Below are positions 1-64,000 of a DNA stretch of 64,000 bases, piece by piece. Source of the DNA: an uncultured delta proteobacterium (GTDB taxonomy: Bacteria; Myxococcota_A; Polyangia; Fen-1088); the NCBI GenBank assembly GCA_963767925.1, contig CAVYGB010000008.1, forward strand, positions 2,592,001 to 2,656,000. The letters are read 5' to 3'. Every line of letters begins with the position of its first letter. The stretch's first letter is position 1. The translations under genes and the position numbers were made by a program. Below the pieces are notes generated by a model that ran no database searches, was not told the DNA's origin, and saw only the letters and a program-made list of their open reading frames with translations.

Positions 1-2
1 AC

Positions 3-290
3 GACTTCCTCGAGATCCTCGAGGTGCGGGACATCAGCGCGGGCGGCCTGGGCCTGCAGGCCGGACACCAGCTCGCCCTCCGGGACATCGACGCCGAGGT
101 CGAGGTGATCGTCAGCTTGCCGCGCGAGCGCCCCTTCTCCGCCCGGGGGATCATCCGCCACATCTCGAACGGCAAGCAGTTCGGGATCGAGTTCACCCAG
201 CTCCCCGAGCCGGCCCGGTCGCGCGTCGAGCGCTACGTGGCGGCCCGCATCGCCCAGGGGGCCGAGTCGGCCTGGACCGCCCGCCCCTGA
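3..290 (+). CDS. PilZ domain protein, 3' part (starts before window)
   Basis: VRDISAGGLG...GIIRH...FGIEF matches the PilZ DxSxxG and GxxF motifs. Confidence 0.75.
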   Translation, partial: DFLEILEVRDISAGGLGLQAGHQLALRDIDAEVEVIVSLPRERPFSARGIIRHISNGKQFGIEFTQLPEPARSRVERYVAARIAQGAESAWTARP

Positions 291-302
291 GCGGGTGCCG
301 CC

Positions 303-1457
303 TCAGCCGGCGCGGGCGGTCTGGATGCCGCGCTCGGCGGCCCAGGTCGCGAGGTCTCGCCGGCGCAGCGCCGCCGCCATGAGGTCGGGGAAGGCGTCGG
401 GGGTGCAGGCGAAGGCGGGGACGCCGAGCGCGGCGAGGGCGGCGGCGTTGGCCGCGTCGAACAGGGGGGTGCCCTGGTCGTTGAGGGCCAGCAAGCAGAC
501 GACCTGGACGCCGCTCGCCACCAGGGCCCGGGTGCGGGCCAGCAGCTCGGCGGCGTCGCCGCCCTCGAACAGGTCGGTGATGAGGACGAGGACGGTGTCG
601 GCCGGGCGGGTCACCTGCTGCTGGCAATAGGCCAGGGCGCGGTTGATGTCGGTGCCCCCGCCGAGCTGGGTGCCGAACAGCACCTCGAGCGGATCGCTGA
701 GCTTGTCGGTCAGATCGACGACCGCGGTGTCGAACACGACGAGCCGCACGGAGACCGCCCGCACGGTGGCCATCACCGCGGCGAAGATGCTCGAGTAGAC
801 AACCGAGGTGGCCATCGAGCCGCTCTGGTCCACGCAGAGGATCACGTCGCGCAGGGCGGAGCGGCGGCGGCCGTGGCCGATCAGCTTCTCGACGATGACC
901 GTGCGGCGGGCCCGATCGTAGCGGCCGAGGTTGGCCCGCACGGTGCGGTCCCAGTCGAGGTCGGACAGGCGCGGCCGCCGCGCCCGGGTGGCGCGGGAGA
1001 GGGCCCCGCGCAGGGCCTGCACCATCCCCTGAGCCAGGCGCCGCTCGAGGTCGGCGACGACCTTGCGCACCACCTCCCGGGCGGTCTCGCGCGTGCGCTG
1101 GGGGATGACCGAGCCGAGGGCGAGCAGCGAGGCGACGAGGTGGACGTCGGGCTCGACCCCCGCCAGGAGCTCCGGCTCGAGCAGCATCTGGCGCAGGCCC
1201 AGGCGGTCGAGGGCATCTTGTTGCATGACCCGCACCACGCTGGCCGGAAAGTAGGTCCGGATGTCGCCCAGCCAGCGGGCCACGCTGGGGCTCGAGCTGC
1301 CGAGGTTGCCCTGGCGGTCGCTGTCGTAGAGGGCCTCGAGGACGCGGTCGCGGTCGCGCAGCTCGCCCGCGAGCGGCACCCCGAGCCCCTCCTCGGCCGG
1401 ACGCCCCAGCACGAGGCGCCAGCGGCGCAGGCGCTCGTCGTCCGGGGGCGGCGTCAC
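303..1457 (-). CDS. VWA domain protein, CoxE/YehP-like
   Basis: RLRRWRLVLG N-terminus, DQSGSM MIDAS, GGGTDI and LITDLFEGG motifs; ATGA/GTGA-type overlap with upstream gene. Confidence 0.9.
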   Translation of the reverse strand: MTPPPDDERLRRWRLVLGRPAEEGLGVPLAGELRDRDRVLEALYDSDRQGNLGSSSPSVARWLGDIRTYFPASVVRVMQQDALDRLGLRQMLLEPELLAGVEPDVHLVASLLALGSVIPQRTRETAREVVRKVVADLERRLAQGMVQALRGALSRATRARRPRLSDLDWDRTVRANLGRYDRARRTVIVEKLIGHGRRRSALRDVILCVDQSGSMATSVVYSSIFAAVMATVRAVSVRLVVFDTAVVDLTDKLSDPLEVLFGTQLGGGTDINRALAYCQQQVTRPADTVLVLITDLFEGGDAAELLARTRALVASGVQVVCLLALNDQGTPLFDAANAAALAALGVPAFACTPDAFPDLMAAALRRRDLATWAAERGIQTARAG

Positions 1458-3666
1458 GGCTCCACCCCCAGGATGTGGGCCAGCACCGGCGTGACCCGGG
1501 CCGCGCGCGCCTCGTCGAGCTCGGGCTCTCGCCGCCGCCGCCGCCGCTGGCCGTCGCGCCCCCGCGCAGCACGCGCACCAGCTCGCCCATCGACCGCCGC
1601 TCGGGCGGGGTGAAGTCGGAGAACGCCCGCCGCAGCAGCGGCGTCATGGCGTCGAAGGCGTCGCCGGGCAGGCCGGCCATCCAGGCGTCGAGCGCCGCCC
1701 ACAGGCCGCGGGCGTGCAGCAGCAGGGTGGCGTTCCCGCGCAGCAGCCCGTCGATCCAGGCGGCCGCTTCGGCCGGCGGCACCGCCCGCGACAGGCTGCG
1801 GCTGGCCAGGGTCAGCAGCGCCGCCAGCTCCAGCCGCCCCTGCTCGTGCAGCAGGCGGGCGGCCAGCCCCCGCAGCCGACCGGCGCCCGCCTCCCGGCCG
1901 GCCACCAGGGCCAGCGTGTCCAGCCAGGCGCTGCGCGCCTCGCCTCGGTCGAGCAAAGTCACCGCCTCCTGCACCTGCCCGAGGGCGGTCACCATCTGCT
2001 CGGCGGCCTCCTCGTCGAGCGACAGGCAGGCCCCCGGCAGCCCCACCCGGACGCGCTCGAACAGGCCGGCGAAGATGGCCAGCACCGGCTCGGGGCGGGC
2101 GCCCCGGACCGATCCGTAGCGGGCCAGGCTGGCCAGCCGGGGCAAGGCCGCCGCCAGGTGCGGGACGTCCGCCGACCGCGCCGCCCGCTCCTGCAAGCGC
2201 GCCAGGACCGCCGCCAGGGCCGGCTCGAGCTCGGCCAGCGCCACCTGGTCGAGCAGCTCGGTGAGCGCCTCCAGGTCCTCGAGGCGGGCCGCCTCCCGGG
2301 TGGCCTTGCTGGTGGCGGCAGCCTCGAGGGTGTTGCCCCAGCGGCTGGCGTCGACGAGCGCCACCTCCAGGTCGGGCCGCCAGCGCAGCTCCCAGTGCTC
2401 GTGGAAGGTCCCCGCCTTGCCGACAACCTCCTGGGCGGCGCCCCAGGGGACGTCGAGCAGGACCAGGCGGTGGAGCAGCCGGCTGCGCGCCCGATCGGTC
2501 TCCTCGCGCAAATCGAGGTGCAGGTCCTTGCGCTCGTCGGAGCGCCGGAGCCGCAGCCGGCGCGCCTCGGCGGCCAGCTCGCGGCTCAGCGGCACCGCGG
2601 GGGCCTGCGCCGGGACCTGCCCGAGGTCGTCGCCGATCTCCAGGCGATCGCGGACCAGGGTCAGCGGGGCCGCCAGCCCGGCGCACAGCACCGCCTGCAG
2701 GCTCTCGTTGATCTCGCCGAGCCCCGGGCTGCCCAGCCCCCGCAGAGCGGCCAGGGCCTCGGCCAGGCGCACCGCCTCGATCACCCCCGCGGTCGAGGCG
2801 GCGAGATCCTCCTCGCGCAGGGTGCGGGCCGCCCGCACGGTCCAGCGCAAGGTGGCCCCGGTCGGCTCGGTCCAGAGGTGGTGGTACCAGCCCGGCGCCT
2901 GCACCCCCGCGCCGTAGCCGCTCCGGTACGACAGCCGCGAGGCGGTCCAGGGGATCCAGGTGGCGACGGTCCGGGTGCGCGGCAGCCCCTTGAGGCGATC
3001 GGCGTCGGGCCGGGCCGGGCCCAGCTCGGTCAGGGCGGGCGCGTGCCAGGCGCCGCAGACAACCGCCACCCGCTGGAAGCCGTCCTTGAGGGCGGCGCGG
3101 ATGGTCTGGCGCATGTGGGCTTCGCGGCGCGCCTCGTGCGCGCTCTCCGGTTCGCTGCCGGCGCCTGCTTCCGGGTGGCGCTCGCGCAGGGCGCGCATGG
3201 CCTCGATCAGCCCCTCGAACAGGCCAGCCGGGTCCCGCCGGCGCTCGATCTCGTGCTCCCACCAGAGCTCGCCGTCGGAGAAGCCCGCCACCGCGGCCAG
3301 CTCCGCGATGGGATCCAGGGGCTCGGGGGGCTCGCCCGGGGCGGCCGCCTCGGCCAGCCGGTACGACTGGGGCAGGTCCATGAAGCGCACCGGCCGCTCG
3401 CGCTGCAGCCCGAAGCGGATGGCCTGCCACTCCGGGGAGAACTCGGCGAAGGGGTAAAACACCGCCTGGCCGGGGCGATCGACCGGGTAGACAAGCAGGG
3501 CGACCGGCGGCTTCATCTCGGCCGACCCCGCCAGGGGCAGCACCTCGGCCGCGTCGGGCGGGCCCTCGACCAGGACCACGTCGGGATCGAGCGCGGCGAG
3601 GGCGGACAGCAGGCTGCGCGCGCTGCCCGGACCGTGGTGGCGGATGCCGAAGACCGTGTGCCCCAT
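1454..3666 (-). CDS. DUF5682 / YehM-like protein, single frameshift near 1530
   Basis: FGIRHHGPGSAR, FAEFSPEW, VCGAWH motifs; natural C-terminus (EPELDEARAARVTPVLAHILGVEP*) is in another frame after a GCC run. Confidence 0.85.
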
Positions 3667-3682
3667 GCTGCGCGCGGTTCTG

Positions 3683-4804
3683 CTAGAGGACGTCCTTGCA
3701 GCTTCGATACAGGTCCTTCCAGCCGTCGCGCTCCTTGATCACCGTCTCGAGGTACTCCAGCCAGACCACCCGGTCCTGCACCGGATCCTTGACGATGGCC
3801 CCGGTCAGGGCGGCGGCCACGTCGGCGGCGCGCAGGACCCCGTCGCCGAAGTAGGCGGCCATGGCCAGGCCGCTGTTGACCACCGAGATGGCCTCCCCGG
3901 TCGACAGGGTGCCGCTGGGGACCTTGAGCCGGGTCTTGCCGTCCTCGGTGACCCCGCCGCGCAGCTCGCGGAAGATCGTCACCAGGCGCCGCAGCTCCTG
4001 CAGGGCGGGGGCCTCGGCCGGCAGCTCGAGCGCCTGCCCCAGGTCGGCCACCCGCCGGGTGACGATGTCCACCTCCTCGTCGAAGCTCTCGGGCAGCGGC
4101 AGCACGACCGTGTTGAACCGCCGCAGCAGCGCGCTCGACAGGTCGTTGACCCCCCGGTCCCGGCTGTTGGCGGTGGCGATGACGTTGAAGCCCTTGCGCG
4201 CCTGCACCTCGATCCCCAGCTCGGGCACCGGCAGGGTCTTCTCCGACAAAGTGGTGATGAGGCTGTCCTGGACCTCGCCGGGGATGCGGGTGAGCTCCTC
4301 GATGCGGGCGATCTTGCCCGCCTCGAGCGCGCGCAGCAGCGGGCTCGGCACCAGGGCGGCGGGGCTGGGGCCCTCGGCCAGCAGGCGGGCGTAGTTCCAG
4401 CCATAACGGAGCGTGTTCTCGTCGGTGCCGGCGGTCCCCTGCACCAGGAGGGTCGAGTCGCCCGAGACCGCCGCGGCCAGGTGCTCGCTGACCCACGACT
4501 TGGCGGTGCCGGGGACGCCGAGCAGCAGCAGGGCCCGATCGGTGGCGAGGGTGGCCACCGCGATCTCGATCAGCCGGGCGCTGCCGATGTATTTGGGCGC
4601 CACCGCGAAGCCGCTGGCCAGCTTGCCGCCCAGCAGGTAGGTGCGCACGGCCCAGGGCGAGAGCTTCCAGCTCGGCGGACGCGGGCGATCGTCTTGCCCG
4701 GCCAGGGCGGCCAGCTCCTCGGCGTATTGCTCCTCGACGTGGCGGCGCAGGACGGCGGGGGCGGTGAGCCCCGCGACGGCGGTGGGGGGATCGGGTTGGC
4801 TCAC
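3683..4804 (-). CDS. MoxR-family AAA+ ATPase, YehL-like
   Basis: GVPGTAKS Walker A, RIEELTR Walker B, IATAN sensor I, ALLRRF; GTG start overlaps stop of upstream gene. Confidence 0.92.
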   Translation of the reverse strand: MSQPDPPTAVAGLTAPAVLRRHVEEQYAEELAALAGQDDRPRPPSWKLSPWAVRTYLLGGKLASGFAVAPKYIGSARLIEIAVATLATDRALLLLGVPGTAKSWVSEHLAAAVSGDSTLLVQGTAGTDENTLRYGWNYARLLAEGPSPAALVPSPLLRALEAGKIARIEELTRIPGEVQDSLITTLSEKTLPVPELGIEVQARKGFNVIATANSRDRGVNDLSSALLRRFNTVVLPLPESFDEEVDIVTRRVADLGQALELPAEAPALQELRRLVTIFRELRGGVTEDGKTRLKVPSGTLSTGEAISVVNSGLAMAAYFGDGVLRAADVAAALTGAIVKDPVQDRVVWLEYLETVIKERDGWKDLYRSCKDVL

Positions 4805-6393
4805 GGGCGGGTCTCCTCGTGGATGCGTTTGCGGGTGGCGAGGACGGCGTGAAAGGGCGGCAGGAGGCCGAGGAGGGCCCCGGCCAGCGGGGCGGCGCTG
4901 ACGACGCTGGCGGCGCCCCGGACCAGGGCCAGCGCGCGATCCAGGCCGGCGCCCGGCAGGGCGATCCCGGCTCGCTCCAGGCCGGCGCGCCAGGCCTGCA
5001 CCTGCGGCCAGCCGCCCGGCCCGCTCTCCAGCGCCCGGGCGAGCGCGGTGAGGAAGGCGTCCGCGAAGGTCACCTCCCAGGGCGCCGGCAAGGCGGCCAT
5101 CACCGGCAGGAAGCGGACGGGATCGCCCGAGGCGAGCAGGTGGGCGGCCAGCGCGCTCGCCTCGCCGGGCGGCAGCAGCGGCAGCAGGCGGACGGCCAGG
5201 GCCGGGCGCTCCTCCTCCGGCGCCGCGGCCGCGTGACCGCGCCAGAGGGCCGAGGCCCAGGGCGCGGAGCGGAACCGCAGCGCCGCCTCCAGCCAGCCAC
5301 CGAGGAGGGCCCCGGCCCAGTCGCTGGCCCGGGCGGCGGCGACGAGCGCCCCGGGGCTGGCGCCGAAGTGGTCCGACACCTGCTCGGGCGGGACCACCGC
5401 CAGGAGCTGGGCCACCCAGAAGGCCTTCGCGCCCACGCGGGCCGGAGGCTTCTCGAGCAGCCCGTCGGTCGCCCAGTCCGGCGGAAAGACGGCCGGCGGG
5501 CTCACCTCCAGCGTCCCGCTCGGCGGCTGACCTTCCAGATGCCCGCTGTCCGCGCCGACCGCGCCCGGCAGGACCGGCGCACCCGCGGGTCGCGGCCGGT
5601 AGCGCAGCAGCGCCGCGACCCGGGCCTGCATGCGCGCGGCCAGCGCCGAGCTCGGCAGGCCGGCCAGGACGGACGCGGCGGCGGCCCGCACCGGGGCGGC
5701 GCGATCCGCCAGCGCCCCGATCAGGAACGGCTCGTCCTCGGCGGCGAGGCCGACCGCCAGCGCGTTCAGCAGCTCCTCCCGCACCGCTGCCTTCTCCTGC
5801 CGCCACACCGACTCCACCCAGGCGCGCCCCTCGGCGGGCGCCTCGGTGCGGATCGCGCGCAGGGCCGCCAGCCGGGCCGGCAAGCTCCCCTCCTCCCAGG
5901 TCTGCCGGCGCTCGGCCGGCGCGGGAGGCGCCTCGGCCTCGACAAGCCAGGCCCAGGCGGGGTTGTGGGCCGCCAGCCAGCGCCCGCGCGCGCCAGCGAC
6001 CCGCCCGGCGGCGGGCTGCAGCGCCGGGTGGCGGCAGCCGGCGAGGTCGACGAGGCAGCTAGGCGGCACCCGGCCACCGCGGGCATCCAGCCGGACGAGG
6101 GCCTCCGCGAGGAGGGGAAAGCTCCGCTCGCGACAGAGCGCCGTGACGATCGCCGCCAGCGCGTCCGAGCAGGCGGGGCGCACCTCCGGCGGCGCCGCCG
6201 TACCCGGCTGGGCCTGGGCGGGCCTGCGTCCGGCGCGCGCCCGCACCGCCGCCACCCCCAGCCGCAGCAGGAACGCGCTCTCGGACGAGGGGGCGGGCAG
6301 GCGGCTCACCAGGTCGGCCCCGACGTCGACGTCGGGCAGGGCGCTGCCGGCGCGCTCGAGCCCGACCAGGGCGAGATCGGCCAGGCGCCTCAC
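4801..6393 (-). CDS. DUF5691-like helical/HEAT-repeat protein
   Basis: ALVG at N-terminus, GARGRWLAAHNPAWAW, DEPFL..AL.DR motifs; GTG start at 6393 overlaps TGA of SWIM gene. Confidence 0.8.
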   Translation of the reverse strand: MRRLADLALVGLERAGSALPDVDVGADLVSRLPAPSSESAFLLRLGVAAVRARAGRRPAQAQPGTAAPPEVRPACSDALAAIVTALCRERSFPLLAEALVRLDARGGRVPPSCLVDLAGCRHPALQPAAGRVAGARGRWLAAHNPAWAWLVEAEAPPAPAERRQTWEEGSLPARLAALRAIRTEAPAEGRAWVESVWRQEKAAVREELLNALAVGLAAEDEPFLIGALADRAAPVRAAAASVLAGLPSSALAARMQARVAALLRYRPRPAGAPVLPGAVGADSGHLEGQPPSGTLEVSPPAVFPPDWATDGLLEKPPARVGAKAFWVAQLLAVVPPEQVSDHFGASPGALVAAARASDWAGALLGGWLEAALRFRSAPWASALWRGHAAAAPEEERPALAVRLLPLLPPGEASALAAHLLASGDPVRFLPVMAALPAPWEVTFADAFLTALARALESGPGGWPQVQAWRAGLERAGIALPGAGLDRALALVRGAASVVSAAPLAGALLGLLPPFHAVLATRKRIHEETRP

Positions 6394-7733
6394 GCCTCGA
6401 CCTCGTCCGCGCTGGCGCCGAGCGGATGGAAGCGACCCTCGGCGAACACCCCGAACGGCAGGAAGGCCCGCCCGTCCCAGTCCCCGAACACGTCCACCGG
6501 GTGGCCTCCGGCGAGCGCGAACAGGGTCCACAGATCCCGCCCGGCCAGGGGGACCGATCGGCCGGCCCGGTCGACAAGCCGGAAGCGGTCGGAGGCCGCC
6601 GCCACCAGCGCCGGCACGACGTCGCCCACCCCGCCCGGGATGCGATCGAGCCAGGGCTGGCGGCCGAGCGCCTCGGCGTACGCCGCCAGCAGCCCGTCGA
6701 GATCGGGCAGGCCGGGCAGCCGCTCGAGCAGCGGCTGCCCCTCCCCCTCGCGCCGGCTGACAACCGCTCGCACCGGGAAGGCCCCCGGCCAGAACGCCAG
6801 CTCGGCCCCGAACACCACCCCGGGAGATACCGCCTCGGCGAAGGGCGCCTCCCCCGCCGCGAACTGCAGCACGAGCGCCATCCGCGCCGAGCGGGTGCCG
6901 CGCAGCCAGGTCCGCTGCACACGGAAGCGCTCGTCCTCGTCCACCTGCTGGCCGACCACCGCCCAGGCGTCGGTCACCCGTTCGCCGGTGGCCAGCACCT
7001 CCTCGCGGTCGAGCGTCCACCCCACCAGCGCCCGCACATCCGCCGCCAGCGCGGGAGAGAGCGCGCCCAGCCGGCGGACGGCGTGCGCCAGCAGGGCCAG
7101 CCGCCCCAGCCCATCGGCCGCCCGCTCGCCGAAGTCGGGCGCCGAGCGGGGCAGGAACCCCAGCCGCCGCACCCGCGACGCCAGCCCCGGGGCCTGCGCG
7201 TCCACCAGGCGCGCCGCCTGCTCCTGGAACGGCTCGTCGCCCCGGCTGGCCACCGCCGCCATCCCCCGGCGGACCAGGTCCCCCATCCACAGCTCCAGCC
7301 CCTCGACCCCCGCCAGCACGCGCGCCAGCCGCCGCTCCACCCGCCGCGCGCGCGCCTCCTCGTCCGGCGGCCCCGCCACCCGCTCTCCCCGGGCCTTCTT
7401 CCGGCCGGCCGCGGTCGACCGCGTCGCCATCCACGCCGCCACCCAGGCGGGCGGATCTTCGGCCGGCACCCGGGAGGGATAGCGCAGCAGCAGGAGCAGC
7501 AGGCCCAGCACGTGTTTGCAGGGGCGCCGTCGGCTGGGACAGTCGCAGGTGCTGGCGAGGTCGCCCAGCGACACCGCCACCGGATAATCGGCACCTCCCC
7601 GGCAGGCCCCCCAGACCACCTCGGCGCTCCGACCGAGGCCGGCCCAGGCCCGCGTCTCCGCCACCTGCTGGCCGGCGGCCAGCAGCCGGGCATCGGGCGC
7701 GAGGCCCGCGATCTGTTCGGCGGTGGGGGTCAT
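6390..7733 (-). CDS. SWIM zinc-finger protein, YehQ-like
   Basis: CDCPSRRRPCKHVLGL SWIM motif; RLVDAQAPGLA motif. Confidence 0.88.
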   Translation of the reverse strand: MTPTAEQIAGLAPDARLLAAGQQVAETRAWAGLGRSAEVVWGACRGGADYPVAVSLGDLASTCDCPSRRRPCKHVLGLLLLLLRYPSRVPAEDPPAWVAAWMATRSTAAGRKKARGERVAGPPDEEARARRVERRLARVLAGVEGLELWMGDLVRRGMAAVASRGDEPFQEQAARLVDAQAPGLASRVRRLGFLPRSAPDFGERAADGLGRLALLAHAVRRLGALSPALAADVRALVGWTLDREEVLATGERVTDAWAVVGQQVDEDERFRVQRTWLRGTRSARMALVLQFAAGEAPFAEAVSPGVVFGAELAFWPGAFPVRAVVSRREGEGQPLLERLPGLPDLDGLLAAYAEALGRQPWLDRIPGGVGDVVPALVAAASDRFRLVDRAGRSVPLAGRDLWTLFALAGGHPVDVFGDWDGRAFLPFGVFAEGRFHPLGASADEVEA

Positions 7734-7817
7734 GGGTGCGCGGCCCGACGGGCCGGCCGGATCGTGCCACGTGGCCGCCCCCGCTGTCACACCGGCCCCC
7801 CGCGCCGGCCGGCGCGC

Positions 7818-8411
7818 TCACCGCTCGTCGAAGCCGCCGGCGAAGTCCATCACGCAGACCTTGCCGTAGCGGTGCGGGGCGCAGGCCACGCCGATCTTGC
7901 GGAAGTCGGGGTTGAGGAGGGCCTTGCGGTGACCCCGGTCGGGCACGCCGTCGTCGACAAGCAGCAGCAGGACCACCTCGTCGGCCGGCACGCTGGCGAA
8001 GCTGAGGTTCTCGCCGACAACCACCTGCCAGCGGCCGTGGCGCTCCATGCGTCGATCGGGGCTGGAGCCGTCCGATCCTCGGTGGCTGACCTGACCGGTC
8101 CGCGACAGGTCGCGCGCGTGGTCCCGGGCGGCGGCGCTCAGCCCGCGCGACAGCTCCAGCCGGGGCAAGGGCCGGGTGCGACCCAGCGCCCGGATGGCCT
8201 CGTCCACCGCTGCGGCGCCCTCCTGGGTGCGCAGGTCGATCCGCCCGGCCACCTTCACCAGCTTGCCCTCGAACCGCTGGCGGTAGGCCCGCAGCCGGGC
8301 CGCGTAGGCCCGCGGGCTCTGGCGCAGCTTCGACACCTCGGCGTACACCCGCGCCTCGAAGGCATCGGGGGCGGCCAGCAAGCCGAACAGCAGGAGCGCC
8401 ACCGCCGCCAT
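7818..8411 (-). CDS. CAP/SCP domain secreted protein
   Basis: L..AARDHA, GENL, DDGVPDRGHRKALLNPDF..IGVA; signal-like N-terminus; start uncertain. Confidence 0.85.
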   Translation of the reverse strand: MAAVALLLFGLLAAPDAFEARVYAEVSKLRQSPRAYAARLRAYRQRFEGKLVKVAGRIDLRTQEGAAAVDEAIRALGRTRPLPRLELSRGLSAAARDHARDLSRTGQVSHRGSDGSSPDRRMERHGRWQVVVGENLSFASVPADEVVLLLLVDDGVPDRGHRKALLNPDFRKIGVACAPHRYGKVCVMDFAGGFDER

Positions 8412-8606
8412 CACCCCGACAACTATGCATCCGGCGCGGCCGCCTGTCGCGCCCGGGGCCACGCTGTGGCGGCGGGCGCCACAGCCCCGGGGCGCGCGGC
8501 GCGAGGAAAGCCGCGGGCGAATCGGGCGCGGGCGTCATCCGGCGGACGGCACGGGGCTTGCGGACCGGTTCTGCGTCGACAGACGACCCCAGCGGAGGCC
8601 AGGTCC

Positions 8607-10085
8607 ATGCAAATACGATCCATCGGCGGAGAGATGCACCGACTGCGCGACGAGCCCGAGCCCCACCGGCCGCCGCCACCCCCGCCGCCCCCACCCCGGC
8701 CGGCCGCCGAGGACGGGGTGGATCCAATCCGCCGCGAGCCGCAGCTCGCCGACGCCGAGGACGACGCCAGCTTCATCCGCGACCAGCTCGGCTACTCCCT
8801 GTTCGACTGGTCGGTGACCGACGGGAACGCGGCCGACGTGGGCAAGCGGCTGGCGGAGATCGCGGACGACCCCGGGCACGATCTGAACGACGTGCTCGGC
8901 CGGCTGTCCGACGACGAGCTCGAGCGCTGGGGGGACAACGTCGACCTGCCCGACGGCGAGAAGAAGGCCCTGTTCGAGAAGCTGGCCGGCGAGCTCGACG
9001 GGCGCAACGCCGCCCGCCTGGCCCGGGGCATCGGCTACCAGGAGATGGGCGATGCCCTGGCCGCCAGGGGGTCACCCGGGACCCGGGCGGGGTTCATCGA
9101 CGCGCTGCGGGGCGACCTCACCGGCCAGGAGAACCTCGACGTCGACGCCTTGCCGGGGTCGGTGACCATGGAGAGCGATCACGGCAACGACCAGACGCGG
9201 GCCGCCGCCCGGGTGCTGGCCAGCCTGGGCCGCGACGCCGCCCGCGGGCCGGCCGAGCAGGCGGCCTACGATGGGGCGATCAAGCAGCTCGCCCGGGACG
9301 GCAAGCTCGACGACGTGGTGACGGTCGGCCTCGACCGCCGCGACCGCAGCTCGGGCGCCACCGGATCCTTCAACATCCCCGAGACGACCTTCAATCCGGA
9401 CAGCCTGATCGGCGCCCTGGAGGGGGCGACCCGCAGCAACGACCCCTCGGTGAAGCAGCTCCTGCTCGCCACGGTCGGCGACCGGCTAGGCGAGCTGAAC
9501 CACCACCTCGACGACAGCCGCAAGCTGGGCGACGTGGGTAACGCCATGGCCCGCCTCATGACGGAGAACACCGACACCGGCCAGATGCTCGAGCGGCTGC
9601 GGGCCGAGGACCCCGACGGGTCGACCATGGTCCAGGTCTTCGACCTGCTGATCGCCGGCGGCGACCGCACCCTCGACGCCGGCCAGAAGCTGGCGACGGC
9701 CGCCAAGGAGGAGGGCTCCCCCGCCTCCACCGGCTACTTCATGTCCTCGCTGCTCGTGTCGCTCGACGACTTCCAGAGCGCGATCGACACCCAGAAGAAG
9801 ACCGAGAACATCCTCATCGGGGCCGGGGTGGCCATCGCCGCCGCCTTCGTCACCAAGAACCCCTTCGTCGCCGCCGGCATCGCGGTGGGGACGGGCACCG
9901 GCACCAGCGTGTTCGGCAACGAGGTCAACAACGGGGCCGACGAGAAGGCCGCCCTGACCGCCGCCCGCCAGCACATCCGCGACAACATCGTGAACACGGC
10001 CCACCAGGGCGATCCCGCGTTCGAGGAGGCGGCCCGGCCCCTGCTCGAGGCCAACGACAAGAAGGATCTGCTCGACGTGATCTGA
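8607..10085 (+). CDS. hypothetical protein (Pro-rich N-terminus, C-terminal hydrophobic hairpin)
   Basis: GGAGG RBS before ATG 8607; strong GC3 codon bias; no family recognised. Confidence 0.75.
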   Translation: MQIRSIGGEMHRLRDEPEPHRPPPPPPPPPRPAAEDGVDPIRREPQLADAEDDASFIRDQLGYSLFDWSVTDGNAADVGKRLAEIADDPGHDLNDVLGRLSDDELERWGDNVDLPDGEKKALFEKLAGELDGRNAARLARGIGYQEMGDALAARGSPGTRAGFIDALRGDLTGQENLDVDALPGSVTMESDHGNDQTRAAARVLASLGRDAARGPAEQAAYDGAIKQLARDGKLDDVVTVGLDRRDRSSGATGSFNIPETTFNPDSLIGALEGATRSNDPSVKQLLLATVGDRLGELNHHLDDSRKLGDVGNAMARLMTENTDTGQMLERLRAEDPDGSTMVQVFDLLIAGGDRTLDAGQKLATAAKEEGSPASTGYFMSSLLVSLDDFQSAIDTQKKTENILIGAGVAIAAAFVTKNPFVAAGIAVGTGTGTSVFGNEVNNGADEKAALTAARQHIRDNIVNTAHQGDPAFEEAARPLLEANDKKDLLDVI

Positions 10086-10098
10086 CGATCGGAAGCGA

Positions 10099-11571
10099 TC
10101 AGCGGCGGGGGGCCCGCACCGGCTGGCCGGCCAGCCGGTCGCGGTGGAGCTGACCGCCCTCGACGACGGCCACCCCGCCCACCAGCACGTGGCGGATGCC
10201 CTCGGGGGCCAGGGTGGGCTCGGCCCAGGTGGCGCGGTCGAGCACGCGGGCCGGATCGAAGATCGTCAGATCGGCGTCCGCGCCGACGCTCACCCGCCCC
10301 TTGCTGGCGAGGGCGGGGGCGTGGCGCTCGAGCCGCTGGGCCGGCATGAGGGTCACCTTGCGGATGGCCTCCATGAGGGGCAGCACCTTCTGCTCGCGCA
10401 CGTAGTGCCCGAGCAGGCGCGCGTTGGTGCCGGCGCTGCGGGGGTGTCCCTTGCCCGAGGCCATGACGGCGTCGCTGGCCACCATGGCCAGCGGGTGCTG
10501 GAGGGCGGCCCGGATCGCGCTCTCGGGGATGGAGAAGACCGCGACGAAGCCGCCTTTTTTGCGGTATTCGGTGAAGGTGGCGGCGGTCAGCCGCTCGCCG
10601 GTGGCCGCCCAGAGCAGGTCCTTGTAGTCGATGCCGAGGGCCTCCCGCCAGCCGTCGTTGAACACCCCCGAGGCGATGTCGGTCATCCCCGCGATGTAGG
10701 GGTAACACTCGGTGGTGATGTCGAGGCCCCGGGCGCGGGCGCCGGTGATCATGTCGAGGTGCCGGGCGGTGAAGCTCAGGCTTGTCGAGTGCAGGTGGAC
10801 GACGTGCAGCGGGGCGCCGGTCACGGTGGCGGCGGCGATCACCTCCTCGAGCGCGCTGGTGCTGTTGTGGGGCTCTTGCTCGCCGTTGTGCCGCATGTGC
10901 ACGTGCACCGGGGCCGAGAAGCGGGCCGCCTCGCGAAACACCTCCACGATCTCCCAGCGCGAGGCGGCGGGCGTGTACTGGATGCCCATCCCCACCGCGA
11001 GCGCCCCCGCCGCCAGCCCCTCGCGTACGCGCCGCTTGATCTCGGCGAGCTGGGCCTCGCTGGCCGGCTGGGTCGCGGTCCGGTCCTTGGCCGACGGCAA
11101 GAAGGTGGGCGGCTCGCCCATCACCGCCATGCGGACGGGGACGTGGCCGATGCTGGCCCCGTAGTTGATGAGGGTCTTGCCCTCACGCTCGCGGTAGAAG
11201 CGCTCGACGTCGCCGGTGCCGACCTCCAGCTCGAGCGCGGTGGTCACGCCGTCGGCCGCGCGCAGGGCGAAGTTCTCGGCGTCCTGCCCGTGCGCGTGCA
11301 GGTCGATGAACCCGGGCGCCACCACCAGCCCGCCGGCGTCGATCACCGCCCGCCCATCGAGCGGGGTCTCCGAGATCGCCGCGATCTTGCCCCCCGTGAT
11401 GCCGACGTGGCGTGGGGCATCGAGCCCGCTGGCCGGGTCCATGACCCGACCATCCCGCACGACGAGATCGTACGGCCGCGCCGGGGTCACCCCCGCGAAG
11501 CGACACGACAGCGAAGACGCGACAAGCAGGAGCAGCGAGAGGAGCGACAAGAGCGAGCGCTGAGCCAACAC
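10099..11571 (-). CDS. amidohydrolase, N-acyl-D-amino-acid deacylase-like, lipoprotein signal
   Basis: APGFIDLHAH, ASDA, GHPRSAGT, KGRVSVGADADLTIFD motifs. Confidence 0.88.
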   Translation of the reverse strand: MLAQRSLLSLLSLLLLVASSLSCRFAGVTPARPYDLVVRDGRVMDPASGLDAPRHVGITGGKIAAISETPLDGRAVIDAGGLVVAPGFIDLHAHGQDAENFALRAADGVTTALELEVGTGDVERFYREREGKTLINYGASIGHVPVRMAVMGEPPTFLPSAKDRTATQPASEAQLAEIKRRVREGLAAGALAVGMGIQYTPAASRWEIVEVFREAARFSAPVHVHMRHNGEQEPHNSTSALEEVIAAATVTGAPLHVVHLHSTSLSFTARHLDMITGARARGLDITTECYPYIAGMTDIASGVFNDGWREALGIDYKDLLWAATGERLTAATFTEYRKKGGFVAVFSIPESAIRAALQHPLAMVASDAVMASGKGHPRSAGTNARLLGHYVREQKVLPLMEAIRKVTLMPAQRLERHAPALASKGRVSVGADADLTIFDPARVLDRATWAEPTLAPEGIRHVLVGGVAVVEGGQLHRDRLAGQPVRAPRR

Positions 11572-11715
11572 GCCCGGGACTTTCCACCGTCACCCCCTCC
11601 CCGCCAAGCACTTTCGGGGCGTGGCGGCGCCCCGCCCGGTGTTCGGCCCCGCCGCTCCATTACCTGTCCCGCTTGCGTCTGCGCGCCGGGTGAGGGGCGC
11701 CCGACCTGGCAACCG

Positions 11716-11759
11716 CCCCTCACCCTTTCCCTCTCCCCGCGGCAGTCGCGGGGAGAGGG
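11716..11759. repeat. REP-like palindrome CCCTCACCC-TTTCCCTCTCCCC...GGGGAGAGGG
   Basis: perfect 13-bp stem ccctctccccgcg (11729-11741) / cgcggggagaggg (11747-11759) in an intergenic region. Confidence 0.6.
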
Positions 11760-11841
11760 CAAACAAGTGCGGATGTTGTCGACCTGCTGCCGTCGGTCGG
11801 GCGCCGGGCGCGCCGCCCGCGAAGCCTGCTAGGGTCTGTGG

Positions 11842-13224
11842 GTGCTCCCCTCCAGGGCGGCTGCCACCAGGGCCCACACCACCCGGCTGTCCGGCTGGGG
11901 GGCCAACCTGCGCGCCGATTGCGTGCTGCGCGAGCCGGAGAGCTGCCAGGACGTCAAGGCCTGGCTCGATCGCGCCGGGATCATCGCCCGCGGACTCGGG
12001 CGCAGCTACGGCGACGCGGCGCTGAACGCCGACGGCCGGGTCCTCGGCATGCGCCGCTTCGATCGCTGCCTCGCGTTCGACGCGGCCAGCGGCACCCTCA
12101 CCTGCGAGGCGGGGGTGACCCTGGCGGACATCATCCGCACCTTCACCCCCCGCGGCTGGTTTCCCATGATCACCCCCGGGACGAAGTTCGTCTCGGTCGG
12201 CGGCTGCATCGCGAGCGACGTCCATGGCAAGGCCCACCACGCCGACGGAACGTTCAGCACCTGCGTCAGCGAGATGTCCGTCCTGCTCGCCAGCGGCGAG
12301 GTGGTGGTGGCCAGCCGCACCGAGAACCCGGATCTCTTCTGGGGCACCTTCGGCGGCATGGGGCTGCTCGGCATCGTGCTGACCGCGACCATCCGGCTGC
12401 GAAGGATCGAGACGACATACTTCCGCCAGCGGGCCATCCCGACCGGGGACCTGGCCGAGATGCTGGCCGCGCTCGACGAGAACGACAGCGCGTTCCCCTA
12501 TTCGGTCGCCACCCTCGACGTGTTCGCCACCGGGGACCGGCTCGGCCGGGGCGTCGTGGTGGTGGGTGATCACGCCACCCGGGGCGACCTGCCGGAGCGC
12601 GAGCGCCGCGCGCCGCTCGCCGTCTCGGGCCCGCCCCGCTTGGGGGTGCCCTTCGAGCTGCCCACCTTCACCCTCAACCGGCTGAGCATCCGGGCGGTGA
12701 ACGCCCTCATCCAGGCGATCCTGCGGCGCTCCCCGGCGATCAACCACTACGAGCCGTTTCTCTACCCGCTCGACAAGCTGGCCAACTGGAACCGGGGCTA
12801 TGGCCGGGCCGGGTTCACCCAATATCAGTTCGTCATCCCGTTCGCCGACGGGGTTCGCCGCATGCGCGAGATCCTCACGGCCATCGTCTCCTCCGGCGAG
12901 CTGCCCTTCCTCAACGTCCTCAAGCGGTTCGGCAAGGAGAGCGGCGGCACCCTCTCCTTCCCCTGCGCCGGCTACACGCTGGCCATCGACTTTCCCATCC
13001 GGCAGGGGACGGTCGCCCTGTGCAGGCGGCTCGACGCCATGGTGCTCGACGCCGGCGGGCGGGTCTACCTGGCGAAGGACTCGTACCTCGAGGCGGCGAC
13101 CTTCCGGGCGATGTATCCCGCGATCGACCGCTGGCTGGCCACGAAGCGAAGGTACGATCCGGCTGGCGTCTTCACCTCCAACCTCGGCCGCCGCCTGGGG
13201 CTGGCCCCACCCGCCCCCAGCTGA
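11842..13224 (+). CDS. FAD-binding oxidoreductase, DprE1-like
   Basis: ARGLGRSYGDAA, PGTKFVSVGG.IASDVHGK, GGMGLLG, GFTQYQFVIP, GGRVYLAKD. Confidence 0.9.
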   Translation: MLPSRAAATRAHTTRLSGWGANLRADCVLREPESCQDVKAWLDRAGIIARGLGRSYGDAALNADGRVLGMRRFDRCLAFDAASGTLTCEAGVTLADIIRTFTPRGWFPMITPGTKFVSVGGCIASDVHGKAHHADGTFSTCVSEMSVLLASGEVVVASRTENPDLFWGTFGGMGLLGIVLTATIRLRRIETTYFRQRAIPTGDLAEMLAALDENDSAFPYSVATLDVFATGDRLGRGVVVVGDHATRGDLPERERRAPLAVSGPPRLGVPFELPTFTLNRLSIRAVNALIQAILRRSPAINHYEPFLYPLDKLANWNRGYGRAGFTQYQFVIPFADGVRRMREILTAIVSSGELPFLNVLKRFGKESGGTLSFPCAGYTLAIDFPIRQGTVALCRRLDAMVLDAGGRVYLAKDSYLEAATFRAMYPAIDRWLATKRRYDPAGVFTSNLGRRLGLAPPAPS

Positions 13225-13341
13225 CCCTCCGGCGGCGCGGCGGGCGGCCAGCCGCGAAAAAGATCGCGCCGGCCGAGAATATCTTTCTCGGCGTGCTGGC
13301 CCGGGGCCGGGCCTGCGCCCGCGGCGGCGCGAGCTGCTGAC

Positions 13342-13998
13342 TCAGGGGTCGAACCGGTAACCGGTGGCGCGGGCCGAGGGGCGGGCGCCGAACGCGTCGC
13401 AGAAGCGGGTCAGGTTCCCGAAGCCGCTCGTGTCGAGGACCTCGCGGAAGCCGAGGTGGGTGCCGAGGCAAAAGAGGGTGACCTCGAGGTAGCTGAGGCT
13501 CCGGCCCGCAGGCAAGGCGGCGAGGAGGTCGGGCAGCTCGCGGTCCAGCCAGGCCACCGAGTTGCCCAGGCTCTCCCGCATCTTCTCCAGATGGGCCAGC
13601 GGGCCACCTGACCCGGCGGCCTTGGCCATGATCAGGTTGACCTCGGTCGCCATGGCCTGGACCGTCACCTCCTGCGCGTTGGACAGCAACGGCGCCGCGA
13701 GCTGCTCGGGCCACACGACGTCGAGGGCCCGCGCCGACCGGCGGGCCAGCTCCCGGCAGATCCCGAGCGTCCCGAACCAGACCCCCTCGGAGGTGCGCAG
13801 GATGGGCAGCTTGAGGGCGGGGTTGCCGGCGTAGTCGCCGGGCGCGAGCGACATCAGGTCCCGCACCACCTCGAAGCCGTGGTCGACGCCCAGCTCGGCG
13901 GCGAAGATCCGGGCCGTGCGGGTGAAGTGCGAGCTGGAACGGCCGACCAAGGTAGGTTTGTCGACGTCGGGCTTGGGCGAGTCGGGTACGGGCGCCAT
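13342..13998 (-). CDS. glutathione S-transferase family protein
   Basis: GRSSSHFTRTARI, NPALKLPIL thioredoxin-like N-domain. Confidence 0.75.
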   Translation of the reverse strand: MAPVPDSPKPDVDKPTLVGRSSSHFTRTARIFAAELGVDHGFEVVRDLMSLAPGDYAGNPALKLPILRTSEGVWFGTLGICRELARRSARALDVVWPEQLAAPLLSNAQEVTVQAMATEVNLIMAKAAGSGGPLAHLEKMRESLGNSVAWLDRELPDLLAALPAGRSLSYLEVTLFCLGTHLGFREVLDTSGFGNLTRFCDAFGARPSARATGYRFDP

Positions 13999-14277
13999 GC
14001 CCCCGATTCTTCCACGCCCCGCCGCCCGCTGCATGCGGACCGGGACCCGACGCGCGGAGCCGGCCTCACCCCACCCCGCCCTGTCGCGGAGCCGGCACGA
14101 CACCGCCGCTGCTTCGCCCCATGTCAACCGCGTTGCGCGTTCGGTCAGGTCGGCCTGGCGACGGTTCAGCGGCCGAACGTACTGGCCCTTGCATCAGCGG
14201 GCCCACCTGGGAGATGAAGGCCGCGCCGGCGCGTCCCCGCTGACGGGAGGCGCCGGCGATGATGGGTTGATGAAAGC

Positions 14278-14949
14278 ATGCGCAAGTTCGTGATCATGGG
14301 GGTGCAGGGGAGCGGGAAGGGGACTCAGGCCAAGCTGCTCTGTGACGACCTCGACCTCGAGCACATCAGCGTGGGGGACATCTTTCGCTGGAACGTGCAG
14401 CACCACACCAAGCTGGGGGCCCAGGTGCGCCGGCTCGTGGCGAGCGGGCACCTGGTCGACGACGACCTGGTCGAGGCGGTGGTGCGCGAGCGGCTGGCCA
14501 TGCACGACTGGAACTACGGGTTCGTTGTGGACGGGTTTCCCCGCAACGCCCGCCAGGCCCAGTTCTTCCTGGAGGGCTACGACATCGACGGGGTGATCCA
14601 GCTCGACCTGCCCGACGACGAGGTGGTCCGGCGGGTCCTGGCGCGCCGGCTGTGCGCGCGCTGCGGGCTCGACTACAACCTCATCGCCCACCGGCCGGTC
14701 CGCGAGGACCGCTGCGACGTGTGCGGGGGCGCCCTGCTCTCGCGCGACGACGACAACCCGGAGGCCCTGGCCGTCCGCCTGCGCGACTACCACGACAAGA
14801 CCCGACCGGTGATCGACCTGTTCCGGCGCAAGGAGTTCGTGGCCGAGATCGACGCCACCCGCCCCCGCGAGGAGGTGCAGGCCGCCATCCGGGCACGCTT
14901 CGGGCTACCCCCCTTGAAGAGCGCCCGGCGGGCCGAGGTCCAGGACTGA
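14278..14949 (+). CDS. adk: adenylate kinase family protein with Zn-lid
   Basis: GVQGSGKGTQ P-loop, HISVGDIFR, DGFPR, CxxC...CxxC lid, RDDD. Confidence 0.9.
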   Translation: MRKFVIMGVQGSGKGTQAKLLCDDLDLEHISVGDIFRWNVQHHTKLGAQVRRLVASGHLVDDDLVEAVVRERLAMHDWNYGFVVDGFPRNARQAQFFLEGYDIDGVIQLDLPDDEVVRRVLARRLCARCGLDYNLIAHRPVREDRCDVCGGALLSRDDDNPEALAVRLRDYHDKTRPVIDLFRRKEFVAEIDATRPREEVQAAIRARFGLPPLKSARRAEVQD

Positions 14950-14985
14950 CCGGGGCCGGGCCAGTCCCGGCCTGACCGCGAGCGG

Positions 14986-16449
14986 TCAGCGGGAAAAGTC
15001 GATGAAGCCGCGCTCGACGTCGGTGTGGTCCAGCCTGACCGTCACCCGATCGCCGACGTCCAGACCGTGAAAGCCGCGCACCACCCGCCCCTCGACCGGG
15101 GGGCGGAACACGCGGACCCAGGTCCCCTTGGCCGAGGCGCCGGTGACGATGGCGTCGAAGGTCTGCCCGACCTGGTTGCGCAGGAGCAGGGCCGCCGCCG
15201 ACTTGCGCACCTGGCGCTCGACCTTCGTGGCGTTGTCCTCCTGGGCGCTGCAGTGCTGGGCCAGGCGGGCCAGCTCTCCGTTGTCGTAGGGGACCCCGAC
15301 GCCGGCCAGGGCGGCTTTCACCAGGCGCTGGCTGATCAGGTCGGGGAAGCGGCGGTTGGGGGCGGTCGAGTGCATGTAGTCCTTCACCGCCAGCCCGAAG
15401 TGCTCGAGCGGGTGTTGCCCGGGCAGCTCCAGCGCGTATTCCCCCCGGCCAAGCAGCTTGATCACCGCCAGCGACACGTCGGGAAAGCGCAGCGGATCGC
15501 GCTGCCGCTGCCGTTCCAGGAAAGCCTCCAGGGCGGCGGCGGAGGGCGCCGGCGGCAGCGTCTCACCGTGGCTGGCGGCCAGGGCCACGATGCGCTCCCA
15601 GCGTTCGGGCGAGCGCAGGACGCGCCGGAACGAGGGGAACCGCCTGCCCTCCAGGAAGCGCGCGGTGGCCACGTTGGCCGCGATCATGAAGTCCTCGATC
15701 AGCTCCTTGGCCCGGTTCTTCTGCTCCAGGCGCAGGTCGGACACGTCGTCGCCCTCGAACACCGCGCGCGGCTCCTGGGTCTCCAGGCTCAGCGCCCCCT
15801 CCTGGTGCCGGAGGGCGCGCAGGCGCTGGGCCACTCCGTCCTGCAGGCGGATGTTCGCCTCCAGCCCGTCCACCGCGGCCAGCCGAGGCGGCGGCGGCGC
15901 GCCGCTCTCCAGCCAGGCCGCCACGCCGTTGTAGGCCAGCTTGGCCTTGTTGTGCACGCGGGCCCGGTAGTGCTCGGTCGCGCCGACGGCGCCGCTGCCA
16001 TCGACGACCAGGTCGGTCACCAGAGCCAGTCGCTCCTCCCCCTGGTTGAGCGAGGTGACGTCGGTCGACAGCAGCTCGGGCAACATCGGGAAGATCTGGG
16101 CGTCGGTGTAGACCGAGGTGGTGTTGGTCGCCGCCCGCCGATCGAGCGGCGTGCCCCGGGGGACCCTGACGTCGACATCGGCGATGGCCACCCGGATGCG
16201 GGTGCGGCCGTCGGGCAGGGCCTCGGCGACCGTGAGCTGATCCAGATCGCGCGACTCGTCGTTGTCGATCGAGCACCAGAGCAGGGCCTGCAGGTCGCGG
16301 ATGGCGGGATCGGCGGGCCCCTCGTCCCGGGCGGCGGCGCGCGCCTGGTCCAGATCGGCCTCGCTGAAGTCGGGCACCAGGCCCCGCTCGCGCATGGCCC
16401 GCTGGGCGATGGCCCGCAGGTCGCTCCGCATGCTGTTCGGCTTGTTCAT
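14986..16449 (-). CDS. RNase II/R family (RNB + S1) exoribonuclease
   Basis: SIDNDESRDLDQ, VAIADV, LIEDFMIAAN, HFGLA..YMHSTAPNRRFPDL. Confidence 0.92.
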   Translation of the reverse strand: MNKPNSMRSDLRAIAQRAMRERGLVPDFSEADLDQARAAARDEGPADPAIRDLQALLWCSIDNDESRDLDQLTVAEALPDGRTRIRVAIADVDVRVPRGTPLDRRAATNTTSVYTDAQIFPMLPELLSTDVTSLNQGEERLALVTDLVVDGSGAVGATEHYRARVHNKAKLAYNGVAAWLESGAPPPPRLAAVDGLEANIRLQDGVAQRLRALRHQEGALSLETQEPRAVFEGDDVSDLRLEQKNRAKELIEDFMIAANVATARFLEGRRFPSFRRVLRSPERWERIVALAASHGETLPPAPSAAALEAFLERQRQRDPLRFPDVSLAVIKLLGRGEYALELPGQHPLEHFGLAVKDYMHSTAPNRRFPDLISQRLVKAALAGVGVPYDNGELARLAQHCSAQEDNATKVERQVRKSAAALLLRNQVGQTFDAIVTGASAKGTWVRVFRPPVEGRVVRGFHGLDVGDRVTVRLDHTDVERGFIDFSR

Positions 16450-16529
16450 GGCCCCGTCACTTTGCCTGGAGTGGACGGGGTGGCGGGGAAGTTTCCTTCG
16501 CCGCCTCCGGTTCGCTAGCCTGGGCGGCC

Positions 16530-17714
16530 GTGACCAAGGGCGCGCGCGACACACCGGACCGAAGACGCAGGCTGCCCCGCCCGCCGGCGGGGTCGCTCGC
16601 CCGGCATTCCTGGTTCCCCCCCCGGCCGCCGCGGATGGTGGGGCGGGCCAGCGAGCTGCGCGCCCTCGTCGCCCGCATCGAGGACCGCGGCGTCCCCCGG
16701 CTGGCGCTGGTGGGCGGCGGAGGCAGCGGCAAGTCGTTGCTGGCCTGCGCCCTGGGGCACCGGGTGCGCCCGCGGTTTCCCGGGGGCATCCACTGGCTGC
16801 GGGTCGGAAACTGGGACACCACCACGCTGTTCGAGATGCTGGCCCGGCGCCTGGGGGTGGCCCGCGCGCGCGCCGAGGCCGACCCCCTGCACGAGCACGA
16901 GCGGCGCATCGGGGAGCTGCAGCGGGCGCTGCAGGCCGCCGGCCGCAGCCTCATCGTGCTCGACAACCACGAAAACGACCGGGCGCTGGCCCGTTTCCTC
17001 GACGAGCTGCGGACCTGTCCGGTGACCTGGGTGGTGACCGCCCGCCGCTGCCTGCTGTCCGGGGTGGAGGTGTTCCCGGTGATCCCGCCGCTGGTCACCA
17101 GCGGGCGCAGCGCCTTCTCCCGGGTGGCCCCCCTTACCACCTTGCTGCGCTGGAACCCGCTCGCGCTCGACCTGGCCGACGGCCTGATCGCCGGCAAGGT
17201 CGCCACCCTGACCCGGCTGCGCCGCTACCTCGTCGAGGGCGGCGTCGAGCGGGTGGCGCCGATGCGCAACGAGGACGACGTCGCCGAGGTGCGCCTGCTG
17301 GTCGACTACGCCTGGGCCCACCTGTCGGCCGCGGCCCACCGCCTGCTGGCCGTGCTGGCCCACAGCGAGGGCGACGACGTCGACGGGGCGTCCCTGCTCC
17401 AGCTCGCGCGGGCGGGGCGCGCGGGCACATCCGCGCTGCGGGCGCTGCAGCGGCTGCGCCTGATCCAGGAGCCCCTGGCCGGCCGCTTTACCTTGCACGC
17501 GGTGGTTCGCCAGGCCGTCGCCCGCCGCACCAACGTCCCCCGCCAGCGCTACTTCCGCCACTACGTCGCCCTGCTGGAGCGACAGCCCGAACGGGTGGCC
17601 CTCGAGCAGACCCACCTCTACGCCGCCATGGACCACGCCCACGCCACCTCCGACTTGCCGTCGGCGCTGCGCCTCGAACGCCTGCTGGCCCGGCTCGACG
17701 CCACCAGCGGGTGA
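16530..17714 (+). CDS. NB-ARC/STAND-like P-loop ATPase
   Basis: VGRASEL, GGGGSGKS, FPGGIHW, LIVLDN, VVTAR, PLAL, winged-helix LH..VR; start could be 16635. Confidence 0.75.
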   Translation: MTKGARDTPDRRRRLPRPPAGSLARHSWFPPRPPRMVGRASELRALVARIEDRGVPRLALVGGGGSGKSLLACALGHRVRPRFPGGIHWLRVGNWDTTTLFEMLARRLGVARARAEADPLHEHERRIGELQRALQAAGRSLIVLDNHENDRALARFLDELRTCPVTWVVTARRCLLSGVEVFPVIPPLVTSGRSAFSRVAPLTTLLRWNPLALDLADGLIAGKVATLTRLRRYLVEGGVERVAPMRNEDDVAEVRLLVDYAWAHLSAAAHRLLAVLAHSEGDDVDGASLLQLARAGRAGTSALRALQRLRLIQEPLAGRFTLHAVVRQAVARRTNVPRQRYFRHYVALLERQPERVALEQTHLYAAMDHAHATSDLPSALRLERLLARLDATSG

Positions 17715-17852
17715 CCGCCCGCCCGGGGGACGCCGCCCGCCCGGCCCGGAAGGGGGCCCAGGGCGGCTGGCCCACCTGTCCCCGGCGCTGGTATCCTCCT
17801 GCCGCTCTCGCGCCGTTCGCCGACCGGCGGGCGGCGCAGCTCCGATGAACCG

Positions 17853-18776
17853 ATGATCCACGTTCGCACCCCGCTCGTCGAATCGACCGCGCTGAGCGCG
17901 CGGCTCGGGAGGCCCGTGTGGCTCAAGCTGGAGGCGCTGCAGCCCACCGGGTCGTTCAAGGTGCGAGGCGTGGGGCGGGCCTGCGAGCGGCTCGTCGCGG
18001 CCGGCGCGACCCAGCTCGTGTCGTCGTCGGGGGGCAACGCCGGCCTGGCGGTGGCCCACGCCGGCCGTCTGCTCGGCGCGCGGGTGACCGTCTTCGTGCC
18101 CTCGACGACGGCGGCCTTCATGCTCGATCGCATGCGCGCCGAGGGCGCCCGCATCGAGGTGCGCGGCGAGGTCTGGGACCAGGCCCACGCCGCCGCGCTC
18201 GCCTTCGCCGAGGTGGAGGGCGCCGGCTACGTGCATCCCTTCGATCACCCCGACGTCTGGGCGGGCAACGCGACCCTTGTCGACGAGCTGGAGGCCCGCC
18301 CGGGCGCGGTGGTCCTGTCGGTGGGGGGCGGCGGCCTGCTGTGCGGGGTGGCCCACGGGCTGCACCGGCGCGGCTGGGCCGACGTGCCCATCGTCGCCGC
18401 CGAGACCAGCGGGGCCGCCTCGTTCGCCGCCGCGCTGCGGGCCGGCCGGCCGGTGTCCCTCGACCGGATCGACTCGCTGGCCACCTCGCTCGGCGCCCGC
18501 ACGGTGGCCGCCGAAGCCCTGGCCTGCGCCGGCCGCCACCCCATTGTCCCCTGGATCGTCCCCGACAGCGCCGCCGTCGACGCCTGCTGGCGCTTCGCCG
18601 CCGATCACCGCCTGCTGGTCGAGCCGGCCTGCGGCGCGGCCCTGTCGGCGGTCTACCAGAAGGCCCCGGCGCTGGCCGGCGCCTCCTCGGTGCTGGTGGT
18701 GGTGTGCGGCGGGTCGGGCGTGAACCTCGACCTGCTCCTGCGCTGGCAGAAGCTGGCGCCCCCCGCTCCGGGGTGA
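17853..18776 (+). CDS. PLP-dependent serine/threonine dehydratase
   Basis: KLEALQPTGSFKVRG, SSGGNAGLA, SVGGGGL, VEPACGA, VCGG. Confidence 0.9.
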   Translation: MIHVRTPLVESTALSARLGRPVWLKLEALQPTGSFKVRGVGRACERLVAAGATQLVSSSGGNAGLAVAHAGRLLGARVTVFVPSTTAAFMLDRMRAEGARIEVRGEVWDQAHAAALAFAEVEGAGYVHPFDHPDVWAGNATLVDELEARPGAVVLSVGGGGLLCGVAHGLHRRGWADVPIVAAETSGAASFAAALRAGRPVSLDRIDSLATSLGARTVAAEALACAGRHPIVPWIVPDSAAVDACWRFAADHRLLVEPACGAALSAVYQKAPALAGASSVLVVVCGGSGVNLDLLLRWQKLAPPAPG

Positions 18777-19072
18777 GCGACACCCGTCACGAGGATCTCC
18801 TGGTTCGGGCGCGCCGAGCGGACGCCGGTCGGATCGGACGACGACCAGACGACGGACCGCCTGACCGACCAGGTGGGTCGTGGGGACCGCCGGTCAGCCG
18901 TCCACCGGTCAACTGTCCGGCAGCTCCGCCGCGACGCCGGGAGCCGGCGGCTGGAAGGCACGGCCTCGTCAGATCTGCGAGAATGCCGCGCGGAGACCGC
19001 CGGCTGGAGGTCGCGGAGGTGCTGGCCCGTCGCTTGCTGTGTTCTGATTTCAGCCCCTCCAGGAGAAGACCC

Positions 19073-19625
19073 ATGACCAACCGATCGCTGCGCCTTCACA
19101 TCGCCTTCCTGACCTTTTCCGCGCTGATGGCCGCGGGCCTGGCGGCCGCCCGCGCCGATGCGGCTGCCCCGCCCGACGCCAGGCCCGCCCATGGCTGCGG
19201 GCCCACGGCGCGCGATGGACCCGCCGCGCGGCCGAGGCGCTGGGGGCCGCGGGGGCCCGGGCCCGGTGCCAGATTCACCCCCGCGTCCGGAAGCTGCTCC
19301 GGCTCCTGAAGGCGGCGGCGGTCGGGGACAGCCCTCGCTCGAGACGCTGGCCAGCCAGGTTGGTCTATCACCGGGACGGCTGATGCACGCCTTCACCAGC
19401 TCGATCGGGATCCCGCTGCGCCCCTACCTCGGCTGGCTCCGGCTCCAGCGCGCGGCGGGCGCCATCGTGTCGAACCAGCCCCTCGCGGACGCGGCCCAGG
19501 CCGCCGGCTTCGCCGACGCCGCCCACATGACCCGCACCTTCCAGCGCATGTTCGGCATCCCCCCCTCTGCCCTCCGCCCGCCAGCAACCAAGCGGCGAGC
19601 GACGGCGCTTCGGCCGTCGACCTGA
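19073..19625 (+). pseudogene. chimeric/degraded locus: signal-peptide start joined to AraC-family HTH C-terminus
   Basis: MTNRSLRLHIAFLTFSAL... start; IHPRVRKLL then (other frame) SLETLASQVGLSPGRLMHAF...AGFADAAHMTRTFQRMFG. Confidence 0.6.
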
Positions 19626-19644
19626 AGCCCGTCGCCCGCGAAGG

Positions 19645-20486
19645 TCAGGCGCCGTGGAGTACCCGGTGCAGGGTGGCGGCGAAGGTGTCGGGGTGGGGAG
19701 CGAAGCCCATGTGGTCGCCGGGGAAGAGGACCCGCTCGGTTCCGAGCTGCTCCGCCAGGGCCATCCCCATCTGCTCGATCGGCTGGCCGGCGGACTGCTC
19801 GCCGATGCCCACCACCACCCGCGGCTTGCCCGCGCGCAGCGCCGCGACGTCGGGCCGGTAGAAAGAGAGCGGCCGGACGCCGTGGGCCAGCCAATATTCG
19901 AAGTTGCGGCTGACCCGGGCAAACGTGTCGGCGTCTTCGGGGGTCGGGGCGAGCTCCGGCGGCGCTTCCTGGTCGGCCCCCTCGCTCAGGCCGTTGTCGG
20001 CGAAGAACTTCGCCATGGCGGCGTCCACGCCCTCGCGGCGATAGGTGTCGTGCAGATCCTCGGCGGCCGCCACCTCCGTCGCGGGGTCGGGTAGCAACAT
20101 CACGGTCGGCGGCTCGTGCGCCACCAGCGCGCGGACCAGCCCCGGGTGGCGGGCGGCGAGGTTGAGCCCGATCTGAGCGCCCCCGCTGGTCCCGAACACG
20201 TGGGCCGGTCCCCCCCGACGGCCCGGATCACCGCCGCCGCGTCGTCGCCGTGGACGTCGAGCACCTGCTCGCCGGCCTGGCCTTCGACGGTGCTGCGGGA
20301 GTTGCCCCGGGGGTCGTAGCTGACGACGGTGTAGCGGTCGGCGAGGTGGCGCGAGAGGTCGGCGAAGACGCCGGCGTCCTGCGGGCCTCCGGGGATGATC
20401 AACAAGACGGGGCCGGCGCCCCGGCGCTCGAAGTAGAGGCGGGCGCCCGGCACGTCGAGGGTGGCCGACTGAGTGTCGTTGGTCAT
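19645..20486 (-). CDS. alpha/beta hydrolase, frameshift near 20210
   Basis: YDPRGNSRS in one frame; VFGTSGGA nucleophile elbow, HEPP and GDH in the other; shift at a C-run. Confidence 0.85.
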
Positions 20487-20543
20487 GGCAGGTCTCCTTT
20501 TTCGTTGGTCCTCGATCCAGCGTCACCGGCGGAGTCGTATATG

Positions 20544-20594
20544 AACTGGACCGTCCAGTACTGTGACTTGCCCAAAACTAGACTGTCCAGTACT
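20544..20594. promoter_or_regulatory. two TetR-type operator palindromes
   Basis: aactggaccgtccagtact (20544-20562, perfect ACTGGAC-c-GTCCAGT) and aactagactgtccagtact (20576-20594) between divergent hydrolase and tetR. Confidence 0.75.
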
Positions 20595-20632
20595 CTCGGT
20601 CAAGGTCCGAAATTCGAAGAGCCGACCAGCCA

Positions 20633-21295
20633 ATGGCGAAGCCCCTGAAAACAAAGAAGAACCCCGTCGAGCCCGAGGAGCCGAGCCATTCGGCGCGCAA
20701 GCACCAGGCGATCCTCGCGGCGGCCACCGAGGTGTTTCTCCGGGCGGGTTACCTCGGCACCAACATGGACGAGATCGCCGCGCTCTCCGAGGTCTCGAAG
20801 CAGACCGTCTACAAGCACTTCGAGAGCAAGGAGGCGCTGTTCATCGAGATCGTGAGCAGCATGACCGAGAACACCGGCGACATCGTCCGCAGCGAGGTGG
20901 CCGAGCTCGACGACGGCGGCGACCTCGCCCAGTACCTGCTCGACTACGCCTCCCGGCAGCTCACGGCGGTGCTGACCCCCCGGGTGATGCAGCTCCGGCG
21001 CCTCGTCATCGGGGAGGTCAGCCGCTTTCCCGAGCTGGCCAGGGTGCTCTACGAACGGGGCCCGCAGCGGGCGATGGAGGCCCTGGCCAGGCTCTTCCAG
21101 CATCTCGCCGCGCGCGGTCTGCTCACCATCGGGGATCCGCTGGTGGCGGCATCCCATTTCAACTGGTTGATCATGGCTGCCCCCTTGAACCAGGCCATGC
21201 TGCTGGGAGACGCGGCGATCCCCAAGCCTGCCCAGCTTCGCAGCCAGGCCGCCGAAGGCGTGCGGGTGTTCCTCGCGGCCTATCGCAAGAAGTGA
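20633..21295 (+). CDS. TetR/AcrR family regulator
   Basis: ILAAATEVF...MDEIAALSEVSKQTVYKHFESKEALF HTH. Confidence 0.95.
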   Translation: MAKPLKTKKNPVEPEEPSHSARKHQAILAAATEVFLRAGYLGTNMDEIAALSEVSKQTVYKHFESKEALFIEIVSSMTENTGDIVRSEVAELDDGGDLAQYLLDYASRQLTAVLTPRVMQLRRLVIGEVSRFPELARVLYERGPQRAMEALARLFQHLAARGLLTIGDPLVAASHFNWLIMAAPLNQAMLLGDAAIPKPAQLRSQAAEGVRVFLAAYRKK

Positions 21296-21337
21296 CCGAA
21301 GGGGGGAGCCGGCGAATCGCCGGCCGTCAGACGTCGG

Positions 21338-21985
21338 CTAGAAGACGGCGCGGACCAGGAAGACCAGGCCCATGCCGAGGCCCAGGCCGGTCAGCGCGAC
21401 CATGCCGATGAAGCGGTACTGCGAAGCGGTCGCGGGGCGCTGCGCCCGGCGCGGCGCGAGGGGGACCTGGCGGGTGGGGGCAGCCAGCGGTGCGGGCGTG
21501 ACCGAGGCGGGGTTCACGGACGACGGGCTCACGATCGGCAGGGGCGTCAGGGTCAGCCGGCGCTCGGCGCTCGCGTCGCGCGTCGGCGGCGCGCCCGGCT
21601 TGGCGAAGCGCGCGCTGGGCGGGACCGCGGGGGGTGCGGGGGGGGTTGCCCGGCGCGGAAGGGCCGGGACGACGGGGGGCGGGGTCCCTCGATTCGCGAG
21701 GCGCGAGACCTCGGGCCGCGGGGTCGGCTGGCCGGGGATGCGAGGGAGCGCGTCGGGAAGGGCGGGTGCGGTCTGGCGCAAGGAATGCGGGGCGGGCAAC
21801 CGCGCGCGCTGGGCGCCCCGCTCCGGGGCGACGACCGAGGCGTGGGCTCGCGCCACGAGCGACTCGGGAGACTCCAGCACCGTGCGGCCGCCCTCCTCGA
21901 AGCTCTCCTCCAGCAGACGGGCGGCTCCCCGCTCGCGCGCGTAGAGCTGCGTCGGGCTCTCCGACCAATCACCCTGCTTCGTCAT
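21338..21985 (-). CDS. hypothetical Pro-rich protein with C-terminal TM helix
   Basis: ATG at 21985; ends FIGMVALTGLGLGMGLVFLVRAVF. Confidence 0.55.
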   Translation of the reverse strand: MTKQGDWSESPTQLYARERGAARLLEESFEEGGRTVLESPESLVARAHASVVAPERGAQRARLPAPHSLRQTAPALPDALPRIPGQPTPRPEVSRLANRGTPPPVVPALPRRATPPAPPAVPPSARFAKPGAPPTRDASAERRLTLTPLPIVSPSSVNPASVTPAPLAAPTRQVPLAPRRAQRPATASQYRFIGMVALTGLGLGMGLVFLVRAVF

Positions 21986-22319
21986 GATGTATCTCTTCGG
22001 TACCTCGGGGGAGCCTCTGAAAGGAGATGCGCGAGGCTGTCGGGATCTCTCGGGTTTCCCGGGAGGCGCAGTCAGGGCGAGCGCGGGAGAGCCTCTCCGC
22101 CCGCAGGTGGGTCGACCACCCCGAAGTGGGGCCATGTCCGCCCCCGCGCCGCGGTCACTTCGACTCCGCGGGGTCGAGGGGGAAGGTCCGACGGACGCTC
22201 ACCGAGCCGCCCGCGGAGTCCTCGAAGGGACGGGTTGCCGCGGCCGCGGGAATCACCGCCTGCTCCACGCACTGGCCGACCGGCGTACCGGCCGGGGGAC
22301 CGCTCATCCGGACCTTGAT

Positions 22320-24617
22320 CTACTGGATGCCCTGCTCGGCGAGATGATCGTAGCGGTCGGTCAGCCATGTGCGGGCGGTCGCGATCTGCGCGGCGAGGTC
22401 GCACTTGCCCTCGGCCGGCGATTCGGCCCAGCTCACCGGATCCCAGTCGGCGAGGGCCTCGTCCAGGAGCGACAGCACATTGGCCCGGGAGAGCACCCCG
22501 CCCACCAGCTCGGTGAAGCGGACGCGAAACTCGTCGCGGTAGGCCTTGAGGAGGGCGCTCTTCAGCAGGTTCACGCCGCCCGCCGGGTCGGGGCCGACGC
22601 CGTCCTCGCCCATGAAGATCGAGGCGTTGGCCTGGGTGCCGACGCCGCCGAACTCCAGGTCGAAGTCCTGGGGCAAGACCTCGTGTTTGCCGTCGCTGGC
22701 CCGCCGATAGAGGTAGAAGTTGTGGACCCCGTCGTCCCAGACCCCGGCGAAGTTTCGCACGGCCCAGCCGGTCAGGAGCTGGCGGACGTCGAAGTACCGG
22801 TCCAGGTGCGCGCGAACCGGGCTCCAGTCGCCGCTCTCGCTGGCGGCGACATAAAGCGGCTCGAGCCCCTCGATGATCGCGATCAGCTCCTCGTGCCCGG
22901 CCGGGTCGCCGTCTTTCCACCCGTGGGTCTGTCGCTCGTAGATCTTCCGGTAGCGCTGCAGGGTGCTCCAGCGTTCCGGGCACCAGGGGTTCAGGCCCAC
23001 CGGTCGAAAGTTGCCGGGCGCCCAGGGCCCCTGGTGGCCCAGGACGCCGTCGGACTTGAACAGATCGCCGACGGCCTCCCGCGGGGCGGTCTTGTCCAGC
23101 AGCTCCTCGCCGATGTCCTCCACCTCCATCATGTAGTGGTAGTAGGCCCCGTTGACGTAGAGCCGGGCGAAGCGAAAGCGCTGGGTGCGCACGCCCGCCG
23201 CCCAGTGCAGCTTGCTGGCCAGGCTGTTCAGCACCCCCGTGCAGGCGTCGAGCTGCTTGTTCAGGGTCACCGTCTCCCGCTCGTCACCCTTGCCGCCCCA
23301 GCGTGAATAGTTGGGGAAGGACAGCCGCCAGCTCAACGCCTTGTGGTCGGGGGGCTGGGTCGGCCCGCTGCCCCCCGGGAGGGGCGGCAGCGGGAGGCCG
23401 TGCCAGCGCCGGTAGCGGCTCCCCTGGTAGCGCACCAGCACGTCGTGGACCCGGCCGGCGTGGACGGCCACCGCCGGCACCCGGGCGTCCCAGGTCGGGT
23501 TGAGCTCGCATCCATCGTTGGGCCCGCCCCCGAGGTTGGTCCACATCTGCGTCCAGCGCGCGGGGGCGATGAAGACCTGGTAGGCGCTGGCGGGCGGCGC
23601 CGGGTCTGGCTCGACGAAGAGCAGGTGAAAGGCGGAGGGATCCCCGGGCCGCGGCGACAGCACCTCGCTGCTCTGGCCGGGGTAATAGTGAAGGATCCGG
23701 TAGCGCACGATGGCCGCCCCTGGGAACGCCGGCAGCAGCGCGTAGTGCTCGCGGTTGCCGTGGTCGGCCATCGCGATCCGGACGCGCGGCTCGGCCTCCT
23801 CGGGGGCGGCGAGATCGTCGATGAAATATTCGACCGCCACCTGACCGACCGCGCCCGGGCTCAGCGTCACCCAGACCGGCATTGCGGCGCCGGGCTTGAT
23901 CACCGTCCCCCGGGGGCCCACCTGCAGAACGATGGCCGGCGGTTCGCCCGAGACGCTGTTCGGCGCGGCCGGAGTACCGCCGCCGGTCGGCGACACGACC
24001 CAGTTGCGCACCTCGGACGCGGGCAGGGAATAGCTCGAGCGCTCGAGGGAGCGCCCGCGGTACTGGTGCTTGTCGTATTCCCCCGCCGGAAACCAGGCCC
24101 CGCCGGCCCCCAGCGCGTCGGCCCCCAGGGGCCAGGGGAGCTGATCGTCGTAGAGGGCCAGATCGACGAGCGTCCCCTGATCATCGAGCAGCGTCACGGT
24201 GTCGCCGCCGTTGTCCAGCTCGCCCTGGTAGTCGCCCAGCACGAGCTCGGGGGGCAGGCCACGATCGACGATCAGCCGCTGGCGATCGCGGGCCAGCACC
24301 AGGTAGCCGCCGGGAGCCAGGGTGGCGGTCTCCGGCAGCACCAGCGCCTCCTGCCCACCGATGATCAGCTTCCACCCATGCAGGGAGCGGGCGACGCTCG
24401 CGGGGTTGTGCAGCTCGACGAACTCGTGGCGCTCGCGAGCGTCATTTTCGAGCACCGGGTGATACATGATCTCCGAGATGGCCACACCGGGCTCCACCAG
24501 GGCAGCGGGCACCGGCCCGGCGATGATCTCGCCGAGAGGCAGACGACAAGCCGCCCCCGCAAGGAGCAGGGGGGTGAATACGGCAAGGCGTAAGAGGGGA
24601 AAAGGGGCCATGTCCAC
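22320..24617 (-). CDS. lamin-tail domain + CotH kinase family lipoprotein
   Basis: ISEIMYHP, EFVELHN, LDNGGD (LTD); RYQGSRYR, ARLYVNG, WDDGVHNFYLY, PQDFD (CotH); lipobox GAAC. Confidence 0.85.
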   Translation of the reverse strand: MDMAPFPLLRLAVFTPLLLAGAACRLPLGEIIAGPVPAALVEPGVAISEIMYHPVLENDARERHEFVELHNPASVARSLHGWKLIIGGQEALVLPETATLAPGGYLVLARDRQRLIVDRGLPPELVLGDYQGELDNGGDTVTLLDDQGTLVDLALYDDQLPWPLGADALGAGGAWFPAGEYDKHQYRGRSLERSSYSLPASEVRNWVVSPTGGGTPAAPNSVSGEPPAIVLQVGPRGTVIKPGAAMPVWVTLSPGAVGQVAVEYFIDDLAAPEEAEPRVRIAMADHGNREHYALLPAFPGAAIVRYRILHYYPGQSSEVLSPRPGDPSAFHLLFVEPDPAPPASAYQVFIAPARWTQMWTNLGGGPNDGCELNPTWDARVPAVAVHAGRVHDVLVRYQGSRYRRWHGLPLPPLPGGSGPTQPPDHKALSWRLSFPNYSRWGGKGDERETVTLNKQLDACTGVLNSLASKLHWAAGVRTQRFRFARLYVNGAYYHYMMEVEDIGEELLDKTAPREAVGDLFKSDGVLGHQGPWAPGNFRPVGLNPWCPERWSTLQRYRKIYERQTHGWKDGDPAGHEELIAIIEGLEPLYVAASESGDWSPVRAHLDRYFDVRQLLTGWAVRNFAGVWDDGVHNFYLYRRASDGKHEVLPQDFDLEFGGVGTQANASIFMGEDGVGPDPAGGVNLLKSALLKAYRDEFRVRFTELVGGVLSRANVLSLLDEALADWDPVSWAESPAEGKCDLAAQIATARTWLTDRYDHLAEQGIQ

Positions 24618-24979
24618 GCGCTGGGCGCGCTGCGCGCAGCCTCGGCAGGGTCTGCCCGCGTCCCCCTGAAAAATCGGCAGAAGCTCGGGGCGCTGAACGG
24701 CGCGATTGGCAATCGGCGATGAGCGGGACGCCGCCTCGCGCGACCCTGTACCGCCATCCCGTGCGGGTCGGTCGCGGCCGGGGCGGCCACCTCGAGCCGC
24801 CTCTCGGAACGTGGTGGAGAGGCGTACCGGAGAAAGAGGGAGCCTGCTCGTGGCGAGAGCGACCGTCGCTCGGCGTGTGGCGAATGCCTGGACCGCGAAC
24901 CGCCCCGAGATTCTTTCGATTCGGCCGTTGTGCGCTAGAATCTCGGCCGCCGGGCGACCCCGGCAGACGGGATGGCTGC

Positions 24980-25846
24980 ATGAGCAAGAGCGCGATCGCT
25001 TCGAGTCCCTGGACGTGCAAGGTTGTGGTCGCCGTGCTGGCCCTGGGGGCCGGCTGCGGCGGTGAATCGAGCAACGGAACCGGCGGGACCGGCGGTGGGA
25101 CGGGCGGCAGTGGAGGCACGGGCGGCAGCGGCGGTACGGGTGGCAGCGGCGGCACCGGCGGTGGTGGCGCCACGATCAGCTTCACCCGCGACATCCAGGG
25201 GCCGATCTTCAACGCCCTCTGCGTCGACTGTCACTTTGCCGGATCGGCGATCAATTACGACTTCAAAAATCCCTTCGATCCCGTCAACGGCATCATCAAC
25301 CGCCCGAACTCCTGGCTCGACCATGGCCCGCAAGAGCCGGTGATCGTCCAGCCGGGAAACGTCGCCAACAGCTTCCTCATCAAGAAGGTGGCGGATCCGA
25401 ATATCGACACCGCCGTGAGCGGCAAGGCCATGCCGCTGCTGCTCGAGCGCCTGTCGCAGGCCGAGCTGGACGCCGTCAGCACCTGGATCACCGACGGCGC
25501 CAAGAACGATGCCTATTTCAGCAGCATGGTGGCCCCCATCTTCGGCACGGCGATCCGGCTGGGCGCGGCCGGCGGCCGCTGCACCTATTGCCACTACCCC
25601 AACGCCCCCAGCGGCCTCGACGTCCTCAACGTCTTCGATGCCACCACCGGCATGGTGGGCCGCAACAGCCGTTACGGGGGCGGCATGAAGATCGTGGCCC
25701 CCGGCAATCCCGCCGGCAGCGCCCTGATGAAGAAGCTCAGCGGGACGACCCTGGGCCCCCAGATGCCCTTGCATCGGGATCGCCTGACCGAAGCGCAGGT
25801 GGAGACCCTGCGCAAGTGGATCACAGCCGGCGCGACGAACAACTAG
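24980..25846 (+). CDS. diheme c-type cytochrome lipoprotein
   Basis: lipobox GAGC, GGT/GGS linker, CVDCH and CTYCH, each followed by V.PGN...S.L.KK...MPL...WIT.GA. Confidence 0.8.
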   Translation: MSKSAIASSPWTCKVVVAVLALGAGCGGESSNGTGGTGGGTGGSGGTGGSGGTGGSGGTGGGGATISFTRDIQGPIFNALCVDCHFAGSAINYDFKNPFDPVNGIINRPNSWLDHGPQEPVIVQPGNVANSFLIKKVADPNIDTAVSGKAMPLLLERLSQAELDAVSTWITDGAKNDAYFSSMVAPIFGTAIRLGAAGGRCTYCHYPNAPSGLDVLNVFDATTGMVGRNSRYGGGMKIVAPGNPAGSALMKKLSGTTLGPQMPLHRDRLTEAQVETLRKWITAGATNN

Positions 25847-26323
25847 TCCCCTGGAACGGTGAAGGCTTGCATATGTCGGCGAGGCATCTTCGTTCCTGGC
25901 AAGGCGCGAGGAGGGCGAATACCTGGCGTATTCAACCGACGAGCAACGCAGCCAGGGACGAAGAGGACCGGCGAGATATGCAAGAAATCACCGTTCCAGG
26001 GGACTAGCGCACCGCTCTCGAAATAGCGTCAAGGATCCGCCGACAAGCCTGCGGCTCCGCGAGGCGCGACGACGACGAATATCCGGCATATTCCGGAGGA
26101 GCAACGAAGCGGGGGCGCAGGATCGTCGGCGCAGCCTTGACGATATTTCGCGAGCGGTGCACTAGCTCCTGTCTCAGGTCCGTCTTCCACAGATTGGAAG
26201 GCCGCAGCCGCCCGGCATCGTTTGCACCCTCGGAACCGGAGGATGCGCCGTACGGATGCCCCCGGTGCGCCGCTGCGACGCCGAGGTCCCGACACGCCCT
26301 TGAGCATCGGGGCGATCCTGCCG

Positions 26324-27145
26324 ATGTCAGGGGTGGTGTGGCGCGCCCGGCGGCTGGCGGTGCTGGGATTACTGGCGGCGGCCTGCACCGCCCCCAATCC
26401 GGCCTACCACCTCCGCGACCTCGGGGTGGACCCGAACGACGCCGGTCTCGGGGTCGACACCGGCTCCGGTCCGCCCGATGGGCCAGGGCTCGGCGGACCG
26501 GCCACCCTGGTGGGGCACTGGGCCTTCGACGAGGGGACCGGGACCACCGTCGCCGACGACCAGGGCACAAATAACGCCGCCTTGACCGGCGGGGTGACCT
26601 GGCTGCAGCCGGGGGCGCCCACCCCGGTCGGCAATCCCGCCTGCTTGCAGTTCGATGGATCGGACGACGAAGGAGAGGCCAACGTGAGCGACCTGGCCGG
26701 GCTGGATCAGCCCTTCAGCCTCGCGGTCTGGGTGTGGTCGCCGCCGCCCTCGGGCAACCCGCGCCGGACCATCCTCACCCTGCTGAAACCGGGGACCGGA
26801 GCGACCGGCGTCCAGCTCGGGCTGCAGGGCCTCGCCCCGGCGCTCTGGTACTACGGGGACGACGGCGCCACCAGCACTCTCGTCTTCCCCTCCCCCATCT
26901 CAGCCCAGACCTGGCACCGCCTGGCCTACGTCCACGAGGACGGCCGCCACACCCTCTACGTCGATGGGGTGTCGATGGCCAGCGCCAACCGGGCGCCGCC
27001 CTCTACCGGGGCGCCCACCCGGCTGCGCATCGCCACCTACGGCGGCACCAGCCAGCACTTTCCGGGGCGGCTCGACGATCTGCGCCTCTACCGCGGGGCC
27101 CTCACCCCGACGCAGGTATCGGCGCTGGTGGCCACGCCCCCCTGA
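26324..27145 (+). CDS. LamG-like jelly-roll lipoprotein
   Basis: lipobox LAAAC; LVGHWAFDEG.G, WHRLAYV, LYVDG, F.GRLDDLRLY..AL. Confidence 0.85.
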   Translation: MSGVVWRARRLAVLGLLAAACTAPNPAYHLRDLGVDPNDAGLGVDTGSGPPDGPGLGGPATLVGHWAFDEGTGTTVADDQGTNNAALTGGVTWLQPGAPTPVGNPACLQFDGSDDEGEANVSDLAGLDQPFSLAVWVWSPPPSGNPRRTILTLLKPGTGATGVQLGLQGLAPALWYYGDDGATSTLVFPSPISAQTWHRLAYVHEDGRHTLYVDGVSMASANRAPPSTGAPTRLRIATYGGTSQHFPGRLDDLRLYRGALTPTQVSALVATPP

Positions 27146-27236
27146 GGGGTCAAGCCGCCGTCCGGGGCGGCGGAGGCCACGAGCGGCGCGCGGGCGGCCC
27201 GCCGCTCTCTTTCGGCCACAGCGGCGCCCGGCCCGG

Positions 27237-29201
27237 CTACAGCGCCAGGCCGCGGGCGATGTCCTGGGCGCCGAGGTACTGGCCCAGCACCTTGAGCAGG
27301 CCGTTGTCCTCGGCGGACTCCTTCTTCACCTGCCGGACCAGCGCCTCCCGGGCGCGCGGGTTGTGCGCCACCATGGCGCCCAGGATGTGGATGATCGACT
27401 GGCGGGTCACGGCGCTGGTCGACTTGCCGAGGTCGGCGATGGCCAGCTCGACGATGCGCGGGTCGGGCACCTCCTGGGCGTCGAAGAGCTGCGCCGAGAG
27501 CGTGCGGTAGAGCTTCTTCTTCACGAAGGGATCGTCCTCCCGGGCCAGCCACTCCACCGTGAGGTTGGCGGTCTCGGCCGGCGGCATGCGCCGGATGATC
27601 GTCGTGGCCGCCTCCCGCACCTTGGGGTCGCCGCTGCGGGTGTGGGGCAACACGTGCGACAGCAGCCCGGGATCGCCGATGTTGGCCAGGGCGCTGATCG
27701 CCGGCCGCAGCGTCCGGGCGGTGCTCCCCTGCTCCAGCAGATCCAGGGCCCCCTGCGCGGCGACCTGCTTGATCTCGCTGTCGTCGGCCTTGAGCCCGGC
27801 CATCATGCCCAGGGCCAGGGCCGCCTCGCGGGAGAACAGCCGCTCGTTGCGGGTGGCCCCCTTGCTCACGCCCTTCGTGTCCTGCAGCAGCGAGCGGGCC
27901 AGGGTCACCCCCACGTCGTCCCGGTCGACCAGGGCGAAGGCGCTGTTGGTCCGCAGGATGGTGGCCGCCCTGGCGTCGTCCTTGAGGCGCCAGAGGGCGT
28001 CGCGCGCCTGCGGGGTGGGGGTCTTGCCGAGCGCGATGAAGGTAGCCGCCACGGCGCCGTCGGCTATCTGGCCCTTGCGGAGCTTGTCCACCACCTCCTG
28101 GGCGTCGTCGGGGTGGGCCTCCAGGTAGGCGCCCAGCACCGGCCAGACGTGGGCGATGTTCTGGTCCGCGTTGATCTTCTCGTACATCATGTCGAGCGCC
28201 TTCGGCAGCTCGATCGCCTTCATCCGCTCGACAACCGCCTGGTGCTCGCGGCTGCGCTGCACGGTCCGCGCCACCCGCGCGACCGCCCGGGTGAACATGT
28301 TCTCCCAGATGTAGCGCCCTGGATTGGTGGGCGCCTCGTCGAGCGCGCCGGTGGTGGGCGGGCGGGCCCCCACCTTGGTGGTGGTGTCGGTGTCGGCGAG
28401 AGACAGCCCGACCAGCTTCTCCCGGCTGATGAGCGAAGCGAACCAGGGCCCGGTCCCGACCGCCACCTTCATGGTGCTGATCTGGGGCTTGCCCGACGCC
28501 GCCCGGGCCATCGGCTTGCCGAGGTTGCCGCTGCGGTCCCACACCTTGGTGTAGAGATCGACGGTCCGATCGACGGTCTCCCCCTCCACCTGGTAAGAGG
28601 CGCGGTAGCGGCCGAACCCGGTCTCACCCTCGTCACTCCCCTGCCCCGCCGCCGGCCAGTACCACTGCAGCTCGTGCACCAGCGCCTGCTGGGTGCGCGC
28701 CGACGCCGTCCCGGTGGTGTCGAGCCGGGCATAGCCCTCGATCTTGCAGCGGTCGCTCACCTTCAGGAGGAAGGGGCCGTCGAGCGCGCCGGCCTCGGCC
28801 ACCGTGCGCGGGTCGACGTACCCGAAGCGGGCCAGCAACACGCCCGCCCCGGCGGGCTCCGCGCTCAGCACCTTCAGATCGAGGTGGGCCTGGGTCAGCC
28901 GGTCGCCCGGCGCACCGTCGAGCCGGGCGCCCGCCGGCAGGTTCAGCCGGCCAGGGTCCACCTTGACCTGAGTGTGCAGGTCGAGGGTGTAGGCCAGCCG
29001 CTGCCCGACCGCGAAGCGACAGCCAGGCTCGCGCGGCCCCGACGGCTCGGGGAGCTCCGGGTGCCCGGGCGCCCCCGCGGCCGGCGCCTCGGCCCCGACT
29101 TCTTCGGAGTCGTCCTGCAGGGCGGTCCAGAGCAAAGCCAGAGATGTCGCCAGCCCCCCGAGCCCGATCAGAACCCCTCGTCCCACCGATCGTCGTGCCA
29201 T
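27237..29201 (-). CDS. N-anchored protein with beta-rich N-domain and HEAT-like helical C-domain (vitellogenin-N-like)
   Basis: N-terminal TM; F..GQRLAYTL beta start; helical repeats ALGKT.TPQA..AL, ALALG, ALANIGD...DPKVREAA. Confidence 0.7.
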   Translation of the reverse strand: MARRSVGRGVLIGLGGLATSLALLWTALQDDSEEVGAEAPAAGAPGHPELPEPSGPREPGCRFAVGQRLAYTLDLHTQVKVDPGRLNLPAGARLDGAPGDRLTQAHLDLKVLSAEPAGAGVLLARFGYVDPRTVAEAGALDGPFLLKVSDRCKIEGYARLDTTGTASARTQQALVHELQWYWPAAGQGSDEGETGFGRYRASYQVEGETVDRTVDLYTKVWDRSGNLGKPMARAASGKPQISTMKVAVGTGPWFASLISREKLVGLSLADTDTTTKVGARPPTTGALDEAPTNPGRYIWENMFTRAVARVARTVQRSREHQAVVERMKAIELPKALDMMYEKINADQNIAHVWPVLGAYLEAHPDDAQEVVDKLRKGQIADGAVAATFIALGKTPTPQARDALWRLKDDARAATILRTNSAFALVDRDDVGVTLARSLLQDTKGVSKGATRNERLFSREAALALGMMAGLKADDSEIKQVAAQGALDLLEQGSTARTLRPAISALANIGDPGLLSHVLPHTRSGDPKVREAATTIIRRMPPAETANLTVEWLAREDDPFVKKKLYRTLSAQLFDAQEVPDPRIVELAIADLGKSTSAVTRQSIIHILGAMVAHNPRAREALVRQVKKESAEDNGLLKVLGQYLGAQDIARGLAL

Positions 29202-29420
29202 CAACACCCCTCGTGAAAGTCGCCCGGCCAACCAGTCGCGCTCGCTTCCGTCCGGACGCGGGCGTGTTCCTGGAAGATCCCGGCCGTTGCTTCGGGTGTG
29301 TGTTTTCAGAACTTGAGGGCGGCGACCCCTTTGCAGTTCCCGCACTTTTCTCCTCAACCCCGGCGCCGGGGCGGACGATGCGCCGGGGTGCGATTCCTCG
29401 AGGAGAGGCGGGTTGGAACG

Positions 29421-32400
29421 ATGACATCTGGTCGGCGCTTCGCACGTTATGTTTCACTGGCCCTCGCGGGCAGCCTGGCGAGCTGTGGCGGCGATTCGCC
29501 GCCGCCCGAAGAAGAGGATCCGCCGCCCTTCGGGGGCGTCGATCCCACCCTGAACTGCCCGGCGGGCCAGGTCGGCTGGGACTTCTCCACCGGCGGCGGG
29601 CGGGTGATCGAAGGTGCGCCCACCACGGGCCGCAAGTGCATCCCGTCGGTCTGCTCCGGTAAAACCCAGCGCGCCGCCGACATGACCTGCGTGGCCAATG
29701 ACCTCATCCCCGAGGTGACATTGCCGGCAGCGAAGATGGCCGACGGCCGCTTCTGGATGGAGCCGGCCTCCACCGACTACAACCAGAACTGGATCCGGAA
29801 GACGGGAGAGGGCGCGCGCCCCGACTACCGCGAGACCCTCGAGGTCTACGGCGGCGTCTGGGGCGGCTGGAAGGGGATGAAGATGTGCCCGGCCGGCTAC
29901 CACGGCAACGGGTACCGCATCCGGGTCGAGAACCCCATCGACGGCGACGACACCGCGATGAACGCCGTGCAGATCAACTGCGTGAACCCCCAGGGGCAGT
30001 CACAGGTGATCACCTCCCACGACGGCGTCTGGGGCGACTGGAAACAGTGGAACTACTGCACGGGCAGCAAATACCTCAACGGGGTCGACATGAAGTTCGA
30101 AGATCCCATCAGCGGCGACGACACCGCCGCCAACGACCTGGGCTTCTTCTGCGGCGACGACCGGATGGGGCTGCACGGCGGCGGCGGTGGCCCCTGGGGC
30201 AACTGGAAACCGCGGGCGTTCTGCGGCAAGGGTCGAACGATCTGCGGCGTGGAGAGCCGCTTCGAAGATCCCATCAACGGCGACGACACCGCCATGAACG
30301 GCCTCAAGATCGCCTGCTGTGACGCCCCCGGGACCGGAGCCACCGCCGCCAACAGCTTCCGGCCGCTCTACCAGGAGGTGCCCTATCGCCTCTCGGCCAA
30401 GGTGCCGGCGGCCGGCGCGGCCTTCAAGACCCGCCTGGCGCTCTGGGTGACGAAGTCCTTCGTCGACCGGCGCGTGAAGGCGGGCCAGAGCCCCGGCGAC
30501 AAGGTGCCGCCCGCGGAGGCCTTCGTGTGCACCTTGACCCACCTCGATGTGCAGAAGCTGGCCGCCGGCGAGGCCATCACCCAGGCGGCTTCCCGCGCCA
30601 TCGGCGAGATCATCTCCCCCGAGTGCGTCAAGGGGCTGGAGAACGCCAGGCTCGATCTCGAGCGCCGGCTGCAGGCCAGAAGGCTCCAGGCCGACCGGGA
30701 CGCCGACGCCGGTCGGATCACCTGGGAGCAGAGAAACACGATCAAGGAGGAGGTCTATCGCGGCATCTCCGAATACGTCGACGACGGCAGCCTCGTGCTG
30801 CACCTGTCGTTCGATCCGATGGGCGACACGTACATCCCGCCCACCACCGCCGCCGCCACTCTCCTGCGCTTCTCCACCGGGGGCAACGCCCCCAACCCGC
30901 CGGGCTTCTTTTACCAGCCCGAGTGGAGGTGGGTGGACATGATCACCTATTACCAGCAGCGCGAGATCCAGGTCCCCTGGATCGGCCCCAACGGGGAGAC
31001 CAGCGGCGCGCAGAGCTCGCTGCTGCACTCCGCCGCCGCCTCGGCCTTCGATCTGCCGACCAAGCTGCTGTTCGGGATCAAGGACTTCAAGCTGGAGAGC
31101 TCGGCCCTCAAGCTCAACCCCTTCGAGCCTTCCCCCCCGGCCGTCACCGTCGACATCGACTGGCTGGTCTACGGCGACATTCAAGCCAACCCCTACTCGG
31201 CTCGCCCCGGGGCCAAGCGCATCAACGACGTGAAGCCCCCCAGCGATCGCAACCTGCGGGCCACGGTCGAGTTCCGCCCGGCCGGCACCACCCTGGCCTG
31301 GAAGGCGATTGGCAAGGTGCCGCTCAACAAGGACGTTCCGGTGGCCACCGGCTCGGTCAAGAGCGCCACCTTCTTCCCGGACAAGACCCAGACCAAGGAC
31401 CTGTTCAGCCAGAGCTCGGGCGCCTGGCGCACCTCCTCGATGTTCGACGTGCGCGTCTGCCTGGACATCGACGGGCTCAACCCCCGGCCCGAGTCGAGCG
31501 GACCGCTCCGCCTGCCCTCGGTCTACGCCGACAGCTTCCTGTTCACGGCCGGCTTCGAGTCGAACGAGAAGGGCTGCGTCACCAAGCCGACCGCCCTGGC
31601 CATCACCCGCGACTTCCTGCTGCGCCCGATCCAGCCCCAGCGCGAGTCGGCCGACGTCGGCATGGTCGACACGACGAAGTCGGGCGGCGACGATGCCAGC
31701 GGCGCCACCGACAACGGCGGCGAGAAGCTGTGCATGGACACCGCCACCGGCCGCCGCTGCGAATCGGAGAGCAGCTCCTCGATGGGCGGCCAGGGTTTCT
31801 TCGGCCGCAGCTTTTACTCGACCGAGACCCGTTCCAGCCAGACCGAAAACACGAACGGCTCGGGCAGCGCCGGGGCGGCCACCAGCGCCGAGATGTTCGG
31901 CTTCCAGGTCATCGACATGGACGACGAGGACATGGAGCGGGGCTGGGCCAGCGAGGCGCAGCGTCCCCAGGACGCCTTCATGCTCACCATCGAGCCGAAC
32001 TGGGACTTCATCATCGAGGGGCTCGAGGTGCTCAACCCCCCCGGTCCCCCACCCCGGCCCAAGTTCGAGGGCAAGAGGGTCAAGGGCCGGATGGGCCTCG
32101 GCATCGGCGTCGGCTTCGAGGCCACCATCCAGATCGGGCCCATTCCCGGCCGGCTGACGGCGTCGTTCGGGGTCGGCTTCTCGGTAGCCCTCATCTTCAC
32201 CCTGAAGTTCAAGGCGGACGGCGAATACCCCTGCACCGGGGACAGCAACACCAAGTGTTTCCTCGCCTCCACCGACCGCAAGAACCAGCGGGAGGCGGCC
32301 CGGGCCTGCGCCAAGAAGGGGGCCCGCCTGGCCGAGATCCGCGGCACCCGCGACCGCGACGGCATCATGGCGGCCGCCGAGGGCGACCAGAACTACTGGA

Positions 32401-34619
32401 TCGGGGGACAGCTCGCCTACCAGTACGCCGACCTCAACTGCGCCGACCCCGCCGCCACCAACCTCGACCGCGAGTGGTGCAAGCGGGAGAGCCAGACCTC
32501 CTACCGCTGGATGGGGAGCGACCGCGAGTTCGCCATCTCCCGTGGGCTCGCCCGCGAGGTCGACTTCCTGAACTACGCCCAGATCCCCGCCCGCCCGCCG
32601 GGCGGAGTCCAGCTCGTCACCGCCGTCCCCGACGCCGGTGGCCTGGCCTATCACGGCGCCTTCCAGAAGATCGTCACCCTGAAGCAGGACGTGGCCTTGC
32701 CTTACGTCTGCGAGTTCGACGGCGTGGGCAAGACCAAATATACGGACATCTCGCTGGGGCTGGGCCTGGGGGTCAGCGTGGGGCTCGCGATGGGGTTTTA
32801 CATCCCCAGCGAGCACTTCGGCTTCGGGGTCGAGGGCACCGTCGACTTCATCAGCGTGGGCCTCACGCCCACCCTCGGCTACCGGGAGTTCGTGCTCTAC
32901 GACAACAACAACCGCTGGCTCGGCACCCGGGGCGAGACCTACACCGAGGGGCCCTGGGAGGTGAACCTGCTCTCCTGCGGCATCCGGGCGGTGGCCAACT
33001 TCCTGCTGTTCTCGGTCAAGTGGTCGCTGCTCGAGTACCCCGGCTTCAAGGTGGCAGGAGGCAAGCTCTGGGACGTGAGCTGGCCGACCCGCCAGGTCTC
33101 GGCCAACCGGCCCGAGCCACCGGTGGAGGCCCCCTCCACCCCGCCCAGCGTGCCCGACGACCAGAAGCTGACGGTGTTCGAGGGTGAGACCCTGGGCACC
33201 GAGCACCAGGTCGGACGCGCGGTCGGCGACGGCTGGGAGGCCAACGTGGGTCAAGACAACGCCGGCTACCTGGTCAGCGGCCCCGAGACGAGGGACATCC
33301 CCGCCGGCAAGCGGATGGCCACCTTCCGGATGAAGATCGACGTCAACACGGGCAACGATCGCGTCGCGGCCATCGAGGTGGTGGACGCCGCGAACGGGCA
33401 AGTCTACGCGAGCCGGAACGTCTACCGGAACGAGTTCTACGCCACCAACACCTGGATCGACTTCCCCCTGCTCTTCACCGCGCCGGGCGGGCGGGCGGTG
33501 CGCCTGCGCGTGTGGTGGGACGACACCGCCCTGCTCAGCGTGGATCGCATCGTCGTCGGGCCTCAGCGCAGCGACCTGCGCGACGCCATCGCCGTCCACA
33601 ACGGGCACTGGGGCGACTGGCAGGGGGTCAAATATTGCCCCGAGGACAGCTACGCGACCGGCTACCGCATGAAGGTGGAGGGCAACCAGGGCGGCGGCGA
33701 CGACACGGCCTTGAACAGCATCGAGCTCCAGTGCACCGACCGCGCCGGCAACAACGCCAACGTGTCGGCCCACCCCGGCTACTGGGGCGGCTGGAACGGC
33801 TGGAAATATTGCCCCAACAACAGCCTCATCAAGTCCGGATCCCTCAAGAACGAGTGGACCCAGGGGGGCGGCGACGACACCTCGGCCAACTCGGTCCGGG
33901 TCCAGTGCACCGACGGGAGCGAGATGGAGGCGCCAGGCGCCACCCCCTGGGGCGACTGGTACGGCTACGTCGCCTGCCCGGCGGGGCAGGCGGTGTGCGG
34001 CCTGGAGGCCCGCATCGAGAACCCTATCAACGGCGACGACACCGCCATGAACGGCCTGCGCTTCATCTGCTGCCAGTACGAGCGCCGGTCCGACAGCTCC
34101 ACCTCGATCGACCTGCAGGTGGAGGCCAGCGGCGCGGGGAGCTGGGCGGGTGCCAACCGCCAGACGGCCACCTGCGCGAACGGCTCGGCCCTGGCCGGGA
34201 TCAGCCGGCCGACCAACGGCGACTCCACCCACCGGGCGGTGTGCGGGAAATTCCCCGCCCTGACCAGCGGGCCGTCCACCGTGCTGTCGCTCCCCAGCGA
34301 CCAGCGGCGGGCGCAGCGGGGGGGCGACTGGGCTCCGAACAACTGGAAGCTCGAGTGTGGCCTCGACGAATACGTCTCGGGCATCTCCAGGAGCAGCGAC
34401 GGCACCGGCATCCAGTCGATCCGCTGCTCGGCGGGCGGCGGCACCAACCGCGGCTGCGAGCTCCGCTCGGTGGTCGACGGGGCCGGGTACGCCGGGGCCT
34501 ACGGGGACTGGGACCCCAACTACTTCAAGAGCGACTGCCCGGCCAACAAGGCCGTCGTGGGTGTCGCCGTCAGCGTCACCACCGCCCGCGCCAGCGGGGT
34601 GCTGTGTTGCGAGCTTTGA
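29421..34619 (+). CDS. giant multidomain lipoprotein: VOMI x2, C-type lectin, CBM-like, Cys-rich C-terminal repeats
   Basis: lipobox LASC; six WGxW..C / GDDTAxN repeats; CTL motifs AxxxC...LAEI...YWIG...YVCE. Confidence 0.85.
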   Translation: MTSGRRFARYVSLALAGSLASCGGDSPPPEEEDPPPFGGVDPTLNCPAGQVGWDFSTGGGRVIEGAPTTGRKCIPSVCSGKTQRAADMTCVANDLIPEVTLPAAKMADGRFWMEPASTDYNQNWIRKTGEGARPDYRETLEVYGGVWGGWKGMKMCPAGYHGNGYRIRVENPIDGDDTAMNAVQINCVNPQGQSQVITSHDGVWGDWKQWNYCTGSKYLNGVDMKFEDPISGDDTAANDLGFFCGDDRMGLHGGGGGPWGNWKPRAFCGKGRTICGVESRFEDPINGDDTAMNGLKIACCDAPGTGATAANSFRPLYQEVPYRLSAKVPAAGAAFKTRLALWVTKSFVDRRVKAGQSPGDKVPPAEAFVCTLTHLDVQKLAAGEAITQAASRAIGEIISPECVKGLENARLDLERRLQARRLQADRDADAGRITWEQRNTIKEEVYRGISEYVDDGSLVLHLSFDPMGDTYIPPTTAAATLLRFSTGGNAPNPPGFFYQPEWRWVDMITYYQQREIQVPWIGPNGETSGAQSSLLHSAAASAFDLPTKLLFGIKDFKLESSALKLNPFEPSPPAVTVDIDWLVYGDIQANPYSARPGAKRINDVKPPSDRNLRATVEFRPAGTTLAWKAIGKVPLNKDVPVATGSVKSATFFPDKTQTKDLFSQSSGAWRTSSMFDVRVCLDIDGLNPRPESSGPLRLPSVYADSFLFTAGFESNEKGCVTKPTALAITRDFLLRPIQPQRESADVGMVDTTKSGGDDASGATDNGGEKLCMDTATGRRCESESSSSMGGQGFFGRSFYSTETRSSQTENTNGSGSAGAATSAEMFGFQVIDMDDEDMERGWASEAQRPQDAFMLTIEPNWDFIIEGLEVLNPPGPPPRPKFEGKRVKGRMGLGIGVGFEATIQIGPIPGRLTASFGVGFSVALIFTLKFKADGEYPCTGDSNTKCFLASTDRKNQREAARACAKKGARLAEIRGTRDRDGIMAAAEGDQNYWIGGQLAYQYADLNCADPAATNLDREWCKRESQTSYRWMGSDREFAISRGLAREVDFLNYAQIPARPPGGVQLVTAVPDAGGLAYHGAFQKIVTLKQDVALPYVCEFDGVGKTKYTDISLGLGLGVSVGLAMGFYIPSEHFGFGVEGTVDFISVGLTPTLGYREFVLYDNNNRWLGTRGETYTEGPWEVNLLSCGIRAVANFLLFSVKWSLLEYPGFKVAGGKLWDVSWPTRQVSANRPEPPVEAPSTPPSVPDDQKLTVFEGETLGTEHQVGRAVGDGWEANVGQDNAGYLVSGPETRDIPAGKRMATFRMKIDVNTGNDRVAAIEVVDAANGQVYASRNVYRNEFYATNTWIDFPLLFTAPGGRAVRLRVWWDDTALLSVDRIVVGPQRSDLRDAIAVHNGHWGDWQGVKYCPEDSYATGYRMKVEGNQGGGDDTALNSIELQCTDRAGNNANVSAHPGYWGGWNGWKYCPNNSLIKSGSLKNEWTQGGGDDTSANSVRVQCTDGSEMEAPGATPWGDWYGYVACPAGQAVCGLEARIENPINGDDTAMNGLRFICCQYERRSDSSTSIDLQVEASGAGSWAGANRQTATCANGSALAGISRPTNGDSTHRAVCGKFPALTSGPSTVLSLPSDQRRAQRGGDWAPNNWKLECGLDEYVSGISRSSDGTGIQSIRCSAGGGTNRGCELRSVVDGAGYAGAYGDWDPNYFKSDCPANKAVVGVAVSVTTARASGVLCCEL

Positions 34620-34651
34620 GCGGGACCACCTGCATCGACAGGACTGCCATC

Positions 34652-35482
34652 ATGAACACCTCGAAGCGCTCCCTGGAAGCCATCGCCCGCGTCGCGCTCG
34701 TCCTCCTCGCCGCCACCTCGGCCGGCTGCGGGGACGACGGCGGCAGCGTCACCCCCAACCCGGACGGCGGCGCGACTCTCGACGCCGGCGAGGATCTGGC
34801 CTACCCCCCGGGCGGCAACATCCCGCCCCCGCCCGATGGGGCCGAAGCGCCGATCATCACCATCGACGCCAACTACACGCCCGAGCAGGAGTGCTGCCCG
34901 GTGGAGCTGTCGATCCCCGATCCCGACGGCAACGAGGCGGTGGCCCGCCTGCTGGGCGACCAGGCGCCCCTCAACCAGGCAGGCGGCGTGCCGCTGACCC
35001 ACAGCAACGGGCGCTGGCGGGCCACGGTCTGCCTGCCGACCCACACCTGGATCAAATATCGCTTCCACTTCGGCACCAAGATGGTGCCGGCCGAGACCCC
35101 TCCTCCCCCCGACGCCAGCACCAGCGACGGGGAGGTCGACGCCGGCGTCGACGCGGGCACCACGGCCGCCCGGCAGGTCGCCTTCCGGGGCGGCATCCGC
35201 GCCGACGACGCCGACGGGGGCCCGCTGGCCGACGCCGGCGCCGGCCTCGAGTCGGACGGCGACGACAAGCCCGAAGCCGGCGAGGCCATCGACGCCGAGC
35301 CACCTCCCGTCTTCAGCCCCGACGCTCCCCCCGCCGCCGAACCCGACGCCGCGCTGGTCACCGTCGACGACTACCGCTGCACCACCGAGGCCCCCCAGGT
35401 GACCGAGGCCGAGGGGACCTACAACCTCTTTTCCGCCCTCACGACCTGCAGCTCCACCCAGAGCGGCAACGCAGCCCCCTGA
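34652..35482 (+). CDS. lipoprotein with small CBM48/CBM20-like beta domain and DAG-rich low-complexity region
   Basis: lipobox SAGC; LLGD...PL..SNGRW.ATV.LP...IKYRF; 32 bp after the giant gene. Confidence 0.7.
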   Translation: MNTSKRSLEAIARVALVLLAATSAGCGDDGGSVTPNPDGGATLDAGEDLAYPPGGNIPPPPDGAEAPIITIDANYTPEQECCPVELSIPDPDGNEAVARLLGDQAPLNQAGGVPLTHSNGRWRATVCLPTHTWIKYRFHFGTKMVPAETPPPPDASTSDGEVDAGVDAGTTAARQVAFRGGIRADDADGGPLADAGAGLESDGDDKPEAGEAIDAEPPPVFSPDAPPAAEPDAALVTVDDYRCTTEAPQVTEAEGTYNLFSALTTCSSTQSGNAAP

Positions 35483-35577
35483 GCCCGACCGCGCCGTCCA
35501 CGGCGGAACCCGGACCTGCTTGCCGCAGGCCCCCCATCGACTATCTTTAGCTCTGGCGGACCCATTTTTCGGTCCGA

Positions 35578-35617
35578 CCCGGACGAGGTGCGCCGTACCC
35601 GAGGCCAAGACGACGCG
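35578..35617 (+). ncRNA. guanidine-III (ykkC-III) riboswitch
   Basis: CCGGACGAGGUGCGCCGUACCCG...CAAGACGACGC closely matches the recalled ykkC-III aptamer; pseudoknot GCGCCGU/ACGACGC with one mismatch; ~14 nt before an SMR gene. Confidence 0.85.
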
Positions 35618-35631
35618 GAAAGGCCCTCGTC

Positions 35632-35958
35632 ATGTCCTGGTTCCTGTTGCTCCTCGCCGGTGCCCTCGAAGTCTGCTGGGCGGTCGGTCTCAAGTACACG
35701 CACGGGTTCACCCGCCCCCTCCCCTCTCTGCTCGTGGCCGGCTCGGTCGCCGCCAGCCTGTTCCTGCTGGCGCTGGCCGTGCGGACGTTGCCGATCGGCA
35801 CGGCCTATGCCGTCTGGGTGGGCATCGGCGCGGTGGGCGCGGCCCTCGCAGGCATCCTCCTTCACGGCGAGCCGATCACGCCGGCGAGAGCGCTGTTCCT
35901 CGGCCTCCTGCTGCTGTCGCTGATCGGCCTCAAGCTCTCGGCGCCCACCGGCCAGTGA
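35632..35958 (+). CDS. gdx: SMR family guanidinium exporter (Gdx/SugE)
   Basis: [37 protein letters not shown]; riboswitch upstream. Confidence 0.9.
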
Positions 35959-36573
35959 TCGTCATCGGCGCCGCCTGCGCCGGCCTTGCGGGCATCTCTG
36001 TCGGGCGACGACCTGAAGGGCTTCGCCCGACCCGGACCCGAAGAGACGCAAGCCCCCCAGGACGAGGGTCAGGGCCAGCCCGACCACGGGCAGCCACGCT
36101 TCGTGGCTGTCCCTGAGCTGACCGACCCAGCGCGGAGCCGGAAGCGCCCGCAGGGAATGCTCAGGACCCGCGTCTCTCTCCGCCCGAGACGCCACCGGCC
36201 CGCAGGCCCCCATGAACAGAGCCAGCGCGAGCGCCGCTCGAATCGAAACTGATCGCATCGAAGTTCCTCCTTGGCGCGCCTCCTTGGCAAGGAGCGGGCC
36301 GACCGCGTGCGCCCTCCCGCCCGCAGAAAGCCAGGCCGTTGCTCTCCGCCCGCCACGGCGAGGGCGCCGTCGACAGTCGGACGGTCCAGGCCGCGGACAG
36401 CCCCGTCCAGAGTCCGTCCCTGCGGTTGGATCCGGGACGGCCCGCCCTCCCGCGCGCGCCGCAGGGTCTCGGGGGCATCCTGCAGGTCCGATGCGGAGCA
36501 GGCGCGACGGCCGGGGGCGAACAATTCCCCGTGACGGAACGCCTCCGGTGTCCGTCGGTCCTTTGTCACGCTG

Positions 36574-37002
36574 ATGCAGCAGGTGAGCCCGCAAGCGTAC
36601 CGGGGCAAACGGGTGCGCCTGTCGGCAGACATCGAGACGGCCGGCGTGGAGGGGGCGGGCCTGTGGATGCGCCTCGACGGCAAGACGGTCGACGACCGGC
36701 AGGAGCAGCTCGTCCTCGACAACATGAACGACCGGCGCATCACCGGCACCACCGCCCGCCGGAACTACCAGGTCGTGCTCGACGTCCCCGAGGTGACCAA
36801 GAACATCGCCTTCGGCGTCATGCTCCGCGACGGTGGGTCGCTCGAGGTCGGCAGCTTCGCCCTCGAGACGGTCGGCGCCGAGGTCCCGGTCACCGGCGAA
36901 TGGGGCGGCGCCCGCCCCGCCCCCCGCAACCTCGAGCCCCCAGCAGCCTACTTCCTTCGAGCCGTGACGATCCAGGCCCGCGAGTCGAACAGGACACCCT
37001 GA
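36574..37002 (+). CDS. carbohydrate-binding-like domain of the type found at erythromycin-esterase/regulator termini; probably the 3' part of a degraded gene
   Basis: LMQ....YRGKRVRLSA, GLWMRLDG, DNM.DRRI.GT, Y.VVLDVP....IAFG, P.NL. Confidence 0.6.
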   Translation: MQQVSPQAYRGKRVRLSADIETAGVEGAGLWMRLDGKTVDDRQEQLVLDNMNDRRITGTTARRNYQVVLDVPEVTKNIAFGVMLRDGGSLEVGSFALETVGAEVPVTGEWGGARPAPRNLEPPAAYFLRAVTIQARESNRTP

Positions 37003-38420
37003 CCCGTGTCGTGGGCGGTGAGGACCTCGCGCAGCCTGGCCAGCGCCTCCTGCGCCGGCGACGCTTCCATACCGGCGAGCAGGTCCTTCGTCATCTTCAT
37101 GTCGCACACGAGGTCGTATGCCGCCGCCACGTCGGGCCCGTAGTAGACCGGCTCGTGCACGTCCTCGAAGGCGACCTCGACGAAGCCGGCCCCGCCGAGG
37201 ATGGACTCGACCTTGGCCGGCTCGGCCAGCGAGAACGGATCCGGCCCGCGCGCCGGATGCGCGGGCGCGACGCCGCCGGTGAGCGCGTAGCGGACCGCGG
37301 TCGCCCACTCGTTGCGGTCCTCACCTTGCCAGACCAGCATCACCAGGCGGGCGCCGGCCCGCGCGGCGCGCGCGACGCTGGTGAACGCGGCGACCGGATC
37401 GCTGAAGAACATCGTCCCGAAACGGCTGATGACCACGTCGAAGTGGGCCGGCGGGAGAGGATCGACCTGCACATCACCCCGCTGGTAGGCCACGTTGCCC
37501 AACCCCTCCTCCGCCGTGCGCCGGCGGGCGCGCTCGAGCATCTCGTCGGAGATGTCCACGCCCAGCGCGCCTCCGGAGGTCGCGACTCGGGCGGCATCGC
37601 GGGTCGACTGCCCAGCCCCGCAGCCGATGTCGAGCACCCGGTCGCCCGGGCCGATGCGGGTGGCGACGCGCAGCCGCTGGTTGTGGCGGCGGAGCTCGGC
37701 ATCGTAGTTGTCGGCGAGCCGCCGGCGCGTCGCCCGAGCCTCGATCGAGCAGTCAACCAGGATGTCGGTCAGCTCCCGCGGGCGACTCAACGCCACACAG
37801 TGGCTGGCCGTGATCTCGATCGGCGTGACGCCGAGACGCTCGGAGACGACCCGACGAAGAAAGGCGGCCGGAAAGAAGCGATCCTCCGTGCACAGCACGA
37901 ACCTGGTCGGCACGTCGGGCCTGGCGGCGAGGGGCCAGGGCGAAGCCAGGGCGGCCTCCGACGGATGTGCGCGCTCCTTGCTCATCGCCTCCGCCGCCAG
38001 CGCGGGCGGCACGTCGTGATAGAAGCCGACGTACGGATCCTCGCTCCCGGTCTTGCCGCCGTCGCGCGCGGCCTGCTCCTGCACCGCCTGTCGATAGCCG
38101 GTATTGCCCCACCAGTCCCCCGGAGCCTCACCCGGCGACGGGATCATGCCGGCCACGTAGATCAGCGCATCGACCGGAAGCCGGGCGGCGACCAGCGGCG
38201 CGGTGAAACCTCCGAACGAGTGACCGACGACGACCAGATCCTTCCGGCCGCCGACGGCCTCGACAACCGCCTCGGCGTAGTCGGTCAGCTCCAGCGACGC
38301 ATCGTCCCCGGGAAGGTCCGGGGCCACCACGTCGTGCCCACGCGCACGCAACTCGGCCTCCACCAGATGCCAGTACCAGCCGACGTCACCCGCCCCGTGG
38401 ATCAACACGAAGGTGCTCAT
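36948..38420 (-). CDS. alpha/beta hydrolase fused to class I SAM methyltransferase
   Basis: FVLIHG, GHSFGG, HC.ALSRP then in frame VLDIGCGAG, GVDIS..ML, FDVVISRFG.MFF. Confidence 0.85.
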   Translation of the reverse strand: MSTFVLIHGAGDVGWYWHLVEAELRARGHDVVAPDLPGDDASLELTDYAEAVVEAVGGRKDLVVVGHSFGGFTAPLVAARLPVDALIYVAGMIPSPGEAPGDWWGNTGYRQAVQEQAARDGGKTGSEDPYVGFYHDVPPALAAEAMSKERAHPSEAALASPWPLAARPDVPTRFVLCTEDRFFPAAFLRRVVSERLGVTPIEITASHCVALSRPRELTDILVDCSIEARATRRRLADNYDAELRRHNQRLRVATRIGPGDRVLDIGCGAGQSTRDAARVATSGGALGVDISDEMLERARRRTAEEGLGNVAYQRGDVQVDPLPPAHFDVVISRFGTMFFSDPVAAFTSVARAARAGARLVMLVWQGEDRNEWATAVRYALTGGVAPAHPARGPDPFSLAEPAKVESILGGAGFVEVAFEDVHEPVYYGPDVAAAYDLVCDMKMTKDLLAGMEASPAQEALARLREVLTAHDTGQGVLFDSRAWIVTARRK

Positions 38421-38641
38421 GGCCGGCATTCTGCACCGGGGCAGCGCCAGGTGCCCACTGCGCGGCCGGGCGCCGTGGGGGGACGAACGTTCAGGATGGG
38501 CGGCCGAAGCGGCGGCGCACGCGGTGCAGGCGAAGGACGCGCCGGCGCGGGCCAGGGAGGCGAGGCCGCGCAGGGTCCCGGGGTACGCCTGCAGGGAGAC
38601 GCAGGCTCGCTCCTGGGTGGTCCAGAGCTCCGTCCAGCACT

Positions 38642-39076
38642 CTACTCCGTGTACACCGTCTCTTCCGGGACGTCGGTGGGGCTCTCGAAGAGGAGGCGAT
38701 AGCCGTCGGGGTCGGTGAGCTCGGTGACCCAGAGACCGTTTCCGACGAAGGGGGTGCCGGCTTCGATCCCCCGCGACCGGAACTGCTCGTAGAGGGCGAT
38801 CGCGTCGGCGCACATGAAGCAGATCGAGACCCCCTGGCCCAGCTTGACTTCGGGACGGAAGGACGCCTCGCCGACCCTCGCGTACTCCTGCAGCATCAGG
38901 GCGGCGCTGCCGATCTCCAGCCAGCACCACCGGGTCTTCCCGTCGACCACCCACTGGTTGGTCACCCGGAACCCCAGCCCGTCGACGTAGTAGCGCAGGG
39001 TAACTTCCATGCTAGCGACGCCGAAGAACGGCACCGCCTGTTTCACGTTGGGATCGCGCGCGGGCTCCGCTGCCAC
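38642..39076 (-). CDS. VOC (glyoxalase/bleomycin resistance) family protein
   Basis: YYVDGLGF, LML.E, DPDGYRL.F. Confidence 0.88.
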   Translation of the reverse strand: MAAEPARDPNVKQAVPFFGVASMEVTLRYYVDGLGFRVTNQWVVDGKTRWCWLEIGSAALMLQEYARVGEASFRPEVKLGQGVSICFMCADAIALYEQFRSRGIEAGTPFVGNGLWVTELTDPDGYRLLFESPTDVPEETVYTE

Positions 39077-39129
39077 GCTCCCAGCTTACCTCGATCGCCT
39101 GCGGCCGTGCGGCGCGCTCGACCCCGTGG

Positions 39130-40404
39130 CTAACGACAGGCTTCGCGCGGGGGGTCGAGGTGGGGGGACTTCAGGATGGAGCTGAAGCGGTAGCGGTTCG
39201 CTTCCTCGCAGAACTCGTCCAGCGGCAGGTCGTATTCGGTGTGGAAGACCGGCTTGCCCGCCTCGATGAACGGGAGCAAGCGTTCGCACTCGTTGTACTC
39301 GAAGCACTGCTCATTGACGGAGAAGTCGAAGTCGGCCACTAGATCTCGCACCTGATTCACGTCGTTCTTCAGGGCGACGGCCAGGCCCCGCCGGTGGGCC
39401 TCGGCGGCGACGAGCCGGTTGTACCGGATCTGGTCCTCGTACGTCAGATCGAAGCCGGACGACTCATGGGCCGAGGTGTCGTAGCCGTCGAGGTTGTCCG
39501 GCTCGACCGCGTCACACCCCTTCTCCACCGCCAGGTCCAGGCGCGAGCGGATGATCGGCAGCAGGAGGTCGATGGCCCGGATGTCGAGCCAGTTCTCGTC
39601 GGGGAACCCGTGGTACTCGTCGCCGATGACCGATTCGGGGAAACGATCGGCGTCCTCGCGCCAGTCCTCCCAGGCGCCCAGGTTGACGTAGCAGATCACC
39701 CGGCGTCCGCTCGCGTGCAGATCGGCCACCACGTCGCCGGAGTTGTCGAACAGGTCGATGTCGTAGACCTCGACGTCGTGATCGGCCGAGATGGGGGACC
39801 TGAGCTGCCAGTCCCACGTGGTTCCCACGCCCGGCCGCCACCATCCACCCCCCGACTGCGACGGCGGGAGGGGGGGCGGTGCTGGTGGAGGCGGTGGGGG
39901 CGGAGGAGGAGGTGGGGGTGGTGGTGGTAGAGGCGTCGGCGATGCCGGTGGAGGCAGCGGCGGGGCGGGCGGGAGCGGTGCAGGTGCCGGGGGCGGTGCT
40001 GGGGCGGGCGGCGCCGGTGATGGTGGAGGCGGGGGAGCTGGCGCCGGCGGAGGTCCTGGAGCGGGAGGAGGCGGTGCGGGCACCGGCGGAGGTACTGAAA
40101 CGGGCGGCGCCGGTAGTGGTGGAGGCGGGGGTGGCGCGGGTGGGGACGGGGTTGGTGGGGGCGGCGTCGGGTTCGGCGGCAACGGCGGGGCCCCGCCAGC
40201 ATCGCCCGGCGAAACCGGTCGAACGGGAACCGACGCGTCGGCCGAAGGACGGTCGTTGTGGACGCTGGACCCGGCCTCTGCCGTCGCGGAACCGTCCCTC
40301 CGCACCGGCGCGTCCGACGAGAGCATATTCCGAGGAACAGCCGACTCGGTCTGACAGGCCCCGGCCGCGAGCAAGATGAAAAGCGATAAGCCCCGCCTGA
40401 TCAC
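39130..40404 (-). CDS. GH114 endo-alpha-1,4-polygalactosaminidase-like lipoprotein with poly-Pro linker
   Basis: WWRP..GTTWDWQL, VYDIDLF, VICY, ENWLDIR, KGCDAVEPDNLDGY, LKND, NEQC..YNEC, GKPV..EY. Confidence 0.9.
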   Translation of the reverse strand: MIRRGLSLFILLAAGACQTESAVPRNMLSSDAPVRRDGSATAEAGSSVHNDRPSADASVPVRPVSPGDAGGAPPLPPNPTPPPPTPSPPAPPPPPPLPAPPVSVPPPVPAPPPPAPGPPPAPAPPPPPSPAPPAPAPPPAPAPLPPAPPLPPPASPTPLPPPPPPPPPPPPPPPAPPPLPPSQSGGGWWRPGVGTTWDWQLRSPISADHDVEVYDIDLFDNSGDVVADLHASGRRVICYVNLGAWEDWREDADRFPESVIGDEYHGFPDENWLDIRAIDLLLPIIRSRLDLAVEKGCDAVEPDNLDGYDTSAHESSGFDLTYEDQIRYNRLVAAEAHRRGLAVALKNDVNQVRDLVADFDFSVNEQCFEYNECERLLPFIEAGKPVFHTEYDLPLDEFCEEANRYRFSSILKSPHLDPPREACR

Positions 40405-40709
40405 CGGACCCACAGTATCACCCCTGACCCGCAGCCAGAAGTGACACCGGTCTCGAGGTTTATCGGGCCTTCTGGCGGTCGGCATCCTCGCCGGGGATAT
40501 CCGTGCCGCCGACGCTCCCCCTTCGTGGCGCCAGCGTCGCGGTCGTCCGTCAGCGCAGCTGGAACAGGCGGGGCACCAGCCGCGGGTCGCGAACAGCGGC
40601 CGGGCGGTGTCGCCGTCGATCTCGTGAATCTACGGGAGGGAAGCGGGGCCCAAGTCGATTTGAAGTAAAAGTCACTTTCACCCTCGGGAGAGGAAGCGAC
40701 GTCGGCGCG

Positions 40710-40737
40710 GGTCCAGGGGGCGGCTGCCCCCTGGACC
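40710..40737. repeat. perfect 12-bp hairpin (REP-like or terminator)
   Basis: ggtccagggggc-ggct-gccccctggacc. Confidence 0.55.
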
Positions 40738-40847
40738 TGTCGGAGTGAACCCCCGACGGTCACGCCCTCGGCTCTTCAGGCGAACCCGGGATGAGCGAAA
40801 CGCGCTCTCATCCAATCACGTTCGCCCGCCGAGCCTCTCGCGGTGCT

Positions 40848-41474
40848 CTAGCGACGGTCGCCGAACCCGCAGCCCTGCTTGCCAGCTTGAAACTGAGCAC
40901 CAGGACCCGAGCAGATGCCGCAGGGGAGAGCACAGCAACCCGAGGCGCAGTCCTTGGCGTTGAGGCACTGACCACCGATGAACTGCTGGCCGGCGCCGTT
41001 GCCCACGTTCTTCTCCCCGGAGGCATCGAACTTGGGCCCACCGACGCAGGCATTGCCCGCTCCACCCATGGGAGCAGGTGGGGGGTTGTTCGCCGGCGGG
41101 GCGACGACCGGGGCGGCCCTGCCGTCGCCAAACCCGCAGCCCTGCTTGCCAGCCTGGAACTGTGCTCCCGGACCCGAGCAGATGCCGCAAGGGAGGGCGC
41201 AGCAGCCCGAAGCGCAATCTTTGGCGTTGAGGCACTGGCCGCCAATGAACTGCTGGCCGGCACCATTGCCGACGTTCTTCTCCCCGGACTGATCGAACTT
41301 GGGGCCGCCCACGCAGGCAAGCGCCCGAGTCTCTTGGTTGAGGTTCTCCGAGGGGATGTCAGAAGGGCCAGCGTCGCATCCGACAAGCCCGGAGGCGCCG
41401 GTCAGGCCTCCTAGCAGGAGGAGGACGGAGACACGAAGGAAGGTTCTGGAGACCATGGAGGAAAGACGAAGCAT
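40848..41474 (-). CDS. Cys-rich lipoprotein with two tandem BAS2-like repeats
   Basis: lipobox LVGC; two 65-aa repeats KNVGNGAGQQFIGGQCLNAKDCASGCC...GICSGPGAQFQAGKQGCGF. Confidence 0.8.
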   Translation of the reverse strand: MLRLSSMVSRTFLRVSVLLLLGGLTGASGLVGCDAGPSDIPSENLNQETRALACVGGPKFDQSGEKNVGNGAGQQFIGGQCLNAKDCASGCCALPCGICSGPGAQFQAGKQGCGFGDGRAAPVVAPPANNPPPAPMGGAGNACVGGPKFDASGEKNVGNGAGQQFIGGQCLNAKDCASGCCALPCGICSGPGAQFQAGKQGCGFGDRR

Positions 41475-41874
41475 CGCGGACCCCTTTCAGGAGGATCAGG
41501 TTGTTGGGGCACCATCCGCTCACCGACCGGAACGACACCACAGCAGATGTGGTTGTCTCTGCCACCCCGGTCTTGTATTTCAGGCCCTGGGTCACTTCAA
41601 GAAACAATCCGGTCAACTGGTTGTCGGTTGCCAGTCAGCCAGGGCCCGCCCCTCCGACGAAGCGCACGAGTCGGCGACCGTGATCCACGGGTCGACTCGG
41701 CGGCGACGCCTTTTTCGGGCGTCTCGTCCGGGTTGTTCGGTAACGACGCGGATCTGGCACCGCGGGCGCAAGATCGCCACGCCGGTCAGCCGATCAGGAA
41801 GCTGAGCCCTATCGACCGGGTCGCTGCGACGCCGCCCCCCGCGAGGGTGGTCCTCGCGGTGGGGGTGGCGGGGG

Positions 41875-42318
41875 CTACTGGAGGCCGCCGATGACCCAGT
41901 TGTAGAGCAGGACCTGCTCTTCCTGGGTCGCGCACTTGGCCTTCCCGGCGTCCTGAGCCGGGTCGCCGGTGCACATGAACATCCCGCGGGGGGGCATGGT
42001 GCCCGACCGGATGCGGATGAAGGAGCACTCCCCTTTGGTCCTCCCCGCGCATTCCGGCGAGGTCGCCGGCAGCCTCGCGCTGGCCGAGCTGTCGGCGAGC
42101 GTGTGGGCGGCAGCGGCGGTGCCACCCGCAGCGTGACAGGGCGCGCAGCGGGCCAGCAACGCTGGCTTGACCTGGGCGTAGCTGACGGCCGCCACTCCGG
42201 CGCCGCTTCCGCCGCCGGTTCCGCTGCTGGCGTTGGGGGGAATCTCGTCGAAACAGCCCGGACCCGCCACAGCACCAAAAACCAACCAGAGCACGGCCAC
42301 GAAGTCGAACCGCTTCAT
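41875..42318 (-). CDS. monoheme cytochrome c lipoprotein
   Basis: GGAG RBS, lipoprotein signal ending PGC, CAPCH, MPP distal Met, W..GG end. Confidence 0.75.
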   Translation of the reverse strand: MKRFDFVAVLWLVFGAVAGPGCFDEIPPNASSGTGGGSGAGVAAVSYAQVKPALLARCAPCHAAGGTAAAAHTLADSSASARLPATSPECAGRTKGECSFIRIRSGTMPPRGMFMCTGDPAQDAGKAKCATQEEQVLLYNWVIGGLQ

Positions 42319-42639
42319 TGCTCCTCCTGCTCGAAGAAAGGGCGACCATAGCCCGAACCGCGGGAGCTGGCTATCGGCCGTTGGCGCTTCGTACGCGCCT
42401 GCCCACTCAATACCAGCCCATAGATCCGGGATGCTCCCGGATGGTGCTGGCGCCGCCGCTGGGCCCACCTCCATCGCCCCGGCCGACTTCGGGAAAGGTG
42501 GCTATCGATGATGCGGCGATATGACCGCTCGTGTGGTTCATCGTTCGCCTCGGTCCCGGCCTGTCGACGGCCTGGCCCGCGTCACCCTCGCTCTGGCATA
42601 AGCTGCGGGTCACCCGCATCGCCTGCCCGGAGGAGTTTC

Positions 42640-43515
42640 ATGAAGCAAGTTGTCTTCGCCCTGGTCCTGTCGATTCTGTCTGGCATCGGCCTTCGGGGCG
42701 ACGCGGCGCCGGCGCGGCGGGCGACGCCGCGGATCGCCGAGGAGATCCGCGCGCACAAGAAGGGGGTGGCGGTCTGGTGGGTGGGCAACGCCGGCTGGCT
42801 GATAAAAAGCGACGACGTCCTCATCGGCACCGACCTGGACCTGGGGCTCGACGACAAGATCCACGAACCTCCCATCTCGGCCACCGAGCTGGCCGAGCAC
42901 CTGACCGTGGCGTTGATTACCCATCATCACGGCGACCACTGCCATGGGCCCACCCTCGACGTCCTGGCGGAGCGGTCGCAGGCCACGCTGGTGCTCCCCC
43001 GGACCTGCCTGGACGCCCGATCCGGCCTGAACCTCCCCAGCAACCGCCTGATCGTGCCGGCGCCGCTGAAGCCCTTCGAGGTCCGCGGCGTCCACGTCGA
43101 GCCGATTCACGCCATTCACGGCGACCACGATTTTACAATCCTCACCCGGGAGCGGGAGCCCAACTTCATCAAGGGCATCCAGCACAACTGCGGCTACGTC
43201 TTCACCATCCAGGGCAAGCGCTTCGTGCAGCCAGGCGACTCCGTGCTGACGGAGGAGCACCTCGCCCTCCAGAACATCGACGTGCTCTTCGTCTCCCCGA
43301 CCGTCCACAACATGCACGTGGATCGGTCGTCGATCCTCATCAACCGCATCGCGCCCCGCCACATCTTCCCCCAGCATTTCGACACCTACCAGGAGGCGCC
43401 CGACAACCTCTTCTGGACGAGAGGCTACCCGGACGAGCTGCGGTCGCGCCTCCCCCGATCGCTCCAGAAGCGCTACCACAAGCTGCGCCAGGGCCAGCGC
43501 TTCCTGATCCCGTGA
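42640..43515 (+). CDS. secreted MBL-fold metallo-hydrolase (UlaG-like)
   Basis: WWVGNAGWLI, THHHGDHC, PGDS, PQHFDT; GGAGGAG RBS. Confidence 0.85.
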   Translation: MKQVVFALVLSILSGIGLRGDAAPARRATPRIAEEIRAHKKGVAVWWVGNAGWLIKSDDVLIGTDLDLGLDDKIHEPPISATELAEHLTVALITHHHGDHCHGPTLDVLAERSQATLVLPRTCLDARSGLNLPSNRLIVPAPLKPFEVRGVHVEPIHAIHGDHDFTILTREREPNFIKGIQHNCGYVFTIQGKRFVQPGDSVLTEEHLALQNIDVLFVSPTVHNMHVDRSSILINRIAPRHIFPQHFDTYQEAPDNLFWTRGYPDELRSRLPRSLQKRYHKLRQGQRFLIP

Positions 43516-43566
43516 CCGCCGCGTGACCCCGCCATGCCTCCGCCGAACCCGCGCTCACCGTGCGCA

Positions 43567-43959
43567 TCATCGTCGACCGTCCCGTTGCCGGCGTGAGGTT
43601 ACGATCTTGGCTGTCCAGGGCAAGAGCTCGCTCAGCCAGGTCCCGGCCTGGCCGTGTTGAGCGAAGCTGAACTGGCTCGGCGCGACCGGAAAGCGGGCTT
43701 GACGCGCGCTCATGCCCAGTCGCTGCCCATTCCTCACGGATTCGGGCAGGTCCTCGTCATAGCGCGCCTGGAGGCCCGGCTTGTAGTCGAACAGATCGAG
43801 CTGCGAGGGAGCACCCGCCATGAACAGCCAGACCACCCGCTTGGCGCGCGGGGCGAAGTGGAGACCCTCTGTCGCTTTCGCCCGCCCACCCAGCATGGCC
43901 GCCAGGGCCGTCTGGGCGAGGCCCCCCGACGCCAGAGCGAGTAGCTGTCGCCGATTCAT
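43567..43959 (-). pseudogene. DUF1501-family N-terminal fragment
   Basis: MNRRQLL Tat-like signal, HFAPRAKRVVWLFMAGAPSQLDLFDYKP, SELLP then truncation. Confidence 0.8.
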
Positions 43960-44739
43960 TTGTTGATCGCCTCGTCCAGGTTGAAAAACAGGCTCGCCAC
44001 CATGGTCCAGGCCGCCTGCTGCGCGTCCGGCAGCGTGCCATCGACAGGACTGCTGCCGACCCGGATCAGTGCCTGCGCGGCTTCTGGCGCCTGCTGATAG
44101 CGATCGACGAGAGCGGCCACCGTGGGCGTCAGCAACTGCTGCTCCTCGCCGCTGAGCGGACGGGCCAGTGTCCGACGCGCCAGGAAGTCGAGCCGCTCGG
44201 GTGTGCCGGAGCTTGCCTTCAGGGCGCCGACCGCAAGGTGGCGGGCCGCCTCGACGAACTGGGGAGCGAGCGTTGTCGAGCCAGTAGCGGGCGCGATGCT
44301 CGCCGTATGCTGGATCCGCGAGGTAGCGATCGACCAGCTTCTCGTACGCGTCGGGATCGACGGCTGCCTCTGCCGTGAAGGCGTCCACCTCGCCAGGATC
44401 CGGCGGCAGACCGCGGAGATCCAGGCTCAGCCGGCGGACGAGCGCTCGGGCGTTCGCCGGCTCTGCCGGTGCGAACCCCGCCTTCTCGAGCGCCGCGAGC
44501 ACGAAGTGGTCGACAGGATTGCGGGGCCAGTCCACCCGGCTGACGACGGGCAAGGTTGGACGTGATGGCGCCTGGAACGCCAAATAGGGATACTCAGGCA
44601 CCGGTTCGGGAGATGAGATGGGCCCCGACGCCGGTGGTAACCCCGTCAAGACAGAGCCTGAGCACCCGACCAAAGCACCGAGATGGCAGAGGAAAACCCC
44701 CACGGGCACCTCCCACCCGTCCCGCCTGCGCACCAGCAT
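43956..44739 (-). pseudogene. DUF1549/DUF1553 protein with large internal deletion
   Basis: AFQAP..P, NPVDHFVLA, LVRRLSLDL.GLPP, YGEHRARYWLD joined near 44270 to PQFVEAAR...AAWTMVASLFFNLDEAINK. Confidence 0.8.
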
Positions 44740-44898
44740 CCAGCGCCTCTTCGGAAGGTTGGCGCGAAGCTTTGAGCGCGAGGGATCCTGGCTATCTCGG
44801 CCGACCAGAGCAGCGAACCCGAGCTAGCTGCGCACCCTCTTCCCCACCGTTGCTGAAGCTGATGGAGGCCACCCGGATGCGGTCGGAGGCGCAGGCCG

Positions 44899-46536
44899 CT
44901 AGCCCGAGCGGGTGACGGATTCCCACACGACCAGGCGCAGGGCGTCGGCGTGGGTTTCGGCGGTGTAGCTCGAGCGCAGGCGCGCGACGAGGTCGGGGGG
45001 CGCCGGACGGACTCGCCACGGCGCGCCGTCGCGGGCGGACGCGCTTGCGGCGCGCCCCATCCGATCGATCTCGTAGTCGACGGCCTCGACGGCCTGCTCC
45101 AGCGTCGAGAACCGATCCACCGACGAGCCGTCGCGCGCGACCTCCCACAACTTTCCCCGCGCGCCGCGCTTGAGCACGGTTACGACGCTCGGACGGCCGG
45201 CGCGCGCCTCGAAGTGCAGCCCCACGCCGTGGCGGCCGAGCGAGAACCAGGCATTTCCCGAGATCGCGCGGACCTCGAGATCTGGCTCGAGCGTGAGCGG
45301 GTCGAAGCTCGCGGCGCGGTCCTGAATCTCACGCAGAGTCACGGCACCTGCCTCGAGCTGGAAGTCGGTGTGATCGAACATCAGCTGCAACCACACGCGG
45401 CGCGCTTCGCCGACATCACCTCCGCGCAGATCGAGATCGCGCGGGCAGCCGAACAGCGAGGGCAGCGAGCACAGGCTCAGGCTCGAGACGTCGACGAAGT
45501 CGAGGATCAAGCAGTCGTGTTTCCCCTCGGCGAGGCGCGTGCCGCGCCCCACGCACTGCGCGTAGAGCCCCTCCGAGCGGGTTGGCCGCGCCATCGCGAC
45601 GCACGACACGCCCGGATCGTCGAAGCCTTCGGTGAGCACCGCAACGTTCGCGACTACCTGGATGCGGCCGGCGCGAAACTCGGCAAGGGTCTTCGCGCGG
45701 TCGACGGCGGACATGGCGCCGTGGACGATGCCGGCGGGCACGCCGACGGCGTTCAGCGCGCGCGACAGGTTCCGGGCGTGGTTGACGGTGACACAAAATG
45801 CGATCGTGCGCCGGTCGCGCGCGAGCTCCTGAATCGAGCGGGCAACCAGCGCGTTGCGCTCCTCGATATCGACTGCCTCGGCGAGCTCGTCGTCGGGAAA
45901 GTCCGCGCCGTCCGAGGTGATACGACCGAGATCGGCCGCGGTGTCGATCCGGAAACCCTTGAGCCGGGCGAGATAGCCCTCGTCGACGAGATCGGGGAGG
46001 GTCTTGCTGTAGACGATGCGCTCGAACACTTGATCGAGACCCTTGCCGTCGCCGCGCGCGGTGGTCGCGGTGAAGCCGAGCAGAGTGCCCTCCCAGGCGC
46101 GCTCGAACGCCCCGAGCTGGCGCAGGATCCGCAGGTTGTCATCGGCGGCGGCGTGGTGACACTCGTCGTAGATCACCAGGCCGAGATCGCGGCCGGCCAG
46201 CACCCGCGTGAGCCGCTCCTCGTGCAGCGAGCGCAAGGATGCGACCACCACCTTCGCATCGCTGGCGGCGCGTTCGCTGCCGCGCTCGAGGGCGACAACG
46301 CTGGTGCCGTCGAGCGCGCGCTCGAGCTTGTCCTTCGCTTGCCCGAGCAGCTCCTCGCGGTGGGCGAGGACGAGCACCTGCTTTCGCGCCAGCCGCGCGA
46401 GGCGCGAGAAGATCACCGTCTTGCCGGCGCCCGTCGGCAAGACCACGACCATGCGCTTCGTGCCAGAGCGGCGCGCGGCGAGGACGGCATCGATGGCCTC
46501 GCGCTGATACGGCCGGAGCTCCGGGACACTGCTCAC
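44899..46536 (-). CDS. superfamily 2 DEAD/DEAH-like helicase (ResIII/Irc3-like)
   Basis: LRPYQ, PTGAGKT, DECH, TAT, LTEGFD, QCVGRGTR. Confidence 0.92.
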   Translation of the reverse strand: MSSVPELRPYQREAIDAVLAARRSGTKRMVVVLPTGAGKTVIFSRLARLARKQVLVLAHREELLGQAKDKLERALDGTSVVALERGSERAASDAKVVVASLRSLHEERLTRVLAGRDLGLVIYDECHHAAADDNLRILRQLGAFERAWEGTLLGFTATTARGDGKGLDQVFERIVYSKTLPDLVDEGYLARLKGFRIDTAADLGRITSDGADFPDDELAEAVDIEERNALVARSIQELARDRRTIAFCVTVNHARNLSRALNAVGVPAGIVHGAMSAVDRAKTLAEFRAGRIQVVANVAVLTEGFDDPGVSCVAMARPTRSEGLYAQCVGRGTRLAEGKHDCLILDFVDVSSLSLCSLPSLFGCPRDLDLRGGDVGEARRVWLQLMFDHTDFQLEAGAVTLREIQDRAASFDPLTLEPDLEVRAISGNAWFSLGRHGVGLHFEARAGRPSVVTVLKRGARGKLWEVARDGSSVDRFSTLEQAVEAVDYEIDRMGRAASASARDGAPWRVRPAPPDLVARLRSSYTAETHADALRLVVWESVTRSG

Positions 46537-46631
46537 GCCGCCACCCTAGCGCAAGCGACCAACATCGGGAATCGGCTCGAGAACCAGGCCGCGCGGCTTG
46601 CTCACGATCGGTAGGCGCCCGCGACCACCCG

Positions 46632-46854
46632 GACAACAATCGACCGGGTCGGCGGTGCGAGCGGTCGCCCTGGGCCCCCGAAGATCATCTCCTCGTCGGC
46701 CACGAGGACGCCGGAGTCAAGATCGCTGGCCTCTTCTCGTCGGGGCCGAAGGGGTCAATCCCCCCGGGCGTACCTCACCGATGTCCTCGGCCGACCTGGC
46801 TCGGCCGAGGTCCTGGACGAGCTGCTCCCGCAAAGGTGGAGCCGGTCGAGGTGA
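46632..46854 (+). mobile_element. IS66 transposase (TnpC) C-terminal remnant
   Basis: across frames: DNNR..SAVRAVALG..HLLVGHEDAG..IAGLFS..GVNPPAYLTDVL...LDELLP.RW*. Confidence 0.7.
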
Positions 46855-47419
46855 GCGGGCAGGCCCCCAAGCAGCCCGTGGCTGCTGGCGGCCGGCCTTG
46901 GGCCCTGATCCTGTCGTCGGCCCGGCGCAGGGGCAGGAAGCGTTCCCGCCCGGCACCCGCAGGGATGCCCCGCCGGTGCCGGTTCGAGGAGGTCACTTTG
47001 GTGAAGGGGTACAGGTGTTTGACTGCATGCCGGCCGATCCGCGAAAGGTCTCTGCGCTCTCCCCCCGCTGCGCCTCTTCGTCCTCGAGCACACCGTCACG
47101 TCAAAAGCTCCCCGACGTCCCTGCGGGGATGCGTGCGCGCCCACGCGATGGAGGCCGCCCCCACGTCGGAGGAAGACCGCTTGCCATTATCACGACTGAC
47201 CCCAAGGTACTTGCATGTTCTTCACCAGGAGAACACGGCTCCTGGCAACCCCGAGACTCCTCCGCGCAGGGAGGAGGAACTGGACACCAAGATGATCGCA
47301 ACCGCCGGACCGGATCCAAGGTCGAGAACGTGAAGAGGGCGCTCCCTGGAGCACCGAGGCCGAGGTAGTCGCCCACCTGAAGGCCGCCTTAACGTCGAGG
47401 AGGAAGAGGGAAACGGAAG

Positions 47420-48847
47420 ATGTTCTTTCAACGAGTAAAGACCCCGGGAATCGCACACGCGGCCTATATTGTCGGCAACAAGGGGGAGGCTGCCATCGTC
47501 GACCCTCGACGCGACGTCGAGGAGTATCTGGAAATTGCCAGCCAGCAAAAGCTGGCCATCAAGTACGTAGTCGAGACGCATCGGCAGGAGGACTTCGTCC
47601 TGGGATCGGCCGAGCTCGCCCGCGTGACAGGAGCCAAGATCGTGAATGGGCGACACGAACTGTTCGGCCACGGCGACATCCGCCTGGCCGATGGCGAGAG
47701 CTTCTCATTCGCCGGGTTGCGGCTCCAGGCTTTGCACGTCCCCGGCCACACGCCCGAGAGCATGTGTTATGGGCTCTTCATCCCCGACACGCCCGCTCGG
47801 GCCTGGGGCGTGTTCACCGGCGACGCCTTGTTCATCGGCGAAACAGGGCGCACCGATCTGCCTGATCCGAAGCGCACGGCCGAGAACGCCGGCCTCCTCT
47901 ACGACGGCATCCATCAGAAGGTGCTTCCGCTTGGCGATCAGGCGTTGTTGTTCCCGGCACATGGCTCTGGCTCGGTCTGCGGTGGAAACATCGCCGATCG
48001 CGACGACTCGACGCTGGGCCTCGAACGGCTCTACAACCCGGTGTTCGTCAGGTCGCGTCCGGACTTCATTGCGGCCAAGGTAAAGGAGCGGATCCCCCGA
48101 CCGCCCTACTTTGTCGTGATGGAGCGGCTGAACCTCAAGGGTGGTATCGCGGTCGCGACGCGACCCACGGAGGTAAAGATCCTCGGACCGAAGCAGTTCC
48201 AAAGTGATTGCGCCCAGGGCATCGTGCTCGATGCGCGAGACCCGGAGGCCTTCGCGGCGGGCCACGTGCCGAAATCGTACAGCGTCTGGCAAGAGGGCCT
48301 GCCCGTGTTCGGCGGCTGGCTGGCCGGGCCGAGCACTCCGGTGTTCCTGGTGCTCTCCAGGATGGACGACCTCGAGAGCGCTGTGCTTTCCCTGTCCCGG
48401 ATCGGGATCGATGGGGTGGCGGGGGTGCTGGCAGGTGGGTTCGATGCGTGGCGGGACGCGGGCATGGAGATCGCCCGTTCGGGGGTCGTGACCCCGCGGG
48501 ACCTCGAACGCAGGCTCGGCAAGGTGCAGGTGCTGGACGTACGTGAGGACGGCGAGTTCGAAGAGGAGGGACACATCCCCGAGGCCGCCCACATTTACGT
48601 CGGCTACCTCGAGCAACACCTGCGCAAGCTGGAGCCGGCTCTCGACAAGTCGAAGCCGGTGGTGGTCACATGCAGCGTCGGCCATCGCGCCAGCGTGGCG
48701 GCCAGCATCCTGCGCAGGGACGGTTTCGAGCAGGTAGAAAACCTTCTGGGGGGAATGACCGCCTGGAAGAACCTGGAGCTTCCACAGGAAAAGGGCGGCG
48801 GGGCCAGGACGGTCACCACGCCCCAGATCGAAGGAGAGCGCACGTGA
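47420..48847 (+). CDS. MBL-fold persulfide dioxygenase with two rhodanese domains (CstB-like)
   Basis: ETHRQEDF, PGHTPE, FTGDALF, PAHGSGSVCG, LDAR/LDVR, CSVGHRA, GGMTAW. Confidence 0.9.
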   Translation: MFFQRVKTPGIAHAAYIVGNKGEAAIVDPRRDVEEYLEIASQQKLAIKYVVETHRQEDFVLGSAELARVTGAKIVNGRHELFGHGDIRLADGESFSFAGLRLQALHVPGHTPESMCYGLFIPDTPARAWGVFTGDALFIGETGRTDLPDPKRTAENAGLLYDGIHQKVLPLGDQALLFPAHGSGSVCGGNIADRDDSTLGLERLYNPVFVRSRPDFIAAKVKERIPRPPYFVVMERLNLKGGIAVATRPTEVKILGPKQFQSDCAQGIVLDARDPEAFAAGHVPKSYSVWQEGLPVFGGWLAGPSTPVFLVLSRMDDLESAVLSLSRIGIDGVAGVLAGGFDAWRDAGMEIARSGVVTPRDLERRLGKVQVLDVREDGEFEEEGHIPEAAHIYVGYLEQHLRKLEPALDKSKPVVVTCSVGHRASVAASILRRDGFEQVENLLGGMTAWKNLELPQEKGGGARTVTTPQIEGERT

Positions 48848-49374
48848 GGAGCCAATCGAAGGACCTTCTGAGCTCGCCCTACGTGATCGGCACGAGTCTC
48901 GGCCTCCTCAACGCTTTCGCGTTCGCCACCGCCAAGCGCGGACTTGGCGTGACAAGTGCATTCGAGAGCGGCGCAGCGCTGACCGAGCGCCGGCTGGCGC
49001 CCGATGCCACGCGCATCAATGAGTACCTGAAGCAACGCGAGGAGGTCCCGAAGGTCGACTGGGAGTCACTGCTCGTCCTCGGCGTGTACGCGGGGAGCTA
49101 TCTGTCGGCAAGGACCGCCGGCGAACGTACTGAGAGCGTGATGTCAAGAGCCTGGTCTCGTCGCTTCGGCCCGGGTCGCCTCAAACGTTACGCAGCAGCT
49201 TTTCTGGGCGGGGCCATCATGATGTTCGGCGCGCGCATGGCGAAGGGCTGCACCAGCGGCCACGCGCTCACGGGAGTGTCCCAGCTGGCGCTGTCGAGCT
49301 GGGTGTTCACGCCGCTGATGTTCGGCAGCGCGGCGCTCGTCGCGCGCCTGCTGTACGGAAAGGATGGGCGCTGA
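48844..49374 (+). CDS. YeeE/YedE sulfur-transport family protein
   Basis: LGVTS, FLGG.IMMFGARMAKGCTSGH; GTGA overlap. Confidence 0.88.
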   Translation: MRSQSKDLLSSPYVIGTSLGLLNAFAFATAKRGLGVTSAFESGAALTERRLAPDATRINEYLKQREEVPKVDWESLLVLGVYAGSYLSARTAGERTESVMSRAWSRRFGPGRLKRYAAAFLGGAIMMFGARMAKGCTSGHALTGVSQLALSSWVFTPLMFGSAALVARLLYGKDGR

Positions 49375-49931
49375 TGCTCGGCGGGCGCGACTCCGTGGGC
49401 ATGCGCGTGCTTGGGCTCGCCACCGGGGTGGTGTTCGGCGGACTCTTGCAAAAGGGCAGGCTGACACGACCCGAAGTGATCCTGGGTCAGCTTCGTCTCC
49501 GTGACGCCCGGGTGGCACAGACCATGGCCGCGGCGGTGGCCTCGGGTGCCATTGGCATCCACGCTCTCGAGCGCAGAGGGCTGACCCGGAAGGACGTGAA
49601 GCCGCTGAAGGTCGGCGGGGTCGTGGCTGGCGCCGCGCTGTTCGGCAGTGGACTCGCGCTTCTCGGCTACTGCCCGGGCACCTCGATCGCGGCCGCGGGT
49701 GAGGGTCGTCGAGACGCGCTGGCCGGCGTTCTAGGGATGCTTGCCGGTGCTGCGGCCTTCGTCGCTCTCTATCCGCGGCTCGTGAAGCTGCTCGATCTCG
49801 GGGGCGATCTCGGCAAGGCGACGCTTCCGGGAGCTACCGCTACCCGAGCCCTCCCCTGGGTGAGCGGCCTCGCTGGCGCGACCGTCGCCGGAGCGACGGC
49901 GCACGCGGTATTCGGCAGCAGCGACGACTAG
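49374..49931 (+). CDS. YeeE/YedE sulfur-transport family protein (second half-type)
   Basis: G..FG.LLQKG, LFG.G.ALLGYCPGT; TGATG overlap. Confidence 0.88.
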   Translation: MLGGRDSVGMRVLGLATGVVFGGLLQKGRLTRPEVILGQLRLRDARVAQTMAAAVASGAIGIHALERRGLTRKDVKPLKVGGVVAGAALFGSGLALLGYCPGTSIAAAGEGRRDALAGVLGMLAGAAAFVALYPRLVKLLDLGGDLGKATLPGATATRALPWVSGLAGATVAGATAHAVFGSSDD

Positions 49932-50014
49932 CCTGGGCATCGCCCGACGACGCAGGGCATCAGGCCGCTACGGCGGCTGGCGGTCCGGCAAGGAAGAGCC
50001 GATACTTGCGGAAA

Positions 50015-50446
50015 ATGGCCATCGCCAAGCTGTCCCGCCCCGCGCTCCAGCTCGCTCCTGACCGCTCGGTCCGGGAGGCCATCGAACTGATGGCCGAGCA
50101 CGAGGTCGGGGCTATCACCGTGACCCAGCGGGGGTTGCCGATCGGCATCTTCACCGAGCGCGATCTGCTGCGCCGGGTGATGCTGGAGCGCCGGGACCCG
50201 AGCCAGACGCCGGTGTCCGAGGTGATGAGCGCGCCGGTGGATACGGTCCCGGCGAATCTGTCGTTCGAGGAGGCGGTGGCGATCATGCGTTCACGGCACC
50301 ACCGACATCTTATCGTGGTGGACGACGCCGGTGCCGTCCTCGGCATCGTGGCTCTTCGCTACGTTCTGTTCGGTCTGATGGACGAGGCGGCCCGCAAGGT
50401 CGACAGTCTGCAGGCCCATATCATGGCCGACGCTCCCGGCGGCTAG
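50015..50446 (+). CDS. CBS domain pair protein
   Basis: SVREAIELM....GAI.V, GIFTERDLL, VSEVM, RHLIVVD..GIV. Confidence 0.9.
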   Translation: MAIAKLSRPALQLAPDRSVREAIELMAEHEVGAITVTQRGLPIGIFTERDLLRRVMLERRDPSQTPVSEVMSAPVDTVPANLSFEEAVAIMRSRHHRHLIVVDDAGAVLGIVALRYVLFGLMDEAARKVDSLQAHIMADAPGG

Positions 50447-50781
50447 CCAGCGAGGGCAGTGAAGCCCGGTCCCGAGTCAAGCTGCTATGCCTCCGGCGGC
50501 TCCTGGCCTTGCGCGGGCTCGAGCGCTGCGGGAACGACGCCTCGTCGAAGGACTTGCGGATGCCGTCGATCCACCCCCAAGCACAGCGCCACGTCCAGCG
50601 CCGGCGGTGACGGTCACGGTGGCCACGCCCGCGTCTTTCTTGAAGACGCGCAACCAGACCTCCGTCTCGCGGTCGTGGTTCCTGGCGCGGAGTTCACGAA
50701 CGTGTGCGAACGTCCGGGCGTGGTCAGAGCGCGCCGGGGGCTCAGCGCGCGTAATCCGGCAACAGCGCTTCGTTCGGCGAC

Positions 50782-51129
50782 ATGGTGACGATCCAGGACG
50801 TGCGCCGGGTGGCGATGTCGTTGCCGAGGACCGAGGAGCATCTCGTCCGCGGACGGGTCAAGCTCCGGGTCGGCAAGATCGTCTACGTGGCGTTCTCGCG
50901 CGACGAGAAGACCATGGGCTTCGCCTTCCCCAAGGAGTGGCGCGCCGAGCTCGTGGAGGGCGAGCCGGACAAGTTCCACATGCCGGAGGCGGCGGACTTG
51001 CGATTCAACTGGGTCTGTGTGCGCCTGGACGCCATCGACCGGGTGGAGATGCACAAGCTCGTCACCCAGGCGTGGCGCATGGTCGTGCCCAGGAGCGTCG
51101 CCACCGCCCACCTCGACCCGTCCAGGTAA
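50782..51129 (+). CDS. MmcQ/YjbR family DNA-binding protein
   Basis: DVRR.AMSLP, RVG, EPDKF, WV.VRL, AWRMVVP. Confidence 0.85.
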   Translation: MVTIQDVRRVAMSLPRTEEHLVRGRVKLRVGKIVYVAFSRDEKTMGFAFPKEWRAELVEGEPDKFHMPEAADLRFNWVCVRLDAIDRVEMHKLVTQAWRMVVPRSVATAHLDPSR

Positions 51130-51150
51130 GCGCGCCGCCCTGGACTTGGC

Positions 51151-51745
51151 TCATCGGGAGACACGACGGCGACACCGGAAGGCGACCAGGGCGGCGACGA
51201 TGACGGTCAGGGCCGCATCCGGAGAGCCCGGGCGAGCGAAGGCGCAGCCGGCACTGCCGGCCGGGGCGGGTACGCCGGCGGCACCCGGGGGCACGGCGCC
51301 GGAAGGTGGAGCAGCGGAGGGCGTGCCGAACGGTGTGGGATCGCCGAGCAGGACGAAGCTGCGGCGCAGGTCGCGGTCGGTGACGGCACGCCTGGCGGCC
51401 TGAACGGCGGCGCCCAGAGAGGGGGTGGCCAGCGCGCGGACGAAAGCCTCGTTGGCGGTGCCCTGCTGGCGTCGCGCGTCCGGGGAGGCGCTGGAGGCCC
51501 ACACGGCAATGGCTCCGCCGCCCGGGGCAGACAGCAAAGCCTGGCCCAGGCTCTGCTACCTCGGGTCCTGGACGCGCGCGTCCTCGGCGCTGGCGGCGGG
51601 CAAACGGCCGATGGCGATCTCGGGGACGTCGCCGTCCAGGTCGCCGTACCAATCGTCCGATGCGGTCTCGATGGTGGTGGTCTCGCGCAGCGGCGTGGGG
51701 ATGAAGTCGTGCCCACCGAGGGCGAGGTGATCGCGCGGATCGAAG
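51151..51745 (-). pseudogene. C25 (gingipain-like) peptidase remnant with MYXO-CTERM-like tail
   Basis: ETASDDWYGDLDGD.PEIAIGRLP, then GGGAIAVWASS, LGAA, FVLLGDP, GC...hydrophobic-RRR; in-frame stop and internal deletion. Confidence 0.7.
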
Positions 51746-51758
51746 CTGGCCCCGCCGA

Positions 51759-52510
51759 TCAGGAGGGCGTAACGCCCTCCCCGCCTTTCCGGACCCCTTC
51801 ACGAGTCCGCTCGACCACCACGTCCGGAACGATGCCGACGCCGTGGTGCCGCCCGCGGCCGTCGGGCGTCATGGTCTTCACGCCGGTGAACGAGAGGAGG
51901 TAACCGCCCGGGACGAAGAGAAGGAGTTCATGTTGCCGTTGGTAACGCCGTTGTGTCCCCCACGAGCATTCCGAGGCGGGCGTCCGCCACCATGGCCGAC
52001 ACAGTTTCGCCCGCACTGATCACGCGCCCGTCGATGAGGACACGAACCTCGCCTCCAGCCGAGGGCTCTTCGGCTCGAAGCTCCACTGGATGTGCTCAAA
52101 GGTCCACCTGGCGATCGGGGCGGGTCATGACCGGAATTAGAACAAGGGGGGCCCTGCTCTCGCGGCGGACCAGGTGGGCGAGCGAGCTCTCGGAGACAGT
52201 CGACCCGGAGATCAGGTGCTCGTGCCTGGCCGCGACGCCCGCCACCAGCTGACCGTCGATCTTCAGGACCCTCGTCGCCGGGATGGAGCGCCTCGGAGCC
52301 CGATCCCACCTTCGTCACGATGAGCCGGCCTGCAATCCAGATCCAGGTCACGGGAGGGCGGTCGGGGAACCCGACGCTGCCCGCACCAGTTGGCGTGGCC
52401 TCGGCATGGCCGTCCTGAAGACGGGCGAGCAGCCGCTCGAGGATGGGCCGCGGGTGCTGGGCGCCTTCCTGCATCGCCGCTGCCAGCCCCTCCTCGAGCG
52501 CGGCCGTCAT
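51759..52510 (-). pseudogene. S41 peptidase remnant
   Basis: LLARLQDGH, ISAGETV, SFTG......DG...HGVGIVPDVVV, spread over several frames. Confidence 0.65.
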
Positions 52511-52578
52511 TGAACCCCAGATCGACGCACTCCGTAAAGCCGGGCGAATGCCGTCAGGTGTGAACGCGAGATGAACCC

Positions 52579-52713
52579 GAATTCATCGCCCAGGCCGACA
52601 ATCTCGTGTTCATCGGCCCCCCCGGCGTCGGCAAGACCGGGCTCGCCTCGGGCCTGCTCCTGCGCGCCATCGAGAGCGGCTACCGCGGCCGCTTCCTGCG
52701 CGCCCAGGATCTC
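52579..52713 (+). mobile_element. IS21-family IstB ATPase fragment
   Basis: FIAQADNLVFIGPPGVGKTGLASGL...AIESGYRGRF.RAQDL. Confidence 0.75.
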
Positions 52714-52718
52714 GATTC

Positions 52719-53210
52719 GTGCAGCGTCGGCAAACGAGCCCAGCTTCGGTCTGTGAGGGTGTTGATATTTTGAACGAGACGGGCACCTTGCTTCGCCTCA
52801 ACATCACTTACAACCCGGAGGTTGGGTCCAAGACATTCAACGTGATCGCGCCCGGTGCTGGGCCGATTTGCCGTCTGGATGTGGACGGTCCCGCTCACCG
52901 ACCCGCGGGTCGAAGCCACAAGCATTCACTTCAGAGCGACCGCTGTCCCGAGCGAAATCTGCGCGATGGCGTAGTTGATCGGGCGGATCTTTCCGGAAAG
53001 TCGCTTCGCGATCTCTTCATGATCTTCTGTCAATGGCCAAGATAACGCACACGGGAAGACTCCACGACCCGTCTGAGTGAGCATGCGTGCACTCGAGGAA
53101 ATACGTCGGATCGCGACTTCGCAATGCATGATCCGTGCGATCGACACTGTTCCTCGCGGGCACCTCCGCCTTGAGACGAAGTTCTTGTTATCCGGACGGC
53201 TCATCCGTCC
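52719..53210 (+). pseudogene. fragments of a two-gene pair (DUF6978-like then DUF1828-like)
   Basis: PICRLDVDGPAH...RSHKH; then LRLETKFL/YPDGSSV with a frameshift; lower GC. Confidence 0.4.
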
Positions 53211-53267
53211 GAGCTGCGACCCCTGCGTCGGTCCGGTCCAACCCCCGACGTCCTCTGGGAGGAAGCG

Positions 53268-53816
53268 GTGCTGCTCGTGCGTCGGTCGGAAACCCGTGGG
53301 GAGGTGATGGAACGTGCGAAGACCGGGCAGCTCCTGCGAATCCCGCTACCCGCCGAGTTGATGGACATCTTGCGATGGCACGTGGGGAACCTCCCGGAGG
53401 GTCCCATGAGAGAGTCGCCTCTCCTCTTCCCTTCCCGATCGGGCGGGTACCGTGCTCCGCCGTGCCTGGACAGGCCAATCCGGGACGTCGCCCAGAAATC
53501 CAAGATCGGAAAGACGCTCTCGCCGCGGATGATGCGGCGGACGTTCCAGAGCCTTGGCAGGGCGGCAGAGGTCCATGACTTCGGGGTGCGGGCCATCTCC
53601 GGCCACGCCACCGCGACCATGCACCACCGTTACAGCAGCGTGAGCGATGCGGAGAAGCGCAGTGGACTGGCCAAGGTGACGGCACTGGCCGGGATCACCG
53701 CCAAAGTGGTGATCCCGGTGGTGATCGAAGGCGACCCTGCCAGATCGACCGTGACCCCAGAAATGAAAAAAGCCCGGGGTTTCCGGGCCTTCTGTGGAGC
53801 GGGAGAAGGGATTTGA
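53268..53816 (+). pseudogene. tyrosine recombinase/integrase C-terminal remnant
   Basis: KTG..RIPL, LLFPS, MRRTF, ISGH, HRY catalytic-domain motifs; no N-terminal half; abuts a tRNA. Confidence 0.8.
53766..53791 (-). terminator. intrinsic terminator downstream of tRNA-Gly
   Basis: minus strand GCCCGG-aaacc-CCGGGC followed by a U-run. Confidence 0.7.
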
Positions 53817-53869
53817 ACCCTCGACGTCCACCTTGGCAAGGTGGCACTCTACCACTGAGTTACTCCCGC
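53795..53869 (-). tRNA. tRNA-Gly (GCC)
   Basis: GCGGGAG acceptor stem / CTCCCGC-TCCA, CCACC-TTGCCAA-GGTGG anticodon arm, GGTTCAAATCC T-arm. Confidence 0.97.
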
Positions 53870-54111
53870 AAAGAGGGCTCGTAAGGTACGAGATCCTTGG
53901 GCTTTCCGCAAGGGGATCCTGCGCGGGTTTCAGGGGGGCGCTTCTTTTTTCTCCGGGCCGCTTCCCTCTCGGATCGGCCAGCCAGCATCTCCTCCCGATC
54001 CTTCCCTGCTGCACCCCCGGTCCTCTCGATCGCCCGCGGCCGAACGGGGCGCGCCGTCAGAAAATGTGACGATGCCGTCCGGGGGGCCAGGGGGGTCTTA
54101 GGTTCAGCGGC

Positions 54112-55236
54112 ATGGTGAAGACCTCATCAGCCTGCCTTCTGGTGTCCGTGGTCCTCCTTGCCGGATGTGACGAGGCCGGGCCGCCGGCGCGGACATTCGT
54201 GCCGGCTTTGACGGCGCGGGGGGTGTCGTCGTTCGGGATCGGGGCGGGGGGGATGGAGATGGGGCTGGGGGCAGAGTCGCAGTTCTGGACGGTGGCGCAG
54301 GCGCTGGTGCGCCATCCGGGGGGCAGGTTCGCCTATGCGACGACGCTCGAGCCGGATTGGGCGCTGTGGGGGGTGGCGCTGGATCGGGGGACGGGGGCGC
54401 TCGCGACGTTGCCGGGGTCGCCCTTCCCCACGCTGTCCGGATCGCTCGAGCCCTTCATCGAGCCCGGGGGGCGGTTCCTTTACGTGCCCCACCAGGGCCA
54501 GCTCCCCCAGGTCTGCGTGCTCGCCTTCTCGATCGACGCGGAGACCGGGGCGCTCACCCCGGTTCCCGGCTCGGGGTCCGTCATCGAAGGGAGCAACTGC
54601 TGGTCGGCGGTGTCCGACCGGGATGGCCGCTTCCTCTACGTTGTCGACAACACCTTCAACGCGGCCGGCACCGCCCCGAACTTTCGCGTGTTCGGGATCG
54701 ACGCCGGCTCGGGGGTGCTCACCGCCCTGCCCGGCTGGCCGCGGCCGATGGCGCCCGCTCCGAACCATGGCCTCGCGCACGTGAACATCCATCCGGGCGG
54801 GCGGTTCCTCTACACCATCTCGGACAGCGACGCGTCGGATGCACCGAACCTCCTCTCGGTCCTGGTGCCCGACCCCGCCACGGGGGAGGTGACCGCTTCG
54901 CCGGAGCCGCCCCTCGACGTCGGCGAGGCGCGCCGGCTGGTCTTTCACCCGGGGGGACGGCTCGTCCTCGCCCTGACCGAGCGCCGTCTCCGGGTCTACC
55001 AGGTCAATCCAGACTCGGGGGTCCTGCGCCCTACCAGCCACAGGTTCGAGCACGGCCCGGTGCCGGGCTCCCCGCTCCTGCCCCGTCTCATCGCTTCGGT
55101 CGGCATCGATCCGACGGGGGACTTCGTCATCGTGGGCGACGGCATCGACGACGCCGTCGCCGTGCTCGCCATCGACGCCACCTCCGGCGCCCTGCAGCCG
55201 GTGCCCGGCTCCCCCTTTGCCCGCCCCTCCCGCTGA
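54112..55236 (+). CDS. lactonase-family beta-propeller lipoprotein
   Basis: lipobox LAGC; repeated HPGGRFLY and ID..TGALT.VPGSPF blades. Confidence 0.85.
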   Translation: MVKTSSACLLVSVVLLAGCDEAGPPARTFVPALTARGVSSFGIGAGGMEMGLGAESQFWTVAQALVRHPGGRFAYATTLEPDWALWGVALDRGTGALATLPGSPFPTLSGSLEPFIEPGGRFLYVPHQGQLPQVCVLAFSIDAETGALTPVPGSGSVIEGSNCWSAVSDRDGRFLYVVDNTFNAAGTAPNFRVFGIDAGSGVLTALPGWPRPMAPAPNHGLAHVNIHPGGRFLYTISDSDASDAPNLLSVLVPDPATGEVTASPEPPLDVGEARRLVFHPGGRLVLALTERRLRVYQVNPDSGVLRPTSHRFEHGPVPGSPLLPRLIASVGIDPTGDFVIVGDGIDDAVAVLAIDATSGALQPVPGSPFARPSR

Positions 55237-55307
55237 GCCGGCCCCTCGCCTGCGCGATCGGCCGCTCCGCGGGGCGGCGGCCGATCGGGTGCGAACGCGC
55301 GCCTCGG

Positions 55308-56795
55308 TCAGCGCCGGCGACGGCGGATGAGGCCGCCGGCCAGGGCGAACGTCACCAACGCCACCAGGGCCAGCCCGCCGGTCGGTCGCGGCGAGAGCGT
55401 GCAGCCGCCCCCGTCCGGGTCGCCGGGTGGCGACGCTCCGGCCGCGCCACCGGTGCCACCGGTCCCACCGCCGCCGTCAGCCCCGCCCGAGCCGCCGGCC
55501 CCGCCGGCCCCGCCCGCGCCGCCAGCTCCGCCCGAGCCGCCGGCCCCACCGGTCCCCGGGGTAGAGGCGCTGCAGCTCGCCGGCACGTTCTTCGGGGTCA
55601 CCTTCGCCACCACGCCGTCGGCGTTGGACACGATGTAAAGCGCCCCGCCCGGGCCCATCCGGAACGACGTCGGCCCGCTGAAGGTCCCGAAGTCCTTGCG
55701 CGAGTTGGCGACCACCCCCGTCCGCTGGGTGTTCACGTCCAGGCTCCACAGCCGCCCGGAGTCGTAGTCGCCGAAGATGTAGCGCTGCTCGAAGGGGCCC
55801 CAGCCGCACCCCGCGGGAGGCATCAACCCGCCGGTCACGGAGACGCCGTCGTCGCGGCCGTAGCTGTGGACCGGAGCCGTGCATTCGGTGGAGGGGGTCA
55901 TGGCGTTGCAGCCGGCGAGGCCGCCGACGGCCCCCCACGTCATCGACCCCTCGACGAAGGGGTACCCGTGGTGGGTGCCCTTGCCGCCGACGGTGATCTC
56001 CTCCTGGGTCCGCTCGCCGACGTCGCCGATCCACATCAGATCGGTCCGGGGGTCGATCCAGAACCGCCAGGCGTTGCGGAAGCCCCAGGCCCAGATCCGC
56101 TTGTCGGGTGGGGCCATCTCGTAGGGCGTATTCAAGGTGGCAGTGCAGCTCGTTGCGCTGGCCACGTCGCTCAGCGGGTTGTCGCTGGGGATCGACCCGT
56201 CGAGGTTCACGCGCAGGATCTTGCCGTTGGGCTTGTTGAGGCAGCTCCCGTATCTGTTCTGGGGCGGGCTGCGGTTGGACCCCGTGTCACCGGTCGACAC
56301 GTAGAGCTTGCCCTCGTGGATCACCAGGCCGCCGCCGTCGTGGTTGGCCGGCCCCTCCAGGCCTTGATCGACGATCGGGTTCGCCAGATCGACGGTGACG
56401 GCGCCGCTGGCGGCGATGGTCCCCTTGAACACCTTGTGCTTGTTCACGGTCTCGTTGCCGGCCGAGGCGTAAAAATAGAGGTTGTTCTGATCGTCGCGCA
56501 CGACGCCGAGGAGCCCCTTTTCGCCGTTGCTGAGGTCGACCTGCACCATGGCCGCCACCGGCATCTGGACGGTGCCGTCGGCGTTGATGGTCACGACCTG
56601 GCCGGTCCGGCGGGTCACCACCGCCCGCCCATCGGTCAGGAAGGTGATGTCGGTGGCGTCGGCGACGCCGGTCAGCCAGTCGGGATCCAGGGTCAACGTG
56701 TCGGCCGGTTCGCCCGACTGAAGCTGGGCGTTGGCGACGCAGCTGCAGGCCGTGGTCAGAACCAGCGCCAGGGCGGTGCTCAGAGCGGTCTTCAT
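55308..56795 (-). CDS. PQQ-dependent sugar dehydrogenase (GSDH) with MYXO-CTERM-like tail
   Basis: GEKGLLG, NHDGG, LYVSTGD, GKILR, WGFRNAWR, GDVG...EEI; ends GGGC..hydrophobic..RRRRR. Confidence 0.88.
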   Translation of the reverse strand: MKTALSTALALVLTTACSCVANAQLQSGEPADTLTLDPDWLTGVADATDITFLTDGRAVVTRRTGQVVTINADGTVQMPVAAMVQVDLSNGEKGLLGVVRDDQNNLYFYASAGNETVNKHKVFKGTIAASGAVTVDLANPIVDQGLEGPANHDGGGLVIHEGKLYVSTGDTGSNRSPPQNRYGSCLNKPNGKILRVNLDGSIPSDNPLSDVASATSCTATLNTPYEMAPPDKRIWAWGFRNAWRFWIDPRTDLMWIGDVGERTQEEITVGGKGTHHGYPFVEGSMTWGAVGGLAGCNAMTPSTECTAPVHSYGRDDGVSVTGGLMPPAGCGWGPFEQRYIFGDYDSGRLWSLDVNTQRTGVVANSRKDFGTFSGPTSFRMGPGGALYIVSNADGVVAKVTPKNVPASCSASTPGTGGAGGSGGAGGAGGAGGAGGSGGADGGGGTGGTGGAAGASPPGDPDGGGCTLSPRPTGGLALVALVTFALAGGLIRRRRR

Positions 56796-57066
56796 GTCTT
56801 TCCTCCAGAAGTCGGGGGGGCTCGCGGCGTCAGGCCGGCGCCCACGCCCACTACCACGCTGCTTCCGATCCCGGGTAGGCGCCCGTCGTGGACGGTATGC
56901 ATTCGTGGGCTCGCGAGAGTTTCTCCAATAATATCGGGGGCCTGCACCCCCGGCAAGTCGCCCCCGCCGCTCCATCGCGACGCAGCAATCCCCCATCCGC
57001 CCGCCGCCGTTCGACAGGCGGGGGAAAATCGCGGAGATTCTTCCCGGAACGAGGCCCAGCCGACCC

Positions 57067-58036
57067 GTGAGCACCGTAGACACCCGATCCCGACGCCTGC
57101 GCGTCCTCGGCGCCCCGCCGCCCGCCGAGCCTGTTGCCCCGGGGCCCCGGCACCCCCCCTGGATCCGCATGAAGATGCCCGGCGGCAAGGTCTACACAGA
57201 CCTGCGCGTCCCGGGTCCGCGAGCTCGGCTTGCACACCGTGTGCGAGAGCGCCTCCTGCCCCAACATCGGGGAGTGCTGGAACCGCCGCTCGCTGACCAT
57301 CATGATCCTCGGCGGCATCTGCACCCGTTCGTGTCGCTTCTGTGACGTCCCCACCGGCCGCCCGCTGCCGGCCGACCCCGAGGAGCCCGAGCGGGTGGCG
57401 ACCATGCTCGCCGAGCTCGACCTGCGCCACACTGTCATCACCTGTGTGGATCGCGACGACCTGCGCGACGGCGGCGCCGCCCACTGGGCCGCCACCATCC
57501 GGGCGGTGAAGCGCCGCTCGCCCGAGCTGGTGCTCGAGATCCTCGCCGGCGACTTCAAGGGCGACACCGGCGCCGTCGACACCGTCTTGCAAGCAGGGCC
57601 CGACGTGTTCGCCCACAACCTCGAGACGGTGCCGCGCCTGTCGCGCCAGGTCCGGGTCCAGGCCAGCTATGCGCGCAGCTACGCGGTTCTCCGACACGCC
57701 AAGCAGCAGCGGCGCCATCACGAAGACCGGCCTGATGCTCGGGCTCGGCGAGACCCACGACGAGGTGTTGCAGGTGCTGCACGAAACCCGGGAGATCGGT
57801 GTCGACATCTTGACACTGGGGCAATACCTGCGGCCTTCGCGCTCGCACCTGGCGGTGGCCCGCTACGTGCCCCCCGAGGAGTTCACCGCCCTGGGGGACG
57901 AGGCCCGCGCGCTCGGGTTTCCCCATGTGGAATCGGGCCCGATGGTGCGCTCGAGCTACCATGCGGACGGCCAGCGAGATATCGTTCGGGAGCTGCGGGC
58001 GAGCCGCCGGAGGGCCACCCGCCGAATAATTGTTGA
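57067..58036 (+). CDS. lipA: lipoyl synthase, at least two apparent frameshifts; 3' end uncertain
   Basis: [59 protein letters not shown]. Confidence 0.9.
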
Positions 58037-58076
58037 TTCGCGGCCGTCTCAGAGAGGCCACGAAAGGAGAGGCGCC

Positions 58077-58774
58077 ATGACCAGGACTTCATTGCTCAAG
58101 CTCGGCTGCGCGATCCCAATGTTCGCGCTCGTCGCCAGCTCCTGCGCGACCAAGACCCAGACCGGCGCCGGCGCGGGCGCCGGCGGCGGGGCGCTGCTGG
58201 GCGCCGGCATTGGCGCCCTGGTGGGCGGAAAGAAGGGCGCCCTGGTGGGCGCCGGCGTCGGCGCGGCGGCAGGGGCCACCACCGGCGCGCTCATCGGCCG
58301 CTACATGGACAAGCAGGAGAAGGCCCTCAAGGAGGTCAAGGGCGCCAAGGTCGAACGCGAGGGGAACAAGCTGGTCGTCAAGTTCAACTCGGCCATCCTC
58401 TTCGACACCGCCAAGTCCGACCTCAAGGGCCCGGCCAAGAACGACCTCACCGAGTTCGCCAACGTCCTCAAGGAGTACAAGGACACCGACCTCGTCATCG
58501 AGGGCCACACCGACAGCACCGGGAAGAAGGACTTCAACAAGCGCCTCTCGGTCGGCCGGGCCGACGCGGTCATCGGCTACCTCGAAGGCCAGGGCGTCGA
58601 GCGCGTCGCGCATGACCGGCCGGGGCTACGCCGACGAGATGCCGGTCGCCGACAACGCGCTCCGAGGCGGGACGCAGCCAGAACCGCCGGGTGCAGATCC
58701 ACATCGCGGCCAACGAGAAGCTGCAGCAGGAAGACGCCGCCGCGGCCCAGGCCAGTAACCAGCCCCAGCCGTGA
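58077..58774 (+). CDS. OmpA-family lipoprotein with glycine zipper, frameshifts near 58600-58680
   Basis: lipobox ASSC, GA-rich zipper, YMDKQ, ILFD, IEGHTD, NKRLS..RA, NRRV. Confidence 0.88.
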
Positions 58775-58844
58775 GACGCTCGTCAGAGGCTCGCTCAGGG
58801 CGCGCGCGAGCGCGTCGTCGAAACGCCGCCTCTCCGATCCGAGG

Positions 58845-60063
58845 TCACTCTCGGTCGAGGAAGGCGGCGTAACCCATCAGGGCGGTCAGATAGGACAGGT
58901 CGTTGGCCCAGGTGGCCACGTAGCGGGGCTCGATGGCCAGCCCCTCGCGCAGCAGGCGGTCGAACAGGGGCACGTCCTCGACCGCCAGCTTGCCCGCGAA
59001 GAGCGCGCCGGGCCAGGCCGACTCTGCCCCTGCGTGAGGGCGATGCGCAGGAAGTTCGTCACCCGCAGCAGGCCGTCGAGGTAACAGACGTCCTTGGTGA
59101 AGGGCGCCCCTCCCTCGAGCACGCCCGCCCCGGAACACCCGGCGGGCGCCGTCGAAGGCGGCCGCCTCGTCGTAGCCCCGCCCGAGGAAGAACCGGTACA
59201 CCTCGAGGAAGTCGGCCCCCTGCTCGGCCCGCTCGATCGCCAGCACCCGGTCCGAGATGCGCCGCACACGCGGCAGGCTGGTGGAGCCGGTCAGGAACTC
59301 GGTGAGCACCGCCAGGCCCTCCTGGGTGCTGGTCGTGCGCGGGGTGGGGACGCCCAGGAACACGAGCACCGGCTGGGCCCGCCCGTTGAGGGCGGTGGCC
59401 ACGTGGACCTGCCCCTCGTGAAAGGCGATCTGGCTCAGGTCCCGCTGCGAGAAGCGGGCCTCGCGCTTGAGCCTGATCTCGTCGGCGCTGGCGCTGGCCA
59501 GGGCGGCGAGCCCGTCGGCCACCACGATGCGGATCTCCCGCCCGGGGAAGAAGGCGTCGAAGCGGGCCTTCAGCAGCGGCACCGCCTCCTCGGCCGTCAT
59601 GCTGGGGCGGTCGGCCTCGTCGGGCGGCGGGGTGAAGCCGGCCACCACCTGATCGAAGTGGCGGGCCAGGCCCAGGTTGGTCGTGTGCCGGTCGGAGGCG
59701 AGGCTGGCCGGGCGGCCGTACAGCTCGACCGAGTGGAAGTAAAAGTCCTTGCTGCCGACCGCCAGCAACATGCGGGCGGCGGTGGCCAGACTGCCGGCGG
59801 TGTCGCGCAGGAACCGCTCGACCTCGTTGTCCCCCGTGATCCGGCGTCTGCAGATCCTCGCAGCCGCTCGAGGGCCGTCGGCGACCTCGGGGGACAGGCG
59901 GTAGGTGGGCCGGGGCAGCTCGCTGGGCGCCCGCGGCGAAGAAGCCCTCCTCGACCTCGGCCGTCCAGGCCAGCGAGCGCAGCACCCGCAAGGGGCGCTG
60001 GGCGTCGAGGATCTCGGCGGAGGTCTCGCGGAGCAGGGTCTCGAGCCGAGGTGACAGCGCCAA
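58845..60063 (-). CDS. DUF1704 / QEGLA-motif metallopeptidase-like protein, several frameshifts
   Basis: [30 protein letters not shown]. Confidence 0.85.
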
Positions 60064-60076
60064 GCGGTGCTCCTGC

Positions 60077-60981
60077 CTACCGCCCGACCCCCACCCGGAT
60101 CCCGGGCGGGACCGAATAGGTGATGAAGGAGTTGCCGCCGATGATGGCCCCCCGCCCGATGACCGTGTCGCCGCCCAGGATGGTGGCGTTGGCGTAGATG
60201 ATGACCTCGTCCTCGATGGTGGGGTGGCGCTTGGTGGGGGCGGTGCCCGGGGCGTCGGTGCCGTTGCGCTCTTGATCGAGAGCGCGCCCAGGGTCACGCC
60301 CTGGTAGATGCGGACCGAGTTGCCGATGTCGGTGGTCTCGCCGATGACGATGCCGGTGCCGTGATCGATGAAGAACGACGAGCCGATGCGGGCCCCCGGG
60401 TGGATGTCGATGCCGGTGCGAGACTTGGCGTGTTCGGTCAACATGCGCGGCACGATGGCCGCCCCCTCCTGCAGCAGCCGGTGGGCGGCGCGGTAGATGG
60501 CGATGGCGTACAGGCCGGGGTAGCAGGCGATGACCTCGTCGGGACCGGTGGCGGCCGGATCGCCGTCGAGCGCCGCCTCGACGTCCTGGACCAGCAGGGC
60601 GCGGATGCCCGGCAGGGCGGCCAGCAGCCTGCGGGTCGATCGCCCGGGCCTGCTTGCGGCAGCCGTCGTCGTCGCCGTCTTCGCGGCAGCGCCGGTGCAG
60701 GCCCAGGAACACCGCCTCCTCGAACCGGCGCTCGAGGGTGGCCAGGTGGCCGGCCAGGCCCTCCAGCAGGGCCGGCCGCGAGCTGGCCCCATTGGAGCGC
60801 ATCCGGCCGGTGCTGGGGAAGAGAACGGTCGATCAGCTCTTCGGCGATGGCCGCGATGTCGGCGGCGCTGGGCAGGGGCCCCCGCAGGCCGCCGTCGACC
60901 CGGGCGTCGGGCACCTTCAGCAGGCGCTCGGCCAGCCGCAGGTACGGGCGGCGCGGGCGCGGTCCGTCGCTGAATGGCCAT
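60077..60981 (-). CDS. cysE: serine O-acetyltransferase (CysE/EpsC-like), frameshifted
   Basis: [50 protein letters not shown]. Confidence 0.85.
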
Positions 60982-61047
60982 CCGGACACTCTAGCGCAAA
61001 CCACCGGGCCGGCCGTCAGCGCAGGTCTCCGGGCGGTGTCCCGCGGG

Positions 61048-61943
61048 TCAAGCGCCTGGCAGCTTGTCCAGGACCTCTTGCAGGCGCGACTCCGGGATCG
61101 AGACCCGGGTGGGCATGCCGCCTCCCAGCTCGAACAGCTTGACGAAGTCCAGCCCCGACTCGAAGTCGGCGGCGATGGAGAGCGAGCCCGAGTCGTGGAC
61201 CACCGCCACCGCGGCCTTGCGCTGGCCCAGCAGCAGCAGCTCGGTCTTGTCGTAGGGTGTGCGCGAGGTGGGGCGCACGTACGCCACCTGGCCGTCGACC
61301 CGGTAGCGCTCGGCCAGCCGCTTGGCCTCGTCCAGCAGGGGATCGACCATGCGCGGCGGCCGCCTCGATCTCCTCCCAGTGGTGGGGGGCCCTGGTGCGC
61401 GCCAGCAGGTACTGGATGATCCGGTGCTTGAGGTTCGTGTCGCGAAAGCGCGCCCGCAGCGCCCGATCGATGCGGGTGGCGATCGGCCCCGGCTCGCCCC
61501 GGCGCGTGTCGACCGCGCGGGCGTCGTCGTCGGCCCCCGGATAGGGCTCTACCCCGCCGAGGACCCACTTGGCCCCGGAGTACAGTCCGTCGAGGTCGAC
61601 GTGGACCGCCACGCGTGTCGACCGGGCCGGCGGCGGCCACCACCTCGGGGGTCACCATCTCCGGGCAGGCGCCGTGTTCGGCCTTGGTCGACAGCACGAA
61701 GCGCGGATCGTTGGCGTAGTCGACGTGCCGTTCGTGATCGTGGTGGTCCACCCAGGCCGCCAGGCGGCTGCCCAGCCCCTGGATGAAGGGCAAGGTGACC
61801 TTCTCGAACGACGAGCCGCCGCCCTCGGCGGCGAAGGCGATGTCGAGCACCGCCACCCTCCCGGGGAGGGTCTCCGGCTTGGGCAGCGCACGCGGCGTCA
61901 GGTACGCGAAGCGGACACCGGTGCTGGCTGAGCTGTCCGACAT
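61048..61943 (-). CDS. DHH-like protein, frameshifted
   Basis: VLDIAF, WVDHHDH, HVDLDG, LGGGMP; pieces in three frames. Confidence 0.55.
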
Positions 61944-62032
61944 CGAACCAGGGAGGATAGACGACCCGGGCGCACCATCCAGAAGCAAATTCTGGCTACC
62001 CGCCGCACCAGCCAACATACTGTGCCGAGGGG

Positions 62033-62986
62033 ATGGGCTGGGCGGTCGTGATGCTGCTGGTGGCTGCCCCGGTCGACGCTGCCTCGACCGCGGTGGTGAC
62101 ACCGTTTCGCACCGAGGCCAGCCCCCGCATCGACCCGGTCTTCGGCAACGCCGCCAGCTTGCGCTCGGCCATCGACCAGTTCCTGGCGCTGCAGGCCGAG
62201 ATGGACAAGGTGCGCGAGGAGTTCTCGAGCGCGGTCCACCGCACGCTGGTCCAGCTCGGACCCATCGGCGCCCAGAAGGCGGCGAAGACCTGCCCTGACA
62301 CGGTGGCGACGCCTTACACGTCGGCCCTGGAGGCCGGCCGCCGCTTCCTCGTGCTGGGCCGCCGGCTCGAGGCCCGCTTCCGCGACATCCGGCGCAGCGA
62401 CGACCTCGGCGACACCGTCGCGCTGACCCCCGACTACCGCTGGAAGACCAAGCGCGTGCGCGAGCTGTACGCGGCCCTGCTGCGCGACTACCACGAGATG
62501 CGGGTCGCCTTTCACGATCAGCTCGGGGCCGAGCTGCGTCACGCCGGCTGCAAGCCCGAGGCATACGCGGCGGCCGCCACCGTCGCCGCGGCCAGCGGGG
62601 CGGCGCCCGCCGAGGTGCCCGATCCCTCCAACCCCGCCCACTGGGAGCTGTCTGCCACCGACGACATCCTCGCCGCCGCCGAGGCCATCCCCGGCCGCGC
62701 CACGCGGCGGGCGGGCTCGGCCGAGGGCGCCGACCCGACGCCGGGCCCGGCAATCTGGATCGAGATCGACAACACCCGCTGCGGCGAGCCGTCCGAGCTC
62801 ACGCTCGACGGGCTGCCGGTGGGGCAGGTCGCGCCGGGCAAGAAGGCCTCGGTGCGCACCCGGGCCGGCCCCCACGCTCTGTGTGTGTTGCCCAGATCGG
62901 ACAAGCGGAGCTGCGGGACCGCCGGCACCGTCCGTCGCGCCTACCTGTACGAAGGGTGGTCGCTGGCGGTTCGCTGTGGCAAGTGA
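62033..62986 (+). CDS. hypothetical secreted protein (helical N-domain, small beta C-domain)
   Basis: signal peptide, GC3 bias, no family recognised. Confidence 0.7.
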   Translation: MGWAVVMLLVAAPVDAASTAVVTPFRTEASPRIDPVFGNAASLRSAIDQFLALQAEMDKVREEFSSAVHRTLVQLGPIGAQKAAKTCPDTVATPYTSALEAGRRFLVLGRRLEARFRDIRRSDDLGDTVALTPDYRWKTKRVRELYAALLRDYHEMRVAFHDQLGAELRHAGCKPEAYAAAATVAAASGAAPAEVPDPSNPAHWELSATDDILAAAEAIPGRATRRAGSAEGADPTPGPAIWIEIDNTRCGEPSELTLDGLPVGQVAPGKKASVRTRAGPHALCVLPRSDKRSCGTAGTVRRAYLYEGWSLAVRCGK

Positions 62987-62989
62987 CGG

Positions 62990-64000
62990 TCAGCGCGGCG
63001 GGCGCGGTCCGCGCGCGGGCGGAGCCGGCAGCGGCATGGGCAGCGGCGGCGGGTCGGCGTTGTGCAGGGAGAGCGACCCCTCCCGCCCCGGCCAGGGGCG
63101 CCAGCAGCGCGAGGTTGTGGCGGGCGTCCTGGTGGCCGGGATCGATCCGCACCGCCTCCCGAAAGCTCGCCACCGCCAGGTCGAGCAGGCCGAGGCGCAG
63201 CGACACGACGCCGGCCAGGAAGCGCACGCCGGCGTCGGTCGGATCGGCAGCCTCGGCGGCGCGCAGCTCGTTGAGGGCGTCGCCGTCGCGCCCGACCCGG
63301 TGCAGAGCCAGGGCGTGGTTGTAGCGCACGCCCGGCTTGCCCGGCGCCCCCTTGGCCGCCCGCTCGAGGTACCAGAGGGCCTGTTTTGGCTCACCCCGCT
63401 TGAGCGCCAGTGCGCCCAGGTTCGACAGGGCGTCGGCGCGCATCCCGGGAAAGCGAGCCGCCTCGGCGAACAGGCGCTCGGCCAGCTCCAGGTTGCCCGC
63501 CTCGGCGTGGGCCGAGGCCATCAGGAACACCGGCCGCGGATCGGTGGGGGCCAGCCAGCGCAGCTTGGCGTAGTAGCCGGAGGCCCGCTCGAGCTCGCCC
63601 CGCTCGCGCGCCAGGTCGGCCGCCAGCTTGAGCGCGGGGGCGTGCCGCGGGCGCCGGCGCAGCACCTCCTCGTACACCTGGGCGGCGTCGGCGCCGCGGC
63701 CCACGTTCAAGTAGGCGGCGCCCAGCTCCATGCGGGCGTCGATGTTCTCGGGATCGAGCCGGACCACCTCCTCGAGCTCGATACACAGCTCCTTGCCCGC
63801 CTGACGGGCGGCCAGCACCAGCACCAGGCTGCGCCGGACCCTGCAGATCGTCGGGCGAGGCGCGCAGCACCGTCTCGAGCTCGCGCTGCGCTTCGGTCAA
63901 CATGCCCGCCTCCGACAGCACTTCGCCGTAGACCCGTCGCGACTCCAGATCCTCCGGATCGAGGACCAGCAGGCGGGCGTAGCGCTCGCGCGCGATCGGC
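62990..64000 (-). CDS. TPR-repeat protein, 3' part, frameshifted
   Basis: repeated A...LG....A...P units (ARMELGAAY, ALSNLGAL, VRYNHALAL, ARHNLA). Confidence 0.8.

Follow-up and report, generated by a model that had tools for sequence, protein, structure and literature searches.

At positions 27237..35482 of the window, by which we mean the whole 64,000-nt stretch of Myxococcota DNA that was analyzed, lies a two-gene module that resembles the large lipid transfer proteins (LLTPs) and bears lectin domains. The module, which consists of genes A and B and is followed by a third gene, C (Table 1), is real, conserved, and unpublished, and it may serve a lipid function. The LLTPs (vitellogenin, apoB, MTP, and apolipophorin) are treated as eukaryotic, mostly animal, proteins (PMC6717300) and have been linked to multicellularity (PMC13540394). 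We searched the literature for bacterial LLTP, Vitellogenin_N, PF01347, and Myxococc vitellogenin and found no description of a bacterial member. The explanation that we favor, at slightly less than an even chance, is that A represents the front part of an LLTP and B a sheet-bearing lectin lipoprotein, and that the two chains together form a particle for a hydrophobic ligand.

Table 1. Features of the A-B-C locus, with positions in the window.
Feature	Position	Strand	Description	Basis
Gene A	27237..29201	-	654 aa; exported or membrane-tethered; predicted LLTP N-terminal-module fold	Translation, AF2, Foldseek
A 318–653	27243..28250	-	HEAT-like horseshoe, about 20 helices	Model; Pfam HEAT_2
A 60–300	28302..29024	-	β half-barrel: 12 strands, 2 short helices, longer helix 165–178	DSSP of model
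A/B spacer	29202..29420	.	Divergent spacer, 219 bp	
Gene B	29421..34619	+	1732-aa lipoprotein	Translation, lipobox
B ~142–300	29844..30320	+	First VOMI β-prism domain; borders by analogy with second copy	Pfam PF03762
B 305–1226	30333..33098	+	Conserved family core	111 representatives at E≤1e-3
B 890–929	32088..32207	+	Two long amphipathic Gly-faced strands before CTLD	AF2 model, face analysis
B 934–1104	32220..32732	+	C-type lectin-like domain (CTLD) between amphipathic strands	VIA; family profile
B 1104–1226	32730..33098	+	Six more long strands; most relatives stop here	
B 1394–1551	33600..34073	+	Second VOMI domain	Pfam
B 1552–1732	34074..34619	+	Cys-bracketed repeats, no family	
Gene C	34652..35482	+	276 aa, probable lipoprotein of no known family	

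The translations confirmed the layout described in the earlier note, in which two genes diverge from the spacer and a small lipoprotein gene follows B after 32 bp. GC3 was 0.91–0.93 in all three frames, a value typical of real genes in DNA with a GC content of 70%. A search of their own genome found A and B each in a single copy. No sigma-70-like site was found in the A/B spacer, and promoter and terminator scans of positions 27000–36000 gave nothing exceeding shuffles. No RNA run matching the locus was listed, and one DNA run from a soil metagenome contained 0.13 of the sampled words.

Protein A begins with MARRSVGRG, after which come a hydrophobic segment and a linker rich in Pro and Ala. 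All 24 family members carry both a charged stretch and a long linker behind the hydrophobic segment, and a lipobox was observed at the N-terminus of none of the 24. Judging from the sequence, this segment could either stay on the protein as an anchor or be cleaved off as a signal peptide. The AF2 model of A (mean pLDDT 84.4) shows a half-barrel that wraps a central helix and, behind it, a helical horseshoe of two layers; the β domain was delimited at residues 68–299 of the model (60–300 in Table 1), and Pfam HEAT_2 matched residues 485–568 (E 5.8e-8). The model and the Pfam match thus agree with the initial description of A as a β-rich N-domain followed by HEAT-like helices. The protein contains only two cysteines, Cys61 and Cys152, both of which are nearly invariant across the family.

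We queried the PDB using Foldseek with the whole model of A, barrel and helices together. The best 10 of the 500 matches were all LLTPs (E 1.4e-12 to 2.2e-6, 627–778 columns), including MTP (6i7s and 8eoj), lipovitellin (1lsh), honey bee vitellogenin (9enr and 9ens), and apoB-100 (9e9r, 9ea7, 9bd1, and 9bdt). MTP was the best match (E 1.4e-12, 674 columns), and lamprey lipovitellin (1lsh), bee vitellogenin (9enr/9ens), and apoB-100 (9e9r/9bd1) followed at E values of 2.7e-9 to 2.2e-6 with alignments over both domains of A. These ranks bear out, at the level of predicted fold, the proposal that A combines an LLTP-like barrel with an LLTP-like helical part. Pure HEAT/ARM proteins appeared in the list from E 7e-5, with 250–470 columns. 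The earlier note had named Vitellogenin_N and MTP as the comparisons to make for A. The comparison with MTP was positive in Foldseek and that with Pfam Vitellogenin_N (PF01347) was negative, as A gave no match at E≤0.1 and the whole genome gave none.

The large subunit of MTP, which forms a heterodimer with PDI, is the smallest LLTP. MTP and A share a half-barrel around a central helix, which in MTP comprises 13 strands and 3 short helices around a longer helix (residues 21–297), and a two-layer helical domain, which in MTP comprises 17 helices (residues 298–603) (PMC6717300). MTP needs a second chain (PMC6717300), and A is likewise paired, by gene linkage, with B. The two proteins differ in that A lacks the A/C lipid-binding sheets, the barrel disulfide, and a PF01347 match, has a lectin-bearing lipoprotein instead of PDI as its partner, and is exported in a bacterium, whereas MTP resides in the ER lumen. 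The cysteines of the conserved barrel disulfide are 20–26 residues apart in the animal proteins (MTP C174–C194, lipovitellin C156–C182, and apoB C186–C212; PMC6717300), compared with 91 residues for the two cysteines of A. In regard to the sheets, the A chain ends at residue 654 directly after its helices, which would be the point where the animal LLTPs start their lipid-binding sheets. No fused A+B protein or longer form of A was found among 8000 longer candidates, although this count carries little weight. Vitellogenin, lipovitellin, and apoB are single chains of 1,100–4,500 residues with large lipid cavities, whereas any sheet part here would lie on a separate gene, usually upstream of A.

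The likeness of A to the LLTPs could also be convergent or an artefact, in which a generic β domain and generic HEAT repeats imply neither common descent nor a shared mechanism. The Foldseek TM-scores to the LLTPs, which were low (0.26–0.33, rmsd 13–20 Å), are compatible with such a reading, as is the lack of any significant sequence match: the A-family profile and the family member P0026 matched only HEAT-type or chance sequences among those of the PDB, and no solved LLTP. In VIA, apoB (9bd1) aligned to residues 58–636 of the A model (465 residues, Z 14.8), and HEAT/ARM proteins ranked above it (Z 15–16.7); the helical horseshoe is also common to such generic proteins. The ESM Atlas clusters nearest to A were bacterial and annotated with HEAT_2 and Vitellogenin_N. 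PF01347 matched 3 of 24 and 8 of 12 members among the relatives of A, in the helical part only and in two cases above the cut-off of 24 bits. The same family also matched in 2 of 14 control genomes, so the matches in the relatives may be HEAT cross-matches, and the Vitellogenin_N labels that bacterial HEAT proteins receive automatically appear to be partly of this kind. We nevertheless consider convergence quite improbable because the ten best Foldseek matches came from four LLTP subfamilies and spanned both domains of A, their E values were 7–8 orders of magnitude better than those of HEAT-only proteins, the element counts and domain lengths of A fit those of MTP, and A keeps a neighboring lipoprotein partner rich in sheets. 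As part of the favored explanation, and with the same reserve as the whole, the model suggests that A corresponds, in a bacterium, to the N-terminal module of the LLTPs.

Protein B was described at the outset as a giant lipoprotein with long Gly-rich strands, and both features were recovered, with a LASC lipobox at Cys22 of the signal peptide and the strands at positions 32094–32186 and 32748–32864. A lipobox was found by a simple pattern in 28 of 37 relatives of B, and most of the others show one by eye. Pfam PF03762 (VOMI, vitelline membrane outer layer protein I) matched two stretches of B (E 2.4e-83, 278.7 bits against a cut-off of 25). B thus carries two full copies of this domain, which, in contrast to the VOMI protein itself, are accessory modules of a much larger bacterial lipoprotein. 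The C-terminal repeats (positions 34080–34619) gave no Pfam match at E≤10.

The AF2 model of the B core (residues 305–1226) had a pLDDT of 83.4 and a pTM of 0.71. In the strands at residues 890–905, 908–929, and 1104–1129, one face is 77–100% hydrophobic and the other consists of Gly, Ser, Thr, or polar residues. The domain enclosed by the strands is a CTLD. In VIA, its best matches had a Z of 14.9 and an rmsd of 2.4–2.6 Å over 118–120 residues, and NKp80 (8qmd), LOX-1 (3vlg/1ypq), and tetranectin (1htn) gave Z values of 14–15 and rmsd values of 2.3–2.9 Å over 110–128 residues. The B-family profile matched PLA2R (E 2.6e-17) and tetranectin (E 4e-9) among the PDB sequences, and the CTLD cysteines are invariant across the family; Pfam Lectin_C on B alone stayed under its cut-off (E 0.018). 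The likeness to known CTLDs is one of fold and cysteines, and, in contrast to them, the CTLD of B interrupts a sheet of long amphipathic strands and belongs to a bacterial lipoprotein.

CTLDs filled the lists of all fold searches with the B core (Foldseek against the PDB, VIA against 48,161 representatives, and VIA on the top 998 chains from Foldseek), with only low-probability rows of alpha-2-macroglobulin/C3 besides them. Because the CTLD swamped these searches, a likeness of the B strands to the LLTP sheets stays unsupported. The LLTP C-terminal Pfam families matched 0 of 38 B-family members at E≤10, and the ESM Atlas gave no usable match to the B core. The last strand of B was also considered as an outer-membrane barrel signal, which is unsupported given that the family ends in P-x-x-E-x-(F/Y) tails and not in a terminal strand with a final Phe.

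The length and amphipathic character of the strands would also fit a lectin-targeted adhesin or membrane-damaging protein, in which the strands of B insert into a target membrane, A acts as a helical-repeat chaperone, scaffold, or export helper, and no lipid is carried. Some β-pore-forming toxins carry β-trefoil and β-prism lectin domains, which are the types found in B and its relatives (ricin and VOMI, respectively), and Vibrio cholerae cytolysin is reportedly presented in a review as a lectin-bearing β-pore former. A helper role for A has a parallel in MTP, whose barrel and helical domains are described as a chaperone for apoB (PMC6717300). However, no aerolysin-, haemolysin-, or MACPF-type fold appeared in the B-core lists, although CTLDs took up these lists; on the polar face of the strands, Gly prevails over Ser/Thr; and nearly all of the 37 relatives of B have a lipobox anchor, an uncommon trait in a toxin that is released. 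The adhesin or toxin reading, which also leaves unexplained why a helper should have kept an LLTP-type barrel, is in our estimate unlikely.

The survey of gene neighborhoods proposed in the earlier note revealed a conserved pairing that has outlasted rearrangements: of the 27 loci examined, 26 have a B-type gene adjoining the A-type gene, and A and B as chance neighbors are rejected on this synteny. In the close family, all 15 loci (the window, L005–L011, G409, G289, G113, two loci each in G125 and G389) have a B core next to A. In 11 of the 12 distant A-like loci, an ORF of 616–1239 aa lies directly upstream, and these partner ORFs carry a C-terminal module of CTLD and strands that is homologous to that of B (hhalign 96%, E 3.8e-9). 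The total of 27 leaves out the weaker A-like matches in G209, G217, G252, G382, G392, G397, G412, G452, G227:C29, G477:C460, and G389:C347. A search of 401 genomes of the phylum detected the B core in 7; it adjoins A in 6 of these, and the remaining one is a fragment of a contig. B usually precedes A, which reverses the domain order of the LLTPs. In the distant loci, giant multi-domain extracellular proteins (Peptidase_C11 with TSP1, NIDO, Dicty_CTDC, or RCC1) are encoded just downstream.

The outer lectin domains turn over among the relatives of B, as the first reading of the locus had supposed. They include VOMI, ricin, AbfB, SUEL, and EGF, and some relatives have ricin, AbfB, or SUEL, or no such domain, in place of VOMI. 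Lectins dominate B, HEAT repeats are general protein-binding scaffolds, and the top VIA rows for A were all proteins of that type; together with the giant extracellular proteins downstream in the distant loci, these observations would also fit a surface complex for glycan recognition or cell-cell adhesion, in which A would be purely a protein-binding platform and the sheet of B would be buried at a protein interface. Set against this, the only part of B conserved over the deep A-like/B-like pairs is the module of CTLD and amphipathic strands and not the outer lectins, and there would be no explanation for why the partner has, specifically, an LLTP-type barrel. We give such a complex the same low probability as the adhesin or toxin.

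Returning to the two-chain LLTP-like particle, B would be an outer-membrane-type lipoprotein whose core ends in a sheet with a greasy face and a Gly-rich face, with the CTLD inserted in the sheet and exchangeable lectin domains flanking the core. By analogy with MTP, in which the A/C sheets sit in the clamp of barrel and helical domain, the sheet module of B may dock on A, and the resulting particle could hold a hydrophobic ligand, whether lipid or not, in the extracytoplasmic space. Its lectins might direct it to glycans on prey, matrix, or sister cells. We predicted the complex from residues 58–654 of A and residues 548–930 of the B-core model. The outcome was classed as weak support, with ipSAE values of 0.42, 0.28, and 0.43 against 0.00 for the best control, a pLDDT of 57 for the partner, and at least 36% of contacts shared between runs. 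In calibration, the mark reached was attained by 116 of 157 solved complexes and 2 of 215 mismatched pairs, and scores ≤0.60 comprised 18 of those 116 complexes and both mismatched pairs. The composite lipid cavity that the earlier note had sought by this route did not emerge, since the prediction gave no interface. Physical binding of A and B, a hydrophobic cavity, its ligand, and a place in the cell are thus what we infer, and lipid capture or membrane attack by the pair would be a further step of the same kind.

A conserved bacterial A-B pair would add a prokaryotic branch to the LLTP family, make lipid loading by LLTP-type modules accessible in a small system of two genes, and hint at unknown handling of lipids or surfaces by predatory bacteria. 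A broader proposal, which we find somewhat unlikely, is that the LLTP design is no animal or eukaryotic invention but a widespread bacterial two-chain exported machine, with A providing barrel and clamp and the lipoprotein B the greasy sheets, and that such pairs are the ancestors of the single-chain LLTPs of animals or have a common origin with them. On this proposal, predatory soil bacteria could target selected glycan surfaces with a particle that harvests or delivers lipid.

Gene C gave no notable match in Pfam, NCBIfam, or the PDB sequences. Its Cys26 follows a hydrophobic stretch, and the motif at this site (SAGC) is a less canonical lipobox. A match to C was found in 0 of the 12 distant loci, and in the closer relatives C is kept beside A and B (tblastn in L003/L005, L006, L007, L008, and L011). 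The three genes may make up a single conserved module of the envelope or cell surface in this Myxococcota genome, which as a component of the favored explanation falls just short of an even chance.

The coordinates of the three linked genes are listed in the table, with those of neighbouring and related open reading frames. The window has a GC content of ~70%, and the genome comprises 9.3 Mb in 13 contigs. The GC3 values of 0.91-0.93 in all three frames indicate that A, B, and C are coding. The 219-bp A/B spacer and the 32-bp B-C gap are as the earlier note gave them.

Genes of the locus and neighbouring or related open reading frames
Feature	Location	Coordinates	Strand	Length	Annotation
Gene A	window	27237-29201	-	654 aa	
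Gene B	window	29421-34619	+	1732 aa	
B residues 1552-1732	window	34074-34619			three Cys-bracketed repeats, ~60 residues each
Gene C	window	34652-35482	+	276 aa	
Neighbour	window	22320-24617	-	765 aa	Lamin Tail Domain (E 1e-14), CotH kinase domain (E 1.7e-24)
Neighbour	window	26222-27145	+	307 aa	Laminin_G_3 / ConA-like lectin domain (E 4e-20)
Neighbour	window	36948-38954	-	668 aa	apparent alpha/beta hydrolase-SAM methyltransferase fusion
Neighbour	window	39130-40485	-		GH114 glycoside hydrolase (E 2.3e-82)
A-like gene	L023 (G090:C5)	6084-8159			
Giant ORF	L012	8903-14881			
Giant ORF	L013	9208-15999			
Giant ORF	L014	8710-15999			
DUF1554 protein	L006	3883-6141			Labilithrix
DUF1554 protein	L011	3991-6129			Labilithrix

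A word-based search gave 25 relatives of A, all in Myxococcota-type records or metagenomes, and 24 of them were used to build an AF2 model (mean pLDDT 84.4). In the model, residues 60-300 comprise 12 strands and three helices, two of them short and one (165-178) longer, and residues 318-653 form ~20 helices. This two-domain layout agrees with a description of the microsomal protein MTP (PMC6717300), in which the module common to large lipid transfer proteins (LLTPs) consists of a half-barrel (aa 21-297), where 13 strands and three short helices surround a longer one, and a two-layered domain of 17 helices (aa 298-603) that forms a clamp on the A and C sheets. The proposed resemblance of A to LLTPs was borne out by Foldseek against the PDB, in which ranks 1-10 were all LLTPs: MTP (6i7s_G/H, E 1.4e-12 and 1.7e-12; 8eoj, 3.2e-9), lipovitellin (1lsh, 2.7e-9), apoB-100 (9e9r, 9ea7, 9bd1, and 9bdt, 3e-8 to 2.2e-6), and bee vitellogenin (9enr and 9ens, 3.9e-8 and 1.5e-7). 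These alignments covered 627-778 columns, with TM-scores of just 0.26-0.33 and rmsd of 13-20 Å; HEAT/ARM proteins ranked below them (from E 7e-5, 250-470 columns). In regards to VIA, a second structure-comparison tool, HEAT/ARM proteins (Z 15-16.7) outranked apoB 9bd1 (Z 14.8), of which 465 residues were aligned over A 58-636. A thus very probably has the fold of the LLTP front module, and common descent with LLTPs is probable. Convergence on this fold is an improbable alternative. To be weighed against the resemblance, the two cysteines of A do not correspond to the barrel disulfide conserved in LLTPs, and neither the A-family profile nor the family member P0026 matched an LLTP among PDB sequences.

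Pfam Vitellogenin_N (PF01347) did not match A itself. Among its relatives, matches fell only within the helical part: the close group gave three in 24 members (best E 8.7e-5), and the distant group eight in 12, of which two exceeded the 24-bit cut-off. PF01347 also matched in two of 14 control genomes (Synechococcus elongatus and Methanosarcina acetivorans), in one of them above the cut-off; caution is therefore advisable where a prokaryotic HEAT-repeat protein carries an automatic Vitellogenin_N label. The ESM Atlas neighbours of A, bacterial clusters labelled HEAT_2 and Vitellogenin_N (Myxococcota, Planctomycetota, and Pseudomonadota), show that the family is a large one, and their Vitellogenin_N labels may be cross-matches too. 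The N-terminus of A, a basic stretch, a hydrophobic segment of ~18 residues, a charged stretch, and a Pro/Ala-rich linker of 30-40 residues, has a layout common to all 24 family members, none of which has a lipobox there. This segment fits an anchor, or else may be a cleaved signal.

The lipobox of B ends at Cys22, as in nearly all of 37 aligned relatives. The Pfam matches of B are a pair of VOMI domains (E 2.4e-83) and, weakly, Lectin_C. The family built on the B core (residues 305-1226) has 111 representatives at 50% identity, and most relatives are 1,100-1,200 aa long and end directly after the core. In the AF2 model of the core (pLDDT 83.4, pTM 0.71), beta-rich domains are followed by very long strands (890-905, 908-929, 1104-1129, and another five as far as 1226). 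Between these strands lies a C-type lectin-like domain (CTLD; residues 934-1104; VIA Z 14.9, rmsd 2.4-2.6 Å, 118-120 residues aligned). The family profile matched CTLDs among PDB sequences (E 2.6e-17), and the CTLD cysteines are invariant. In three of the long strands, hydrophobic residues make up 77-100% of one face, and Gly/Ser/Thr line the other. The lists from structure searches with the core were filled by CTLDs, with no match to the strands among the entries listed, the ESM Atlas gave no match to the core, and none of 38 B-family members matched the LLTP C-terminal Pfam families. A complex for glycan recognition or adhesion that involves no lipid is conceivable, if unlikely, and we rate equally low the reading that B, helped by A, is an adhesin or a membrane-damaging protein targeted by its lectins. 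The outer lectins vary, as had been anticipated, among VOMI with ricin and AbfB, SUEL, EGF, or none. The Cys-bracketed repeats at the B C-terminus, which Pfam did not match at E<=10, are possibly a further unrecognised lectin-like module.

The A and B families co-occur, as the earlier note expected: in tblastn searches with A, B, and C, the B core adjoined A in seven of seven genome loci, five of which held a C homologue. The more distant of these carry B, A, and C in order on one strand with tiny gaps, and in L011 the stop of A overlaps the start of C. In L005, B and C run together towards A in convergent orientation, and in the window A is inverted relative to the B-A-C arrangement. These differing orders indicate that the unit survives rearrangement. 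Among 401 genomes of the phylum, 26 held A-like genes, and all strong matches had an adjacent B core (G409, G289, G113, G125 twice, G389 twice, and G080). The B core occurred in seven genomes, adjacent to A in six and as a fragment on a short contig in the seventh; A and B are each single-copy in this genome. Of 12 distant A-like loci, 11 had an ORF of 616-1239 aa immediately upstream of the A-like gene and in its orientation. These ORFs are related to one another, seven of 11 have a lipobox by a simple pattern, and they have only the C-terminal CTLD-plus-strand module in common with B (hhalign probability 96%, E 3.8e-9, 257 columns), the very module singled out earlier. This shared module indicates that the A-B partnership is old; gene C is limited to the closer family. 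The A-like gene of L023 is the sole distant one without a B-type ORF within ~6 kb, and it has the best Vitellogenin_N score among relatives (31.4 bits).

Because of this synteny, binding between A and B is the leading reading. Complex prediction with A 58-654 and the B module was graded 'weak support', with ipSAE values of 0.42, 0.28, and 0.43 against 0.00 for three controls and a partner pLDDT of 57, and is weighed neither for nor against binding; no fused A+B form was found, which is weak evidence. We tentatively favour an extracytoplasmic LLTP-like particle of two chains, to which A would supply barrel and clamp and B a greasy sheet, and which the lectins would aim. MTP functions solely as a heterodimer, and its barrel and helices act as a chaperone for apoB (PMC6717300), so that the known range of the family covers two-chain assembly as well as chaperone-like activity. 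Our literature searches found no published description of bacterial LLTP-like proteins; new at this locus are the CTLD-in-sheet module as the partner's conserved core, the outer-lectin turnover, and the third gene.

The Laminin_G_3 neighbour converges on the 3' end of A; at the other loci, no conserved flanking gene of this kind was observed. The giant ORFs of L012-L014 (1993 to >2430 aa) lie directly downstream of distant A-like genes and combine a clostripain-type Peptidase_C11 with animal-like modules (TSP1, NIDO, Dicty_CTDC repeats, and RCC1); the distant branch may have in them a third component. In two Labilithrix loci, the DUF1554 proteins (712-752 aa) lie directly upstream of the B-A-C operon.
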